From an uncultured Spirochaetota bacterium (lineage in GTDB: Bacteria; Spirochaetota; Spirochaetia; SZUA-6; Fen-1364), in NCBI GenBank assembly GCA_963734545.1, contig CAVTHO010000008.1, positions 544,001 through 608,000 of the forward strand: 64,000 bases of DNA. The letters are read 5' to 3'. This document shows, piece by piece, positions 1-64,000 of this stretch (positions are counted from its first letter, which is position 1; each line of letters begins with the position of its first letter). The position numbers and the translations under genes were made by a program. Below the pieces are notes generated by a model. It saw nothing but the letters and a program-made list of their open reading frames with translations. It did no database searches and was not told the DNA's origin.

Positions 1-161
1 GTGTCCACGAGTCTCGCGTAGTCTTTCTGAGTCAGGTTCCTGGTATACTGGCCGACGACAGAGTTGGTGAGCACGAGGCTGGCCATGCCGACGGCACCGA
101 CAAGGGTCATGATGCCGGCCACAAGGAGGAAAGAAAGGCTGATCTTGGCCTTCATTTTCAT
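1..161 (-). CDS. Partial (5' end) membrane sensor, probably methyl-accepting chemotaxis protein
   Basis: Read manually: MKMKAKISLSFLLVAGIMTLVGAVGMASLVLTN..., a basic N-terminus plus TM helix typical of MCP/4HB sensors; GGAG/AGGA RBS upstream; runs off the window edge. Confidence 0.5.
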   Translation of the reverse strand, partial: MKMKAKISLSFLLVAGIMTLVGAVGMASLVLTNSVVGQYTRNLTQKDYARLVD

Positions 162-349
162 GCGTGCTATCCTTTCTCCATGTGATCGCGCATCTGAGCC
201 GACGTAGCCGGCGGATTTTGCGTGATCGTGCATAGCCCCGCGGACACATGGGGCTGCGTAGAGGAATGGCCACTTGAAATGGAGATCGTAAAGAATATAG
301 CATCAATGGAGGAATAAATCAATTCACGATTTCGTCACGGGGAGGAGCC

Positions 350-709
350 ATGAGCCGCGTACAGTTCATCACGCACAAGGGTAAAAAGATCCTGTACTTC
401 GATTTGTCGATGTGCAAGATCGCCGAGATCTCCGCGGTCGTTGCAGAGGCCAAGCGCGCGGTGAGCAGCCAGCCGCCGGGCTCGGTGCTTGCTTTAACCA
501 ATGTCACCGAAACCGAGCTCAGCAAGGACAGCAGCGCGATCATCAAGGACTTCACCGCGCACAATAAGCCCTACATCAAGGCCTCGGCGGTCGTCGGCGT
601 CGAGGGTCTCCGCAAGGTCATCTACAATGCCGCGATGGCTTTCAGTGGAAGGCAGATCTCCGCGTTCGGGACACTGGATCAGGCAAAGGACTGGCTGGCC
701 ACCCAGTAA
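350..709 (+). CDS. STAS/SEC14 (SpoIIAA-like) domain protein
   Basis: GGAGGAG RBS; alpha/beta pattern ending AFGTLDQAKDWL, typical of the family. Confidence 0.7.
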   Translation: MSRVQFITHKGKKILYFDLSMCKIAEISAVVAEAKRAVSSQPPGSVLALTNVTETELSKDSSAIIKDFTAHNKPYIKASAVVGVEGLRKVIYNAAMAFSGRQISAFGTLDQAKDWLATQ

Positions 710-1570
710 GACGGGCGATGAAGGAAGTCCACCCCGCATAGCCTCTCGCTCATCTCCCAGAGCAGCCGTGTATCCTCGCCGCGCGCGGAGGCGTCGGAGG
801 AAGGAATCGGCTGCCGCTCCTTCCAGTACAATCCGGTTTTGCCTGCAACGCGGGGGGCCATGGCGAGAAACGCAACCGACGCTGCGGCATGCTGCGGGCT
901 CACGCCCCTTCGCGCGCGCAGTCTCCATGCTGTCCGCACGATGAAGCCTGTACGCTTCGCGCCGATGTCCGTCTTCACGAGCCCCGGGTCCACGCCGTAT
1001 GTGTCGATGCGGGAGCCGGGGCCCAGACGCCGCGCCAGCTCGCGGCAGAACATCACGACCGCCAGCTTCGATTGATCGTACGCCGCGAGGCCGAAGTATC
1101 GGCGGCGCATCCCCACATCGTCCCAGCGAATTCTTCCCGGCGAAGTGAGAACCGGAGCTCACGCCAATGACGCGCGCCGCGTCGGAAGCGGCGAGCAGGG
1201 GAAACAGCTCCCGCGTGAGCAGGAACCCGGCAAGGTGGTTGACCGCGAATTGAAGCTCGATCCCGTCCGGTGACTCCTGGTAGGTGGAGGTGAACGCACC
1301 GGCGTTGTTGATCAGAACGTCGACACGAGGGTGCGTCTCGGAAAGCCGGCGCGCCAGGTCCCTCACCTCCTGCTGAGACGCCAGGTCCGCCACCTCGAAA
1401 TCGATATCCGCGCTTCCCGTCCTCCTCTTCAGCCCTTCCCGCGCCGCTCTGCAGCGCGCCGGATCGCGCCCCACGCCGATCACCTGCGCTCCTGCCGCTG
1501 CCAGGATGGCGGCCGTCTCCCAGCCGATCCCCGCGCTCGCGCCCGTGATCACGCACGTTCTCCCTTTCAT
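679..1570 (-). CDS. Retinol-dehydrogenase-like SDR, one apparent +1 frameshift near 1132
   Basis: TGASAGIG and NNAG motifs in ORF 494..1579; YDQSK catalytic motif and DPGLVKT in ORF 679..1116; removing one base joins the frames (HFAGRIRWDDV). Confidence 0.8.
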
Positions 1571-1722
1571 TCCTGCCACGCCTCCTTGGACGAAGCCGGG
1601 GGAGCAAACCCTTCATTCTCTTGATCATGTGATGAAACCGCATGATTCGCGGCCTGAAGGGTTTTATCGGCCGCTGCAGTCAGAATGGAGGCAGACAGGA
1701 AACAAAGGGAAGGAGTCGTCAC

Positions 1723-2601
1723 ATGAACGAAGAATGCCGCCAGGAGCGGCCGGGGGAAACGGCACAGTATGCCCTTGTCACGGGAGCCAGCGGCGGGCTG
1801 GGGGGCGCATTCGCCCTCCACGCGGCCCGCCGGGGATGGCACCTCATCCTGGTCGACCTGCCCGGCACGGGCCTGGCGGACGTCGGCCTGCGTCTTTCGC
1901 GGGCCTACAGGGTGGAGGCGCAATGCTTCGAGATGGACCTTGCGGATGCAAAGGCCCGCGGGAGGCTCTGCGACTGGATCCGCTGCAATTCCCTCAACCT
2001 CGCGCTCCTGGTGAACAACGCGGGCACCGGTTCCCACGCCGGTTTCGAGGCCTCCCCGCTGGATCGGCTCGCGGGCATCATCGACGTGAACATCAAGGCA
2101 ACCATGGCCCTGACGCACATTCTCCTGCCGGAGCTCAGGAAGCAGCAGGGGGCGGCCATCATAAACGTGGCCAGCCTCGCGGCCTTCTACCCGATGCCCG
2201 CCATGGCCGTTTACGCGGCGTCCAAGAGCTTCATACTGAACTTCACCCTTGCCCTCCGGGCAGAGCTTCGCGGCACCGGAGTACGCGCCAGCGCGCTGTG
2301 TCCGGCGGGAATGGTCACCAACCGCGACACGGCGGACCAGGTAAAGGCGCAGGGCTTTTTCGGCCGGATCACGACCTGGCAGCCGGAAAACGTCGCGGCG
2401 GTTGCCATCCGGCAGGCCCTGCGGGGCAAGGCGGTGATCATCCCCGGGCTGGCAAACCGCGTGATCCGCCTCCTCGGCGAGGCGATCCCGCGCCGGCTCG
2501 TGGTGAACCTTATTGGAAAACGCTGGCGTGATGCGGAGCGCGTCATCCGGGGGGCGCCTTCGGGACGAGGCGCCCCGATTGTCTCGGATTCTTTCGTGTG
2601 A
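1723..2601 (+). CDS. Short-chain dehydrogenase/reductase (DltE-like)
   Basis: TGASGGLG, NNAG and YAASK motifs; AGGAG RBS before ATG 1723. Confidence 0.88.
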   Translation: MNEECRQERPGETAQYALVTGASGGLGGAFALHAARRGWHLILVDLPGTGLADVGLRLSRAYRVEAQCFEMDLADAKARGRLCDWIRCNSLNLALLVNNAGTGSHAGFEASPLDRLAGIIDVNIKATMALTHILLPELRKQQGAAIINVASLAAFYPMPAMAVYAASKSFILNFTLALRAELRGTGVRASALCPAGMVTNRDTADQVKAQGFFGRITTWQPENVAAVAIRQALRGKAVIIPGLANRVIRLLGEAIPRRLVVNLIGKRWRDAERVIRGAPSGRGAPIVSDSFV

Positions 2602-2629
2602 TTCAATCACGTGCGTGAACAGAACCCCC

Positions 2630-3652
2630 ATGGATGACCTTATCGCCCGGCTCCCGAAGGCGGAGCTTCACCTGCATCTGGAGGGAACGATCGGGGCAGA
2701 GGCCCTCTGGGGAATGGCGCAGGCGAACCACGTCGCGCTGCCCGTCGGTACTTTCGCCGAGCTCGAGCGGCTCTACGATTTCACGAGCTTCGACGCCTTC
2801 ATCGAGCTGTGGCTCCTCATGTGCGCGTGCCTGCGCACGGATGACGATTACCGACGCATGGTCGACGGTTTCATCGCGGACTGCGCGCGTCAGAACATCC
2901 GCTATGCCGAGCTTCATTTCACCCCTTACAATCACGAGAAGCTCGGCATAGGCGGCCGGCGCGCGCTCGATGTCGTGACGGACAGGCTGCAGAGCGCCGC
3001 GGCCGGCGGGGGCCCCACCGTGCGCCTGATCACGGACATCTCCAGCGAATCTGCGGAGCAGAGCGGCCCCTTCACTGTGGCGCTGCTGGAAGAAGAGGCA
3101 AACCCCCTGATCGTCGCCCTCGGGCTCGGGGGACCTGAACAGGGGCTGCCCCGTTCCCGATTCGCCGCATTGTTCGCGCGCGCGCGCAGGGCGGGGTACC
3201 ACACCGTTGCCCATGCGGGAGAAACGGGAGGCGCCGATCACGTGCGCCAGGCCGTGGTGGATCTCGGCGCGCGCCGGGTCCAGCACGGCGTGCGCGCGGT
3301 GGAGGATCCGGCCGTGCTCGCGCTCCTGGCGGAGCGGCGCGTCTGCTGCGATATCGCGCTGACGAGCAATGAGTGTCTCAAGGTGGTTGCCTCGGTTGCC
3401 GCGCACCCATTGCGCCGCTTCATGGAGGCGGGAATACCGGTGACCCTCTCCACGGACGATCCTCCCTTTTTCGGCACCGATCTCGCGCGGGAGTGGCGGC
3501 GCGCGCGCGACGAGCTCGGGCTCTCCCTGCGGGAGCTCTGGGAGCTGAACCTGAATGGCCTCCGCTACGGCCTTGCGGAAACGGGAGTCCGCAGGCGCCT
3601 CATGGGCGAGTTCATCGCGGCCGCCGCGGCGCTGGCGCCTGCGTGGGATTGA
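2630..3652 (+). CDS. add: Adenosine/adenine deaminase family protein
   Basis: LPKAELHLHLEG, HAGE, QHG and STDDP metal-binding motifs. Confidence 0.85.
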   Translation: MDDLIARLPKAELHLHLEGTIGAEALWGMAQANHVALPVGTFAELERLYDFTSFDAFIELWLLMCACLRTDDDYRRMVDGFIADCARQNIRYAELHFTPYNHEKLGIGGRRALDVVTDRLQSAAAGGGPTVRLITDISSESAEQSGPFTVALLEEEANPLIVALGLGGPEQGLPRSRFAALFARARRAGYHTVAHAGETGGADHVRQAVVDLGARRVQHGVRAVEDPAVLALLAERRVCCDIALTSNECLKVVASVAAHPLRRFMEAGIPVTLSTDDPPFFGTDLAREWRRARDELGLSLRELWELNLNGLRYGLAETGVRRRLMGEFIAAAAALAPAWD

Positions 3653-3658
3653 AACCGA

Positions 3659-3752
3659 AATCCGCGGATTACCGCGGTGCAGAATCCGCGGATTACCGCG
3701 GTGCAGAATCCGCGGATTACCGCGGTGCAGAATCCGCGGATTACCGCGGTGC
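3659..3752. repeat. 24-bp tandem repeat, ~4 copies, AATCCGCGGATTACCGCGGTGCAG, internally palindromic
   Basis: Identical units at 3659, 3683, 3707 and 3731 (last one 22 bp); lies between convergent genes and overlaps the aminotransferase stop. Confidence 0.95.
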
Positions 3753-4865
3753 GCTCTCCATGAATTCTTCCAGGCAATGAAGCGCCTCCGGCATGTTCCT
3801 GCGGCCGAAGCCGATGCGGAAATGGTTTCCCTTGTCTTCGTACACGGTGCCGGGGAGAAGCAGTACGCTTTTCGCGTGCGCGAGCTGGTCGCAGAAGGCT
3901 TCCACCTCTCCGCGCAGGAGCCGAGGGAAGGCGATGGGCCCTGCCCGCGGGCGCTTCCACGAGAAGCTGTCCGCATGCCGGGCGAAGAAGGCATCCAGCA
4001 GCGCCAGGTTGGCGCGCACGATCGCGCGGTTGCGCGCGGCGATCGTCTCTCCGTGCCGCAGCGCAAGCTCGGCAAGGAACTCGCTCGGCGCGCCGGCGCA
4101 GATGGTCGTGTAGTCTTTCAGGGACGCCATCCGCGCGCGCACGGGCTCGTTGCGGGTGGCGATCCATCCGATGCGCAGGCCGGCAAGGCCGTACGTCTTT
4201 GACATCACCCCCAGGGACACCGCGCGCGCGCTCAGCTCGCAGGCCGCGGGAAGCCTGTCCGACTCGCTTTGCTCCAGGCCCCGATACACTTCGTCGGAAA
4301 AGAGGGTGATGCCGTTCGCATCCGCGATGCGGATGAGCTCCCGGAACTGCTCGATCTGCATGTGAAAGCCCGTGGGGTTGTGCGGGGTATTGAAAACGAT
4401 GACCTTTGTGCGCCGCGTGATGAGTTTCTCGAGCTCCCTGAGATCTGGCGCCCAGCCGTTTTCCTCGCGCGCCTGCCAGGCGGTGACATGACAGCCGATG
4501 CCGCGCGCTACCTCGAACAGGGACTGGTAGCAGGGCTGCTGGACGATCACGTGGTCACCCGGATCGAGGGCGGCGTGCATGAAGAGGAATATCGCCTCCT
4601 CCGCGCCGGCGTGCACGAGGATCTGCTCCGGGCCGATCCCTCCGTAGAGACGGGCGATTTCCTGCCGGAGAGAGGGGCTGCCGCTGCTTTCGGTATAGCC
4701 GAGCCGATGGCCGAGGAACCCTTCGTGCGCGCCGGGCTCGAGCGCGAGGAGCTCCTGGATGCTCATCGACTCGCAGTCCGAGCTGCACAGGAGGTGTGCA
4801 ACGGCAAACTCGTGCCGGGCAAAGTATCTCTCCAGCGCAAAAGGGGGCAAGCGCATCTGTTTCAT
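3741..4865 (-). CDS. Class I/II PLP-dependent aminotransferase (VioD/capreomycidine-synthase-like subfamily)
   Basis: FALERYFARHEF N-terminus, NTPHNPTG, DEVY, SKTYGLAGLRIGW. Confidence 0.88.
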   Translation of the reverse strand: MKQMRLPPFALERYFARHEFAVAHLLCSSDCESMSIQELLALEPGAHEGFLGHRLGYTESSGSPSLRQEIARLYGGIGPEQILVHAGAEEAIFLFMHAALDPGDHVIVQQPCYQSLFEVARGIGCHVTAWQAREENGWAPDLRELEKLITRRTKVIVFNTPHNPTGFHMQIEQFRELIRIADANGITLFSDEVYRGLEQSESDRLPAACELSARAVSLGVMSKTYGLAGLRIGWIATRNEPVRARMASLKDYTTICAGAPSEFLAELALRHGETIAARNRAIVRANLALLDAFFARHADSFSWKRPRAGPIAFPRLLRGEVEAFCDQLAHAKSVLLLPGTVYEDKGNHFRIGFGRRNMPEALHCLEEFMESAPR

Positions 4866-4930
4866 CCTCCGCGCAGCCAGACTATGGCTTACCGGGCCGA
4901 AAATCAAAGCCCGGGGCACATGAAAAGAGC

Positions 4931-4980
4931 TTGCGCGATCTGCTTGTTAATGGTACTGTGAGCTAGTAACTCTTGTTAGT
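4931..4980 (+). promoter_or_regulatory. Sigma70-type promoter and LacI operator-like palindrome upstream of lacI-GH65 operon
   Basis: TTGCGC-17bp-TACTGT with TG extension; AGTAACTCTTGTTAGT at 4965-4980 resembles the palindrome at 20470. Confidence 0.55.
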
Positions 4981-5052
4981 TACACTAAATTCGATGGATA
5001 GAGCGGCTAAACCCGTGCTTTTCATATTCTTTTTCGCCGGATCGGTCAACGG

Positions 5053-6074
5053 ATGAAAGGCGGGGCAGCGTCCTCCCAGGACGTTGCGCGGCGCGCAGGC
5101 GTATCGCGCACCACGGTGTCGTTCGTCCTGAACAATACTCCCGGAAAGACCATTCCCGAGGAAACGCGGCGGAAGGTCCTGGAAGCGGCGCGCGCCCTTT
5201 CCTACACTCCGAACGAGAAAGCGCGCAGCGTGGCAATGGTCAAGCACCACTCCATCGGCTTCTTCATCCCCCATTCAGGCTACATCTCTTCCGACGCGTA
5301 CATCACGCGCGTGATCGAGGGCATGACCCCGGTGCTCAACAAGGGGCGGTTCCAGCTCGTGCTCCAGCCCCTGAAGCTGAAGCAATTGAACTACCTGCAG
5401 CTTGCCCGGCAGGACAATGTCGACGGGCTCATCCTCATGAACACGCACGATGGTGACACGGGGCTTTCGGAGATCATCGACGAGGGTTTTCCGCTCGTCG
5501 TCATCGGGTCGATCTCCCGGGCGGACGTCTGCCAGATCGACATCGACAACGCGGCCGCTGCGTCCGCCGCCGTGCGGCACCTGATCTCGCTCGGCCACCG
5601 GCGAGATAGGGATGATCGTCCACGCGCCGCTCGTCTATTACGCGGCGCGCGATCGTTTCGCGGGGTTCCGCGCCGCGCTGGAGGAGGCGGACCTCCCCGT
5701 GCGCGCCGAGTGGGTGCGGGAAGCGAATCTGACCGAGGAAAGCGGCTACCTGGCGGCCCGGGAGATCCTCGCGGAAAGGCACAGACCGAGCGCCCTCTTC
5801 GCGGGAAACGACGTGGTCGCGTACGGCGCCATCCAGGCCATCAGGGACGCAAAGCTTCTCGATCCCCGACGATATCTCGGTGATCGGGTTCGACGACGAT
5901 CTTCTCTCACGGTACCTCAAGCCGCCGCTCACCACGGTCACCAACCCGGCTCCCGGCCTCGGCGCGGAGGCTGCGCGCCTGCTCATCGGCATCCTGCGGG
6001 GCCGGGGGAATCCCGGCGGCCGCATCGTCCTCCCGACCAGCCTCGCCCTGCGAGAGAGCTGCAGAGCACCCTGA
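5053..6074 (+). CDS. LacI-family transcriptional regulator, apparent +1 frameshifts near 5605 and 5858
   Basis: HTH DVARRAGVSRTTVSFVLN; periplasmic-binding-fold motifs (GNDVVAYG, IGFDD, PPLTTV) continue in two successive frames. Confidence 0.88.
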
Positions 6075-6090
6075 AGGGGAGCGGCAATCA

Positions 6091-9081
6091 ATGGCAGTCA
6101 CCGGCACGGCCTACCCGGCCGAAGCGTGGAGAATAAGGGAACCCGCGCTGGATCCTTCCCTGCTCCCCAGAAATGAAACCATATTCGCGCTGGGGAATGG
6201 AGCGCTGGGCATGCGCGGCTCGTTCGAAGAGGGCTTTCCCGGCGAGGTCTCCGGCACGTACGTGAACGGCTTCTACGAAGAGACGCCGATCGTCTACGGG
6301 GAAATCGCGTACGCGTATGCGAAAAACAGGCAGGTGATGCTGAACGTCGTGGACGGGAGGCCCATCCGGTTGACGGTCGGCGGGGACCGACTCGACTTGA
6401 GCACCGGGACCATCCTGTCGTATGAGAGGACGCTGGATCTGGCGCGGGGCGTGCTCGAGCGGGCGTTTCAGTGGCGCTCCCCCGGTGGAATCGAGATCGA
6501 CGTGCGCGCGCGCCGCATCGTCTCCTTCACCCGCCGGCACGTGGCGGCCATCGACTGGTCGGTGACGGTTCGGAAGGGCAAAGGCGCGCTGGTGGTCGAA
6601 TCATTCCTCGACGGAGGCGCGGGCAACCAGGCTTCGGGGGATGATCCGCGGATCGGCGCGCACTTTCGTGAACAGCCGCTTGCCGTCGTGCGGGGGGAAG
6701 CGGACGGGTTGAAGGGTCTTCTGACGCAGGAAACCCGCAACACGCGGTTGACGATCTCGTGCGCCATGGAGCACGCAATGCGCACCGAAGGGGATATGCA
6801 GCAGGTATCCGCACACGCATCCTTCACGGTTCCGCGCGCGGCGCTCACGATCACGGCACACGCCGCGGAGGGCGCGACCCTGCGCCTCTCCAAGTACCTG
6901 GGATACTGCACCACGCGGGAGTTCCCCCGGGCGGCGTGCGAGGCACGCGCCCGTGACGCCGCGGCGCAGGCGCGGGAGGCGGGATTCCCGGCCCTGTTGA
7001 AGGAGCAGAAACAGGTCCTCGACGATTTCTGGCATGCAGCGGACATCCAGCTCGATGGAGACGAAGCGCTGCAGCAGAGCCTGCGGTACAACCTGTTCAG
7101 CCTCTTCCAGTCCGCGGGACGCGACGGCCGCACGAGCATCGCGGCAAAGGGCCTCACCGGAGAAGGCTACGAGGGGCACTATTTCTGGGACACGGAGATC
7201 TACGTGCTTCCCTTCTTCATCTACACCCGGCCCGAAATCGCCCGGGCGCTCCTGCGCTACCGCTGCGGCATCCTCGACAAGGCGCGCGCGCGCGCGGCGG
7301 AGATGAGCCAGCGCGGCGCGCTTTTCCCCTGGCGCACGATCGGCGGCGAGGAGACCTCCGCGTATTATCCCGCCGGGACCGCCCAGTACCACATCAATGC
7401 AGACATCGTCCATGCTCTTCGAAAGTACAGGGAGGCGACGGAGGACACGACCCTGCTGCACGAGTGCGGCGCGGAAATGCTCTTCGAAACGGCGCGCCTG
7501 TGGGCCGACCTCGGCGCCTATATACCCCGCAAGGGCGGAGCGTTCTGCATCAACGAGGTGACGGGGCCCGATGAGTACACGGCCCTGGTCAACAACAACC
7601 TCTACACGAACCTCATGGCGCGCGAGAACCTCGCGTACGCGGCATCCGTCGCGGAGGAGATGCGGGAGACGACCCCTGCCGAGCTCGACCGGATCACGCG
7701 CGCAATCGGGCTCGCGGAGGCGGAGATCGACGAATGGCGCCGCGCTGCCCGCTGCATGTACGTCCCGTACGACAGAGAGCGGGGCATCCACGCGCAGGAC
7801 GACGCGTTTCTCGACCGGGCACAATGGGACTTCGCGCGCACGCCCGCGGAGAGCTACCCGCTCCTCCTGCACTACCATCCGCTGGTCATCTACCGGCACC
7901 AGGTGCTGAAGCAGCCGGACGTGGTCCTCGCCCAGGTGCTTCTCGGCAGCCACTTCACCCGGTCGGACAAGAAGCGGAACTTCGACTACTATGACCCGTT
8001 GACGACCGGTGACTCCTCCCTTTCACCCTGCATCCAGAGCGTTGCGGCCGCCGAGCTGGGCTACACGGAGATGGCGTACCGCTACTTCTCGCGCACGGCG
8101 CGCATGGACCTCGACGATGTGAACGGAAACGTGAAGGACGGAGTGCACACGGCGGCAATGGCGGGAACATGGATCTCGATCGTGTACGGGTTTGCCGGGA
8201 TGCGGGACTACGACGGAGCTCTCTCGTTCAATCCGAGGCTTCCCGGGCCGTGGACGCGCCTGCTGTTCCGTCTGCGGCACAGGGGGAGGCTCCTGGAGAT
8301 CGAAACGACACGCGAGACAGCGACGTACCGGCTCGACGAGGGCCAACCGATGTCCATCACCCATCGCGGCCGGGAGCTTCGTCTCGTTCCGGGCAGCCCG
8401 GTATCGGTCAGCCTCATCCCGACGCTCCAGTGCGTGATATTCGACCTGGACGGCGTTCTGACAGACACGGCGGAGCTTCATTTCCAGGCGTGGCAGCGTC
8501 TGGCAAAGGAGGAGGCGCTGCCGTTTGACCGGACGGTGAACGAGCACCTGAGAGGAGTGAGTCGGCTGAACAGCCTGGAGATCATTCTCCGGCACGCGGG
8601 GACGGAATTGGCGGCGGAGAAGAAGAAGGCGCTTGCGGAGCGGAAAAACGGCTACTACAGAGAGCTCATCTCCCGGCTCTCGCCCGCGGACCTCCTGCCC
8701 GGGATCGCGGATCTCCTGGCGCAGCTCAGGGAGATCGGCATCCGGACCGCGCTCGCCTCGGCGAGCCACAACGCCCGGGAGATCGTGCAGCGCCTGGATA
8801 TCGGTCGCTTCCTGGATCTCATCGTGGACCCTTCGGAAATCATCAAGGGAAAGCCGGACCCGGAGATCTTCTTCCGCGCCGCCGAGGGGCTCGGCGTCCC
8901 GTACGAGAGCTGCGCCGGCGTGGAAGACGCGGAGGTGGGGATCCGGGCCATCAAGGCGGCGGGCATGTTCGCCGTGGGCATTGGCAGCGGGCTTCGCGAG
9001 GCCGACTGGGTCCTTCCGGACACGCGCGGCCTGACGGCGGATGAGCTCGGGAAACGATTCACAGGGAGAAGCGGCACATGA
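6091..9081 (+). CDS. GH65 alpha-glucoside phosphorylase fused to C-terminal beta-phosphoglucomutase (HAD)
   Basis: ETIFALGNG, AKGLTGEGYEGHYFWDTE, GPDEY, KQPD, DSSLS; C-terminal FDLDGVLTDT, GKPDPEIF, GVEDA. Confidence 0.93.
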   Translation: MAVTGTAYPAEAWRIREPALDPSLLPRNETIFALGNGALGMRGSFEEGFPGEVSGTYVNGFYEETPIVYGEIAYAYAKNRQVMLNVVDGRPIRLTVGGDRLDLSTGTILSYERTLDLARGVLERAFQWRSPGGIEIDVRARRIVSFTRRHVAAIDWSVTVRKGKGALVVESFLDGGAGNQASGDDPRIGAHFREQPLAVVRGEADGLKGLLTQETRNTRLTISCAMEHAMRTEGDMQQVSAHASFTVPRAALTITAHAAEGATLRLSKYLGYCTTREFPRAACEARARDAAAQAREAGFPALLKEQKQVLDDFWHAADIQLDGDEALQQSLRYNLFSLFQSAGRDGRTSIAAKGLTGEGYEGHYFWDTEIYVLPFFIYTRPEIARALLRYRCGILDKARARAAEMSQRGALFPWRTIGGEETSAYYPAGTAQYHINADIVHALRKYREATEDTTLLHECGAEMLFETARLWADLGAYIPRKGGAFCINEVTGPDEYTALVNNNLYTNLMARENLAYAASVAEEMRETTPAELDRITRAIGLAEAEIDEWRRAARCMYVPYDRERGIHAQDDAFLDRAQWDFARTPAESYPLLLHYHPLVIYRHQVLKQPDVVLAQVLLGSHFTRSDKKRNFDYYDPLTTGDSSLSPCIQSVAAAELGYTEMAYRYFSRTARMDLDDVNGNVKDGVHTAAMAGTWISIVYGFAGMRDYDGALSFNPRLPGPWTRLLFRLRHRGRLLEIETTRETATYRLDEGQPMSITHRGRELRLVPGSPVSVSLIPTLQCVIFDLDGVLTDTAELHFQAWQRLAKEEALPFDRTVNEHLRGVSRLNSLEIILRHAGTELAAEKKKALAERKNGYYRELISRLSPADLLPGIADLLAQLREIGIRTALASASHNAREIVQRLDIGRFLDLIVDPSEIIKGKPDPEIFFRAAEGLGVPYESCAGVEDAEVGIRAIKAAGMFAVGIGSGLREADWVLPDTRGLTADELGKRFTGRSGT

Positions 9082-10367
9082 GATACGCGTACATGCATCC
9101 CCGGGAACAGATCGTCACCATCATGCGCCGCGTGTACGGGTACGGGATGACGACGACTTCCGGGGGAAACATTTCCATTCTCGAGGAAAACGGTGACATC
9201 TGGATCACCCCCGGCGGCACGGACAAGGGCACAATGGCTGAAGCCGATATCGTGCGCATGCGGGGAGACAGGATCGCGGAGGGGGCGCATCCGCCCTCTT
9301 CCGAGTACCCGTTTCACCGGGCCATCTACGAAAGGCGCCCGGATATCCGCGCGGTGCTGCACGCGCACCCGGCCGCCCTGGTGGCCTTCAGCCTCGTGCG
9401 CAGCATCCCGGATACGAGCATCATACCCCAGGCCCGGGCCGTGTGCGGCGCCGTGGGGTATGCCCCCTATGCCATTCCCGGCTCGGAAGAGCTGGGCCGC
9501 AACCTCGCGGAAGCCTTCGGGCACGGCTTCGACACGGTGCTGCTGGAGAACCACGGCGTTGCCGCGGGCGGCACGACTCTCCTGGAGGCCTTCCAGCGGT
9601 TCGAAACCCTCGATTTCTGCGCGCGCACGCTCGTCAACGCGAGCTCTCTCGGCCCGGGCCGCGGCCTGGGACCCGAGCAGATTGCCCTTTCTCAGAAGGG
9701 CAAGAACTACCAGCTCCCGGAATTCGATCCCCGGTCGCGCTCTTCCGCCGAGCGCAGCCTGCGCCGGGACATGCGCGATCTGGTGCACCGCGCCTATCGA
9801 CAGCGCCTCATGACCAGCACGGAAGGCACCGTCTCCGCCCGGGTGGACGCGGAGTCCTTCCTCATCAGCCCGTACGGCGTCGACCGCAGCTATCTCGAGG
9901 AGTCCGATATCGTGCTGATCCACCGAGGAGGGCGCGAACGCGGCGCCATCCCCAGCCGTGCGGTCGTCCTGCACCAGGAAATCTACGCGGCCAATCCCGG
10001 CATCAACGCCATTGCCAGCGCGCAATCTCCCGCGGTGACCGCCTTCTCCGTGACCAGCACGAAGCTGGACAGCGCCATCATCCCCGAAAGCTATATCGTG
10101 CTGAGGAACATCCCGCTTATCACCTACGGAAGGCAGTTCACCGACGAGCGTGCCCTGGCGCGGGAGATTTCCGCCCGCACCCCCGTGGTTCTCTTGCAGA
10201 ATGACGCGGTCCTGACAACGGGAGAGAGTCTCACGCAGGCGTTCGACAGGCTGGAGGTCGCGGAGTTCAGCGCCAACGCCGTCATCGCCGCGATGAAGCT
10301 CGGGCCGATCGCGCGGATCGATGCAGGCGCACTCGACGCCCTCTCTGAGAAGTTCGGGCTCGTGTGA
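9078..10367 (+). CDS. Class II aldolase/adducin protein with two tandem domains
   Basis: GGNIS, SSE..FH, HAH, ENHG in domain 1; a second homologous domain starts at STEGTVSAR; ATGA overlap with the GH65 gene. Confidence 0.88.
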   Translation: MRYAYMHPREQIVTIMRRVYGYGMTTTSGGNISILEENGDIWITPGGTDKGTMAEADIVRMRGDRIAEGAHPPSSEYPFHRAIYERRPDIRAVLHAHPAALVAFSLVRSIPDTSIIPQARAVCGAVGYAPYAIPGSEELGRNLAEAFGHGFDTVLLENHGVAAGGTTLLEAFQRFETLDFCARTLVNASSLGPGRGLGPEQIALSQKGKNYQLPEFDPRSRSSAERSLRRDMRDLVHRAYRQRLMTSTEGTVSARVDAESFLISPYGVDRSYLEESDIVLIHRGGRERGAIPSRAVVLHQEIYAANPGINAIASAQSPAVTAFSVTSTKLDSAIIPESYIVLRNIPLITYGRQFTDERALAREISARTPVVLLQNDAVLTTGESLTQAFDRLEVAEFSANAVIAAMKLGPIARIDAGALDALSEKFGLV

Positions 10368-10397
10368 GCGGCGCGCGGGTGCGCGCAGGAAAATGAA

Positions 10398-10421
10398 GCG
10401 CGCCGGGTCGCCCCGGCGTGC
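10398..10421. terminator. GC-rich hairpin between convergent genes
   Basis: GCGCGCCGGG-TCGC-CCCGGCGTGC. Confidence 0.5.
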
Positions 10422-10426
10422 CCGGT

Positions 10427-10777
10427 CTACTTCTTGCCCTTCAGGAAAGTGAACACAAACCCGAGAACGGCGATTCCGATGTTGATGATGTTCGGGAGCG
10501 CGCCATTGTTGAGCGCAACCCCGGCGATGTTCTGCACGCCGGCCGCGCCGAGTATTCCCACCAGGCCGTTGAGGCCGGCGATGATCGGCACGCCCACCTT
10601 CTGCGCACTTTCCGGGGCGCCGAACCCGAGAGCGCCCATCGCGGCCCCTGACACGAGGTTGAAGATATTGCCCGGGGTTCCGGTGCCGACAGCCGAGGAC
10701 ACGCCGCCGGACGCGGTGCCGAGAAGACCGAGGACGCCCTGCGCGGCGCCGAGGAGTCCAGTCAAGGTCTTGTTCAT
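10427..10777 (-). CDS. Small Gly-rich membrane protein (DUF4383-like)
   Basis: AAGGAG RBS; 116 aa with about four hydrophobic Gly/Ala/Leu segments. Confidence 0.65.
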   Translation of the reverse strand: MNKTLTGLLGAAQGVLGLLGTASGGVSSAVGTGTPGNIFNLVSGAAMGALGFGAPESAQKVGVPIIAGLNGLVGILGAAGVQNIAGVALNNGALPNIINIGIAVLGFVFTFLKGKK

Positions 10778-10830
10778 GCTCTGTTTCTCCTTCTCCGTTT
10801 TATCTTTGGCCCAAGCCCTTCCTGCAACAA

Positions 10831-10859
10831 GGCCGCTGCCGGGAACCCCGGCAGCGGCC
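10831..10859 (-). terminator. Hairpin after DUF4332 gene
   Basis: GGCCGCTGCCGGG-AAC-CCCGGCAGCGGCC perfect 13-bp stem. Confidence 0.6.
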
Positions 10860-10866
10860 CGCGTGA

Positions 10867-11283
10867 TCAGTACGTAATGGCCGGCTTCAGCTTCTTCGCC
10901 TCGGCGATCCAGGTCTGCGCCCGCTTCAGCCCGGGCACCGCGCGGACCAGTCTCCGGCCGCCTGCCTCATTGGCCTTCTTCAAGCTGGCCACCAGGTTCG
11001 CCGCATTGCGTGTCCGCAGCTCCTTCACCGTATCAACGCCCGCTTTTTCCAGCAGCTCCGAGTACTGCGTGCCGATTCCGTTGATGCGGAAAAGGTCTGC
11101 CAGGTTGACCCACTTGAGGATGAGGGACTCGCTGACGCCCGTGCGTTCCGCCAGCTCCTTCCGTCCCTTGGGGGTTCCGCCCTTCTGCAGCAGGCCCCGC
11201 GTGGTCTTGATTTTTGCCACATCCATTTTCCGGCTGTAGGCAGGACCGATTCCTTCGAGGTCGATCAATCTGTAACTTGGCAT
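10867..11283 (-). CDS. DUF4332 helix-hairpin-helix protein
   Basis: LEGIGPAY, ADLFRINGIGTQYSELLEKAGVDTV; GGAGG RBS. Confidence 0.88.
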   Translation of the reverse strand: MPSYRLIDLEGIGPAYSRKMDVAKIKTTRGLLQKGGTPKGRKELAERTGVSESLILKWVNLADLFRINGIGTQYSELLEKAGVDTVKELRTRNAANLVASLKKANEAGGRRLVRAVPGLKRAQTWIAEAKKLKPAITY

Positions 11284-11430
11284 GCATGCACCTCCCTATC
11301 GTGAATTCGTTCATGATACGCCCGGACAGAAGGAAACGCAAGAATTATGTTTTCGGGTTGCCAGAATGGGCAATCGCTTCTATAGTAAGTCGATGGTCCA
11401 GGAGCGCGCTTCCTGGAGAGGAGAGGTCAC

Positions 11431-12999
<1,569 letters not shown>

Positions 13000-13031
13000 G
13001 CGCGGTCGCGCGGGGCGCGCATCGCGCCCGG

Positions 13032-14081
13032 TCAGGCGGGTATCGATCCACGGCGCTCCGCCTGCCCCGACCATTCGGCTGACCACGCATCGAGGACATG
13101 CTCGGCGTCCTCGTGAGTGCGCGTCCGCATGATCGCATCCACGAGCTTGCCCGCGCCTTCGAACGCCCGCACGTAGGTCTTCACGAATTTCTTGAGCACA
13201 TCGAAGCTCTTCGACGTTCCCCACGTCTCGCGATGCAGGGCGAGATGGCGGCGAAAATGGGCGATCTTCTCCGTCCTGTCCAGCCGGGAAAATTCGATCG
13301 ATGAATCGGCACCGGCCAGGGCGCTGCGAATGGCCCGGAAGAGAAAAAGGTTCTCGAAAATACCCCTGCCGATCATCACGCCATCCGCGCCGGTTTCCCG
13401 CACCCGGCGCAGAAAAGCCGCGGGTGTCCTGACGTCACCGTTGCCGATGATGCGCGTCGGCAGCCCCGCCTGGTCGCGCAGGCGCACCGCGAGCGCCACC
13501 GTGCTCCAGTCCGCCTCTCCCTCGGACTGCTGGGCCACCGTCCTCCCGTGCACGGTCAGAGCGCTGATCCCCTGCGCGAGCAGGAAGCCCAGCCACTCCT
13601 CCGCCCTGGACCGCACGACGCCGATCCGCGTCTTGACGCTCACCGGCAGATCCCCGGCGCCCTCCCTGGCCGCGGCGATCAGCTCCCCGGCAAGCGAAGG
13701 ATTGTTGATGAGAGCGCCGCAGGCGCCCCTGCTGGTGATCTTCTTCACAGGACAGCCCATGTTGATGTCCAGGCCGTCGAAGCCCATTCCCCGGACTTCC
13801 GCGGCAACACGTCGGTAACGGTCCGGTACATTGCCCCAGATCTGCGCAACGATCGGCCGCTCATCCGCCTCGAATCTCAAGCGGTTGATCACCCGCGGCC
13901 GTCCCTCGGTGCACAGCCCATCCGTGCTCGTGAACTCGGTGACGACCACATCCGGTGACCCTGCCTCGCGCACGATCCGCCTGAATACCGTGTCCGTCAC
14001 GTCCTCCATGGGAGCCAGAACCGAGAACGGCCGGGGCAGAGAGCTCCACAGGTTCCTGGGCCTGGCGGGTGCGTTGTCCAT
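13032..14081 (-). CDS. dus: tRNA-dihydrouridine synthase
   Basis: LAPMEDVTD, DINMGCP, SVKTRIG, HGRT, GNGD, GVMIGRG. Confidence 0.92.
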   Translation of the reverse strand: MDNAPARPRNLWSSLPRPFSVLAPMEDVTDTVFRRIVREAGSPDVVVTEFTSTDGLCTEGRPRVINRLRFEADERPIVAQIWGNVPDRYRRVAAEVRGMGFDGLDINMGCPVKKITSRGACGALINNPSLAGELIAAAREGAGDLPVSVKTRIGVVRSRAEEWLGFLLAQGISALTVHGRTVAQQSEGEADWSTVALAVRLRDQAGLPTRIIGNGDVRTPAAFLRRVRETGADGVMIGRGIFENLFLFRAIRSALAGADSSIEFSRLDRTEKIAHFRRHLALHRETWGTSKSFDVLKKFVKTYVRAFEGAGKLVDAIMRTRTHEDAEHVLDAWSAEWSGQAERRGSIPA

Positions 14082-14172
14082 GGCAGTGAGAATATACCGA
14101 TCCGTTTCGTGAATGGAAAACCAGGTACTTCCGCCGAGGGTCCGGGCCGCTCGTGCCGCCGGGCGCTTTCCC

Positions 14173-16914
14173 TCAGAGCTTCAGCTTCAGGGTCAGCACC
14201 TCGAAAGGGCGCACCGAGAAGGACACGCTCAGCGAGTCCCTGGAGCGTGCCGCGGGAAGGTCCTGCTGCTCATCCTCCAGCAGGGAGCAGCGGACAACTC
14301 TGGGCGCGGCCGACCCGTCAGGAATCCGAAAGCGCAGCGTCCGGTTTCCGCCGCGGCCCGTCGGTTCCTGGAGCCTGAGAATGATGCCATCCCCTGCCTC
14401 GGAATGCTTGAGCGTCACTGTCTGCAGGCCCTTCGCCGGTGCGTCTAGGAGCCCGCGGGCCAGCAGCTCATTCTGGGGCATCGCGCCTCCTGTGGCGCCG
14501 GAAGTCCCCACCGGGAGACAGGCGGGGGGTTGGAGCGCCGCGGATGCGTGCTCCCATGAGCGCGTCCGGCGCCAGCCCCCTTCGTGCGGTATGAGCCGGT
14601 ACCGAAAGGTAAAGGCGCCGCCGATCCACTGCGGGAAATTGGTGCCCCACTGGGTATTGAAGAGATTGAAGTACAGCGTCGGTGCACCGGGAGCGGCGGA
14701 ACCGTCGAACCTCTCAACTGCCACGGACCCGATGGAAAAGAGCGGGCTGTCGTACGGAACCACCAGGAGGCCCGCGGCCCCGTCCCCGACATCGACCCAA
14801 CGGTCGCAGCAGTGCAGCAGACGGTTCGCATCTCGGGCGATGTCGGTGGCCGGATCCATGACGCTCCCGGTCCTGTTGATCGCATAGCGCGCCTTTTCCG
14901 CCTTCAACGGAAAGACGACGTGGCCCGATTCCAGGAGCGGGCATTCCTCCTTGCCCTCCAGCCGGATGTCCATGTCCACCCATGGGTGGTCATCGAACAG
15001 GGTGATCCTCTGCACGACGCTGGCCGCGTTGCCCAGATCGGTGATGCTCTCCTGGTCGTAACGCCACAGGAGGCGCAGGCGCGTCCAGCCTGTACCGCTC
15101 TCTGTTTCAACGCCTGCAAGCTCTCCGGAAAAAGTCCGATGCGCCCCATCGGGATATCCCGGCTTTCCAAAGTCATCCAGGTACCACGACGCGAGATCGT
15201 ACGCATAGCTCTTGAGATAGGCGACGATCTCCCTTCGTGAGAAGAGGTCGTAGCGGAAACCGCCGAAAGGGATGCCCTGCTTCGCATCGGCCCAGTTGCG
15301 GTCCGTGGCGCGGTCGATCAGCGCGGTCATCCCGGCCGAGGCGCTCACCTCCACGCGGAGCTTTCCATTGTCGAGCACCAGGCGCCTGCTCGTCCCGCGA
15401 CGGCGTCCGGCGCGCTCCAGGTGCGGTTCTTCCTCTTGCCCCGCTTCAACTCGCAGGATTGTCGCGGAGAGCGGAGGCAGGTCCGTCAGGGTCACCCAGG
15501 CGGCCCCGTCGAGTACCATCGTATGGAGTGTTGCCTCCCCCGGTTCCCGCACAACCTTGACTGGACGGTTGAACCTGCCCAGCCGCATGAGGCCGTTCCA
15601 TTGCCAGAGCTGGTGATTCACCGCCGCGAAACGCGCGGGAAGAGTTGTCGGCGCACCCGGCTCCGTGCCGGCCAGAATGGACTCGGCGCGGAGAAGGTGC
15701 TCCTCCGCTTCCTGCACGAACCGGGCCTTGTCGCTCCAGGAACGACGTATCCGGTCGTACTTTCCGGATGCAAGGACGTTTCGAAAGAGGGTCTTGTCAT
15801 AGACCCTGCCTCCGAACTCGTGCGGGTTGAGGGCGAGCTTCGTGTCCATGCCCCACGTATGCTCGCCGAACAGGAGGATGCGCTCATAGGCGCCCGAGAG
15901 GGCCGTGCGGAGATCCCCTGCCGGCGGCACCTTCTCCCGCCGGGCAAGGCCGATGATGGCGTCCGCGCTTTCCACGGAAACCAGCCTGGTGCGCATGCTG
16001 CGGAGCCGTGCAACCTCTGCCGGCATCGTCGCCACGCCGTGGATCCACGAATCAGCCAGGTCCTTGCGGACCACCGGGAGATCCGGCTGCAGCGCCGCGA
16101 GTGCCAGGGCGAAATCGTCGAGGCTCCCGACAGTGACCTCGGCACCGGGGTGTCGGTCCCGGGCCTCGGCGAGGACCTGCTCGACCGCGGCTGCACTCTG
16201 GGGTCCTGCGTTGTCCGAAGTGTGCTGCAGGGCGAGCCAGACCGGAAGCTTCCATCCAGGCGGCGGAAGGAGGCCCGTGCCGTACCCTCCCCGGGAATAC
16301 ATCGTGATGACGCGGGAGCCGTCAGGCCCCTCCCAGGTGAAGAGGTACGGCACGTCGGGGGGAGTCGAGCAGGGATTGCAGCCGAGATGGAGAAAGCGGA
16401 CACCGGCCGCGGCGAGCAGAGTCGGAAGGATCCAGGTATGGCCGGGCACGTCGGTCATCTTGGCGGCGACCGCGCGGCGGCCGAACCGTTCTCCCAGCGC
16501 GCGGCCCGTGTAGAGGCCGCGGATGAGGTCTTCCAGGCCGAAGAGCTCCGTGTGGGTGCTGAAGGGAAGCGCGTGCCATGCGATCCTCCCTTCCGCAACG
16601 AGCTTCTCCAACTCCTCGCCGAGCGGGCTTCCGTGCAGCCGCGCCAGGGAATCAGTCAGGGGCCAGGCGGGAAGGGTCCACGCGAAGCGGTGTCCGGGCG
16701 CTCCCCGGCTCTCTCGACAGGCGTCCATTGCGCGCGGGATCATGACCCGGGCATAGGAGTCCAGCACCTCCTCGACCAGACCGGTAAAGCCGACATCGAC
16801 GTGGGTCTTGAAAACGACGAAGATCTTCTGGAGCCCGCCGCCGCTCCTGGCGGCATTCGGGCGGCCGCTCGTGGCGGCATTCGGGCGGCCGCTCCTGGCG
16901 GCATTCTTGCTCAT
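14173..16914 (-). CDS. GH38-like (DUF5054-type) glycoside hydrolase
   Basis: True start ATG 16914 (ATGA overlap with permease); FKTHVDVGFT, TDVPGHTW, EHTWG, FNTQWGTNF, C-terminal GH38 beta-sandwich RPFEVLTL. Confidence 0.8.
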   Translation of the reverse strand: MSKNAARSGRPNAATSGRPNAARSGGGLQKIFVVFKTHVDVGFTGLVEEVLDSYARVMIPRAMDACRESRGAPGHRFAWTLPAWPLTDSLARLHGSPLGEELEKLVAEGRIAWHALPFSTHTELFGLEDLIRGLYTGRALGERFGRRAVAAKMTDVPGHTWILPTLLAAAGVRFLHLGCNPCSTPPDVPYLFTWEGPDGSRVITMYSRGGYGTGLLPPPGWKLPVWLALQHTSDNAGPQSAAAVEQVLAEARDRHPGAEVTVGSLDDFALALAALQPDLPVVRKDLADSWIHGVATMPAEVARLRSMRTRLVSVESADAIIGLARREKVPPAGDLRTALSGAYERILLFGEHTWGMDTKLALNPHEFGGRVYDKTLFRNVLASGKYDRIRRSWSDKARFVQEAEEHLLRAESILAGTEPGAPTTLPARFAAVNHQLWQWNGLMRLGRFNRPVKVVREPGEATLHTMVLDGAAWVTLTDLPPLSATILRVEAGQEEEPHLERAGRRRGTSRRLVLDNGKLRVEVSASAGMTALIDRATDRNWADAKQGIPFGGFRYDLFSRREIVAYLKSYAYDLASWYLDDFGKPGYPDGAHRTFSGELAGVETESGTGWTRLRLLWRYDQESITDLGNAASVVQRITLFDDHPWVDMDIRLEGKEECPLLESGHVVFPLKAEKARYAINRTGSVMDPATDIARDANRLLHCCDRWVDVGDGAAGLLVVPYDSPLFSIGSVAVERFDGSAAPGAPTLYFNLFNTQWGTNFPQWIGGAFTFRYRLIPHEGGWRRTRSWEHASAALQPPACLPVGTSGATGGAMPQNELLARGLLDAPAKGLQTVTLKHSEAGDGIILRLQEPTGRGGNRTLRFRIPDGSAAPRVVRCSLLEDEQQDLPAARSRDSLSVSFSVRPFEVLTLKLKL
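16841..16906. repeat. In-frame 24-bp tandem repeat (~2.75 copies) at start of GH38-like gene
   Basis: CCGCTC(C/G)TGGCGGCATTCGGGCGG units encode NAARSGRP/NAATSGRP. Confidence 0.85.
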
Positions 16915-17765
16915 CCCTTCACGGCCCCGGCCGTGAGCCCCTGCACGAAGTATCTCTGCAGGATGAAAAAGACCAGGAGCGGAATCGACATGGAGATGAA
17001 GGCGCCGGACGCCAGGAGATTCCACTCGGAGCCGTATTGCCCGAGAAGGCTCTGGATGGCGACCGTCAGGGGGAACTTCTTCAGATCCTGGAGCAGAACC
17101 AGGGCGTTCATCAGGTCGTTCCAGACCCACACGAACTGGAAGATCCCCAGCGAGGCGAGCGCGGGAACCGAGAGCGGCAGGACGATGGAGCGGAAAATCC
17201 CGTACTCGGTCTGCCCGTCGATCTTCGCCGCCTCGAAGAGCTCGCGCGGGATCTCCGAGAAGAAGTTGCGCAGGAGCAGGATCGCAAAGGGCAGGCCGTA
17301 GGCGGTGTGCGCAAGCCAGATGGCCGGGAAATGGCCCGTCAGGCCGAGCTTGCTGTGCATGCGAAGCACCGGCACCCAGGTCGCCTGGAGAGGCAGCACG
17401 AGGAGGGCCACAATTGCCAGATAGACTGCGTTTCTCCCTCGAAAGCGCAGCCATGAGAACGAATAGGCGGCGAGCGCGCCGATCAGGATCGGCAGCACCG
17501 TCGATGGCACCGTGATGATGAAGCTGTTGACGAAGTTCATGAAGAAGTGCCGGGCCGTGAGAACGTTGAGGTAGTTGTCGAGGGTGAACCTCGGCTCGGA
17601 CAGGATCCTCCACCACCCGCTCGTCGCGATGTCGGCCTGGGGACGGAGCGAGGTGACTGCCAGGCCCAATGTCGGCACCAGCCACGCAAGGGCGATCAGG
17701 ATTGCGAGAACGGTCCGTATGATGTTCCCGGACGGCCCGGATGCCGCGGTCTCCAGTCTCTTCAT
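16911..17765 (-). CDS. Carbohydrate ABC transporter permease (MalG/AglG-like)
   Basis: EAA motif ELFEAAKIDG, FVWVWNDL, FVQGLTAGAVKG. Confidence 0.92.
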   Translation of the reverse strand: MKRLETAASGPSGNIIRTVLAILIALAWLVPTLGLAVTSLRPQADIATSGWWRILSEPRFTLDNYLNVLTARHFFMNFVNSFIITVPSTVLPILIGALAAYSFSWLRFRGRNAVYLAIVALLVLPLQATWVPVLRMHSKLGLTGHFPAIWLAHTAYGLPFAILLLRNFFSEIPRELFEAAKIDGQTEYGIFRSIVLPLSVPALASLGIFQFVWVWNDLMNALVLLQDLKKFPLTVAIQSLLGQYGSEWNLLASGAFISMSIPLLVFFILQRYFVQGLTAGAVKG

Positions 17766-18670
17766 TTTCCACTCTCCTGGCGGCGGTTGCGCCTGACCTG
17801 GATCACCATGAGCGGCGCGAGCAGGACGAGCATGAGAATCGCCACGGCGCTCCCGTATCCGACCAGGTTGTTGTTGAAGACTTCCCAGTAGTACGTGAAG
17901 CCGATCACCCGGCTTGTTCCGGCGGGCCCTCCCGCGGTCATCACGAGCACGAGGTCGACCATCTTGAGGCCGTTGATGACCATCGTAATGGAAACGAAGC
18001 TGATCGGCTGCGCGAGCATCGGCAGGCTGATGCGCCAGAAGGTCTTCCACGGGCTCGCTCCATCCACCCGCGCTGCCTCGAGTATCTGCGTGTCGATGGA
18101 CTTGTAGGCCGCGGAGAGGACGGTCATCGACAACCCCGTCCAGATCCACACGCCGGTGGCGATGAGCGCGTAGTTCACCACCTCGCTCGTGCCCAGCCAC
18201 GCCACGGGAGTGAATCCGCGAATCAGCGTCTTCAGGATGGCGTTGAAGAGACCAATTGAAGCATCGGGGCTGAACAGGAACCGGGCGATGACCGCCGCCG
18301 CGGTTGCCGAGATCACCATGGGGAGGAACACGGCGGACTTGACGATCCTCTCGATCCGTATGCCGTTGGCAAGCACCGCGATGAGGAGCCCGAAAACGAG
18401 CGTTCCTCCCGAGAAGAGGATCAGCCACAGGACATTGTTGACGAGCGCTCCCGACGGCGGCCAGCGCGTCAGCTTCAGGAACAGGGAGTCATGCGTGAGG
18501 AGCTGGACGTAGTTGCGAAGCCCGACGAGGCGCGTCGGGTTGAACCCCGCCCCGCCGAAGAAGCTGAGGCGGAAAGTCTGGATGGTCGGGTACACGAGAT
18601 AGGCGGCAATGAGAATCAATGCGGGCAGGACGAACAGCCACGCCCGCAGCTGCGCTCCACGTTCTTTCAT
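17762..18670 (-). CDS. Carbohydrate ABC transporter permease (MalF/AglF-like)
   Basis: EAARVDGA motif, FLPMVIS, multiple TM segments. Confidence 0.92.
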   Translation of the reverse strand: MKERGAQLRAWLFVLPALILIAAYLVYPTIQTFRLSFFGGAGFNPTRLVGLRNYVQLLTHDSLFLKLTRWPPSGALVNNVLWLILFSGGTLVFGLLIAVLANGIRIERIVKSAVFLPMVISATAAAVIARFLFSPDASIGLFNAILKTLIRGFTPVAWLGTSEVVNYALIATGVWIWTGLSMTVLSAAYKSIDTQILEAARVDGASPWKTFWRISLPMLAQPISFVSITMVINGLKMVDLVLVMTAGGPAGTSRVIGFTYYWEVFNNNLVGYGSAVAILMLVLLAPLMVIQVRRNRRQESGK

Positions 18671-18694
18671 GGTCCCTCCGGCGCATCAAGAAAA

Positions 18695-18721
18695 CGGGCA
18701 GCCGTATTCCACGGCTGCCCG
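18695..18721 (-). terminator. Intra-operon hairpin after the solute-binding gene
   Basis: CGGGCAGCCGT-ATTCC-ACGGCTGCCCG followed by a U-tract on the minus strand. Confidence 0.6.
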
Positions 18722-18741
18722 CAAACTCGAGCACAAACTGA

Positions 18742-20037
18742 TCAATACGAGCGCGCCGCAACTTCCTCCAGGGAATTGAGCGCATCCATGTAATTCTCGG
18801 GATCCTTGATGATGTTCTGCAGCGCGGTGAACTCCGCGTCGCCTCCCACCGCAGCGGGCGCGAGGTCCGAGCCGTCGAAGACGAAGATCGCGGCCTGCGT
18901 GAGCTGCTTCGCCTCCTTTGCCGTGAGAACGGGATACACGGAGAGGCTGACCTGCTTGTTCGGGGAAACGACCGCACCTTTCTTGGCCGAAGCCCAGATG
19001 GTGTTCCCCTGCTTGCCGGCGAGCCAGCGCATCAGCTTGGTGACCTCGGGGCTGCTCGTGAACACCACCGCGAGGTCCCCGCCGCCGACAACAGGCTTGC
19101 CGTACTGCGGATCGATTGACGGGAACTCGAAGAAGTCATAGTCCTTGCCCGGCACGAGCTTGGGGAAGTTCTGCTTGGCGAAGGAGCTCATGAACCCGCC
19201 TTCGTAATACAGCTCGGCGGCCGGGTTCGGCCGGAGGACCAGGTTGAAGCCGTCGATGAACCCGGTGGAGAGGGTGCCCGAGACTCCGCCTGCGAGCTTC
19301 TGGTCCTGCGGCGTGAAGACCTGGATGAACTTCTGGATTGCCTCCACGACGGACGGGTCCGTCCACGGTACCTCGTGGGTCACATGGAGCTTCATGTACA
19401 TGTCGGGACCGGCCATGCGGACATAGATGTTTTCAAACCAGTCCGTAAGCGTCCAGCCGTCCTGCGCCCCGATCGACAGCGGTGTTTTTCCCGCCGCGAT
19501 GTACTTGTCCTCCAGCGCAAGGAGATCGTCCCAGGTATTCGGAACCTTGGCGCCTATTGCCCGCAGCGATGCCGGCTTGTACCAGAACGTGCTCTTGGAA
19601 TTGGCCTTTGCCGTCAGGCCGAAGAACTTGCCGTCCACCGTGCCCAGGTCGATCCACGCCTTGCTGTAGTTGGCGTTCAGCAGGCTGGTGGGAATGATGT
19701 CGTTCGCCATTCCCTGGCTTAAGGGGAGAATCGAGCCCCCGCGGGCATACGCGGCAACCTCGCCCGGCCTCGGAACGAACGCGACGTCAGGCGCGTTGTT
19801 GGCGGCCACGCGCGTCTTCAGGACCACCGTGGATTCGCGGTTGCCTTCGTAGCTGTACTTTACTCCCGACTGCTTGGTGAAGGCGTCCAGGACTGCCCGG
19901 AAACCCGCCTCCTCGTCCCCGCCCCAGTTGGCGAGGATCGTCACTGTTTTTGACTGGGCCGCCGCCTGCTGGGTTCCCGTCGCGAACAGGAAGCCGAAGA
20001 CCAGGAGCGGCATCAGAACAATCACCATCCGTCTCAT
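18742..20037 (-). CDS. Sugar ABC solute-binding protein (AglE/GgtB-like)
   Basis: Signal peptide; KSTFWY, DGWTLTDWFENIYVR, GGGDLAV, FDGSDL motifs of alpha-glucoside SBPs. Confidence 0.88.
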   Translation of the reverse strand: MRRMVIVLMPLLVFGFLFATGTQQAAAQSKTVTILANWGGDEEAGFRAVLDAFTKQSGVKYSYEGNRESTVVLKTRVAANNAPDVAFVPRPGEVAAYARGGSILPLSQGMANDIIPTSLLNANYSKAWIDLGTVDGKFFGLTAKANSKSTFWYKPASLRAIGAKVPNTWDDLLALEDKYIAAGKTPLSIGAQDGWTLTDWFENIYVRMAGPDMYMKLHVTHEVPWTDPSVVEAIQKFIQVFTPQDQKLAGGVSGTLSTGFIDGFNLVLRPNPAAELYYEGGFMSSFAKQNFPKLVPGKDYDFFEFPSIDPQYGKPVVGGGDLAVVFTSSPEVTKLMRWLAGKQGNTIWASAKKGAVVSPNKQVSLSVYPVLTAKEAKQLTQAAIFVFDGSDLAPAAVGGDAEFTALQNIIKDPENYMDALNSLEEVAARSY

Positions 20038-20444
20038 GAGTACACCTCCTCGGACTGTCTCTTTTTCCAGTTCGACGAACTGGCGTGTGGCCTGTGAGTG
20101 TGCGGAACGCGCCGCCTCGTGAATGACGAGGCGCGCAGGACGAGCTGCAACGCGCGGAGATTGCGGAGAAGGATGGAGTTGCAGGCGATGTGGTGATAGG
20201 ACCGGGTGTAGACGAGTGCGATGTTCTCGGTCTTGCGCTGGGCGAGCGCCTTCCCCGAGGCGTTGGGGAAGTAGCCGAGCGCGCGCGCCGCCTTGAGCAC
20301 CCGGGCCCGGGTCACCGCGCTGATCTTTGCATCGACGACGTCATTCATCACGAACGAGACAGTCGTGCGCGACACGCGGGCCCTGCGCGCCACGTCGAAG
20401 CTCGTGATGGTCTTCTTGCCCCTGAGCAGCTTCGTCTGTCTCAA
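20034..20444 (-). CDS. Truncated LacI-family regulator (HTH and hinge retained, effector domain internally deleted)
   Basis: DVARRARVSRTTVSFVMN...ALGYFPNASGKAL, then a jump to the LacI C-terminal-like LQLVLRAS; only 136 aa. Confidence 0.75.
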   Translation of the reverse strand: MRQTKLLRGKKTITSFDVARRARVSRTTVSFVMNDVVDAKISAVTRARVLKAARALGYFPNASGKALAQRKTENIALVYTRSYHHIACNSILLRNLRALQLVLRASSFTRRRVPHTHRPHASSSNWKKRQSEEVYS

Positions 20445-20469
20445 CTGCGCCTTCGTCGCTTTCCCTCTT

Positions 20470-20527
20470 TTACTAACACGTGTCAGTAACGTAAAAACAG
20501 GCTATCGCGTTCTCATGCAGCTGTCAA
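20470..20527 (-). promoter_or_regulatory. Promoter with near-perfect LacI operator palindrome
   Basis: Minus-strand TTGACA-17bp-TAGCCT; TTACTAACACGTGTCAGTAA at 20470-20489. Confidence 0.7.
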
Positions 20528-20608
20528 GTCCCTTGCGCGACGGAGAAGAGGGAAAAGGCTCACACCCTTTGAAGCAAAGCAGTCTGCGGGAGTGATGGAG
20601 GGGGAGTG

Positions 20609-20670
20609 TTGACAGTCGGCATTGCCAATGTTATGTTATGAATGGAAACGAAAAATACAAATATCGTTTT
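20609..20670 (+). promoter_or_regulatory. Promoter and probable TetR operator
   Basis: TTGACA at 20609, TATGTT -10 region; inverted repeat AAACGA-N12-TCGTTT at 20646-20669. Confidence 0.5.
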
Positions 20671-20682
20671 CTTAGGGACATA

Positions 20683-21312
20683 ATGAAAACAAAGATACCG
20701 GATAACGAAAAAAGGCGGAAGATTCTCGACCGTTCCCGATCGCTGTTCCTCAAGCGGGGGGTGAGCTCCCTCACCATGGAAGAGATCGCGTCGCTTCAGG
20801 GGATCAGCAAGAAGACGCTCTACAGGTACTTCCCCAACAAGAATGCCCTCGTCGCCGAGGCCATCGAAGAGAAGATCGCGGAAGTCGCGAACGGGATCGC
20901 CGGCATCGTGCGGATAGAGGATCTCTCCTTCCTGGAAAAGATCCGGGAGATCCTGCGCACCGTCTCCCGGCAGATGGCGGAGCTCGGGGAAGGCCTCGTG
21001 CGGGATCTCTACTACAACCAGCCGGAGCTCTGGGCAAAGATCGACCGCTACCGGCGGGAGCACGTATTCGTGATCATCGAAAGACTGCTCCGCGAAGGGG
21101 CAGAATCCGGGCTCATACGGCCCGACATCGATGGACGCCTGATCCCCGCGCTGTTTGTCACCACCATCAGCTCGGTCATGAGCCCGGAACAGTTCGTCAA
21201 AATGACCGTCTCTCCGGTCGAGTTCTTCGAAGCGGTCGTCAAAATCCTGTTTGGCGGGATACTGACGGACAAGGCGCGCCGGGAGTTCTTCCGGCAGGAG
21301 GATGCATCATGA
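20683..21312 (+). CDS. TetR/AcrR-family regulator
   Basis: TMEEIASLQGISKKTLYRYFPNK HTH. Confidence 0.9.
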   Translation: MKTKIPDNEKRRKILDRSRSLFLKRGVSSLTMEEIASLQGISKKTLYRYFPNKNALVAEAIEEKIAEVANGIAGIVRIEDLSFLEKIREILRTVSRQMAELGEGLVRDLYYNQPELWAKIDRYRREHVFVIIERLLREGAESGLIRPDIDGRLIPALFVTTISSVMSPEQFVKMTVSPVEFFEAVVKILFGGILTDKARREFFRQEDAS

Positions 21313-22317
21313 ATGCTTTGCGGTTCTCTGCCCTCGCCCTTGCTGCCGCGTCCGGCCTGGCAGCGTGCCAAAGGCCAGCAGACGCCATCCAGGCCTCCGG
21401 CACAATCGAGGCCACGAGCGTGCAGGTGTCCGCCCGTTCAACAGGCCAGATCGTTCGACTCGTCGGTGAAGAAGGAATGAGCGTCAAACAGGGAGATCTG
21501 CTGGCAGAAGTGGATCACTCCACGCTCGACCTTCAGCTCTCACAGGCCAGGAGCGGGGTCGACCTGGCCCGGGCCCAGCTCAACCTCCTGGTCGAAGGGG
21601 CACGGGCAGAGGACCTGGTCCAGGCCCGTGAGCAGCTCAACCAGGCCAACGATGCGCTGAAAAGCGCCGCGGACGACTACGAAAGGATGAAGAGCCTGTT
21701 TGCAGGAGGCGCGGCCACCAAGAAGCAGAGAGACGACGCGGAGACCCGGTTCACCATGGCGAGAGCGCAGGCGAATGCCGCGGATCAGGCGCTCAAGAAG
21801 CTCGAAAACTTCGCCCGGCCGGAAGAGGTCAAGGCGGCCCTGGCCCGGCTGGATCAGGCAGCGTTCTCCGTCAAGCTGTTACAGAAGGCAATTGAAGACT
21901 GCACCGTCGAGGCGCCGGTGGAAGGGGTGATCACGGAAAAGCTCATCGAAAAAGGGGAGCTTGCAGCGCCGAACAGCGGGCTTTATGTCATCACCGACCT
22001 CGCCCGCGTGAAGCTCACGATTTATGTGCCCGAGCCGGACCTGGGGCGCATCCAGCTGGGGCAGGAGGCTCGCGTCTCGGTGGACTCGCATCCCGGGCAC
22101 GACCTTCCCCGGCACGGTGACCTGGATTTCCCCCGTGGCCGAGTTCACCCCCCGGGACATCCAGACCAGGGACGAGCGGGTCAAGCTGGTCTTCGCGGTG
22201 AAGATTGAGATCGCGAATTCCGACTTCATATTCAAGCCCGGGATGCCGGCAGACGCGAAGATCCCCCTGACCCGCCCAGATGCCACGGAGGACCGTGGCG
22301 GGAGCACGGCGCGGTGA
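21309..22317 (+). CDS. HlyD/YbhG-type membrane fusion protein, +1 frameshift near 22095
   Basis: Lipoprotein-like N-terminus, ASGTIEAT, coiled coil; C-terminal AEFTPRDIQT..ERVKLVF..KPGMPAD lies in the next frame. Confidence 0.88.
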
Positions 22318-23252
22318 GTGAGAGCGCAATCGAGATCTCCGGCCTCTCGAAGAGCTACGGAAAAGTGGAGGCAGTGCGGGATCTCCACCTGACCGTGGCG
22401 CGCAATGAGATGTTCGCCCTGGTCGGACCGGACGGCGCGGGCAAGACCACGACCCTCCGTCTTCTCTGCGGCGTCCTTGCGCCGCAGGCGGGAACAGCGC
22501 GGATCCTCGGCCATGACCTGTCGAAGGAACTGGCATGGATCAAGGAGCACATCGGCTATCTCTCCCAGCGCTTCAGTCTCTACGGGGACCTTACCGTGGA
22601 CGAGAACGTCGAGTTCTTCGCGAGGATCCACGGGCTTCGGGACTTCGCGGCGCGCCGCGAGGAGCTCCTCGCCTTCACGAGGCTTCTCCCGTTCCGCTCC
22701 CGTCTGGCGGAACGCCTGTCCGGCGGAATGCGGCAGAAGCTCGCGCTCGCCTGCACGCTCGTGCACCGGCCCCAGATCATCCTGCTGGACGAGCCCACCA
22801 CGGGCGTGGATCCGGTCTCCCGGCGGGACTTCTGGATCATCCTTTCCGGGCTCCTCCAGGAGGGCATCACGATCGTGATGACCACACCGTACCTGGACGA
22901 GGCGGAGCGGGCGACCCGGGTGGGGCTCATGAACAGCGGCCGCCTCATGGCCGCGGAAAGCCCCGGCAGAATAAAGGAGATCATGAAGGGAACGGTGCTC
23001 GAGATCGTATGCCCGGATATCCGCCGCGCCAGCGTCCTCCTGAAAAATGCGCCCGGGCTGCGCGAAGTGCAGCTCTTCGGGGACCGGTTGAACGTGGTGA
23101 CGGATGACGCCCCCGGCGGGGAGCACGCGATCCGACAGGCGCTGGAGAGCGCGCACATCAGGATCCTCTCCCTCAGGGTCGTCCCGCCGACTCTCGAGAA
23201 CGCCTTCATCTCCCTGATCAGGAACGAAAGCGAGGCACGTCATGAGAGCTGA
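22314..23252 (+). CDS. ABC transporter ATP-binding protein
   Basis: GPDGAGKTT, LSGGMRQK, LDEPTTGVDP. Confidence 0.93.
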   Translation: MSESAIEISGLSKSYGKVEAVRDLHLTVARNEMFALVGPDGAGKTTTLRLLCGVLAPQAGTARILGHDLSKELAWIKEHIGYLSQRFSLYGDLTVDENVEFFARIHGLRDFAARREELLAFTRLLPFRSRLAERLSGGMRQKLALACTLVHRPQIILLDEPTTGVDPVSRRDFWIILSGLLQEGITIVMTTPYLDEAERATRVGLMNSGRLMAAESPGRIKEIMKGTVLEIVCPDIRRASVLLKNAPGLREVQLFGDRLNVVTDDAPGGEHAIRQALESAHIRILSLRVVPPTLENAFISLIRNESEARHES

Positions 23253-24582
23253 TCGGTGGGGGACGGTCTTCGCGGCCGCGGCCCTGGCAATCGGCCTTGG
23301 TGTCCTGCCGGCGCCCGGAGCCGCGGCTGATGAAGCCCGCGTGCTCGGCCTGGAAGAGTGTATCCAGCTCGGGCTTGCAGGAGACCCCGGCCTTCGCTCC
23401 GACGAGCTGGAGGCAAGGATCGGGGAGGCGCGGCTTCGCGAGATGAGGGGCCAGATGCTCCCATCCGTTGCCGTGCAGGGATCCTACGCGCGTCTTTCCG
23501 AAGTGGACGCCGGAGCGCTCGACACGCCGCTGGGGCCCATCGCCTTCCCGGCTCCCCTCGTCAACAGCACGAGCGTGCGATTGAGCGTGCAGCAGCCGCT
23601 CTTCACCGGGCAGCGCATCTCCAGCTCCATCCGGCAGGCCGAGGCGCTCCGCGATGCCGGCAGAGGTGACGTATCGAAGAGCCGTCTCGAGCTGCGCTAT
23701 GCCGTCACGGAAGCCTACTGGAACCTGGCAAAAGCGCGGGCCCAGGAGCAGGCGATGCGGGAGAGCGTGGCACAGCTCGACGCGCACCTGGCGGACGCGC
23801 GCAAGCTGCTCGACCAGGGAATGGTGACCCGCAACGATGTGCTCCAGGCGCAGATGCGACTGGAGGACGCGAAGATCGAGCTGGCCGGCGCGGAAAACCT
23901 GCGCCAGCTTTCCCGGGTCCGTCTTGCGCAGCTCATCGGGCTGCCGTGGAACACCGTGATCGAAGTCCGGGAGCCGCCGCTCGAACCGGCAGAGGCGCCG
24001 TCGGAGAAGCTGGAAGAAGCGATCGGCAGGGCCCTCGCCTCCCGGCCCGAGCTCCTGACCGCGCGCTCCCGGATATCCGCGCAGGAGGCATCCGTGGACC
24101 TGGCCCGATCCGCGCTCTTTCCCAGCGTGTACCTCACGGGTGACTACACGCTGGCAGACCCCCACCCGCGTGTTTTCCCGCAATCGGACAAGTTTGTCGG
24201 GACATGGTCTGTGGGAATCATGGCATCGATCGACATCGGCCGTTATCCGCAGGCCCTGGCGCAGGCGGAGCAGGCCCGGGACAGGCTTGCGCAGGCCCGG
24301 GAAAGCTCGCGGAAGATCGCGGATGCGGTCACGACGGACGTGATCCGCGCGTATCTGTCCCTGACCGAGTCCACGCAGCGTCTTGCCTCGCTCGGCGGCG
24401 AGCTGGGGCAGGCGGAAGAGAACGAGAGGGTCGCGGCAGAGCGTTTCCGCCAGGGAGTCATCCTCGCTTCGGAGAGTCTCGATGCGCAGGCGCTCCTCGT
24501 GCGCGCCCGGCTGCGGCAGAGCCAGGCCCTGTTCGACGTCCTCATCGACCGGGCAGCCCTGGAGAAGGCGGTCGCGCGTTGA
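23242..24582 (+). CDS. TolC-family outer membrane efflux protein
   Basis: Signal peptide; QQPLFTG, AYWNL and duplicated OEP halves. Confidence 0.88.
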   Translation: MRADRWGTVFAAAALAIGLGVLPAPGAAADEARVLGLEECIQLGLAGDPGLRSDELEARIGEARLREMRGQMLPSVAVQGSYARLSEVDAGALDTPLGPIAFPAPLVNSTSVRLSVQQPLFTGQRISSSIRQAEALRDAGRGDVSKSRLELRYAVTEAYWNLAKARAQEQAMRESVAQLDAHLADARKLLDQGMVTRNDVLQAQMRLEDAKIELAGAENLRQLSRVRLAQLIGLPWNTVIEVREPPLEPAEAPSEKLEEAIGRALASRPELLTARSRISAQEASVDLARSALFPSVYLTGDYTLADPHPRVFPQSDKFVGTWSVGIMASIDIGRYPQALAQAEQARDRLAQARESSRKIADAVTTDVIRAYLSLTESTQRLASLGGELGQAEENERVAAERFRQGVILASESLDAQALLVRARLRQSQALFDVLIDRAALEKAVAR

Positions 24583-25517
24583 GCGTCCCGGCCATCCACG
24601 CGCACGAGCTCACAAAGCGCTTCGGCTCCTTCCTTGCCGTGGATGCCGTCTCGTTCGAGGTCCCCACCGGCAGCATCTTCGGTCTCCTGGGGGCGAATGG
24701 CGCGGGCAAGTCCACCACGATCCGCATGCTCTGCGGCCTTCTCTCCTCCAGCTCCGGCACGGCCGAGGTGGCAGGGATCGACATCAACGACAATCCCGAG
24801 GGGGTGAAGCGAAGGATCGGGTACATGTCGCAGCGCTTCTCCCTCTATGACGACCTGACCGTGGAAGAGAACATCCGCTTCTTTGGAGGCGTCTACGGGC
24901 TTTCCAACGGGGAGCTCGCGGCCGGTGTACGGGAGACTGCCGGCCTTGCCGGCCTGGCGGGCAGGGAGAAGAGCCTCACACGCGAGCTTTCCGGTGGATG
25001 GAAGCAGCGCCTCGCGCTGGGCTGCGCCATTCTCCACCGGCCCGGCATCGTCTTCCTGGACGAGCCGACCGGCGGCACCGACCCTCTCTCCCGCAGGCTT
25101 TTCTGGGACATCATCAACGGGCTGGCGGAGCGGGGAACGACCGTGCTCGTGACGACTCACTACCTGGACGAGGCGGAATACTGCAACGAGCTCGTCCTGA
25201 TGCACGCGGGAAGAATCGTCGCGCGGGGGAGCCCGGGAGAGCTGAAGCGGGACGTCATCACCGGCGTCGTGTGCGAGCTCGAGTGCCCGCAGCCGGTCGA
25301 GGCCATGGCGGCCCTGAGGAACGTCCCTGCCGCGCGGGAGACCGCCATCTTCGGGACCCGGCTCCACGTGAACGTGGAGAGCGAGGCGGACGCGCCGGTC
25401 GTCGTGCGCGCGCTCGAGGTCGCCGGCATCCCGGTGCGGAGCTGCGTGCGGATCATTCCCTCCCTGGAAGACGTGTTCATCCGACTCATCAGTCAAAACC
25501 CGGAGGCGGGGCAATGA
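24579..25517 (+). CDS. ABC transporter ATP-binding protein
   Basis: TTG start overlapping the TolC stop; GANGAGKST, LSGGWKQR, LDEPT. Confidence 0.92.
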   Translation: MSVPAIHAHELTKRFGSFLAVDAVSFEVPTGSIFGLLGANGAGKSTTIRMLCGLLSSSSGTAEVAGIDINDNPEGVKRRIGYMSQRFSLYDDLTVEENIRFFGGVYGLSNGELAAGVRETAGLAGLAGREKSLTRELSGGWKQRLALGCAILHRPGIVFLDEPTGGTDPLSRRLFWDIINGLAERGTTVLVTTHYLDEAEYCNELVLMHAGRIVARGSPGELKRDVITGVVCELECPQPVEAMAALRNVPAARETAIFGTRLHVNVESEADAPVVVRALEVAGIPVRSCVRIIPSLEDVFIRLISQNPEAGQ

Positions 25518-26647
25518 GCGGGGGCCGGATCGCCACGATTGCATTCAAGGAGCTTCGCCAGATATCGCGGGACCCCGCCACCCTGGGCACGCTCCTCCTC
25601 CTGCCGCTCTTCCTCCTGGTCATGTTCGGCTATGCAATCAGCCTCGATATCACGCACATTCCCCTCGCCGTTCTGGACCGGGATCGGACGGAAACGAGCA
25701 GGGCGTTCATCGATTCCTTCCTTCATTCCGAGTTTTTCGATCTGAAGTCGGTGATGCGGAACGAAAATGAGATCGACGGCCTCCTGGACGAGGGAAAGGC
25801 GCTCGTGGCGCTCGTGATCCCCCGCGGATTCGGCGCCGATGTTCTGCGGGGGCGAAGGACGGAGATGCAGGCCATCGTGGACGGCTCCAACGGGAACACG
25901 GCGGCAACCGCCATGGGCTACGTGCAGGCAGTGACCGCCGACTGGTCCCAGCGGGCATTCGTGCGCTCCCTCCAGCGCGCGGGAATCACAGGCATGAGAT
26001 CAACGGTCGACTTCCGGCCGCGCGTGCTCTTCAACCCCGAGCTGCGAAGCGCGAACTTCCTCGTACCGGGCCTGATCGTGCTGATCCTCATCATGACGGC
26101 CGTCATGTCCACCGCGATTTCCATTGTGCGGGAGAAGGAACGCGGCACCATGGAGCAGCTCACCGTTTCCCCCGTGCAACCATTCGAGCTGATCGTCGGG
26201 AAGACCGTGCCGTATCTGCTCATCGGCCTTATCGCCGCGGGAGCCATCCTCGCGGCCAGCCGGCTGCTCTTCGGCGTCACCGTGAAGGGGAGCTTGCTCG
26301 ACCTCGGCCTGGTGACCCTGATTTTTCTGATCGGGTGCCTGGCACTCGGGGTGCTCATCTCGACCCTGTCGGACAGCCAGCAGGTGGCTTTCCTTGTCTC
26401 CGTCCTGCTCACGCTCCTTCCGACATTCATCCTTTCCGGCTTCGTCTTTCCCTTCCGCAACATGCCGGGAATCATCCAGGCGATAAGCTACATCCTCCCC
26501 GGCCGTTACTACCTCTCGGCCCTTCGGAGCATCATGCTGAAGGGCGCGGGGTTCTGGGCCTGCAGGGACCAGGCAGGCGCGCTGCTCCTCTTTGCCGCGG
26601 TCATGGCCGGAGGCAGCGTTCTCCGGCTCAGGAGGCAGCGGAAATGA
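25514..26647 (+). CDS. ABC-2 permease (YbhS-like)
   Basis: KELRQISRD, VREKERGTMEQL, LSGFVFP. Confidence 0.92.
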   Translation: MSGGRIATIAFKELRQISRDPATLGTLLLLPLFLLVMFGYAISLDITHIPLAVLDRDRTETSRAFIDSFLHSEFFDLKSVMRNENEIDGLLDEGKALVALVIPRGFGADVLRGRRTEMQAIVDGSNGNTAATAMGYVQAVTADWSQRAFVRSLQRAGITGMRSTVDFRPRVLFNPELRSANFLVPGLIVLILIMTAVMSTAISIVREKERGTMEQLTVSPVQPFELIVGKTVPYLLIGLIAAGAILAASRLLFGVTVKGSLLDLGLVTLIFLIGCLALGVLISTLSDSQQVAFLVSVLLTLLPTFILSGFVFPFRNMPGIIQAISYILPGRYYLSALRSIMLKGAGFWACRDQAGALLLFAAVMAGGSVLRLRRQRK

Positions 26648-27783
26648 GGACGATACTCTTCATCATCAGGAAGGAGTTTCACCAGATCTTTCGGGACAAG
26701 CGCCTGCTCCCGCTGATTTTCCTTTCACCCGTCGTGCAGATCCTGCTGCTGGGGTACGCCGCGAACATGGACGTGAAAGACATCCGGATGGCGGTCTGCG
26801 ACCAGGACAAAAGCGCGCAGAGCAGGGAGCTGATTGCGGGATTTCTCACCTCTGGCAGCTTTATCGTCAGCGCATATTCCCCCGACGCGCGCGCGGCAGA
26901 GCGAAGCATTGAACAGGGCACATCATCCCTCGCGCTGATCATACCGCCGGGGTTCGGGCGCATGCTGGAATCCTCACGGACGGCGCCTCTCCAGCTTCTC
27001 GCGGACGGCTCGGAGTCCCAATCCGCCGCCATCGGCCTTACCTACGCCACCCTTGTCGTCAGCGCGACCCAGGCACAGAGGGCGTCTGCGCGTCTTGCAG
27101 CGCTTGACCCCCGGCTTCTGCAAGCGGTCCGCAGGGTGCAGGTGGATCCGGCCATCCGCGTCCTCTACAACCCGACCCTTGCGAGCAGGAATTTCATGGT
27201 CCCTGGGGTTTTCGGACTGATCCTCATGATCATGACGACCGTGCTCACCTCGCTTTCCATCGTGAAGGAAAAGGAGCTGGGCACTCTCGAGCAGCTCATC
27301 GTCACGCCCATTACTCCCGGCCAGCTCATCATCGGGAAGCTGGCGCCATTCGTTCTGATCAGCGTCGTGATCATCACGCTTGTGCTCTTCAGCAGTCTCC
27401 TGCTGTTCGGTCTTGCCGCCCGGGGGAGCCTCCTGGTCCTGTACCTGCTGTCTCTCCTCTTCATGCTGACATCACTGGGCCTGGGCCTTTTTGTATCCAC
27501 GGTGGCGCGAAATCAACAGCAGGCAATGATGATCTCCATGTTTTTCATAATCATTCCGATGGTGATCCTTTCGGGCTTTGCCTTCCCGATAGAGAACATG
27601 CCGCCGGTCATCCAGGCGGTCACGTACCTGTTCCCCCTCCGCTACTATTTCGTCATCATCCGGGGACTCTTCCTGAAAGGGGTGAGCCTGGGGGAGCTGT
27701 GGAGGGAGGCGGGCGCCCTCCTGGCCATCGGGACCGTGGTCATCGTCGCGAGCGTGCTGCGCTTCCGCAAGAGACTGGAGTAG
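26644..27783 (+). CDS. ABC-2 permease (YbhR-like)
   Basis: KEFHQIFRD, KEKELGTLEQL, LSGFAFPIENMP. Confidence 0.92.
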   Translation: MRTILFIIRKEFHQIFRDKRLLPLIFLSPVVQILLLGYAANMDVKDIRMAVCDQDKSAQSRELIAGFLTSGSFIVSAYSPDARAAERSIEQGTSSLALIIPPGFGRMLESSRTAPLQLLADGSESQSAAIGLTYATLVVSATQAQRASARLAALDPRLLQAVRRVQVDPAIRVLYNPTLASRNFMVPGVFGLILMIMTTVLTSLSIVKEKELGTLEQLIVTPITPGQLIIGKLAPFVLISVVIITLVLFSSLLLFGLAARGSLLVLYLLSLLFMLTSLGLGLFVSTVARNQQQAMMISMFFIIIPMVILSGFAFPIENMPPVIQAVTYLFPLRYYFVIIRGLFLKGVSLGELWREAGALLAIGTVVIVASVLRFRKRLE

Positions 27784-27808
27784 GTCAGCATGCCGCAGGA
27801 GGCAATCC

Positions 27809-28966
27809 GTGAGGAAATTCCCTTTTCCTTTTCTTTTTGCCATGGCAGCCTTCTTTGGGTATGGCCTATGGGCACAGTCTCCCGAGCCGCCGATACTCGA
27901 TGATCCTCAGATTGACGCAAAAAGAGTGGCAATTCTGACGTACATCACCAACCTGTCAAAGGGTCCCTTTGTCGGCGCAATCAGCGGACAGAATGCCTTT
28001 CACGGCACTCAAATACTGGACACCGCATATGAACAGGGGTACAGGAAGCTCATCGAAGATCTGCACACGCAGACTGGAAAATGGGTGGGGATTCTGGGAG
28101 TTGACTATGAGTTCGCGCAGATATTCACCCCGGAAGAGCTTTCCCGGACAAATGCCGTTCTGATCGACTATGCCCACAAAGGCGGGCTTGTCACCATCAA
28201 CCTCACTCCGCAGAACCCATGGCTCAATGACGAGTCAGACCTGGTTCATAATCCGGGGACCTGGAACGGTCCTTCCGGCACGCAGAGCCCCGCAGGGTTG
28301 AAGGCGGTGACGAGCCTCAGGGACCTGCTCGACCCGGCAAAGCCGGTCCACGCTGCCTGGATGAGAAAACTGGACAGAGTCGCGGCAGCTCTGCAGGAAC
28401 TGAAGGCTGCGGGCGTCATCGTCCTGTGGCGGCCCATGCAGGAAATGAACGGAAGCTGGTTCTGGTGGGGAATGAAGTCCCACCCGAATGATCCTTCACC
28501 ATATGTAGACGTGTACCGGCATATGCATGACTACTTTACCAAGACCAAACATTTGAACAACCTGATCTGGGTCTATTCCCCCAATGCATCCTTGGGAGCA
28601 AACAACGCATCAGACTGGAACAGGACTGTCGACTGGGCCTACCCAGGCAGCTCCTTTGTGGACATCATCGCCGGGACCGCCTACGACGACTCCCTTACTA
28701 TCAGCGACTATCAGAAGTACGTCTCCATGGGGAAACCACTCGGGATCGCAGAGTACGGGCCCAAGACAGATGGACCGCTCGCCAAGAGCGGAACCCTCGA
28801 CACCACGAAAATCATCGCCAGAATCAAGAAGGATTATCCTCGCATTGCATATTGGGTCAGTTGGCACAGCTATCCGCAGGAGTGCTGGTCCATCATTTCC
28901 AATTTGAACTATGTCCAGCTGATGAATGATCCTGCTGTCATTACCCGGGATGATTTTCCCTGGTGA
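27809..28966 (+). CDS. Secreted GH26 glycoside hydrolase (beta-mannanase family)
   Basis: Signal peptide; WRPMQEMNGSWFWWG, NNLIWVYSP, YPG...VDI, IAEYG. Confidence 0.85.
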   Translation: MRKFPFPFLFAMAAFFGYGLWAQSPEPPILDDPQIDAKRVAILTYITNLSKGPFVGAISGQNAFHGTQILDTAYEQGYRKLIEDLHTQTGKWVGILGVDYEFAQIFTPEELSRTNAVLIDYAHKGGLVTINLTPQNPWLNDESDLVHNPGTWNGPSGTQSPAGLKAVTSLRDLLDPAKPVHAAWMRKLDRVAAALQELKAAGVIVLWRPMQEMNGSWFWWGMKSHPNDPSPYVDVYRHMHDYFTKTKHLNNLIWVYSPNASLGANNASDWNRTVDWAYPGSSFVDIIAGTAYDDSLTISDYQKYVSMGKPLGIAEYGPKTDGPLAKSGTLDTTKIIARIKKDYPRIAYWVSWHSYPQECWSIISNLNYVQLMNDPAVITRDDFPW

Positions 28967-29024
28967 AAACCGGTGTCGTGCCGCGCGTCTTTTCGCGGGG
29001 GCTCGTCGTCAGTATCTTTCCTCC

Positions 29025-29717
29025 ATGATTCTGCGTATCGGGACCAGCGGCTACAGTTACAAGGAATGGAAAGGCGTCTTCTATCCTGAAAACATCAAGC
29101 CGGCGGACATGCTCTCTTTCTATGCCCAGAGGCTTGGAACGGTAGAGATTAACAACACTTTCTACCACATGCCGACGCCAAAGGTGCTCGAGGGATGGGC
29201 CTCCCAGGTGCCGGAGACTTTCCGGTTCGTCCTGAAGACCTCGCAGAAGATCACTCACTACAAGCGCCTCAAGGGCGTGGAAGACGAGGCCGAGTACGTG
29301 GTGCGGATGTCACGCATTCTGGGGGCACGGCTCGGCGCGCTCCTGGTCCAGATTCCGCCCAACCTGGCCCGGGATGATGATCGTCTGGCGGCATTCCTCC
29401 CCCTGGTATCCGGAGCTCGGGTGGCGTTCGAGGTCCGCCATCCTTCCTGGCTCGAGCCCGAGGTGTTCGCTCTCCTGGGAAAACACAAGGTCGCGCTGGT
29501 CGCCAGCCAGACGGATGAAGAACCCGAACCGCGGCTCGTCCGCACCGCGCCGTGGGGCTACCTGCGCCTTCGAAAAACATCCTACACGCCCGCGGAGCTT
29601 GGCGCGTGGTCGAAGAGGATAACCGAACAGGCCTGGGACGAAGCGTTCGTGTTTTTCAAGCACGAACAGATCGGCCCGGACCTGGCCCGGCAGCTGACTG
29701 CGGCAGCGCCTTCATGA
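29025..29717 (+). CDS. DUF72 (YecE) family protein
   Basis: IGTSGYSY.EW.G.FYP, TVEINNTFY, FEVRHPSW. Confidence 0.92.
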   Translation: MILRIGTSGYSYKEWKGVFYPENIKPADMLSFYAQRLGTVEINNTFYHMPTPKVLEGWASQVPETFRFVLKTSQKITHYKRLKGVEDEAEYVVRMSRILGARLGALLVQIPPNLARDDDRLAAFLPLVSGARVAFEVRHPSWLEPEVFALLGKHKVALVASQTDEEPEPRLVRTAPWGYLRLRKTSYTPAELGAWSKRITEQAWDEAFVFFKHEQIGPDLARQLTAAAPS

Positions 29718-29718
29718 A

Positions 29719-30387
29719 TCAGGCGGCGGACTTCCGCCTCATGTACCTGATGGGAAAATACATGAAGTTCAGCAGGGTCCCCATGAGAACGGTAAACCCG
29801 AATACCCGGTAGGTGTTTCCCTTGTCCGTGAAACGATCGAATATGTCGTGCATCAGCTCCGCCGGATTTCCCAGAAGGTCCCAGCTGTTCCATCTCCAGA
29901 ATCTGCCGATGTAGATGCCGAAAGCAGCCACGTAGATCATGCAGAGGGAGAGGAGCGAGATCGTCTTCGCGCGCGCGCGAAATCTCTCCTTCAGGAAGTA
30001 CTCGATGTCCATGAGGCTGATGAAGCCATAGCAGAGACCCGCCCAGGCGAACGAGAGCACGATGATGAGGTCGAGCCACAGGGGGGCGCTCTCGATCTGC
30101 CGCAGGTGAATGAGATCGGTCAGAATGTAGAGGCAGTTGGGAAAGAACAGGAGCCACACTGCCATGATGACGAGAATGGCGACTCTGCTCGTCACGTTCC
30201 GGAGTATGGCCAGACTCGTCAGCAGCCAGGGGAGGAAAGCCAGAAAGAGATTCCAGTTCAGGAAAAGGTAGCCGTATGTGCCCGTGTAGAGGAACCTGAA
30301 CGCAGAGAGCATGACGCAATAGGTGGAGACGGCGAACAGGAATACGGTCAATCTGAGCCGGCCCCTCTCTCTCAGTCTGTCGAGCAT
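29719..30387 (-). CDS. DUF1361 membrane protein
   Basis: WNLFLAFLP, FFPNCLYILTDLIHL, GIYIGRFWRWNSWD. Confidence 0.9.
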   Translation of the reverse strand: MLDRLRERGRLRLTVFLFAVSTYCVMLSAFRFLYTGTYGYLFLNWNLFLAFLPWLLTSLAILRNVTSRVAILVIMAVWLLFFPNCLYILTDLIHLRQIESAPLWLDLIIVLSFAWAGLCYGFISLMDIEYFLKERFRARAKTISLLSLCMIYVAAFGIYIGRFWRWNSWDLLGNPAELMHDIFDRFTDKGNTYRVFGFTVLMGTLLNFMYFPIRYMRRKSAA

Positions 30388-30408
30388 GTTCCTCTCCTTG
30401 CGCCTCGG

Positions 30409-32652
30409 CTAGGGGATTACGAGCCCCACGCCCCTGAGATCCGGCAGGAACGATTCGCCCTGCCCCGCCTGGGCGGCCAGGGTCCCGAACGGCAGGCCGT
30501 CAGGGGCCCGGGACAACGCCTCGATGGCCCGGGCGAGGCTCGCCGCGGCCGGCGCGGGAAGACTCACACCGTGAGCTTCGCCCCGACACGTCCAGGAAAG
30601 CCGGGCCGGAAGACCGGGCTTTTCGGGCGGCGCGACAAGGGGAAGCCCTGCGACCCAGAAAGCGTCCTGCGTCGGCCGCGGCTGCGGAGGGACCGCGCCG
30701 AGCTCTTTCTCCGCCCGCCCGATCATTGTTTCTACGTAGTCGACCGGAAGCGCGGAGCGCTGCCCCTTTGATCCGGCGGCCTTGAACCAGGAGGCGGCGG
30801 GGCGCGCGAGCTCCACGCCGTCCATCCACGCGTCGAGCGCCGCCTCGAGGGGAGCGGCGAACCGGTCGAAGAACTTTTCGCCCTCGAACGCGACATCGTT
30901 GTCGGCGAACCCGCCGGCGCGGTCCGTCGGCCGGAGGTCGGGGCGATGGCCTGCTTCCCATTCGGCGTACATCCGGGAATGCCGGCCGAGAATGAAACGG
31001 TGCCAGAAGGCTGAATCCACGAGCCCCGACGCGAAAAGCTGGCGCACGGCCTCGGCTGATTCCACTATGTCGCGCGACGTCTGGCCGGGATAGCCATAGA
31101 TGAGATAGGCGTGCACGAGCAGCCCCGCCCGTTTCATCGCGATGAGCGTTCTGACAAGGCCGGGAAAGTCGAAGCCCTTGTCCGTTGTCTCGAGGCCCTT
31201 CTCCGTGGCGATCTCGATGCCCCCCGAGACTGCAACGAGCCCCGACGCGGCAAGCAGCTCGCACCGGTCGGCGGTCCATGACGCGTCGAACCGGACGTTT
31301 CCCCAGAAGGAGAAAGGCCGGTTTCCGGCCGCGCTGCGTCCCCGGTTGATCCGCGCGAACCGGAGGAGCCTGGCGACGGGAAGCGCCTCGTCGACGAAAT
31401 GAATTCCGAAGATGCCGCTGCGGGACGACGCGGCATGGGCGGCAGCGGCAAGGCCCTCGAGATCCGCGGGCACGTACCGTGACACGTAGTCCAGCTCGGT
31501 GTCGCAGAACGTGCACCGCCGCCAGTAGCAGCCATGCGCGAGCCGGTACTTGAGCCAGGGCGTATCCGACCAGAGCCGGTGCATGGGATTCTCGGAATCC
31601 GCAACACGCAGATAGGACGCGAAATCGACGCCGCGATAGTCGGGGAACACGCCGATGAGCGCGCGCTGCTCGACTGCCTGGAATCGATCGGGCGCGGAGG
31701 CATGGTCCCCCCGGTTCTCGGGAAACCCCATCCGCCGCACGCGGCCTTCGTCATCGCGATACATCGTCCGGTAGAGCGATTCCTTCGGCGCGCCCGCCTC
31801 GACCTCGAGGATGGAGGCGAGGCTCCCGTATCCGGCGTCGAAAGAAAGGTAGTCGCAATAGTCGAAGAGACGCCCGTCCGTCAAGGAGCGCAGCTCCGTG
31901 GAGACGTAGCCGCCTCCGCACACGACACGGGTCCGACCGCCGAATGCGGCGTGCGCTTCCCGGGCCGCGACCAGCGCGCCCGCGAGGCAGCCGGGGAAAG
32001 GGATGGAGAGAAGGACGAGGTCGGGATGGCCCGTGCCGCCGGAAACGAAGGACCGCTGCAGGTAGGGGCGATAGAATGCCTGCATGAGATAGGCGTTCGG
32101 AAGCGCTTCTTCGACGGCGTGGAAGTCTTTCAGTGAGCGGCCGAGCCGTTCCCCGTACCTGACCGTGGCAAACTCCGGATCCAGCGTGAACGACACGAAA
32201 TCACCCAGGTCCTCGAGGATGCGGGTCGCCAGGGCGCGCGCATCGTCGGGTCCGATGCGGCCTCCGGAAGCCGCCAGAAAGGCCTCGGTGCGCTGCCCGC
32301 GAGGAAACTCGGCAGCCTGGGAGAGCCGGTGCGCGAACCCGGGATCGCCGCCCGCGAGAAAGCCCACGATGCCGTCGATCCATTCGAGGTACAGGTCCCG
32401 GTAGGACATGTAGCGCGCGAGCTGCCGGGCGCTTTCCGCGTCCGGCGGCTCGCCGAGGATCCGGGATTGCCCGGCATCCTGGAAGATCCGGGCAAGACCC
32501 TCCCTGCTGAAGATCGCGCGGTAAAGCCCAATGGAGTGGTCGAAGGAAGATGCGTCGACTCCATTTCCTCTCAGGAACGCCTCCAGGAAATGCACGGCAG
32601 GATACGGCGCATTGAGCTGGACAAACGGCGGCTGTATGAGCATGACGCGCAT
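30409..32652 (-). CDS. B12-binding-domain radical SAM protein
   Basis: PPFVQLNAPYPA, GGGYVSTELR, AHGCYWRRCTFCD (CxxxCxxC), FVDEA, HAYLIYG. Confidence 0.88.
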   Translation of the reverse strand: MRVMLIQPPFVQLNAPYPAVHFLEAFLRGNGVDASSFDHSIGLYRAIFSREGLARIFQDAGQSRILGEPPDAESARQLARYMSYRDLYLEWIDGIVGFLAGGDPGFAHRLSQAAEFPRGQRTEAFLAASGGRIGPDDARALATRILEDLGDFVSFTLDPEFATVRYGERLGRSLKDFHAVEEALPNAYLMQAFYRPYLQRSFVSGGTGHPDLVLLSIPFPGCLAGALVAAREAHAAFGGRTRVVCGGGYVSTELRSLTDGRLFDYCDYLSFDAGYGSLASILEVEAGAPKESLYRTMYRDDEGRVRRMGFPENRGDHASAPDRFQAVEQRALIGVFPDYRGVDFASYLRVADSENPMHRLWSDTPWLKYRLAHGCYWRRCTFCDTELDYVSRYVPADLEGLAAAAHAASSRSGIFGIHFVDEALPVARLLRFARINRGRSAAGNRPFSFWGNVRFDASWTADRCELLAASGLVAVSGGIEIATEKGLETTDKGFDFPGLVRTLIAMKRAGLLVHAYLIYGYPGQTSRDIVESAEAVRQLFASGLVDSAFWHRFILGRHSRMYAEWEAGHRPDLRPTDRAGGFADNDVAFEGEKFFDRFAAPLEAALDAWMDGVELARPAASWFKAAGSKGQRSALPVDYVETMIGRAEKELGAVPPQPRPTQDAFWVAGLPLVAPPEKPGLPARLSWTCRGEAHGVSLPAPAAASLARAIEALSRAPDGLPFGTLAAQAGQGESFLPDLRGVGLVIP

Positions 32653-32744
32653 CGCGTCGATCTTACATGGCCTCCCCGGGCCGGGCAAGGGAAGGCGCGG
32701 GGCGGTAGGTGACAAAGTCAGGATGGTGCATAATCGTGGAACTC

Positions 32745-33326
32745 ATGGCGGAGAATCCGGTCAAGGTGCAGTCCCTCGTGCTTGCCGGCGGTGCAAGCAG
32801 GAGGATGGGCATAGACAAGGCTCTCATCAACTACCACGGGGAGCCGCAGGTGCGCCGCCTGGCAGCCATGATGGAGAGTGTGGCAGGCCCGGTGTATGTC
32901 TCCGTACGAAGCAATCAGCTCGCCGAACCAGGCTTCCAGGGCCTTCGCCTGCTCTGCGATCAGGTGGAAGACATCGGCCCTCTGGCCGGTCTGCTGGCTG
33001 CATTCATGCTCGGGAGGGGCTGCGCGTGGCTCGCGGCGGCCGTGGACCTGCCCTGGATCTCCGCCGCCACCCTGGAAAGGCTCCTCAGTGCACGTGACCC
33101 GGCCTGCTTCGCAACCGCATATAGAATTCCGCGGACCGAGCTGCCCGAGCCGGTGTGCGCGATCTACGAGCCGGCGATATTGCCCGTGCTGGAGCGCGCG
33201 CTGCGGAACAAACGCTACAGCCTCATGCTCTTGAAAGACGTTCCCCTCAAGCTTGTAGAACCTGCGGATGAGCGCGAGCTGCGGGGAGTCAATGAGCCAG
33301 GTGAGTTCCGAGCGGCCGATTCCTAG
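32745..33326 (+). CDS. mobA: Molybdenum cofactor guanylyltransferase
   Basis: LAGGASRRMGIDKA, GPLAG, VDLP, EPVCAIYE. Confidence 0.88.
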   Translation: MAENPVKVQSLVLAGGASRRMGIDKALINYHGEPQVRRLAAMMESVAGPVYVSVRSNQLAEPGFQGLRLLCDQVEDIGPLAGLLAAFMLGRGCAWLAAAVDLPWISAATLERLLSARDPACFATAYRIPRTELPEPVCAIYEPAILPVLERALRNKRYSLMLLKDVPLKLVEPADERELRGVNEPGEFRAADS

Positions 33327-33736
33327 GCCAGAACGTCCACGGTCCGGGTGCCGTTCCCCTGCTGCTGTGCGGCAAGCTGGTCCCGGGCAGAGGCTTCGGC
33401 CCTGTACGCTTCGGAGGCGGCCCGCGTGTCGGCCGGAGTCGTCTCGCCACCGGCATAGGCGCGGGAAATCTGGGAAACCGAGTTCTGGAGGGTGGTTTCG
33501 GCATCCCTGGCAACGGGGGTCACGTTTTCCCGCGTGCCCACTGACGCCGGCGCGCGCGTGTCCTCCGCGCCGGCGAGATATGACGGCGAGGCGCTGCGGG
33601 ACGCTTCTGCGGTCCTCCGCGCGTCGTTCTCCTGCGCAGCGGACTGCACCGCATCCGGGGTCGTCTCCGGCGGCCTGCTGGTCTGTATTGCCCGATTGAT
33701 CACGGGCGAGATCGACGAAACTGCTTCGATCGCCAT
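33323..33736 (-). CDS. Small SprA-related-domain-like protein
   Basis: GAGG RBS; ETTLQ...RAYA....PAD.RAASEAY..EA.AR resembles the SprA-related C-terminal motif; ends VDVLA. Confidence 0.55.
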   Translation of the reverse strand: MAIEAVSSISPVINRAIQTSRPPETTPDAVQSAAQENDARRTAEASRSASPSYLAGAEDTRAPASVGTRENVTPVARDAETTLQNSVSQISRAYAGGETTPADTRAASEAYRAEASARDQLAAQQQGNGTRTVDVLA

Positions 33737-33821
33737 ATGGATACCTCGTCTCGACTCGTTTTCAATGTACCACGAATCACGGCGCGATTCAAACCGCGCG
33801 CACGGGGCGCGCTTCGGGGCT

Positions 33822-36552
33822 TCAGCCGGTTGTGCGCATGCCCGCGGCCACCCCTTCGATGGTCAGACGAAGGAGCTCGCGGCACTCGGTCTGACGCGGG
33901 ACGTCGCCTTCCTGCTCGGCCTCCCTGAGCCGGCGCAGCCACTCCACCTGCAGGAGGTTCAGCGGGTCGGTATTCGGGTTCCGCAGCATGATGGACCGCT
34001 TCAACCAGGGGATCTCTTCCAGCAGGTCGGCGTGGCCGTTTGTTTTCAGCACGGCATCCCGGCTGCGCCCGTACTCCGCCGCGATCAGTCCCCAGATCCG
34101 TTCCCTGATCTCGACATCCTCCACGAGCTGCGCGTACATGCGCCCGATTTCCATCTCCGACTTGGCGAGCGCGAGCACGGCGTTGTCGAGGGTCGCACGG
34201 AAGAACGGCCAGCCCTCGTACATCTCCTGGAGCGTGCTCCACCCGTCCGCGTGCGCGCGCGCAAAGCACTGGAACGCGGAGCCGATGCCGTACCAGGCCG
34301 GGATCATGCACCTGTTCTGGGTCCAGGCAAAAACCCAAGGGATAGCGCGCAGGTCGGCGAGGCTGCGGATCCCCCGGCGATGCGCCGGCCGCGAGGCGAT
34401 GGGCAGCGACTCGATCTCCCTTATGGGAGTTGCCTGCTCGAAAAAGGAAAGGAACCCCGGCTGGTCGATGAGACCCCTGTACGCCGCCAGGGCCTCGGTG
34501 GCGAGCTCCTGCATTGCATCGCGCCACCGCGCGCGCGGCGGAGAGAGCGGCTTCAACGAGGCAGCCAGGGTGGCCCAGATGACCTGCTCGAGGTGCCGGG
34601 CAGCGATGGGGGGATCGTCATACCGGTCCGCAAGGACCTCGCCCTGTTCGGTCATGCGGAGCCCTGCCCCGAGGGATTCGGGCGGAAGCGCCAGGATGCT
34701 GCGGGCGGCAGGGCCCCCGCCCCTGCCCAGCGAGCCTCCTCTGCCGTGAAAAAAGATCAGCCGCACCCCGTGGTCCTGGGCAACCTGGGAAAGCACGCTC
34801 TGGGCCTTGTAGAGGGCCCAGCAGGCGGCCAGGTATCCCCCGTCCTTCGTGCTGTCCGAATAACCGATCATCACCGTCTGCACGTCCTTCCTGCGCGCGA
34901 GGTGCCGCCTGTACGCCGGATCCTGCAGCATTTCCCGTATGATCACCGGTGCATGCTCCAGGTCCTCGATGGTCTCGAAGAGCGGGATGATCTCCATGGC
35001 GGGTCCGGCATGCAGCCGCATCAGCCACAGGGCGGCGAGGATGTCGCTGACCGAGTGGGTCATGCTGATGATGTGTCCGCCCAGGGCTTCGTCCCCCAGG
35101 GTCGCTGCCGCGCGCCCCAGCGTGGAGAACACCTCCAGTGTTTCCCGCGCATCGTCGCTCAGCTCCGCCTCCGGCGGTGCCGTGTCGCGGGAGAGGGCAC
35201 GGTGAAAAAGCTCCCGCTTGCTGCCTTCCGGAAGGGACGCGTAGTCCTCCGCGAGGCCGAGCGCCCGCATGAGCTCCGCGACAACGGCCCGGTTCCTGCC
35301 CGGACTCCTGGCGGATGTCCAGGCGCGCGAAATGCAGGCCGAACACTTCCGTCTGCCACAGCCAGCCCTGCAGGTCTCCCTCGAATATCGGTCCGCCCTG
35401 GTTCTGGCGCAGGCTGTCACGGATGAGAACGAGGTCCCCCGCCAGCTCTTCTCCCGAGCGGTATGCGCCGGCAGGGAGGCCGTCAAGGGATTCCGCCACG
35501 CGGGTGCGCTGGAGCCGCCACTCCACGATCTTCAGAAATCGGCGGTAGACCTCGTGCGGAGAAATGGGCTCCAGGAGGGGAACCACCTCGGGAGTATCGT
35601 GCATGCGCGCATCCAGCGCCCCGCGCAGCTCCCGGGAGACGCCGACCTCCCGCTCTGAGGGGGTAAGCTCGTCGAACAGGAGCCTGCATTGCTCGAGATG
35701 CGCGTCCACGGCCGCGGCCCGCATGCGCAGGAGCGTCTGGCCGGTCACCCGGGCGCTCACGTGCGGATTGCCGTCACGGTCCCCGCCGATCCAGGACCCG
35801 AAGCTCAGGAAGGGAGGGAGACGGAAGGCGGCGCCGGGAAAAGTCTTCCCGAGCGCACGCGCGAGCTCCCCGTAGATGACAGGTGTCACCTCCCAGAGCG
35901 TGGCGGCGAAAAATAATCCGACCTCGACTTCTTCGATGACGCTCGGCCGCCGCGGCCTGACGAGCTCGGTCTGCCAGAGGCCGGTCAACAGCGATCTCAT
36001 GCGGGTGAGCAGCCGCTCCCGCTCACGGGGGAGAAGCTGCTCGTCGTCCAGACGAACCAGGCACTGGCGAAGAAGCCTGACCTTGACGCGCACCGACCGG
36101 CGCTTTGCCTCAGTGGGGTGCGCGGTGAAAACGAGGCCGATGGCGAGGAGATCCAGGAGCGCCTGGCTTTTCACGGGGTCCAGCCCGGCTCCGCGCATGA
36201 GGAGCACTGCCTCCTCCACGGACTCGGATCGGGGCTCGGGGTATCGCGCGCGTTCCCTCTCGCGGAGCACGCGGATCCGCTCCCTGTCCTCAGCGAGGTT
36301 CATGAGGTCGAAAAACAGCGTGAATGCGCGCACGACGGTGCGCGCCTCGGAGTCGCTCAGGGAGGCGATCCGCGCCCGCAGCGCGTGCTCGGCATCAGGC
36401 AGCCCTTCCCGGCGCGCGCGCGCGGCCAGGCGGATCTCTTCCTCCAGATCGTAGCGCGCATCCCCGGCCTGCTCGCGGATTATCTCTCCGAGCATCCGGC
36501 CCAGGAATTTGATCTCTGCTCCGAGCTTTTCCCTTCTTTCAGATATTTCCAT
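33822..36552 (-). CDS. ppc: Phosphoenolpyruvate carboxylase, +1 frameshift near 35300
   Basis: VFTAHPTE, SWIGGDRDGNP, LDIRQES; next frame has MIGYSDSTKDGG, FHGRGGSLGRGG, LRAIPWVF, GMRTTG. Confidence 0.95.
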
Positions 36553-36611
36553 CAGTTATTTCCATGCCGCCACGAATTTCAGATGGAATCCCGAGGATGT
36601 CAACCCGGATA

Positions 36612-36661
36612 CGAATGCCATGGAGTACTATGGCCGCGAATGCCATGGAGTACCATGGCCG
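36612..36661. repeat. 25-bp tandem repeat (2 copies) with internal hairpin in the divergent ppc/sigma intergenic region
   Basis: CGAATGCCATGGAGTAC(T/C)ATGGCCG twice. Confidence 0.9.
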
Positions 36662-36711
36662 CGGTATTTTGCTTGACTTTATGGCAGTCCAACAGCAGAA
36701 TTCCCTCAGGG

Positions 36712-37284
36712 ATGGAACGCGTGGATCCGGACGACGAGGAGCTCATCAGACAGATCAGCCAGGCCCAGCCGGAGGCGGTCCGCGTGCTGTACCGACGCTA
36801 TGGACGGATGGTCTACAGTGTCGCCCTGCGCGCGGTGGGAGATGCGTCCGCCGCGGAGGAGATCACGCAGGACGTGTTCCTCCGGATCTGGGAAAAAGCA
36901 AAAACCTATCAGGCGGACAAGGCCAAGGTCGTCACATGGATCGCGCGGATCGCGCGCAACCGCGCTATCGACGTGTATCGTCAGCGCAGGTCCCGGGACG
37001 AACGGGCCAGCGCGGGGTGGGAGGAGCTGAAGCAGGCGGCCGCTGCGCCGGCGCCGCACCCCGGTGAACGCATGGAGGCCGCGCGGCTGCAGGGGCGCGT
37101 GCGGGAGGCCGTTGCCTCCCTTCCCCCTGATCAGAGGGCCGCGCTTTCCCTCGCATTTTTCCAGGGCCTCACCCACAAGGAGATTGCGGAGGAGCTCGGA
37201 GAGCCGCTGGGGACAGTCAAGACCCGGATCCGGGCAGCTATGCAGAGGCTTCGTTCCATCCTTGATGGAGTCGGTGAGCTGTGA
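36712..37284 (+). CDS. ECF sigma-70 factor (SigK-like)
   Basis: AEEITQDVFLRIWEKA, RNRAID, LGTVKTRIR; upstream TTGACT-17bp-CAGAAT. Confidence 0.9.
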   Translation: MERVDPDDEELIRQISQAQPEAVRVLYRRYGRMVYSVALRAVGDASAAEEITQDVFLRIWEKAKTYQADKAKVVTWIARIARNRAIDVYRQRRSRDERASAGWEELKQAAAAPAPHPGERMEAARLQGRVREAVASLPPDQRAALSLAFFQGLTHKEIAEELGEPLGTVKTRIRAAMQRLRSILDGVGEL

Positions 37285-37357
37285 CAATCTCATTTCGGCG
37301 ATATTCCGTATACAATGGCGGGGGAGAATGGGCTGAAACGGAAACGGAAGCGGAAAA

Positions 37358-38059
37358 ATGGCCAAGATGAAAGATAACCACGAAGAACTGGATCTTCTTC
37401 CCGCGTACGCCCTGGGCAGCCTCGACGCGGAGGATTCCGACCGGGTCAGGGAGCACGTTGCCGGCTGCCGGACGTGCCGGGAAGAGCTCGCCACCTACCA
37501 TGAGGTCACCGGCCGGCTTGCACTCGCCGTCCCCGAGCAGGATCCGCCCGCCTGGCTCGAGTCGAGGATAATGGAGAAAGTCCTGTCCACCCGCCGCCGT
37601 CGGTCCTTCAACGAGATCCTCGGGATGAGGCGCCCGATGCTGGCAGCGGTTGCTGCCGCGCTCATCATCGCGCTCGGCGCGGGAAACATCTACCTTTTGA
37701 CCCGGCCTTTCCAGCCCCCGACCCTTGTCCCCGGTCTCGTCACGGTTGTTCTCAGGGGAGCAGGGGACACGCGGGACGCGTACGGCACCATCATGCTCGA
37801 CCGTGATGACAACAGGGGCGTGCTTGCCGTGCATGGTCTGGCACCACTGGACGCGTCGAGCGCGTATCAGCTCTGGATCATCAGACAGGATGAGCGCAGG
37901 AGCGGCGGCGTCTTCACCGTGACCCCCGACGGGTATGGGTCCCTGCAGCTCATGGTGCCAGCCGGGTTCACCGGGTACACCGGGTTCGGCGTTTCGATAG
38001 AGCCCGCGGGAGGAAGCGCGTCACCCACGGGCGCGCGCGTGATGAGCGGCAAGATATAG
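37358..38059 (+). CDS. RskA-family anti-sigma factor
   Basis: YALG.L...HVAGCRTC zinc motif, TM helix, YQLWII, SIEPAGGSASPTG. Confidence 0.9.
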   Translation: MAKMKDNHEELDLLPAYALGSLDAEDSDRVREHVAGCRTCREELATYHEVTGRLALAVPEQDPPAWLESRIMEKVLSTRRRRSFNEILGMRRPMLAAVAAALIIALGAGNIYLLTRPFQPPTLVPGLVTVVLRGAGDTRDAYGTIMLDRDDNRGVLAVHGLAPLDASSAYQLWIIRQDERRSGGVFTVTPDGYGSLQLMVPAGFTGYTGFGVSIEPAGGSASPTGARVMSGKI

Positions 38060-38137
38060 ATCAACGGAACTGCGCGGGGTACCGTGCAAGGTACCGCGGC
38101 GCCATGATCAAGATGTGATCCCGCTTCTTCAGTCCTC

Positions 38138-38171
38138 AGAAACGCCGCCTCGAAAGGCGGCGTTTCTTTTT
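38138..38171. terminator. Intrinsic (probably bidirectional) terminator
   Basis: AGAAACGCCGCCT-CGAA-AGGCGGCGTTTCT plus T-tract, between convergent genes. Confidence 0.8.
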
Positions 38172-38182
38172 CGGCGCGCGGA

Positions 38183-38944
38183 TTAGGCGGCCGCACGCCT
38201 GAACGAGCGCATGGCCCACCAGAACGCCAGCACGGCAAGGCCGCCCAGCATCAGGACCCCTGCCAGGATGGCAGGATCCGTGAAGTCCCCGCGGAACAGC
38301 GCGCGTGAGGCGGTCACCTCGTATGCGAAGGGGTTGACCGACGCGAGGGAGCGGATGATCTTCGGCGCAAGCGTCAGGGGAAGAGTGATGCCGGACAGGA
38401 GCAGCAGCGGGGTGGCCACGGTATTGATCGTGGAGGCCAGCGAGTCCTCCTGCTTCAGCAGGAGCGCCAGCGCATATGAACAGGATGCCATGATGGTTCC
38501 CGTGAGGACCATCATCGCGAATACGACGAGGAGACCGGGCAGGCTGACGCTCAGACCCATCGGCAGCGCCAGGAGGACGACAAGGACCGACTGGATGAGC
38601 AGGACCGAGATGTCCCGCAGAATGTACGCGAGCAGGATGGCGAGCCTGCTCGAGGGCGTGACGAGGATGCGCTCGACGAACCCGTTGCGGATATGGTCCA
38701 CGAGACCGAAACCCGCGAAGGCGGTCGTGAAAAGCGACAGCATGACGAGAAGCCCGGGCGTGAAGACGGTGATGGCGCCGCCCTGCGGGAACCCGGGCAC
38801 GCTGCCCAGGTTGGAAAGCAGCGGCGCAAAGAGCAGCAGGTAGAGAATGGGCTGGAAGAGCCCGATGAACAGCCAGACGGGGTTGCGCAGGCTCCCCCTG
38901 ACGTTCCGCGCATAGAGGACCCGAAGATCGTTGAGGAATTTCAT
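38183..38944 (-). CDS. ABC-2 permease (DrrB-like)
   Basis: QPILYLLLF, GFVERILVTP, NPFAY; about six TM segments. Confidence 0.9.
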   Translation of the reverse strand: MKFLNDLRVLYARNVRGSLRNPVWLFIGLFQPILYLLLFAPLLSNLGSVPGFPQGGAITVFTPGLLVMLSLFTTAFAGFGLVDHIRNGFVERILVTPSSRLAILLAYILRDISVLLIQSVLVVLLALPMGLSVSLPGLLVVFAMMVLTGTIMASCSYALALLLKQEDSLASTINTVATPLLLLSGITLPLTLAPKIIRSLASVNPFAYEVTASRALFRGDFTDPAILAGVLMLGGLAVLAFWWAMRSFRRAAA

Positions 38945-39945
38945 TTCGTGCTCCTTGTGGATGCGATGAGGGCACCTTCATCCTTGAGTGAGTGCCCGGT
39001 GGCTCGGAGAAAGACGTCGTCCAGCGACGGCCGCGACAGGGAGATGTCCGCGACCCCGATGCCCCGGCCTTCGAGAAGCCGGATGACAACCGGCAGCGCC
39101 TCTCCGCCGTGGGAGACGACGAGCCTCAGGTTTCCCCCCTCGGCCTTGATCTCCCGCACGAGCGGCAGGTCACGGAGCACTCCTATCGCGACCTCGGGAG
39201 CGTTCTCCACGTGATTGACCGTGAGGGAAAGGATATCCCCTTCGATGCCGTGCTTGAGCTGCGTGGGGCTTCCCTCCGAGACGATGCGCCCCTGATCGAT
39301 GATGGCGATCCTGTCGCAGAGCGCGTCCGCCTCCTCCATGTAGTGCGTGGTGAGGAATACGGTAGTGCCCAGTTTCCTGAGCAGGCGTATCTGCGCCCAG
39401 AGCTGGGACCGGCTCACCGGATCGAGCCCGGTAGTCGGCTCGTCGAGGAAGAGGATCTTCGGGCTGTGCACCATGCCCACGGCGATATCTATCTTTCTTC
39501 TTTGTCCGCCGGAGTAGGTCCTGGCGAACCGGTCCACGAACGGGGACAGCTCGAGCGCATCGATCAGCTCTTCGCTTCGCGTGCGCGCTGCAGCGGCGGA
39601 AAGCCCGTAGAGACGCGCCTGAAGGACCATGTTCTCACGCCCCGAGGCAAGAGGATCGGTTCCTCCTGCCTGGCTCACGTATCCGACCTGCCGCCTGACC
39701 TGGCGAGGTGCGGCGCGCATGTCGAACCCTGCAATGGCCACGCTGCCGTCATCCGGCGACAGCAGGGTGGAAAGGATCCGCAGCGTCGTGCTCTTGCCTG
39801 CGCCGTTGGGCCCGAGGAACCCGAAGATCTCTCCGTCCTCGACCGACAGATCGATGCCGTTTACCGCGTGGACGAGCTCCGGCCGTCCCTTTCCCTTTCG
39901 GGTCCGGAAGCTCTTGCGTAAACCTTTGATAGTTATGACAGCCAT
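38941..39945 (-). CDS. ABC ATP-binding protein (DrrA-like)
   Basis: GPNGAGKST, YSGGQRRK, LDEPTTGLDP, PSLDDVFL; GAGGAG RBS before ATG 39945. Confidence 0.92.
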   Translation of the reverse strand: MAVITIKGLRKSFRTRKGKGRPELVHAVNGIDLSVEDGEIFGFLGPNGAGKSTTLRILSTLLSPDDGSVAIAGFDMRAAPRQVRRQVGYVSQAGGTDPLASGRENMVLQARLYGLSAAAARTRSEELIDALELSPFVDRFARTYSGGQRRKIDIAVGMVHSPKILFLDEPTTGLDPVSRSQLWAQIRLLRKLGTTVFLTTHYMEEADALCDRIAIIDQGRIVSEGSPTQLKHGIEGDILSLTVNHVENAPEVAIGVLRDLPLVREIKAEGGNLRLVVSHGGEALPVVIRLLEGRGIGVADISLSRPSLDDVFLRATGHSLKDEGALIASTRSTK

Positions 39946-39974
39946 AACTGTTCTCTCCTCTGCCATTTTCATGG

Positions 39975-40066
39975 CTATTGATTAATTTCAGTGATAAAAT
40001 AGCAGGATGATTAATTCTTGTCAACAGAATAATGAATATTTTTAATAACTAATTAATTTATTTAAT
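39975..40066 (-). promoter_or_regulatory. AT-rich promoter of ABC operon with repeated ATTAATT boxes
   Basis: Minus-strand TTGACA (40019-40024)-17bp-TATTTT; TGATTAATT at 39979 and 40008, TAATTAATT at 40050. Confidence 0.55.
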
Positions 40067-40067
40067 A

Positions 40068-40100
40068 AAGCCGCGCCTACTGGCTGGTAGACGCGGCCTT
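40068..40100 (-). terminator. Terminator after pentapeptide-repeat gene
   Basis: GCCGCGCCTAC...GTAGACGCGGC stem followed by T-rich sequence on the minus strand. Confidence 0.6.
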
Positions 40101-40112
40101 GCTGCCTGGAAA

Positions 40113-41408
40113 TCAACGTCCTGCCAGAGCCTCCAGATCTTCAGCTCTTTCTATGGTTTTCCCTGAAAAATCGACGCCGCGGAGCCGGATGTCTTTTGCC
40201 TTTATGTCCTTGAAGGTTGTTTCACGAAACGTACAATCCACAAACTCCACGTTCTGGAGCTCGCAATCGACGAGGGAAAGCTTCTCCGCGCCCTTCTGGA
40301 AAAGACCGAACGCCTTGTGAAAAGGGTCCCGAAACACGGTATTGCTCACCGTGCAGTTCTGGATGTGCAGACCTTCGAAGGAAATACCCTCGAATCGCGA
40401 GTCCTTGAATCGGGAATTGCGGATCTCGCTGTTCTGCAGGCGCACGCCGCGAAACGCGGAATCCTCGATCTCAGTTCCGGCAAACAGGGCATCGGTAAGC
40501 GCACATCCATAGATCCGCACATTCTTGAATCGCCCCCCCTCCAGGGTGACCCGGGACGCCGCAACGCCGTTCAACCTGCAGTCCTTCATGAGGGACGCGC
40601 CCGAAAGGGAGAGGGTATTCATCGCTGAACCCGAGAAGCGCGTATCTTCGATGCTGCTTCCGTCTCTCAAGGAGAGCGACGTGAGACTTCCCCCGGCGAT
40701 CTTCGTATCCTTCAAAGTGGACGTGCCGGTCAGGGACATGCGGGCGACCTTTGCGCCGGCAAGACTCATGCCCTTTACCTGCGAGCCTTCCATGCGGAGC
40801 TCGTGAACCGAAGCACCGGCAAACGAGGAGTCCTCCAGGCTGCTGTCGATGAGCTCCGCATCCTTGAATGTCGAGGCGGAAAACGAATTGTCCTTCACCC
40901 GTGAGCGGACATACCGCATGCCGGACATCTTGCTGAAGGCCACGCGGTTTCCCTGGAACTCGAATGAGTCCCCTTCGGGAGCCTCCACGCGTGAGGAGTC
41001 CTGGGCATTCCCGCCCCGTCTCCCCCCGCGGCGCGGGTCCCATTCATAGTGGTAGTGATAGGCATATTTTCCGGTGCCCGGGTCCCAGTCGCCCCGGTCG
41101 GAGCTGACGCCGAGGCCGGAGGTGATGCCGCCCACCATGTCGTCCACCCACTCCATGTCGAAAAAGGAGCGGGAGCGGCGTCCACCGCGCCGGCCAGAGG
41201 GCGTATCGCCCCCAGGTTCCCCCTGGACCCCGGCAGCTTCACCGGCAGCTTCCGCGCCGCCCGGCTCGGCCCCTGGCTCTTCACCGGCAGCGACGGGATC
41301 ACCTTCACTGTCCTCTGAAAGCGCCTTCAGGAGCTCATCCGCCTGTTCGGGGGTGATCGTTCCCTTCTCCTGCATCGAGCGGATCCTGTCAGCCGCTGAT
41401 CTGTCCAT
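40113..41408 (-). CDS. SHOCT-like N-terminus plus pentapeptide-repeat (beta-helix) protein
   Basis: MQEKGTITPEQADELLKAL; acidic linker; about 250 aa of 5-residue periodicity (F/L-x-x-x-x). Confidence 0.8.
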   Translation of the reverse strand: MDRSAADRIRSMQEKGTITPEQADELLKALSEDSEGDPVAAGEEPGAEPGGAEAAGEAAGVQGEPGGDTPSGRRGGRRSRSFFDMEWVDDMVGGITSGLGVSSDRGDWDPGTGKYAYHYHYEWDPRRGGRRGGNAQDSSRVEAPEGDSFEFQGNRVAFSKMSGMRYVRSRVKDNSFSASTFKDAELIDSSLEDSSFAGASVHELRMEGSQVKGMSLAGAKVARMSLTGTSTLKDTKIAGGSLTSLSLRDGSSIEDTRFSGSAMNTLSLSGASLMKDCRLNGVAASRVTLEGGRFKNVRIYGCALTDALFAGTEIEDSAFRGVRLQNSEIRNSRFKDSRFEGISFEGLHIQNCTVSNTVFRDPFHKAFGLFQKGAEKLSLVDCELQNVEFVDCTFRETTFKDIKAKDIRLRGVDFSGKTIERAEDLEALAGR

Positions 41409-41850
41409 CGCCCTTGCCTCCCTTCTTTTTCGCCTTGATGAGCCGCACCGCATCCTTGTAGCTGATTTGTCCGCTCTCCAGCCTGTCGAGGACGTCGTCC
41501 GCAGGTGCCTCCTCGGGGGGAACCTGGCTGCCCGACGATGTGCCGTGTTCCTGTGCCTGAGCCTGAAACCTGGGGCCGGAAAGGTTGAGCTTCTGCTTGA
41601 TCGACGCAAGGTGCCCCTTGACCGTTGGATAGCTCACCCCGAGCGCAGCCTCCATGTCCCTGATGCGCCCCTCGCAGTAGATGAACACGCGTAGAAAGTG
41701 AAGCTCGTCGGGGGTCAGGGACCCGAATTCGTTCATCACGAAATCTCCCTCGACCTTCAACCCGCACGAGTCGCATACGAGAGTGCGTGGATACAGCTGC
41801 CCATTGCACGATGGACAACGCACGTTTGCATCGATACGATTTCTTGGCAT
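41389..41850 (-). CDS. DUF2089 family zinc-ribbon/HTH protein
   Basis: CPSC..CDSC...EGDF, EGRIRDME.ALGVSYPTVK, C-terminal SHOCT VLDRLESGQISY. Confidence 0.88.
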   Translation of the reverse strand: MPRNRIDANVRCPSCNGQLYPRTLVCDSCGLKVEGDFVMNEFGSLTPDELHFLRVFIYCEGRIRDMEAALGVSYPTVKGHLASIKQKLNLSGPRFQAQAQEHGTSSGSQVPPEEAPADDVLDRLESGQISYKDAVRLIKAKKKGGKGDGQISG

Positions 41851-41856
41851 ATGATG

Positions 41857-41895
41857 AGTATAACTTAATTTAATTAATTGTCAATTGATTTTTTT
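41857..41895 (-). promoter_or_regulatory. Probable leaderless promoter of DUF2089 gene
   Basis: Minus-strand TTGACA-16bp-TATACT ending 6 nt before ATG 41850; TAATTAATT in the spacer. Confidence 0.55.
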
Positions 41896-42001
41896 AACAA
41901 CAACTGGCTTATCAGCTTCAGGTCCTTTGCCATGGCGATCGGCGCGGCGAGAATCTTGGTAAGAATCGCCGCGCAGACCACAGAGCCCGCGGAGACCTGC
42001 A

Positions 42002-42967
42002 TCAGTCCGTGGCTCTTACCTGCAGCGCAATCGTCCCCGCCTGGTCTTCGTCTCCGCAGGGGCACTCGTCGACGCTGTCAGCGGATGCCAGCGAAATCCA
42101 CCCGTCGCCCGCGAGGCTCGAAACCCCGGTTTTGAAGCTCTGCCTGAAAAACTGCACCATCCGCGGCCAGCCCTTCTGAGTCGCTTTCAGATTCGCCCCG
42201 GCTTGCCCGTCCTGGGCGCGGAAAAACGCGTGTCCCGCGCCGTCGAAAATCTCGTATTCGTACCGCTTGCCCAGCTTCTTCATCTCCGCTTCGGCCGCCG
42301 GGATGGTCGCGTTGACCCGGGCGTCGTTTCCGCCGTACAGCCCGAGCACCGGCGCCTTGATCCGGCCAAGGGCCTGTGCGCCGGGGGCTGTTCCGTAACA
42401 GACCACCGCGGCCTTCAGGGCGGGCTGCTCCGTGGCATACAGGAAGCTGATACCGCCGCCCCAGCAGAATCCCACTACGCCATACTCACCCGTTGAGGCA
42501 GGCAGGCCGGCCCCGAAGGAGGCCACGGCGTTCAGGCGGCGGACGACCTCGCTGCTCTGCAGTTGCCCTACGAGCTGCCGCGCCGCGTCGACGTCTACCG
42601 AGGCGGTTCCCTTGCCGCCCGGGCCCTTCCCGCTCAGCAGATCAGGAGCAATGGCGATGAATCCCTCGGCGGCCAGCTGGTCCGCCACTGCCCGAGCCCA
42701 GTCGTTCAAGCCGAAGATCTCGTGGATCACGATGACAACGGGAGCCTTGTCGGGACGCTCGGGGTATACGACCCAGGTATCCACGCTGTCGCCCCCTCCC
42801 GCGTCGACGCGCGCCCACTCGCCGTGACGTGGTGAAGTGGCAAGCCTGTCCTTCACGCCCGCCTCTCCGGGCGGCAGCCCCATTGCCTGGGCAAATCCGA
42901 GTCCGGCCGCTCCAGTCAGAATCATGCAAGCAAGGATCGCCGCGAAGACGGCAGATCGTCGAGTCAT
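42002..42967 (-). CDS. Secreted dienelactone hydrolase family protein
   Basis: Signal peptide; HEIFGL, GFCWGG, GNDARV, GAGHAF. Confidence 0.9.
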   Translation of the reverse strand: MTRRSAVFAAILACMILTGAAGLGFAQAMGLPPGEAGVKDRLATSPRHGEWARVDAGGGDSVDTWVVYPERPDKAPVVIVIHEIFGLNDWARAVADQLAAEGFIAIAPDLLSGKGPGGKGTASVDVDAARQLVGQLQSSEVVRRLNAVASFGAGLPASTGEYGVVGFCWGGGISFLYATEQPALKAAVVCYGTAPGAQALGRIKAPVLGLYGGNDARVNATIPAAEAEMKKLGKRYEYEIFDGAGHAFFRAQDGQAGANLKATQKGWPRMVQFFRQSFKTGVSSLAGDGWISLASADSVDECPCGDEDQAGTIALQVRATD

Positions 42968-43047
42968 ATCAGCCTCCATACAGGCAGGAGCTCCGAGGCT
43001 CCCGTCCATATGAGCAAATTACTCAGGTTTGAAGTGCCCCGGCAACG

Positions 43048-43974
43048 CTACGTGGCATGCGGCTTTCCCTTCGATTCCATGAGCGAACGCAGGAAGAAAA
43101 ACCCCACAACAAGGAACGTGGCGGCGGGAGAAACCCACTCGGGGATGTGCAGCCCGAACCCGTCGGTGATCATGATGGCGCCAAGGACCAGGATGGAGTA
43201 CATGGCGCCATTCTTCAGATACCGGTAGCGCTTGATCCGCTCGATATTGCCGATCGTGATCTGCCGCACGATAACGGCACCGAGTCCGTTGCCGACGAGG
43301 ATGAGAGGGACCGCAAGGGTGAAGGCGAACGCGCCGAGCACCCCGTCGATGGAGAAGGTGAGGTCCAGAATCTCGAGGTAGAACAGCTTGCTCAAATCCG
43401 ACAGTCCGGATCCCATGAGGCGCTTTTCCTGCTCGGCGGCATTTGACTTGAACCCGGCCGTGATGAAGAAGACCGTTGACCCGATGACCGCGGCGAATGC
43501 GATGATCCGCTCGCCTTCCAGCGCGAACCAGACAAGAGCAGCGAGGAATACCGAGGCGACCGCGTAGAACCATACGCCGTGCTCGGAAAAGAACCGCTCC
43601 CCGGACAGCCCGAAGTTCTTCGGCTCCAGGAAAAGCCAGTGCAGAAAGAGGAGAACGAGGAAGACACCGCCCCCCATCAGGAGCATCGGAGCGGACTTCT
43701 CCACAGCCTCCAGGACCAGCGGGTCACTGGAAAAGGTGGCGGTGAGAGCGCCCAGGGGCCCGAGTCCGGGAACTGCCAGCCATACGATCAGCCAAGGCAG
43801 CACCCCGCGCGGGATGAAAACCGCGAACAGGATCCCCCAGGTGAGAAACCACCGGCGGGCCCTCTTCTGCATCCCGGAGAGGACTTCCGCGTTGATGATC
43901 GCGTTGTCGATGCTGGAGATGGTTTCGAAGAGCGCGAGACCCAGGATCGTGAGGACGAGTCCGACGATGCTCAT
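43048..43974 (-). CDS. DUF475 (TerC-like) membrane protein
   Basis: ETISSIDNAIINA, YLEILDLTFSIDGVLGAFA, YLKNGAMYSI. Confidence 0.9.
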   Translation of the reverse strand: MSIVGLVLTILGLALFETISSIDNAIINAEVLSGMQKRARRWFLTWGILFAVFIPRGVLPWLIVWLAVPGLGPLGALTATFSSDPLVLEAVEKSAPMLLMGGGVFLVLLFLHWLFLEPKNFGLSGERFFSEHGVWFYAVASVFLAALVWFALEGERIIAFAAVIGSTVFFITAGFKSNAAEQEKRLMGSGLSDLSKLFYLEILDLTFSIDGVLGAFAFTLAVPLILVGNGLGAVIVRQITIGNIERIKRYRYLKNGAMYSILVLGAIMITDGFGLHIPEWVSPAATFLVVGFFFLRSLMESKGKPHAT

Positions 43975-44139
43975 GGGTCGGAATATAACATAAGGAACGG
44001 GCTCCCGGCGCGCCGGCAAACGGCGGGCCGGCAACCGACCGTCGGCTTGCCGTTCGTCGGTTGGGCCGAGCTATTCTCGCATTGCCTCCCGCAGAAACAA
44101 TTCGTATACATTAACGATGATATATAGGAAGGAACCCAC

Positions 44140-44592
44140 ATGAAGAAACCGGGTGTGCTTCTTGTCCTGCTTCTTTCGACGGCCCTTCCCCTGGCTGCCC
44201 AGTCAAACCAGCTTCTCGATCAGCTCCTGGATCAGCCGGCCGCGAGCTTCGGCGAGGTGGTCTACATGACACTGTCCGCCGCGAAGCTCGTGCCGGAGAC
44301 CGCCACCCCGGCGGAGGCGCTGGAGGCGCTCCAGCAGCAGAACTGGAAGGTCCGAATCCTCCCGGCAGATGCCCCGATCCCCCTCGGGGACTACGCATTC
44401 CTGCTCATGAAGGCTTTCAAGCTCTCGGGGGGCATCTTCTACAGCCTGTTCCCCGGGCCCCGCTACGCCGTCCGTGAGCTGGGCTACATCAGGGTCATCA
44501 GCACCGATGCCCGTCCCAATCGAAACCTCTCGGGTGAAGAGGCGGTGCACATCCTGGGCAACCTGATGGCGCGCAAGGAGGGCTCCTCATGA
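44140..44592 (+). CDS. Array gene A1: secreted protein with SLH-like motifs
   Basis: Signal peptide ending LAA-Q; DAPIPLGDYAFLLMKA and NLSGEEAVHIL resemble SLH repeats. Confidence 0.75.
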   Translation: MKKPGVLLVLLLSTALPLAAQSNQLLDQLLDQPAASFGEVVYMTLSAAKLVPETATPAEALEALQQQNWKVRILPADAPIPLGDYAFLLMKAFKLSGGIFYSLFPGPRYAVRELGYIRVISTDARPNRNLSGEEAVHILGNLMARKEGSS

Positions 44593-45917
44593 AAGCGTGG
44601 CGCACACTGGCGATCATCGCTGCACTCGCCCTGGCGGGCGCGGCGGACCTCAGCGGGATGGACTTCGATTTCGGCGGCTTCGTGGAAAACTCAAGCACTC
44701 CCTCGGTGGCCCTGGACGCCAAGAACCCCGTGTGGGCCATGGACCAGAAGGACAGGCTGGCCCTCTGGGCGGAGATGCATTTCAACCCGCAGCTTTCCCT
44801 CACCATCCAGGGCAGTTATGCCTTCTCCCTGGATCTGCCCTATCTGTTCGACGTTGATGCGCTGAGGCTGGACTGGAAGATACTTCCTTCCCTGCGTGCC
44901 AGCCTGGGCAGGTTCGTCTTCTCGGACTTCACGGGCCACGTTCTGAATCACAAGCTGGACGGGGTGCTGTTCGGCGTGGACTTCCCTTTCATGGTGCTGA
45001 GCGCGGGGGCGGGGTTCTCGGGACTCGTGCTCAAGCCCTCCTCCCTGATCCTCATGAGCCGCTCGGACACCGCCGACCAGTCTGACAACGGGGTCATCCT
45101 GGCTGCCCCCCGGCTGATCGAGAAGCTGGAGGTGCTCTTCCCCAACCTTCTGCCCCGCCAGGACCTGACGGTGTCGGTGGTCCTGCAGCAGGACTTCCGT
45201 CCCAGCGGCTCCCTCATCCAGGAGGGCGAGCAGCAGCAGTTCGTCGCGGGCGCATCGGGGGGGAGACTGACCAGCGAGTACTTCGGGCTGGGGGTCTCGG
45301 GGGCCATCGTCTCCGCCCTGTACTACGACGCATTCTTCTATTACAGCCTTGGCAGCACTCTCTCCTATGTGGCGGACCCCGCTTCGGGCACCGGCTCCTC
45401 CTACCAGTACGAAGCGATCCAGGCTTTCCTGGGCGGCATAGGGCTTCGCTACTACAACGAGGCGCTTTTGTCCTCCCGCGCGGAGCTGCGGGCCGTCATC
45501 TCCAGCGGAGATGCGGACAACAGCACATACCTGGAGGGCAACAGCGCGGGGGCATCGACGATCTTCATGCCCATTTCCCAGGAGACCCTCGGGCTGGCCT
45601 TTCAGCCCCAGCTGGGCAACCTGCTCATCCTCACCGCCAGCTATTCACTGAAGCCGGCGAGCCCGCTTCAGCTCATGGTGAAGGGGCAGTCCTTCCTCAG
45701 GCCGACCACGGGCGCCATATCGGCCCTGGGCATAGACCCGGCCTCCAATGCGCTGTACCTGGGGACCGAGATCGACGGCATCGTCAACTTCAGGCCTTTC
45801 TCCGACCTGGGCACCGCCCTTTCGCTGGGGTTCTTCCTGCCCAACAAGAGCGCGTTCACGGGCCAGGCCTCCCTGCCCGTTCTGGCCGGGCGGCTGGAGG
45901 TTTCTCTCAGCTTCTGA
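44589..45917 (+). CDS. Array gene B1: predicted outer-membrane beta-barrel protein
   Basis: Signal peptide; alternating amphipathic strands; C-terminal beta-signal GRLEVSLSF. Confidence 0.75.
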   Translation: MKAWRTLAIIAALALAGAADLSGMDFDFGGFVENSSTPSVALDAKNPVWAMDQKDRLALWAEMHFNPQLSLTIQGSYAFSLDLPYLFDVDALRLDWKILPSLRASLGRFVFSDFTGHVLNHKLDGVLFGVDFPFMVLSAGAGFSGLVLKPSSLILMSRSDTADQSDNGVILAAPRLIEKLEVLFPNLLPRQDLTVSVVLQQDFRPSGSLIQEGEQQQFVAGASGGRLTSEYFGLGVSGAIVSALYYDAFFYYSLGSTLSYVADPASGTGSSYQYEAIQAFLGGIGLRYYNEALLSSRAELRAVISSGDADNSTYLEGNSAGASTIFMPISQETLGLAFQPQLGNLLILTASYSLKPASPLQLMVKGQSFLRPTTGAISALGIDPASNALYLGTEIDGIVNFRPFSDLGTALSLGFFLPNKSAFTGQASLPVLAGRLEVSLSF

Positions 45918-45977
45918 AAGTGGTGGGAGGTTTTTCCGGGTTTCTGAGATATGCTTAAGATGCAGGAGTACGAATAT

Positions 45978-46628
45978 ATGAAACGATTTATATTGACTGT
46001 CGCGATGGCGTTGGCGCTCGCGCCGGTTTTGTTTTCTCAAACCCAGGCAGTAGTCAAAGAGTTCAAGGGCAAGGTGGAGATCAAGGCAGGCGGAGGCGAG
46101 TGGCAGCCGGTGGCAGCGGGCATGAAGCTGGACACGGGGGCCTCGATCTCCACGGGCTTCAGCTCCACCGCGGTGCTTGACCTGGGCACCTCGACGCTGA
46201 AGGTGGCCCCGCTGACCCGCATGCAGCTTGTGGAGCTGATCGCCCGACAGGGCAGCGTCTCCACCACCCTTGCGCTGAAGGTGGGCAGGGTCAACGCGGA
46301 AGTGAAGACCGCCCCGGGGCTCAAGCAGGACTTCACGCTGAAAGGGCCGCAGGCCACCGCAGCGGTGCGCGGCACGGAGTTCGAGTTCGACGGGGTCAGC
46401 GTGAAGGTGATCAACGGCTTGGTGTTCTTCTCCAACAACCAGGGCCAGGGTCGGGGAGTGGGAGCCGGTGAGCAGAGCCAGACCAACGGCACCCAGATTC
46501 CCACTACCGGAGAGCAGGAGAACGAGACCAACACGAGCGTCCAGCCGCACACCGCCCCGGGAGGGACAACCCTTCCGCCGTCGGCCGTGCCTCCGGCGCC
46601 CGCCACCGTGACCATCAGATGGCAGTAG
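45978..46628 (+). CDS. Array gene C1: secreted FecR-domain protein
   Basis: Signal peptide; GKVEIK, ISTGFSS.A.L, ATAAVRGTEF (FecR signature); Pro/Thr-rich tail. Confidence 0.85.
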   Translation: MKRFILTVAMALALAPVLFSQTQAVVKEFKGKVEIKAGGGEWQPVAAGMKLDTGASISTGFSSTAVLDLGTSTLKVAPLTRMQLVELIARQGSVSTTLALKVGRVNAEVKTAPGLKQDFTLKGPQATAAVRGTEFEFDGVSVKVINGLVFFSNNQGQGRGVGAGEQSQTNGTQIPTTGEQENETNTSVQPHTAPGGTTLPPSAVPPAPATVTIRWQ

Positions 46629-46649
46629 ACTGAGATCCGGGAGAAGAAC

Positions 46650-47855
46650 ATGAAAGCACACATTCTGACAAGATCCACGGCGAGAATAGCCGTGATCATG
46701 ATATTGAGCGCAGCAAGCCTTGTACTCGCCGGCTGCTTTTACATGCCGGGGGTGAGCGGCAGGCCGGCAAAGGCCGGTGTCAGCATAGGCAGATCGCTGC
46801 TGCCTGCGAGCGTGTCATCTGTCGCGGTCATCGTAGGCGGGCCCGGCATGGAGACCATCGCCGCCCAGTACCCCGTGGGCACCACTTCGGCGACGCTGAC
46901 AGTGCCTTCAGGGGTCGCGCGCACCTTCACCGTGCTGGCCAACACCAAGTCGGTGACATTCCGAGACGATGTCACGGTAGACCTCGCTCCGGATGAGACA
47001 AAGGAGATTGTCCTTACCCCCACCCTGTCCGCCTCGCAGATCATCATCCCGGACCAATTGAGCGGCGTTGTTGCGCAGATATCCGATATGAACGGAACTG
47101 GATGGACCGCGCCTTCCATGCCCTCTGCGTACGACGTGGATTTCGACGATCAGGGTCGGATATATGTGGTGAACAGCATCAGCGCCATCGCTGTCATGAA
47201 CGATATTTCGGACGCCGCTCCGATCTCGATCTTCGACCCCAGCCAGGCACAGATACTCTCGATCGCCGTGGACCGGCCGCGCGGCCTGCTGTATTGGATC
47301 AACTATAACGGTGTAATCTACAGAGTGCCGATTACCCCTACAATGTCGGACACCCCGGTGCCGATTGACGTATCCGGAGTATTACCGCAGATGTACTCCA
47401 ATGGGATTGCCGTGGATTCGGATGGCTTTGTCTATGTGGCGGCAACCTCACCCACTTACGCGGTACTGAAGATCGACCCGAACAAGCCACAGGTCGTGGC
47501 CAGTTCCACCTACTCATTCGGCGACCCATGGGACGTCCTGGTGAAAGGGGACTTCATCTACGTCAGTGACTATACGGCCAGGCAGATCGTTCGTCTTACC
47601 AAGAACCTCGATTTCGTGGATTCTTTCTCCGGCCCGGCCTCGGACCCATTCCTGGGACCCGAGCGGTTTGTTGCGATCTTGAACAAGCCGATCACCCTCA
47701 TCGACGAGCAAGATATCTATCAAGACCTGAAGGACCGGATCGTCTCCTTCGGCGACATGACAGGCGCAGGCTGGACGACCTACGGATCGACAGCACCCGC
47801 CTCGGGCTCGGGAGGGCCGGGTCTGTTCCTCTTCTTCCGCAACAACCTGGGCTGA
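46650..47855 (+). CDS. Array gene D1: lipoprotein, beta-sandwich plus NHL-like beta-propeller
   Basis: Lipobox VLAG-C; YDVDFDDQGRIYV, GIAVDSDGFVYV, PWDVLV..DFIYVSD blades. Confidence 0.8.
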   Translation: MKAHILTRSTARIAVIMILSAASLVLAGCFYMPGVSGRPAKAGVSIGRSLLPASVSSVAVIVGGPGMETIAAQYPVGTTSATLTVPSGVARTFTVLANTKSVTFRDDVTVDLAPDETKEIVLTPTLSASQIIIPDQLSGVVAQISDMNGTGWTAPSMPSAYDVDFDDQGRIYVVNSISAIAVMNDISDAAPISIFDPSQAQILSIAVDRPRGLLYWINYNGVIYRVPITPTMSDTPVPIDVSGVLPQMYSNGIAVDSDGFVYVAATSPTYAVLKIDPNKPQVVASSTYSFGDPWDVLVKGDFIYVSDYTARQIVRLTKNLDFVDSFSGPASDPFLGPERFVAILNKPITLIDEQDIYQDLKDRIVSFGDMTGAGWTTYGSTAPASGSGGPGLFLFFRNNLG

Positions 47856-47875
47856 CGGGCGGGCGTGGCGGCCTG

Positions 47876-49693
47876 ATGGCTGATGAGCAATACATTGCCG
47901 CGCATCTCGCCGTCTATCCCGGGAACCGGGGAACTGTGCTCGTCTCGAATCGAAGCGCACGTCGTGCCGACATGCTGGAGGAGCAGCTATACGGCATCCT
48001 GAGGCAGGCGGATCGATTCGACACAATCGCCGGCCATACAAAAAGGCTCTTCGCCGCGGGCTGGGAGGATGACGGATCCGGGTTCATCGCATCCGCGTTC
48101 CGGGACCTCATTGCCCGCGGGCTCATGGTTTCAAAAAGCACATTCCTGGACAGTGTCCTGGACAAAGCGGGTGGGAGTGAAGCACCTCCGTCCGTGAGGT
48201 CCGTCGCTCTCACCACCCGGGACAGGCTGCCGCAGCTGCAGCGATGCCTTCGCGGATTCATCCGGAACAACGAGACGCACGGACGTAACGTGGACTACCT
48301 GGTCATGGATGACACCCGAACCGAAGACCAGGGGGCAAAGATGGGCGCGGTCCTCGGCACCTTCGCCGCTGCAGGAGCGAAGCTCTTCTACGCCGGGAGG
48401 GAAGAAAAGGCGGCCTACTTGCGCGCGCTGGTCCAGGCAGGGGGACCGGACGGGCTGCCGGCAGATGTCGTGAAGTTCTGCCTGGCCGGGGATGACGGGG
48501 ACTGGCCCACTTTCGGCGCGAATCGGAATGCCATCCTGCTGGCCGCTGCCGGAGAATTGTTTGTCATGTGTGATGATGACACGGCGTACGAGGCGGTTGC
48601 CTGCGGGGAGCCCGACACCACCCTTGCCCTCACATCGCTCAATGATCCGACCGTCCTTCGATTTTTCGGAGATCGCGCTGAATTGACCGCCGCAGTGCAC
48701 ACGGCGGATGTCGGCATCCTCTCCTGCCACGAGAAGCTGCTGGGACGATCCATCTCCGGCTGCATGTCGTGCATGGGGCCGGAGTGTACGCTCGATGTGG
48801 ATCGAATTGGCGCTGAATCCGCGCACAGGCTCTCCCGGCGGCCCGGATTGGTGAGAGCCACCATGTCAGGCTATTGGGGCGATTCCGGTATGGGCTCACC
48901 GCACGCGGCCCTCGAGCTCCTGGGAGAATCCAGGAAAGCCGTCATGCGCGCGAAGGCGGAATATGTCCGTGCCACGACCAGCAGAGAAGTCTTCCGCAGC
49001 GCCCCTCGGTACACAATCAGCGATGGCTCGCTGTTCATGACCATGCACACCGGATACGACAATCGAGGGCTTCTTCCCCCCTTCCTTCCGCTCGGCAGGA
49101 ATGAAGATGGGCTCTTCTCCCTGACATTGCATGCATGTATGGAGGGGGCGCTTGTCGGACATCTCCCGCTTGCCGTTCATCATGCACCGCCTGAATTGCG
49201 CCGCTTTCCGCAAGGGGCTTTTCTCAACCCCGCTCCAGGGATCTCCGATGTTATCGCGGCGGCGATGACATCCTTTGCTCCCTCCCCGGGAGCTCGAAGC
49301 GCATCAGACAGGCTGGTGGCCCTGGGAAGACATCTCGTGGACTTCAGCAGTCAGGAGACGAAGGATTTCGAGGACCAACTCATGAGTTCGTGGCTGTCCG
49401 CGACGAGTCACTACATCGGCTTCCTGGAGCACCTTCTGAATCTGCACAAAAGGCAGCCCGAATACTGGGCGAATGACGTGCAGTCTTTGATCGAGAATCT
49501 GAAGGATTTCGTCGTCCACGGATCCCCCGCTGTTCCTTCCGAGCTCCATGACAATCAGCCTGTCGAGCAGGCAAAAGAGTCATGCAAACGCCTCGTGCGC
49601 AAGTTCGGTGAGCTGCTTTATTGGTGGCCGGTCATCAACGGCGCCGCAAGACGGCTCAATGAGAGCGACACACGCCTCGCGCGGCGCGTCTAG
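47876..49693 (+). CDS. Array gene E1: GT-A (GT2-like) glycosyltransferase with N-terminal PqqD/RRE-like domain
   Basis: TTRDRLPQLQRCL, YLVMDD, FGANRNAILL, VMCDDD, RNEDG; N-terminus ends AFRDLIARGLMV. Confidence 0.7.
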   Translation: MADEQYIAAHLAVYPGNRGTVLVSNRSARRADMLEEQLYGILRQADRFDTIAGHTKRLFAAGWEDDGSGFIASAFRDLIARGLMVSKSTFLDSVLDKAGGSEAPPSVRSVALTTRDRLPQLQRCLRGFIRNNETHGRNVDYLVMDDTRTEDQGAKMGAVLGTFAAAGAKLFYAGREEKAAYLRALVQAGGPDGLPADVVKFCLAGDDGDWPTFGANRNAILLAAAGELFVMCDDDTAYEAVACGEPDTTLALTSLNDPTVLRFFGDRAELTAAVHTADVGILSCHEKLLGRSISGCMSCMGPECTLDVDRIGAESAHRLSRRPGLVRATMSGYWGDSGMGSPHAALELLGESRKAVMRAKAEYVRATTSREVFRSAPRYTISDGSLFMTMHTGYDNRGLLPPFLPLGRNEDGLFSLTLHACMEGALVGHLPLAVHHAPPELRRFPQGAFLNPAPGISDVIAAAMTSFAPSPGARSASDRLVALGRHLVDFSSQETKDFEDQLMSSWLSATSHYIGFLEHLLNLHKRQPEYWANDVQSLIENLKDFVVHGSPAVPSELHDNQPVEQAKESCKRLVRKFGELLYWWPVINGAARRLNESDTRLARRV

Positions 49694-49760
49694 CGCGTTC
49701 ACGGGCCAGGCCTCCCTGCCTGTTCTGGCCGGGCGGTTGGAGCTTTCCCTGAGTTTCTGA
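49692..49760 (+). repeat. Orphan copy of the last ~69 bp of gene B fused to the E1 stop codon
   Basis: AGCGCGTTCACGGGCCAGGCC...AGTTTCTGA matches the B1 and B2 3' ends (SAFTGQASLPVLAGRLE.SLSF). Confidence 0.9.
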
Positions 49761-49790
49761 GATATACTTGGAATTGCAGGAGTGACAGCC

Positions 49791-50441
49791 ATGAAACGTT
49801 ATCTATTGATTGTCGTGATGGCGCTGGCGCTCGCGCCGGTTCTGTTTTCTCAAACCCAGGCAGTGGTCAAAGAGTTCAAGGGCAAGGTGGAGATCAAGGC
49901 CAGTGGAGGAGAGTGGCAGCCGGTGGCAGCGGGCATGAAGCTGGACACGGGGGCCTCGATCTCCACGGGCTTCAGCTCCACCGCGCTGCTTGACCTGGGC
50001 ACCTCGACGCTGAAGGTGGCCCCGCTGACCCGCATGCAGCTGGTGGAGCTGATTGCCCGACAGGGCAGCGTCTCCACCACCCTTGCGCTGAAGGTGGGCA
50101 AGGTGAACGCGGAAGTGAAGACCGCCCCGGGGCTCAAGCAGGACTTCACGCTGAAAGGGCCGCAGGCCACCGCGGCGGTGCGCGGCACGGAGTTCGAGTT
50201 CGACGGGGTCAGCGTGAAGGTGATCAACGGCCTGGTGTTCTTCTCCAACAACCAGGGCCAGGGTCGGGGGGTGGGAGCAGGGGAGCAGAGCTCGACCAGC
50301 GGCACGCAGATTCCCACCAGCGGAGAGCAGGAGAACGAGACCAATACGAGCGTCCAGCCGCACACCTCCGCGGGAGGGACGACCCTTCCGCCGTCGGCCG
50401 TGCCTCCGGCGCCCGCCAACGTGACCATCAGATGGCAGTAG
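49791..50441 (+). CDS. Array gene C2: secreted FecR-domain protein
   Basis: Near-identical to C1 and C3. Confidence 0.85.
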   Translation: MKRYLLIVVMALALAPVLFSQTQAVVKEFKGKVEIKASGGEWQPVAAGMKLDTGASISTGFSSTALLDLGTSTLKVAPLTRMQLVELIARQGSVSTTLALKVGKVNAEVKTAPGLKQDFTLKGPQATAAVRGTEFEFDGVSVKVINGLVFFSNNQGQGRGVGAGEQSSTSGTQIPTSGEQENETNTSVQPHTSAGGTTLPPSAVPPAPANVTIRWQ

Positions 50442-50461
50442 ATGAGATCCGGGAGAAGAAC

Positions 50462-51641
50462 ATGAAAGCACAAACGTTGAAATCATCCGGGGCGAAAATG
50501 GCCGCGGTTGTCATTTTATGCGCGGCGGGTCTTGCGCTCACGAACTGCTTTTACACGCCTGGAGTGTCTGGAGACAACGCCCGGACAGGCATAGCCCTGC
50601 CCAAGTACGTTGCCGCGAACACCGTCTCGCTGGCCCTGATCGTGGGCGGTCCGGGGATGGACCCCATATATACCAGCTACACGACCATCCCCCCCAGCAT
50701 CAGCATCGAGGTTCCATCGGGCCTTGCGAGGACATTCACCGTGCTGCTGAACAGCCCTTCCGCCACCCTTCGGGGCGTGGCAACGGTAGACCTGCAGCCG
50801 GGAGAGTCCAAAGACATCACGGTCAACCCGACGGTGGCGGGCACGCAAATCATCGTCCCTGATAACTACAATTCCCGCCTGGTGCAGATCTCCGATATGA
50901 GCGGGACTGGATGGACCGACGCTGTCAATTACCTCGCCGTACGACGTCGATTTCGACGATCAGGGCCGAGTATATGTCGCGTACCCGAACTGTGCGGGTG
51001 GCCCTGGCGTCATACGGATCAACGATATCACAGATACGAGCTTGACTACGCTCACCGGCGTCACGGCAACGAATATCCGGTCGCTCGCCATGGACCTGAC
51101 ACGCGGCCTGCTGTATTACACGAACGGCAGCACTCTCTGGAGAATGCAGGTGACCCCGACGCAGGGCCCTGAAACGCCCGTAGATCCGTCAGGCTTATTG
51201 GGCAGCTTTTATACACAAGGGATCGCCGCGGATTCGGATGGTTTTATCTATATGGCGAGAACCTCCCCCTCAGTCGCCGTGCTGAAGATCGATCCCCGTG
51301 TGCCGGGAATTGTGAAGACCTACGTCGGCTCGCTCATCAACCCCTGGGACGTCCTGGTGAATGGCGACTACGTCTATGTGAGCGACTACACGGGCAAGCA
51401 GATCGTTCGCCTTACCAGGAACCTTGATTTCGTGGATTCGTTCTCCGGCCCGGCCTCGGATCCATTCCTGGGACCCGAGCGGTTCGTGGCGATCCTGAAC
51501 AAACCGATTACCGTCATCGACGAGGGCGGTTCCGGAGGCCCTGACAGGCTTGTCTCATTCAACGACATGACCGGTGCGGGCTGGACGCCCTACGGATCCC
51601 ATGGAGGGGGGCCAGGCCAGTTCGTGTTCTTCCTTTGCTGA
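50462..51641 (+). CDS. Array gene D2: variable beta-propeller lipoprotein, +1 frameshift near 50917
   Basis: Lipobox LTN-C; PYDVDFDDQGRVY restored by a one-base shift; shares DPFLGPERFVAILNK with D1. Confidence 0.75.
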
Positions 51642-51664
51642 AGAACGGGCACCACGGCTTGATG

Positions 51665-53479
51665 ATGGATGAGCAGTATATCGCGGCACCTGTCGCCGCG
51701 TATCCTGCGGATAAAGGACATGTCCTCATCTCCAACCGGAACACAGGCCGTCCCGATGTATTGTCAGGGCAGTTGTTCGGCATCCTGAGACAGGCGGACC
51801 GATTCGACACCATTGCCGGCCATGTAAAAAGGCTTTTCGCTGCGGGCTGGGAGGATGACGGATCCGGATTCATCGAATCCGCGTTCCGTGAGCTGATTTC
51901 CCACGGGCTCCTGGTGCCGAAAAGCGCCTTCCTGAGGGGCCTCCTCGAAATGGGCGCCGGATGCGAGGCTCCTCCGACCGTCACCTCGGTGATCGTGACG
52001 ACGCGCGACCGGATCCCTCAACTCCAGCGGTGTCTTGTTGGATTCATCGAAAACACCAGGAAGCACGGCCGCAGCGTGGACTACCTGGTCATCGACAATT
52101 CAAGAAACGAAAACCAGCGCGTGAAAATCACTGGCGTCCTCACTCCATTCGCCGCGGGGGGCGTGAAAATCCATTACGCGGGGAGAGAGGAGAAATCACG
52201 CTTCAAGATTGAGCTGGTTCAGGCAGGGTCAGCGGAAGGACTGCCGGATGATATCGTGGACTTCTGCCTGTTCGGTGACGAGGGTTTCGCGCAGACCTAC
52301 GGAGCCAATCGGAATGCGCTCCTCCTGGACACCACGGGAGAATTGATCGTGATGACCGATGATGACACGCTGTGCCAGCCAGCCGTCCTTGGAGAATCGG
52401 CGCCCACCCTCGCGCTCAGCTCGATGAAGGACCCGGCGGTCACCCGCTTCCATGCCGACAGAAGGCAATTGGTGCGGTCGGTGCGAACCACCGACGTCGA
52501 TATTCTCTCCTGGCATGAGAAAGTGCTGGGGCGCTCGATCGCCGGATGCATGTCGGCCCTCGGATCGGATTCCGCGCTCGACGTGGAATGCATCACACCC
52601 GAATCCGCGCATTTCTTCGGGAAAGCATTAAAAGTCGTGAGGGCCTCCGCGTCGGGACACTGGGGAGATGCGGGAATGGATTCACCCTACCTGCTTCTCG
52701 AGCTGTCGGGAAAATCGCGGGATCTTCTCATGCGCTCGAAGGAGCAGTACACGCAGGCCGGGGAGAGCAGGGAGATCTTTCGGAGCGTCCCGTGCTGCAC
52801 AATCAGCGACAATTCGGTTTTCATGGCCATCAACGCCGGAATTGACAACCGTTCGCTCCTGCCCCCCTTCCTTCCGGTCGGCAGGAACGAAGACGGGATC
52901 TTTGCCATGACCCTGCGTATCTGCGCGCAGGACGCGCTCATCGGCCATATCCCCCTTGCCGTGCTTCACTCACCGCAGGAAGCGCGGCGCTATGAGCAAG
53001 GCGGCAGTCCAATTGCGGCCCCGAGGCTGGCGGAAATCCTGTCGGCGATCATGAGCACATTCAACCCATCTCCGGGGCACGAGACCGTTTCCCAGAGGCT
53101 CTCCGACCTTGGAAAGCTCCTGGTCGATGTCGGCTCCCTGAAGATCGAAGATTTCACAGAACACGTCGAAACGGTCTGGGCCGCGGCGGCGAGTCGTTAT
53201 ATCGGCCTTCTCGAATCCCTGCTCGATCTGCACCGTGGCAAGCCGGATTACTGGGCGGAGGATGTCCTGTCCTTCATTGAAAGGCTCACCGATTTCACCG
53301 TACACAAGTCCGCAGCAGCTCCCCGCGAGCTTCTGGAAACGCAAACCCCCGAGCAGGCAGTGGAAGTCTGCCGCCGCGTGGTGCGTAGATTCGGCGAGCT
53401 CCTGCAATGGTGGCCGGTGATCTACGGCGCTGCAAAGAAGCTCCGTGATGCCGACAAACGCCTCGTGCGGCGGGTTTGA
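51665..53479 (+). CDS. Array gene E2: RRE-like plus GT-A glycosyltransferase
   Basis: Full-length paralog of E1; TTRDR, YGANRN, MTDDD, RNEDG. Confidence 0.72.
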   Translation: MDEQYIAAPVAAYPADKGHVLISNRNTGRPDVLSGQLFGILRQADRFDTIAGHVKRLFAAGWEDDGSGFIESAFRELISHGLLVPKSAFLRGLLEMGAGCEAPPTVTSVIVTTRDRIPQLQRCLVGFIENTRKHGRSVDYLVIDNSRNENQRVKITGVLTPFAAGGVKIHYAGREEKSRFKIELVQAGSAEGLPDDIVDFCLFGDEGFAQTYGANRNALLLDTTGELIVMTDDDTLCQPAVLGESAPTLALSSMKDPAVTRFHADRRQLVRSVRTTDVDILSWHEKVLGRSIAGCMSALGSDSALDVECITPESAHFFGKALKVVRASASGHWGDAGMDSPYLLLELSGKSRDLLMRSKEQYTQAGESREIFRSVPCCTISDNSVFMAINAGIDNRSLLPPFLPVGRNEDGIFAMTLRICAQDALIGHIPLAVLHSPQEARRYEQGGSPIAAPRLAEILSAIMSTFNPSPGHETVSQRLSDLGKLLVDVGSLKIEDFTEHVETVWAAAASRYIGLLESLLDLHRGKPDYWAEDVLSFIERLTDFTVHKSAAAPRELLETQTPEQAVEVCRRVVRRFGELLQWWPVIYGAAKKLRDADKRLVRRV

Positions 53480-53542
53480 GCCCTCTTGCGCATACCATGA
53501 GTTTGCACTAAAGATAGCATCATATAGAAGAAAGGAGCCTCC

Positions 53543-53995
53543 ATGAAGAAACCGGGTGTGCTTCTTGTCCTGCTTCTTTCGACGGCCCTTCCCCTGGCTG
53601 CCCAGTCAAATCAGCTTCTCGATCAGCTCCTGGATCAGCCGGCCGCGAGCTTCGGCGAGGTGGTCTACATGACACTGTCCGCCGCGAAGCTCGTGCCGGA
53701 GACCGCCACCCCGGCGGAGGCGCTGGAGGCCCTCCAGCAGCAGAACTGGAAGGTCCGAATCCTCCCGGCAGAAGCCCCGATCCCCCTCGGGGACTACGCG
53801 TTCCTGCTCATGAAGGCTTTCAAGCTCTCCGGGGGCATCTTCTACAGCCTCTTCCCCGGGCCCCGCTACGCCGTCCGTGAGCTGGGCTACCTCAGGGTCA
53901 TCACCACCGATGCCCGACCCAATCGAAACCTCTCGGGTGAAGAGGCGGTGCGCATCCTGGGCAACCTGATGGCGCGCAAGGAGGGCTCCTCATGA
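53543..53995 (+). CDS. Array gene A2: secreted SLH-like protein
   Basis: Differs from A1 at four residues; AAGGAG RBS. Confidence 0.75.
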   Translation: MKKPGVLLVLLLSTALPLAAQSNQLLDQLLDQPAASFGEVVYMTLSAAKLVPETATPAEALEALQQQNWKVRILPAEAPIPLGDYAFLLMKAFKLSGGIFYSLFPGPRYAVRELGYLRVITTDARPNRNLSGEEAVRILGNLMARKEGSS

Positions 53996-55320
53996 AAGCG
54001 TGGCGCACACTGGCGATCATCGCTGCACTCTCCCTGGCGGGCGCGGCGGACCTCAGCGGGATGGACTTCGATTTCGGCGGCTTCGTGGAAAACTCAAGCA
54101 CTCCCTCGGTGGCCCTGGACGCCAAGAACCCCGTGTGGGCCATGGACCAGAAGGACAGGCTGGCCCTCTGGGCGGAGATGCATTTCAACCCGCAGCTTTC
54201 CCTCACCATCCAGGGCAGTTATGCCTTCTCCCTGGATCTGCCCTATCTGTTCGACGTTGATGCGCTGAGGCTGGACTGGAAGATACTTCCTTCCCTGCGT
54301 GCCAGCCTGGGCAGGTTCGTCTTCTCGGACTTCACGGGCCACGTTCTGAATCACAAGCTGGACGGGGTGCTGTTCGGCCTGGACTTCCCTTTCATGGTGC
54401 TGAGCGCGGGGGCGGGTTTTTCGGGACTCGTGCTCAAGCCCTCCTCCCTGATCCTCATGAGCCGCTCGGACACCGCCGACCAGTCTGACAACGGGGTCAT
54501 CCTGGCTGCCCCCCGGCTGATCGAGAAGCTGGAGGTGCTCTTCCCCAACCTTCTTCCCCGCCAGGACCTGACGGTGTCGGTGGTCCTGCAGCAGGACTTC
54601 CGTCCCAGCGGCTCCCTCATCCAGGAGGGCGAGCAGCAGCAGTTCGTCGCGGGCGCATCGGGGGGGAGACTGACCAGCGAGTACTTCGGGCTGGGGGTCT
54701 CGGGGGCCATCGTCTCCGCCCTGTACTACGACGCATTCTTCTATTACAGCCTTGGCAGCACTCTCTCCTATGTGGCGGACCCCGCTTCGGGCACCGGCTC
54801 CTCCTACCAGTACGAGGCAATCCAGGCTTTCCTGGGCGGCATAGGGCTGCGCTACTACAACGAGGCGCTTTTGTCCTCCCGCGCGGAGCTGCGGGCCGTC
54901 ATCTCCAGCGGAGATGCGGACAACAGCACATACCTGGAGGGCAACAGCGCGGGGGCATCGACGATCTTCATGCCCATTTCCCAGGAGACCCTCGGGCTGG
55001 CCTTTCAGCCCCAGCTGGGCAACCTGCTCATCCTCACCGCCAGCTACTCACTGAAGCCGGCGAGCCCGCTCCAGCTCATGGTGAAGGGGCAGTCCTTCCT
55101 CAGGCCGACCACGGGGGCCATTTCGGTTCTAGGAATAGATTCTGCTTCCAATGCGCTGTACCTGGGGACCGAGGTCGACGGGATCGTCAACTTCAGGCCT
55201 CTCTCCGATCTGGGCACCGCCCTTTCGCTGGGGTTCTTCCTGCCCAACAAGAGCGCGTTCACGGGCCAGGCCTCCCTGCCTGTCCTGGCCGGGCGGCTGG
55301 AGGTTTCCTTGAGTTTCTGA
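53992..55320 (+). CDS. Array gene B2: predicted outer-membrane beta-barrel
   Basis: Same length as B1 (442 aa) with a handful of substitutions. Confidence 0.75.
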   Translation: MKAWRTLAIIAALSLAGAADLSGMDFDFGGFVENSSTPSVALDAKNPVWAMDQKDRLALWAEMHFNPQLSLTIQGSYAFSLDLPYLFDVDALRLDWKILPSLRASLGRFVFSDFTGHVLNHKLDGVLFGLDFPFMVLSAGAGFSGLVLKPSSLILMSRSDTADQSDNGVILAAPRLIEKLEVLFPNLLPRQDLTVSVVLQQDFRPSGSLIQEGEQQQFVAGASGGRLTSEYFGLGVSGAIVSALYYDAFFYYSLGSTLSYVADPASGTGSSYQYEAIQAFLGGIGLRYYNEALLSSRAELRAVISSGDADNSTYLEGNSAGASTIFMPISQETLGLAFQPQLGNLLILTASYSLKPASPLQLMVKGQSFLRPTTGAISVLGIDSASNALYLGTEVDGIVNFRPLSDLGTALSLGFFLPNKSAFTGQASLPVLAGRLEVSLSF

Positions 55321-55351
55321 GCTATACTTGGAAGTGCAGGGAGTGACTGCC

Positions 55352-56002
55352 ATGAAACGTTACCTATTGATTGTCGTGATGGCCTTGGCGCTCACGCCGG
55401 TTTTGTTTTCTCAGACCCAGGCAGTGGTCAAAGAGTTCAAGGGCAAGGTGGAGATCAAGGCAGGCGGAGGCGAGTGGCAGCCGGTGGCAGCGGGCATGAA
55501 GCTGGACACGGGGGCCTCGATCTCCACGGGCTTCAGCTCCACTGCGGTGCTTGACCTGGGCACCTCCACGCTGAAGGTGGCCCCGCTGACCCGCATGCAG
55601 CTTGTGGAGCTGATCGCCCGACAGGGCAGCGTCTCCACGACCCTTGCGCTGAAGGTGGGCAGGGTGAACGCGGAAGTGAAGACCGCCCCGGGGCTCAAGC
55701 AGGACTTCACGCTGAAGGGGCCGCAGGCCACCGCCGCGGTGCGCGGCACGGAGTTCGAGTTCGACGGGGTCAGCGTGAAGGTGATCAACGGCCTGGTGTT
55801 CTTCTCCAACAACCAGGGCCAGGGCCGTGGGGTGGGGGCAGGGGAGCAGAGCTCGACCAGCGGCACGCAGATTCCCACCAGCGGAGAGCAGGAAAACGAG
55901 ACCAACACGAGCGTGCAGCCGCACACCACTACGGGAGGGACAGCCCTTCCGCCGTCGGCCGTGCCACCGGCCTCCGCCACCGTGACCATCACATGGCAGT
56001 AG
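55352..56002 (+). CDS. Array gene C3: secreted FecR-domain protein
   Basis: Near-identical to C1 and C2; ends VTITWQ. Confidence 0.85.
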   Translation: MKRYLLIVVMALALTPVLFSQTQAVVKEFKGKVEIKAGGGEWQPVAAGMKLDTGASISTGFSSTAVLDLGTSTLKVAPLTRMQLVELIARQGSVSTTLALKVGRVNAEVKTAPGLKQDFTLKGPQATAAVRGTEFEFDGVSVKVINGLVFFSNNQGQGRGVGAGEQSSTSGTQIPTSGEQENETNTSVQPHTTTGGTALPPSAVPPASATVTITWQ

Positions 56003-56024
56003 ATGGAGAGTAGGGAGCAGCCAG

Positions 56025-57227
56025 ATGAAAACACAAATGTTCCGAGCATCTGTGGCGAGACTCGCCGCGGTTATCCTAGTGGGCGCGGCGAGCCTTGTGC
56101 TCTGCGAGCTGCTTTTACATGCCGGGAGTCAACGGCAAGTCTGCAAAGGCCGGCATCAGCGTGAACAGGTCGGCTGCTGCCCTCGAACCTGACGTCGATC
56201 GCGCTCATCGTGGGCGGGCCCGGCATGGAGACCATTGCCACCCAGTACTCCCTGGGCACCACCTCGGCGACGCTGACCGTTCCCTCAGGAGTCGCGCGCA
56301 CCTTCACGGTGCTGGCGAACACCGCGTCGGTGACGTTCCGAGGACGATGTCACGGTTGACCTCGCGCCGGACGAGACAAAGGAAATTGACCTGACTCCCA
56401 CGCTGTTTGCCACTCAGATCGTCGTCCCGGACTATCTCAATTATCCGGCTCGTGCAGATCTCCGACATGAAGGGGACCGGATGGACCGCGGTCGAGGATC
56501 CGACCTCGGGTCTAACCCACACGATGTTGATTTCGACGCTGAAGGTCGAATCTATGTGGCGAGACTAACTCCTCGAGGTATCCTGTGGATCGACGATATC
56601 ACCAACGGGACTTTTAACCCTGCTCAGCGGTTTCGTGGGGACGGACATACAGTCGCGTCGCCATGGACCGGGAAACGGGCCTTCTCTATTACGTGGGCTA
56701 ACTGTGAGTAGCCACGAGTCGTTGATGAGCTCCACAGAGAGACGTGATTTCGGGCCCGGACGAGCTGGTTGATCTGAGCAGCGAGGTCTGAATCAGTACC
56801 AGGGGATTGCCGTGGACTCGGATGGCTTTGTCTATGTTGTGAATAACCCACTACCCTGAAGTACTGAAGATCAATCCCAATCCGAACCCATCAAGTCCGT
56901 CGTGGGTAGCCAGCTACGCATCTCAACTACCCGTGTGACGTCCTGGTAAATGGCGACTACGTCTATGTCAGCGATCAGGCGGATGCGAAGATCGTTCGAC
57001 TTACGAAAGACCTTCCGTTCCCGGTTGAGTTCTTCGGCCCTGGCTCGGATCCATTCCTGGGACCCGAACGGTTCGTCGCGATCCTGAACAAGCAGATCAC
57101 CGTCATCGACGAGTGGAGTGCGAACGATGACAGGCTGGTCTCCTTCGGCGACATGATGGAGCGGGCTGGACGACCTATGGCACGCGTCCGGTTCGAACAG
57201 GGCCAGTTCCGGTTCATCTGGTACTAT
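56025..57227 (+). pseudogene. Array gene D3: lipoprotein, multiply frameshifted
   Basis: SC-FYMPG, GGPGMETIA, HDVDFDAEGRIYV and DPFLGPERFVAILNK fragments spread over several frames. Confidence 0.7.
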
Positions 57228-58360
57228 AATCCGCGTTCGGGAGCGATCTCTCATGGGCTCCTGGTGAAGGAGAGCGCCTTCCGGTCCCTCTCTCGTCGAA
57301 AAGACAAGCGAGCAGGGACCGCTGCCGCCCATCACTTCAGTGATCGTCACGACACGGGACCGGATCCCTGAACTCCAGCGGTGCCTTGCAAGCTATATCG
57401 AGAGAAACGAGACGTTCGATCGCCGGCCCGAATACATTGTCCTCGACGATTCGCGGCAGCCGGGGACAGGCAGAGAGAATGGCGGAGATCGCTCATCCCC
57501 CTCTCGGCGAAGGGAACGCGGATTTCCTACGCGGGCATGGAAGAAAAGGCGCGGTTCGCGGATGAGCTCATGCGCGCGGCAAAGGGCGAAGGGCTCCCGG
57601 GAGACGTCGTCTCCTTTGCCCTGTTCGGCGATGAAGCCTACACGCGCACCGTGGGAGCCAATCGGAACGCGCTCCTCCTGGCCGCGCCGGGGGAACTCTG
57701 CGTCATGATAGACGATGACACGGTGAGCCGGACGGCCGTCCTCGAGGAAACGGACGCACACCTCGCGCTCAGCGCTTTAAAGGACCCGACTGTCTCCCGT
57801 TTCTACGCAGACAGAAAGCAGCTGGAGGATTCGGTGCGCCCCGTCGACGTCGATATTCTCTCCTGCCACGAGAAGATGCTGGGACGCTCGATCGCCGGAT
57901 GCGTATCGTGCCTTGGCCCCGATTCCGAGCTCGACGTGGATCGCCTTGCCCCGGAGTCTGTCCTCTTCTTCGGAAGCGGATCAAAGGTGGTGAAAGCCAC
58001 CGCGACGGGATTCTGGGGAGATTCGGGAATGGACTTCGCCCCACCGGGTCCTGGAGCTGATGGGAGAATCCCGGGACCAGGTCATGCGGTCGAGGAAACT
58101 GTACGCCCGAGCCAGGGAAAGCCGGGAGATCTTTCGCGGCGTGCCCCGCTACATGATCGGCGACGGCGCCGTGTTCATGCCCATGAACGCCGGGGTCGAC
58201 AACCGCTCGCTGCCGCCCTTCCTTCCGGTGGGCACTCGGACGGGATCTTCGCAATGACCCTGCGTGTCTGCGCGGAGGAGGCGCTGATCGGCCACGTCCC
58301 CTTCGCCGTCCTGCACGCGCCTCTGGAGACGCGCCACTATGCGCAGAACGCCGCGATTGC
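57228..58360 (+). pseudogene. Array gene E3: glycosyltransferase fragment lacking N- and C-termini, frameshifted
   Basis: VTTRDRIPELQRCL, VGANRNALLL, MIDDD, NRSLPPFLPVG in shifting frames. Confidence 0.7.
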
Positions 58361-58393
58361 GGCTGGGGGCGCGGCAGCGCGCCCCGCTGCCGT

Positions 58394-61111
58394 CTACTTC
58401 GTCGTCAGGTTGAACACCCCGTCCCAGTTGGAGGCGGGCGGCTTTGCCTCGAACTCCTGGCATGACTTGATGTAGCGCTTGGCCGGGCCGTCCTCGGGCA
58501 CGAGCCGCAGCACTTCCCCAAGCGTCGCTCGCGCCTCCGCCCAGTCCTTGGCCTCGAACTGTTCGAGCCCTCTGTGGAAAATCTCCACTGCCTCCTCGAG
58601 GGATTTCTCCGCCCGGCCTTTCTCCTCGATGAGCTCGAACAGGCGGACGGGCTGGTTGATGCCCACCACGCGGACACGATCCAGCTTCCGCACCAGGAAG
58701 TCCTGCCCGAGCGACTCCTGCGTGATCTCGCTGATGAGGATCCACGTGCCGTACTGCTTGTTGACTCCCTCCAGCCGGGCGGCGAGGTTCACCGCGCTGC
58801 CCATCATCGTGTAGTCCATTCTCTGCGGCGTCCCCATGTTGCCCACGGTCATCTCGCCGGTGTTGATCCCGATGCGGGTATGGAGGGCCGAGGGCGCCAG
58901 CTTCTCCGTCAGGAACCTTTCGTTCAAGGCGACCTCCGCCCTCTTCATCCGGATGGCCGCCATGCAGGCGCGCCGCGCATGGTCGGGAAGGTCGAGCGGC
59001 GCTCCGAAGAACGAGATGATCGCATCCCCTTCGTACTTGTCGATCGTTCCCCGCAGCTCGAGGATGATGTCGCTCATCTCGGTGAGGTAGAGGTTGATGA
59101 GGTGCACGAGGGCTGTCGGGTCGAGCACCTCGGAGATCGTGGAGAATCCCCTGACGTCGGTGAACATGGCCGTCATGAATTTCTTCTCGCCGCCGAGGTT
59201 GAGCTTCTCCGGGTTGGCCAGGAGGTCGTTGATGACCTCGGAGGACAGGTAGTGTCCCCACGCGTTCCGCACGAAGCTCTTCTCCCGCTCCGTGCGGAGG
59301 AACTTGACCGCCGTGAGCGCGATGAACGTGAGAAAGACCGCGCCCACCGGAGTGAGCGTGTTGATGTAGATGCCCGTGAGCAGGAAGAGCGCGAGAAAAA
59401 GCCCGAAGAGCACGACGACGACGGCAGCGCCTACCACCAGCGAGCGGAGCGCGTCCATATTGAGGATGACGAAGGTCACGCCAAAGGAGAGGAGAAGAGC
59501 GAGGATGATGCCGTACCACCAGGGCCGCTGGTTGAGGAACTGGCCCTGGAGGATCGTGTTCACCACCGATGCGTGCGTGCCGACGTTCACGTATTCGCCG
59601 ACAAAGGGGTTGACGCCGATATCCGTGGTCGAGGTGGCGGTGACGCCGATGATGCAGAACGCGCCGGGAAGCTTCTTCGCAAGTACCTGGCGGGTCTCCA
59701 TCAGGTCGTCGTAGATCCCGTGCGTGTTGGAGAAGACCTTCGGTACCTCCGCCTTCACCGCTTCCGCGTTGGCGCGCGCGTCCTTCGCAAGGCCGCGGTT
59801 CGCCAGCACCTTGTCCACGTCCGCGAGGATGCTCTTCTCCGCGTCCCCGCCGAGGAATTGTCCGACGCCCTCGAAGAACGCCGCGCGGGCCTTTACGTAC
59901 GTGTCCATCTGGGCCAGGTCTCCGCCGCCGAGCATGTCCTTCTTGAGGCTCTCGCAGTAGGTGTACAGGTCCAGAAGCGCCGTCTCTCCCTTGTAGTAGG
60001 ACAGGTACCCGGATTGGTCCATGAGCTTGAGGTTGTACAGCAGGTCTTCCTCGAGCTGCCGGTGATAGACCAGCTTGTAGAAGCTCAGGTGCCGGAAGCT
60101 CTTGTCATACGTGTGCGGCGACCAGTTGATCATGAAAAGGCCCGTCAGGAGTCAGGGGGATCGTGATGTCCTTCTTTCCCTTTCCCGGCACGCTCGGCCC
60201 CCTTCAGCACGATCGCGCCCTTCTTGAGAATCGACCTGCGGGATTGCCGAGCCAGTCCAGGAGGGGCCGGAAGGCGAGCTGCGCCGAAGTACTTCCCGTT
60301 GAACGACTTGATCAGGTCGATGCGTCGCCTCACCCCGTCAGGGTCGACGATCACGTTGGGAAATCCCGCGCCCGCGCGCCCCCAGAGCCACGGGCAGGAA
60401 TGGCGGGATACAGCGACGCCGCCGTGCGCACGGAGCCTGACTTGCACGGTCACGTTGTTCAAAGCCAGGTTGTCCAGGGCGTACTGCGGCGAGCTCGGGA
60501 GCTCGCATTCGCGTCCGGCGTGTCGGGGGCAGCTACCGTGAGAAACGCCGTGCCGAAAAAACGGGCCGCCTGGCCGAGGTAGGCATCGTTGTCCCGCTCC
60601 ACGCTCTTCACCGTCGTCCAGGAGCCTGCTGCTTGCCCTGATCGGTGAGGCCTTGGAGGTCGGAGACGTATCGGGGCGCGTCCTTGAGCGGTATGTTTCC
60701 CGCACGGATGGCCTCGAAAAGCTGCTCGATGCTGGTCTGGATCTGGGCGAATTCCTGGTTGAAGGCATCCGGGACGTTCTGGCGCAGGACGAAGGTGTCC
60801 AATCCGCGAGGGCTCTTGTTCACGTACTCGATATCGAACATCGCGTAGCCGGCGCCGAACTCGCGCATGAGGATGAGTCCGTTCGCCATCACGTCGCGGC
60901 TCCATGGCCAGACGCCGACCTTGGTTATTGCCAGGTCATCCACATCCAGCAGGAGGATGGACTGGTTTTCGACCACCGCCGGCTTCACGTGCAGGAACAG
61001 GTCGTACACCCTCTGCTCGATCCTGTCCATGGCGCCGACTGCCGCCAGGACCGTGAACACGGCCACCACAAACGCCGGCACGATGAAATCGAAGCGGTTC
61101 TTCGCGAACAT
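58394..61111 (-). CDS. CHASE2-domain class III adenylate cyclase with several apparent frameshifts at ~60130-60630
   Basis: GVWPWSR, FDIEY, DPDGVRRR (CHASE2); three TMs; FTDVRGFS, DKYEGDA, DYTMMGSAVNLAARLE; Lys/Asp specificity residues indicate ATP; TPR-like tail. Confidence 0.88.
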
Positions 61112-61136
61112 GGCCACCTCCGCCGTTCACGCGCTC

Positions 61137-62156
61137 CTACGTGCAGCGCAGAACGATTTTTCCCGTATTCTTCCTGCTCTGAAGGTACATGTGCGCCGCC
61201 CCTGCATCGGCAAGGGGAAAGACCTTCCCGACCGTTGCGCGGTACACCCCGTTCTCGAATCCCTCCAGGGTCCAGTCAAGCGCCTTCATCAGGAGCTCCA
61301 CGCCAGGGGCGGTGTCGAAGAGCTTCAGCATGTTGAGGCCGAATACACCTTTATTGCCCATGGCGAGGCCTATCGGGGTCAGGAGGGGTGTCTTGAGAAG
61401 GCGAAACACTGTCTTCACGATCGAGCGCGTGGGTCCCGATACCAGGGATGAGACCCCGTAGCTCACGACCCTTCCGCCGGGCGCAAGGCGCCCCATGGAG
61501 TCCCGGAGGTCGCGGCCCCCGCGCGCGTCGAGGATCACGTCGAAATCCCTCCCCTCCGGACCGTTCCGATCTCCGAGCTCCTCATAGGTCAGAGCCTGGG
61601 CAGCACCGAGTGAACGCACCAGGTCCTTCTTCTCTGATGAGCCCACCACGCCGATCACCTTCGCTCCGGCGTGCGCTGCCACCTGCACGATGGCGCTTCC
61701 GACCCCGCCGGCCGCGCCGGGGACCAGGACCCGGTCACCGTCCCTCACACGTCCCATTTCCATCAGGGCGATCCAGGCGGTCATGAAGCTCACCGGGATC
61801 GATGCCGCCTCCACGTCAGAGAGGCGCCGCGGCGTCCGGCGGCAGTTCTGGACAGGCAGCACGATCTCGTCCGTGTAGCCGCCGAACCTGCAGGCAGCCA
61901 GGACCCGCTCACCCGGCCTGAACAGGTGCACGTCCGCGCCGACCTCGGCGATCACGCCCGCCACCTCGAAGCCGGGCGCGAAGGGCAGCCGGGGCGCCTC
62001 CGGGTACAGACCCATGCGCATCTGGACGTCGGCAAAGTTGATGCCTGTCGCGCTCACCTGGAGGCGGACCTGGTCCGGTGCCAGGGGCGCGGACGGCCGT
62101 TGAACGGCTCGAAAAACCTCCGGGCCTCCGAATCGTACTATTTGCATTTCGGTCAT
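61137..62156 (-). CDS. VAT-1-like medium-chain (quinone) oxidoreductase
   Basis: GINFAD..MRMGLYP, GAAGGVG, NTGKIVL. Confidence 0.88.
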   Translation of the reverse strand: MTEMQIVRFGGPEVFRAVQRPSAPLAPDQVRLQVSATGINFADVQMRMGLYPEAPRLPFAPGFEVAGVIAEVGADVHLFRPGERVLAACRFGGYTDEIVLPVQNCRRTPRRLSDVEAASIPVSFMTAWIALMEMGRVRDGDRVLVPGAAGGVGSAIVQVAAHAGAKVIGVVGSSEKKDLVRSLGAAQALTYEELGDRNGPEGRDFDVILDARGGRDLRDSMGRLAPGGRVVSYGVSSLVSGPTRSIVKTVFRLLKTPLLTPIGLAMGNKGVFGLNMLKLFDTAPGVELLMKALDWTLEGFENGVYRATVGKVFPLADAGAAHMYLQSRKNTGKIVLRCT

Positions 62157-62300
62157 AAGGGCGCAAATATATCACTGGTGACGGCGGACAGTCCAACAGG
62201 TGTTGGGGGGGGGTGCGATTTCCTGGCTCGCAGCAGCCGCCTGCCTGCCGCCCCATCGCCGCAATTGTCCTCCCCCTCAATATCCTCTATCTTCTCACGC

Positions 62301-63317
62301 ATGCGTAATCCCCCCGCCGGGCGGAGGCTCGACGGCGAGCTCCTGCAGGGAGTAGAGCCTGTCACCCGCCTGCCCTTTGGCGCGAGCAGGTACTATGCGG
62401 CGCTCGCGAAAACCGATGACCCGGACGCCGACCCTATTGCGGCACAGTTCGTCCCGAGGCCGGAGGAGCTCGTCTCCCTCCCCTACGAATCCAGCGATCC
62501 TATCGGTGACAGGCGGTTCCTCGTCACCCCCCGCCTCGTCCATCACTACCGCGACCGGGCGCTTCTCCTTGTGAACGACCGCTGCGCCACGTACTGCCGG
62601 CACTGCTTCCGCCGCCACTTCACGGGCCACGGCGGCGGACGGCTTACGGACGACCAGCTCGAGGAGGCGTGCGCCTACCTCGCCCGCACGCCGTCCATCA
62701 GGGAGCTGCTTCTTTCCGGCGGAGATCCTCTCATGCTCGCCGACCAGGAGCTGCAGAGCGTGATTGCCCGGCTCAAGCAGGTCGATCCAGCCTACATCAT
62801 CCGGATCTGCACCCGGATGCCTGTGGTGCTTCCGTCCCGCATGACCGATTCGCTCGCCTCGATGCTCGCCAGCTTCGACTCCGTGTGGATGGTCATCCAC
62901 ACGAATCATCCGCGCGAGCTCACGAGCGAATTCCGTGACGGAGTGAGGCGCGTCATGAGGGCCGGGATCCCCGTTCTGAACCAGGCCGTTCTCCTGCGGG
63001 GAATCAACGATGATGCCGACACGCTGGAAGCGCTTTTCCGCGGCCTCCTCCGTGCCGGCGTCAAGCCGTACTACCTTTTCCAGGGAGACCTTGCCGCGGG
63101 GACTGCGCATTTCCGGGTTCCCATCGAACGGGGCATCGAGCTGATGCGGGAGCTTCGCGGCCGGCTGTCGGGCATGGCGCTGCCGACCTATGCGGTCGAC
63201 CTTCCGGGCGGGGGCGGGAAAGTGCCGGTGGAGTCCGCGCTCGCGCGCACGGAAGCGGATGCATACGTGTTCGTTGGTCCTGATGGCGGAGAGTACAGGT
63301 ACCCGCGGGAGCTTTGA
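62301..63317 (+). CDS. KamA/EpmB-family lysine 2,3-aminomutase radical SAM protein
   Basis: HHYRDR, CATYCRHCFRR, LSGGDPL, NQAVLLRGIND, PGGGGKVP. Confidence 0.9.
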   Translation: MRNPPAGRRLDGELLQGVEPVTRLPFGASRYYAALAKTDDPDADPIAAQFVPRPEELVSLPYESSDPIGDRRFLVTPRLVHHYRDRALLLVNDRCATYCRHCFRRHFTGHGGGRLTDDQLEEACAYLARTPSIRELLLSGGDPLMLADQELQSVIARLKQVDPAYIIRICTRMPVVLPSRMTDSLASMLASFDSVWMVIHTNHPRELTSEFRDGVRRVMRAGIPVLNQAVLLRGINDDADTLEALFRGLLRAGVKPYYLFQGDLAAGTAHFRVPIERGIELMRELRGRLSGMALPTYAVDLPGGGGKVPVESALARTEADAYVFVGPDGGEYRYPREL

Positions 63318-63325
63318 CGAATCAC

Positions 63326-64000
63326 TCAGCTTCGCAGGTATTGATCGATGGCCTTCGCCGCTTCCCTGCCGTGGAAGATGGCGCGCACGATCAGGGAGGC
63401 GCCCGTGTTGGCATCTCCCGCGGCGAACACGCCCTTTGCGGAGGTGGAGTAGTCGGGGTTGCAGCGGATATTCCCGCGCGGGTCGTATTCGACGCCCAGC
63501 TCCTCGACGATCTTGCCGTGCTTCACGTGGACAAATCCCATGGCCAGGAGCACGAGATCCACCTTCATGGAGAACGCGGACCCGGGCACCTCCTCCATCT
63601 TCATGGCGCCGCCGCGATTTGGCGCCGCCGGCTTCTTCCACTCCACGCGCGCAAAGTGCCCCTCGGTCACGCAGTGGTCGGGGCCGGTGAACTTGTGCGT
63701 GGTAATGGACCAGTCACGCTCGCAGCCCTCCTCGTGGGAGCTGGAGGTGCGGAGGATGTTCGGCCAGGCCGGCCAGCTCGGGTTCGAGGGTTCCTTCCAG
63801 ACCGGAGGCTTCGGCAGGATCTCGAACTGGTAGACCTTCCTGGCGCCCTGGCGGTTGGCCGTGCCCACGCAGTCCGAGCCCGTGTCCCCGCCGCCGATCA
63901 CCACGACCACCTTGTCACGCGCGTTGATGAGCTCCTCTTCGCCGGCCTCGCCGGCGACGAACCGGTTGGAACGGGTCAGATAGTCCATGGCGAAGTGGAT
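63326..64000 (-). CDS. gltD: Glutamate synthase small subunit, 3' part
   Basis: GGGDTGSDCVGTA.RQGA, TSSSHEEG, DLVLLAMGF, FAAGD...GASLIVRAI..GR. Confidence 0.92.
   Translation of the reverse strand: MHFAMDYLTRSNRFVAGEAGEEELINARDKVVVVIGGGDTGSDCVGTANRQGARKVYQFEILPKPPVWKEPSNPSWPAWPNILRTSSSHEEGCERDWSITTHKFTGPDHCVTEGHFARVEWKKPAAPNRGGAMKMEEVPGSAFSMKVDLVLLAMGFVHVKHGKIVEELGVEYDPRGNIRCNPDYSTSAKGVFAAGDANTGASLIVRAIFHGREAAKAIDQYLRS

Follow-up and report, generated by a model that had tools for sequence, protein, structure and literature searches.

In several known systems (HMW1C-HMW1, TibC-TibA, Aah-AIDA-I, and glycocin S-glycosyltransferases such as SunS) a protein or peptide destined for export is modified beforehand by a dedicated cytoplasmic glycosyltransferase whose gene lies next to its own. 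These enzymes belong to GT41, to the heptosyltransferases or to GT2 forms without a RiPP recognition element (RRE), and to our knowledge none has a PqqD-like domain or lies in a tandem array of diversified lipoproteins. The locus described here resembles such adhesin-glycosylation and glycocin systems in that a cytoplasmic enzyme, E, adjoins the gene of an exported lipoprotein, D, its putative substrate. A second comparison is with the bufferins, whose clusters hold a precursor gene (bufA), an MNIO enzyme and a DUF2063-RRE partner. The available text on these clusters (PMC12452194) describes precursors of up to 367 aa with Sec signal peptides, lipoprotein signal peptides in about 16% of Buf2, a precursor gene directly 5' of the modifying enzyme, the involvement of the RRE-type partner, and modification that precedes Sec export. 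D likewise stands just before E, and it has a lipoprotein signal peptide as the bufferins have a signal peptide and not a classical leader. However, E is GT-A-like and not an MNIO oxidase, its RRE is fused to the enzyme itself, and D, as putative substrate, is a beta-propeller lipoprotein of 400 aa that lacks the Cys motifs. An N-terminal RRE on a GT2-type enzyme is also recorded, outside the known RiPP classes, in RRE-Finder surveys (PMC7470986, PMC12710340), and these fusions may or may not include the E family; their function, substrate, family definition and lipoprotein partner are not given in the available parts of the two reports.

The three genes that precede D and E (A, B and C) have other points of comparison. 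The family profile of B matches only some 95 residues from the beginning of the barrel of OmpM (Veillonella VpOmpM1, PDB 8BYM/8BYS; E 6e-4), a 16-stranded barrel whose single chain also holds an SLH domain and a coiled-coil stalk according to the available part of PMC10628300. Unlike OmpM, A and B are two genes, with that of A, a small periplasmic protein, upstream and overlapping by 4 nt, and A, which the first-pass annotation took for an SLH-like protein, has no Pfam SLH match (E <= 1) and reaches 15.8% in hhalign against SLH domains (P 0.0016). For Spirochaetes, OmpA is the only tethering system named in the available part of a preprint (10.1101/2021.05.31.446380). The FecR domain of C recalls the Leptospira FecR proteins LipL45 and Lsa33, with NCBIfam matches that are weak and far under the cut-offs, as well as the COG4254 LysM-FecR/CHASE2 kinase pairs, a CHASE2 cyclase being located beside the array. 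In contrast to these proteins, C has neither a lipobox nor LysM, and the CHASE2 adjacency is positional and lost in more distant relatives.

Layout and decay of the array

The array belongs to an uncultured wetland spirochaete (Spirochaetota) represented by a metagenome-assembled genome (MAG) that is 89% complete with 4.9% contamination. In the window, that is the whole stretch of 64,000 nt analysed, it reads ABCDE, then CDE preceded by a tail of B, then ABC with decayed D and E (Table 1). This order, already noted in the first-pass annotation, was confirmed by direct-repeat search and self-BLAST, which align 44117-47111 with 53519-56490 (3009 nt, 92.3% identity; A, B, C and the 5' third of D), 45849-49689 with 49692-53475 (3897 nt at 71.3%; B-tail, C, D and E), 49692-51595 with 55252-57180 (76.8%) and 51876-52998 with 57228-58345 (71.3%). 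The protein identities bear out the distinction between near-constant A, B and C and diverged D and E: the copies of A and B are almost the same (Table 1) and those of C share 94-95%, whereas D1 and D2 share 50-57% and E1 and E2 are similarly far apart. The observation of the array thus stands, while its interpretation is supported in part.

Table 1. Features of the array, with positions in the window
Feature	Positions	Strand	Remarks
A1, 150-aa secreted protein (signal peptide)	44140..44592	+	ORF; 4-nt overlap with B1
B1, 442-aa outer-membrane beta-barrel candidate	44589..45917	+	signal peptide, C-terminal ...SLSF
C1, secreted FecR-domain protein, Thr/Pro-rich tail	45951..46628	+	likely start 45978
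D1, 401-aa lipoprotein, lipobox LAGC, Cys29	46650..47855	+	ORF, Pfam, D alignment
E1, 605-aa cytoplasmic enzyme: PqqD-like RRE, GT-A-like core with DxD, C-terminal domain	47876..49693	+	
E1 residues 7-88, PqqD-like / RiPP recognition element (RRE)	47894..48139	+	hhalign
E1 DxD motif D233-D234-D235	48572..48580	+	E family alignments
B remnant (last ~22 codons)	49692..49760	+	repeat family D11; tblastn B1 residues 421-442, 95%
C2, FecR-domain protein	49782..50441	+	likely start 49791
D2, lipoprotein paralogue	50462..51641	+	one frameshift near 50917-50925, real or assembly error
E2, intact E1 paralogue, 58% aa	51662..53479	+	all family-invariant residues kept
Promoter-like element (TTGCGC, 17 nt, TAAAGA)	53486..53514	+	5' of A2; pattern's sole match in window
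A2	53543..53995	+	97% aa to A1
B2	53992..55320	+	99% identical to B1
C3	55328..56002	+	likely start 55352
D3 pseudogene	56025..57217	+	pieces in all three frames, stops; closest is G014 distal D
E3 pseudogene	57246..58345	+	residues ~79-444 of 605, frame changes; closest is G014 distal E

The CDE unit opens with a 69-nt piece of the 3' end of B, indicating that the duplication junction lies inside B, and a shorter B-tail remnant is present at the matching E-to-C junction of a related genome, G014. In the third unit A2, B2 and C3 are intact, but D3 and E3 are both dead: several frame changes are required to read through D3, and E3 lacks both the RRE at its N-terminus and ~160 residues from its C-terminus. 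Their closest relatives are the distal D and E of G014. Unit 3 is the third lineage in a decayed state. The frameshift in D2 may be an assembly error, because a neighbouring cyclase gene is also split here and is intact in a relative. The promoter-like element, which a generic promoter-type scan missed, is also kept in G014 and in a second relative, G002, upstream of the A or D genes of the units. Elsewhere in the source genome tblastn (E <= 1e-4) found no further copies of the B, C, D and E families, apart from a distant ABC module on contig C5.

The E enzyme and its lipoprotein partners

The strongest clue to the mechanism of E is its N-terminal RRE. An alignment of E N-termini (n = 80) matched PqqD domains (n = 12) in hhalign at 89.1% (P 2.3e-6, 83 columns), and 30 of 30 controls (nine other-family or rest-of-E alignments, one reversed PqqD alignment and 20 column shuffles) remained at or below 1.0%. 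Pfam PqqD (PF05402) matches two of 80 full-length members (best 9.9e-5) and one of 28 N-termini (2.9e-4), and is the sole Pfam family under 1e-3 for this region; E1 itself has no direct Pfam PqqD match. A PDB profile search gave non-significant matches for the N-terminus (E 0.8-1.1), one of them to the N-terminal part of the radical SAM protein 5wgg (residues 15-82, E 0.95), and nothing for whole E. The RRE is also the best-conserved segment between E paralogues (0.71-0.80).

Across 80 and across 105 E family members, the core always carries D234 and D235, and D233 in at least 90%. GT2 matches 23 of the 80 members (E <= 0.01) and DUF6271 six, while E1 (14.0 bits) and E2 (18.1 bits) are under the Pfam GT2 cut-off of 23.3 and NCBIfam gave nothing above cut-off for E. 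The nearest structures to the Atlas model of P0008, a homologue 55% identical to E1, are its own family aside DUF6271 clusters (TM 0.52) and GT2 clusters (0.40-0.43). E has no signal peptide and no membrane helix (top 19-residue hydropathy 1.27), in agreement with the cytoplasmic location first assigned to it. Its annotation as a glycosyltransferase holds for the DxD motif and the GT-like core, but E is not a plain glycosyltransferase and the RRE had been overlooked. E is an enzyme so far uncharacterised in which a peptide-recognition domain is joined to a glycosyltransferase-like core, and it belongs to a large family without a name (4321 representative clusters).

D agrees with its earlier description as a lipoprotein with a beta-propeller. 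In D1, residues 24-29 read ...LVLAGC, and Cys29 is invariant in nine aligned D proteins, although D2 has the unusual lipobox LTNC. A conserved ~110-aa N-terminal domain is followed by an NHL/SBBP-type propeller and a conserved C-terminus, and the variable centre of the propeller spans residues ~181-300, the N- and C-terminal parts being kept. SBBP (PF06739) reaches 30.5 bits, above its cut-off of 20.5, and NHL stops just below its own (19.7 against 20); precomputed matches to NHL or SBBP are found on many relatives.

The linkage of D and E extends to other genomes. In spirochaetes, 14 of 20 E genes have a lipobox lipoprotein gene that ends within ~100 nt of their start, and with it a candidate precursor immediately 5' of an RRE-bearing enzyme; in other phyla none of 23 E genes has one. 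Three unlike kinds of lipoprotein are paired with E (a ~400-aa propeller, a ~250-270-aa Ig-like protein and one of 153 aa), and the signal peptide and lipobox are the sole evident features common to them. In one relative, G008, such a lipoprotein is followed by an ordinary GT2 in place of E. We tentatively favour, as quite possible, a bufferin-like reading in which the pre-lipoprotein is bound by E and modified in the cytoplasm while still unexported. We infer that D is the target of E and that it is glycosylated before export. Against an action on D are its size, since a folded propeller of 401 aa is far larger than the usual RiPP substrates, the D genes that stand alone at the ends of the arrays of G002, G014 and a third relative, G007, and the six of 20 spirochaete E genes without an upstream lipoprotein.

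It is also possible, though somewhat doubtful, that D and E serve one pathway in which D is not the substrate. The product of E would then be a tailored small molecule, short peptide or lipid-linked glycan; D, a lipoprotein of the periplasm or the surface, would bind, process or resist this product, and the barrel B, which is weakly alginate-export- and porin-like, may pass the product through the outer membrane. Outside the spirochaetes the E family occurs in small-molecule or NRPS-like contexts, suggesting that the ancestral substrate of E may not be a protein. Family members are fused to adenylation, carrier-protein and KS/KR domains, to GT2 and to an FkbM methyltransferase, and the neighbours of E in Nannocystis, read by eye, resemble an amino-acid dehydrogenase, an aminotransferase and methyltransferases. 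The orphan D genes and the weak congruence of the D and E trees (see below) fit this alternative as well. However, a separate precursor gene would not fit into the units (D and E are 20 nt apart, and the 88-nt E1-C2 gap is occupied by the B remnant), no carrier-protein or adenylation gene is found within or beside the array, the RRE implies a peptide ligand, and three unrelated architectures of E-paired lipoproteins fit a specific binding or processing role badly.

ABC as an envelope module

A1 has no Pfam or NCBIfam family match. The interpretation of B as an outer-membrane barrel gains support, through weak matches, from OmpM and from Pfam Alginate_exp, which scores 17.6 bits on B1, under its cut-off, and which 12 of the 120 relatives listed carry as a precomputed match; no SLH domain was found in B. 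C is a FecR protein as first annotated (Pfam PF04773, 31 bits against a cut-off of 24).

These genes had been regarded as a fixed scaffold on which interchangeable D proteins, each prepared by its own E, are physically held or displayed in a system of surface display or sensing. D and E follow C each time in the window, and the loci of G008 and a further relative, G027, likewise have a lipoprotein with E (or GT2) after A-B-C. Moreover, a B-FecR fusion protein (P0246) ties B to C, and FecR-type proteins pair with CHASE2 sensors in Burkholderia operons, as described in the available part of PMC5192318, while a CHASE2 cyclase flanks the array in four genomes. This adjacency is, however, absent at the G008 and G027 loci. 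A dedicated scaffold for D and E is not borne out, because the ABC module on contig C5 is without them, its next genes encoding a membrane protein and a DUF2207 protein, and D-E occurs without ABC in the D-E units of G002 and in G010. The cyclase 6 kb from the C5 module is of the HAMP and not the CHASE2 type, and like-for-like searches return 169 relatives of B versus 33 of E. We therefore consider the scaffold unlikely; by its distribution ABC is a separate, spirochaete-wide envelope module.

Evolution of the locus and a possible mechanism

The array is placed at one shared chromosomal site in G002, G014 and G007, between a DUF475/TerC gene and the CHASE2 cyclase. Its units run ABCDE ABCDE DE D in G002, D ABCDE CDE in G014 and ABCD*E D in G007, so that synteny and a variable copy number of D and E extend to other genomes as anticipated. 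The first-pass statement that D and E always travel together behind C is true in the window but not in the relatives, where D-E may directly follow E and a lone D may stand at the array end. That strains were collapsed or chimerically joined in the MAG is highly improbable: besides its contamination, at least one flanking gene appears frameshifted and alternative joints within the region are found on metagenome contigs, but three other species' assemblies hold a like array at the same site, with the E-to-C junction remnant shared by G014, the units differ by 8-29% in DNA and are therefore not collapsed copies, and a short contig, which may derive from the source sample, bridges the E1/B-tail junction (49487-49774, 1 mismatch). 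The tandem array is genuine and recombining.

The copies of A, B and C group per genome (94-100% aa), and the C tree has per-genome clades (G002 100/98, G014 97/100). The E tree instead has three lineages that cross species (100/100, 95/96 and 95/98) and are older than the species. This indicates that ABC has been homogenised in concert, whereas D and E are old paralogues. The D tree is star-like, D evolving faster than E, and only one D pair (G000_2 + G002_3, 89/80) agrees with an E lineage; a Mantel test gave no significant sign of the proposed co-divergence of the two genes (r 0.25, a value equalled or exceeded in 719 of 5040 permutations). Values of dN/dS are 0.10-0.24 for A, B and C (dS 0.05-0.17), 0.35-0.39 for D and 0.27 for E (dS 0.8-1.3 for both), indicating purifying selection on the intact copies. 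In antigenic variation of the vls/vmp type, promoterless partial silent cassettes donate sequence to one expression site. We rejected such silent cassettes as a model for the array: its units consist of whole genes, each with a start site, a promoter-like element precedes the units that start with A or D, and the intact copies are under purifying selection.

The locus may accordingly be viewed as two separable modules, an envelope module (ABC) and a substrate-enzyme cassette (DE). ABC would encode a small protein that is secreted, a beta-barrel of the outer membrane with a distant likeness to OmpM and porins, and a FecR-domain protein, also secreted, its copies being held near-identical in each genome via gene conversion or repeated re-copying. 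Unequal crossing-over would gain and lose units (ABCDE, CDE, DE, D), with at least three D-E lineages predating the species and the distal unit of the source genome now decayed. In the cassette, D would be the fast-evolving lipoprotein substrate. E would capture the still-unfolded pre-lipoprotein from the gene directly upstream, its PqqD-like RRE binding a peptide segment, probably the signal peptide or the lipobox-proximal region as leader, and its DxD-bearing GT-A-like core transferring a group, most likely a sugar. Export, lipidation and envelope placement of D would follow this cytoplasmic modification. In the window the lipoprotein gene is always followed by E, an arrangement suggestive of a modification of each lipoprotein ahead of its export.

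Layout of the array and decay of its units

The genome carrying the array is a metagenome-assembled genome (MAG) of 5.14 Mb with 63% G+C, in which the window lies on contig C8, and the closest relatives of the window proteins come from MAGs labelled Spirochaetia or Spirochaetota. The five-gene repeat layout of the first-pass annotation was confirmed and extended by direct-repeat search, self-BLAST and tblastn. Between copies, protein identity is 97% for A, 99% for B and 94-95% for C, as against 58% for E1/E2 and 50-57% for D1/D2.

Genes of the repeat units and the adjoining cyclase (positions in the window)
Feature	Coordinates	Strand	Remarks
A1 (small secreted protein)	44140-44592		unit 1
B1 (outer-membrane barrel candidate)	44589-45917		unit 1
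C1 (FecR-domain protein)	45951-46628		unit 1
D1 (propeller lipoprotein)	46650-47855		unit 1
E1 (RRE and GT-A-like enzyme)	47876-49693		unit 1
B-end remnant	49692-49760		unit 2; 69 nt
C2, D2, E2	to 53479		unit 2; follow the remnant
A2, B2, C3	53543-56002		unit 3
D3, E3	to ~58345		unit 3; decayed
CHASE2 adenylate/guanylate cyclase	58394-61117	-	ends against the array; overlapping frames 58394-60133, 60145-60768, 60608-61117

D3 and E3 are broken many times, with only residues ~79-444 retained in E3, and since A2, B2 and C3 of the same unit are intact, this damage reflects decay rather than sequencing noise. D2 carries a single frameshift. Faulty assembly could account for it, since the neighbouring CHASE2 cyclase is split in the window but forms one open frame of ~900 aa in a related species (G002); in another relative (G014) its frame changes near the 3' end. 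The splits in the cyclase may represent either indel errors of long-read assembly or real decay.

A promoter-like element (TTGCGC, 17 nt, TAAAGA) lies ahead of A2 and is kept in G002 and G014 before units whose first gene is A or D, while the B remnant takes its place in units that begin with C. In a generic scan, promoter-like sites showed no excess (2 found, 2.7 expected from shuffled sequence); terminator-like sites were about twice as frequent as in shuffled sequence (20 against a mean of 10.0, sd 3.0), and none of the 20 marks a unit boundary. Third-position G+C is 0.82-0.87 for the A, B and C genes picked in the gene map, where C1 is displaced by an opposite-strand ORF, 0.70-0.74 for D and E, and mostly 0.77-0.90 for the flanking genes.

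Arrays in related species and the history of their genes

The same kind of array is found at the same chromosomal site in three further species of the genus, arranged as ABCDE ABCDE DE D (G002), D ABCDE CDE (G014) and ABCD*E D (G007). Both flanks are common to the window, G002 and G014, with DUF475/TerC on one side and the CHASE2 cyclase on the other; for G007 the cyclase flank alone was matched. The B-tail remnant at the E-to-C junction also occurs in G014. In two more distant genomes, G008 and G027, either a shorter lipoprotein with E or an E-E pair comes after A-B-C. Because of these five genomes, the search for conserved synteny with variable D/E copy number elsewhere, proposed with the first annotation, gave a positive answer. 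A B-tail/C-leader remnant precedes the orphan D that stands upstream of A in G014 (contig C8 ~313610-313700, locus L012), which suggests that a C gene was deleted there. The CHASE2 cyclase flanks the array in the window genome, G002, G014 and G007, but it was rejected as a defining feature because it is missing near the ABC loci of G008 and G027, and because the nearest cyclase to a second A-B-C module on contig C5 of the window genome is of the HAMP type.

Among public sequencing runs, no RNA run was listed, the best DNA run contained 0.23 of the words, and the Logan contigs are short, none of them spanning the whole array; they give hardly any cover at the D2 frameshift, and gaps in their cover carry no weight. 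Nevertheless, a wrong join in the MAG is a very improbable source of the array, as the arrays at the same site in relatives speak against it more strongly than one short public contig, possibly derived from the source sample, that bridges the junction of E1 and the B remnant with 1 mismatch. Single contigs from wetland metagenome runs join window positions 44111/55291, 47793/58394 and 57232/58382; seen at 90% likeness and low depth, these joints are a hint of copy-number variation only, and may stem from relatives with fewer units (for instance, arrays lacking the initial A-B or the E3 remnant).

In the C tree the copies group by genome (support 100/98 for G002 and 97/100 for G014), and the three window copies sit on branches of 0.013-0.024. 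The E tree, in contrast, contains three lineages that cross species: the first E of the window with the first of G002 (100/100), the second of G002 with the second of G014 (95/96), and the second of the window with the third of G002 and the first of G014 (95/98). The dead D3/E3 are nearest to the second pair of G014 and therefore represent the third lineage in the window. Copies of A, B and C differ by dS of 0.05-0.17 (dN/dS 0.10-0.24), but D and E by dS of 0.8-1.3 (dN/dS 0.27-0.39). From these trees and distances, gene conversion or re-copying homogenises ABC inside each genome, whereas the D-E pairs are old, predating the species, with the intact ones under purifying selection. The high identity between units 1 and 3 reaches ~460 nt into D before it drops sharply, thus locating the end of a conversion tract. 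Gene-wide positive selection on D or E is not supported by these dN/dS values, for which dS is near saturation. We consider this evolutionary pattern solid. The D tree is star-like: its terminal branches have a median length of 0.63, about threefold that in the E tree (0.2). The congruence of D and E trees, another of the checks proposed earlier, was not significant either by a Mantel test or by the trees themselves.

The E family and its lipoprotein partners

The E family comprises 4321 representatives at E<=1e-3 (2699 at E<=1e-30) from Acidobacteriota, Myxococcota, Nitrospirota, Planctomycetota and other phyla, and no Pfam or NCBIfam model covers it. In the family alignment, the last two residues of the DxD motif (D234, D235) do not vary and D233 is at least 90% conserved. 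Searches with whole proteins (80 of 105 family sequences) matched the core to GT2 in 23 members and to DUF6271 in six, on which a literature search found nothing. The Atlas model of P0008, a homologue with 55% identity, is nearest to DUF6271 and GT2 clusters once its own family is set aside. The first ~100 residues looked PqqD-like by eye, as in RiPP recognition elements (RREs), and this prompted a profile test. PqqD was the sole Pfam family below 1e-3 at the N-terminus (2/80 whole proteins and 1/28 N-termini), and when 80 E N-termini were compared with 12 PqqD domains taken from spirochaete genomes, the profiles aligned over 83 columns, the whole domain, with a probability of 89.1% (P 2.3e-6). 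All controls remained at or below 1.0%; for these, each of the two profiles was set against the alignments of the A, B, C and D families, and the reversed PqqD alignment, 20 column-shuffled versions and the remainder of E were compared as well. Profile searches of the PDB gave no match for whole E, and best matches of only E 0.8-1.1 for its N-terminus. Given the PqqD-like N-terminus, the DxD/GT2-like core and the lack of a signal peptide or membrane helix, E is predicted to be a cytoplasmic enzyme with an RRE joined to a GT-A-like domain; we regard this domain assignment as solid. Fusions of an RRE and a glycosyltransferase are listed as unprecedented and uncharacterised in two genome-mining papers (PMC7470986, PMC12710340).

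Some family members are fused behind adenylation and carrier-protein domains, KS-like/KR/carrier domains, a bare carrier or GT2 domains, or stand before an FkbM methyltransferase (P0080, P0084, P0102, P0111, P0116, P0146, P0127, P0115), which hints at carrier-bound or glycan substrates for the family as well. In Nannocystis (L038, L045, L036, ~4000-11800), E follows genes resembling Glu/Leu/Phe/Val dehydrogenase, class IV aminotransferase and two O-methyltransferases, a small-molecule context as read by eye from N-termini.

Across the fetched loci, the gene directly upstream of each E was surveyed. In spirochaetes, a gene for a lipobox lipoprotein ends at most ~100 nt before 14 of the 20 E genes; of the rest, two follow another E, two have unrelated neighbours and two are truncated relatives. 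In other phyla such a lipoprotein was found for none of 23, the five upstream genes flagged by a crude rule having a hydrophobic N-terminus and no lipobox. The partners are the ~400-aa propeller D (window genome, G002, G014, G007), Ser/Thr-rich lipoproteins of ~250-270 aa (G008, G010) or 153-aa lipoproteins (G025, G027); apart from the region of signal peptide and lipobox, they have no evident architecture in common. In D itself the lipobox Cys is invariant in nine relatives, the N-terminal domain and C-terminus are conserved on either side of an NHL/SBBP propeller, and residues ~181-300 are the most variable stretch. Since the RRE (residues ~7-88) is the best conserved part among E paralogues, its pairing with such unlike partners is as expected if it reads a common N-terminal feature. 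One of the G008 lipoproteins is followed by an ordinary GT2 in place of E. In G025, E is directly followed by a radical-SAM-like gene (L017 888-1871) that by eye shows a Cys-rich N-terminus of the CxxxCxxC type; with the 153-aa lipoprotein upstream, these two genes form a trio that would fit a RiPP-like cluster.

Possible roles of the D-E cassette and the A-B-C module

The function of the D-E cassette in this uncultured organism can only be proposed. The RRE of E would bind the pre-lipoprotein before export, and E would then modify it, probably by glycosylation, prior to Sec export and lipidation. We tentatively favour this reading, in which E acts on the lipoprotein encoded before it, while placing it short of probable because D-E co-divergence is not significant, orphan D genes exist, and outside spirochaetes the family stands beside NRPS-like domains and small-molecule enzymes. 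A rather less likely alternative, in favour of which these observations count, is that D and E belong to one pathway without D being the substrate.

That an ABC scaffold displays D seems unlikely, although A-B-C precedes lipoprotein genes in several species. On contig C5 the window genome has another, distant A-B-C module that no D or E follows, and ABC is therefore an independent module. Downstream of this copy (L073 12636-14910; C5 ~146636-148910; identity of A 31-34%, HMM E-values 2.8e-14 for B and 4.7e-7 for C) come a membrane protein of 235 aa and a DUF2207 protein, and the HAMP-type cyclase lies 6 kb upstream. C has a FecR domain over the Pfam cut-off. B carries a signal peptide and ends in Phe. 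It matches Alginate_exp below the cut-off, and its family profile aligns with the initial ~95 residues of the OmpM barrel (8bys/8bym, E 6e-4), a barrel that PMC10628300 places after residue ~100. This weak likeness raises the question whether some spirochaetes have kept a split relative of the OmpM tether. In like-for-like searches B gave 169 hits, E 33 and D 73, which makes the B family by far the widest of the three, and one B-family member (P0246) is fused to a FecR domain. No family could be assigned to A in Pfam and NCBIfam searches. Its earlier description as SLH-like retains a slight signal against the SLH domains of other spirochaetes (15.8% probability, P 0.0016, controls <=1.9%), but is not convincing, and PDB profile matches to the Cnx1 G domain (E 0.014-0.17) were taken as chance. 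In 16 of 201 spirochaete genomes (L076-L091) there are small proteins of ~175-230 aa that combine a signal peptide with a single clear SLH domain, a stretch resembling a coiled coil and a hydrophobic helix at the C-terminus; they are unrelated to A by HMM, and no B-like gene lies within the 3 kb fetched.

The readings considered here, including a faulty assembly, partly overlap. From the first-pass annotation the repeat anatomy stands and part of the interpretation holds; its scaffold with interchangeable lipoproteins and glycosyltransferases gives way to an RRE-guided modification cassette, which frames the mechanism better. The nearest published logic to the proposed modification of D by E is that of bufferins. 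According to PMC12452194, their precursors reach 367 aa and carry Sec signal peptides (lipoprotein signal peptides in ~16% of Buf2), the precursor gene lies just before the enzyme gene, and an RRE-type partner aids recognition. Two known kinds of process would be joined here, RRE-guided modification of precursors bearing signal peptides and dedicated cytoplasmic glycosylation of exported proteins. The literature searched, taken without supplements, yielded no description of the E family or of lipoprotein-E pairing, and supplementary figures S6/S7 of PMC7470986 may show RRE-glycosyltransferase clusters relevant to how new these are. Judging by listings, a search on RRE, lipoprotein and signal peptide gave nothing on glycosyltransferases, and one on spirochete lipoprotein, glycosyltransferase and FecR gave nothing related, judging by abstracts.

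As the organisms are uncultured and live in wetlands, the value of these results lies in leads for biochemistry rather than in established biology. The array offers a clean natural case of a gene trio homogenised within genomes beside gene pairs that predate the species, in one operon. It is possible, though doubtful, that E founds a large unnamed family whose members fuse a RiPP-style domain for leader recognition to a GT-A transferase, and that this family was turned onto whole lipoproteins in this spirochaete lineage. The signal peptide would then serve as leader, glycosylation would take place in the cytoplasm, the ordinary lipoprotein pathway would remove the leader, and a diversifying glycosylated surface coat would arise from hypervariable propeller lipoproteins, each paired with an enzyme of its own. 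If E does modify the preceding lipoprotein, the reach of RRE-guided, RiPP-style modification would widen from short peptides to exported lipoproteins of full size, and a function would come within reach for ~4300 representative clusters unnamed in Pfam and NCBIfam.
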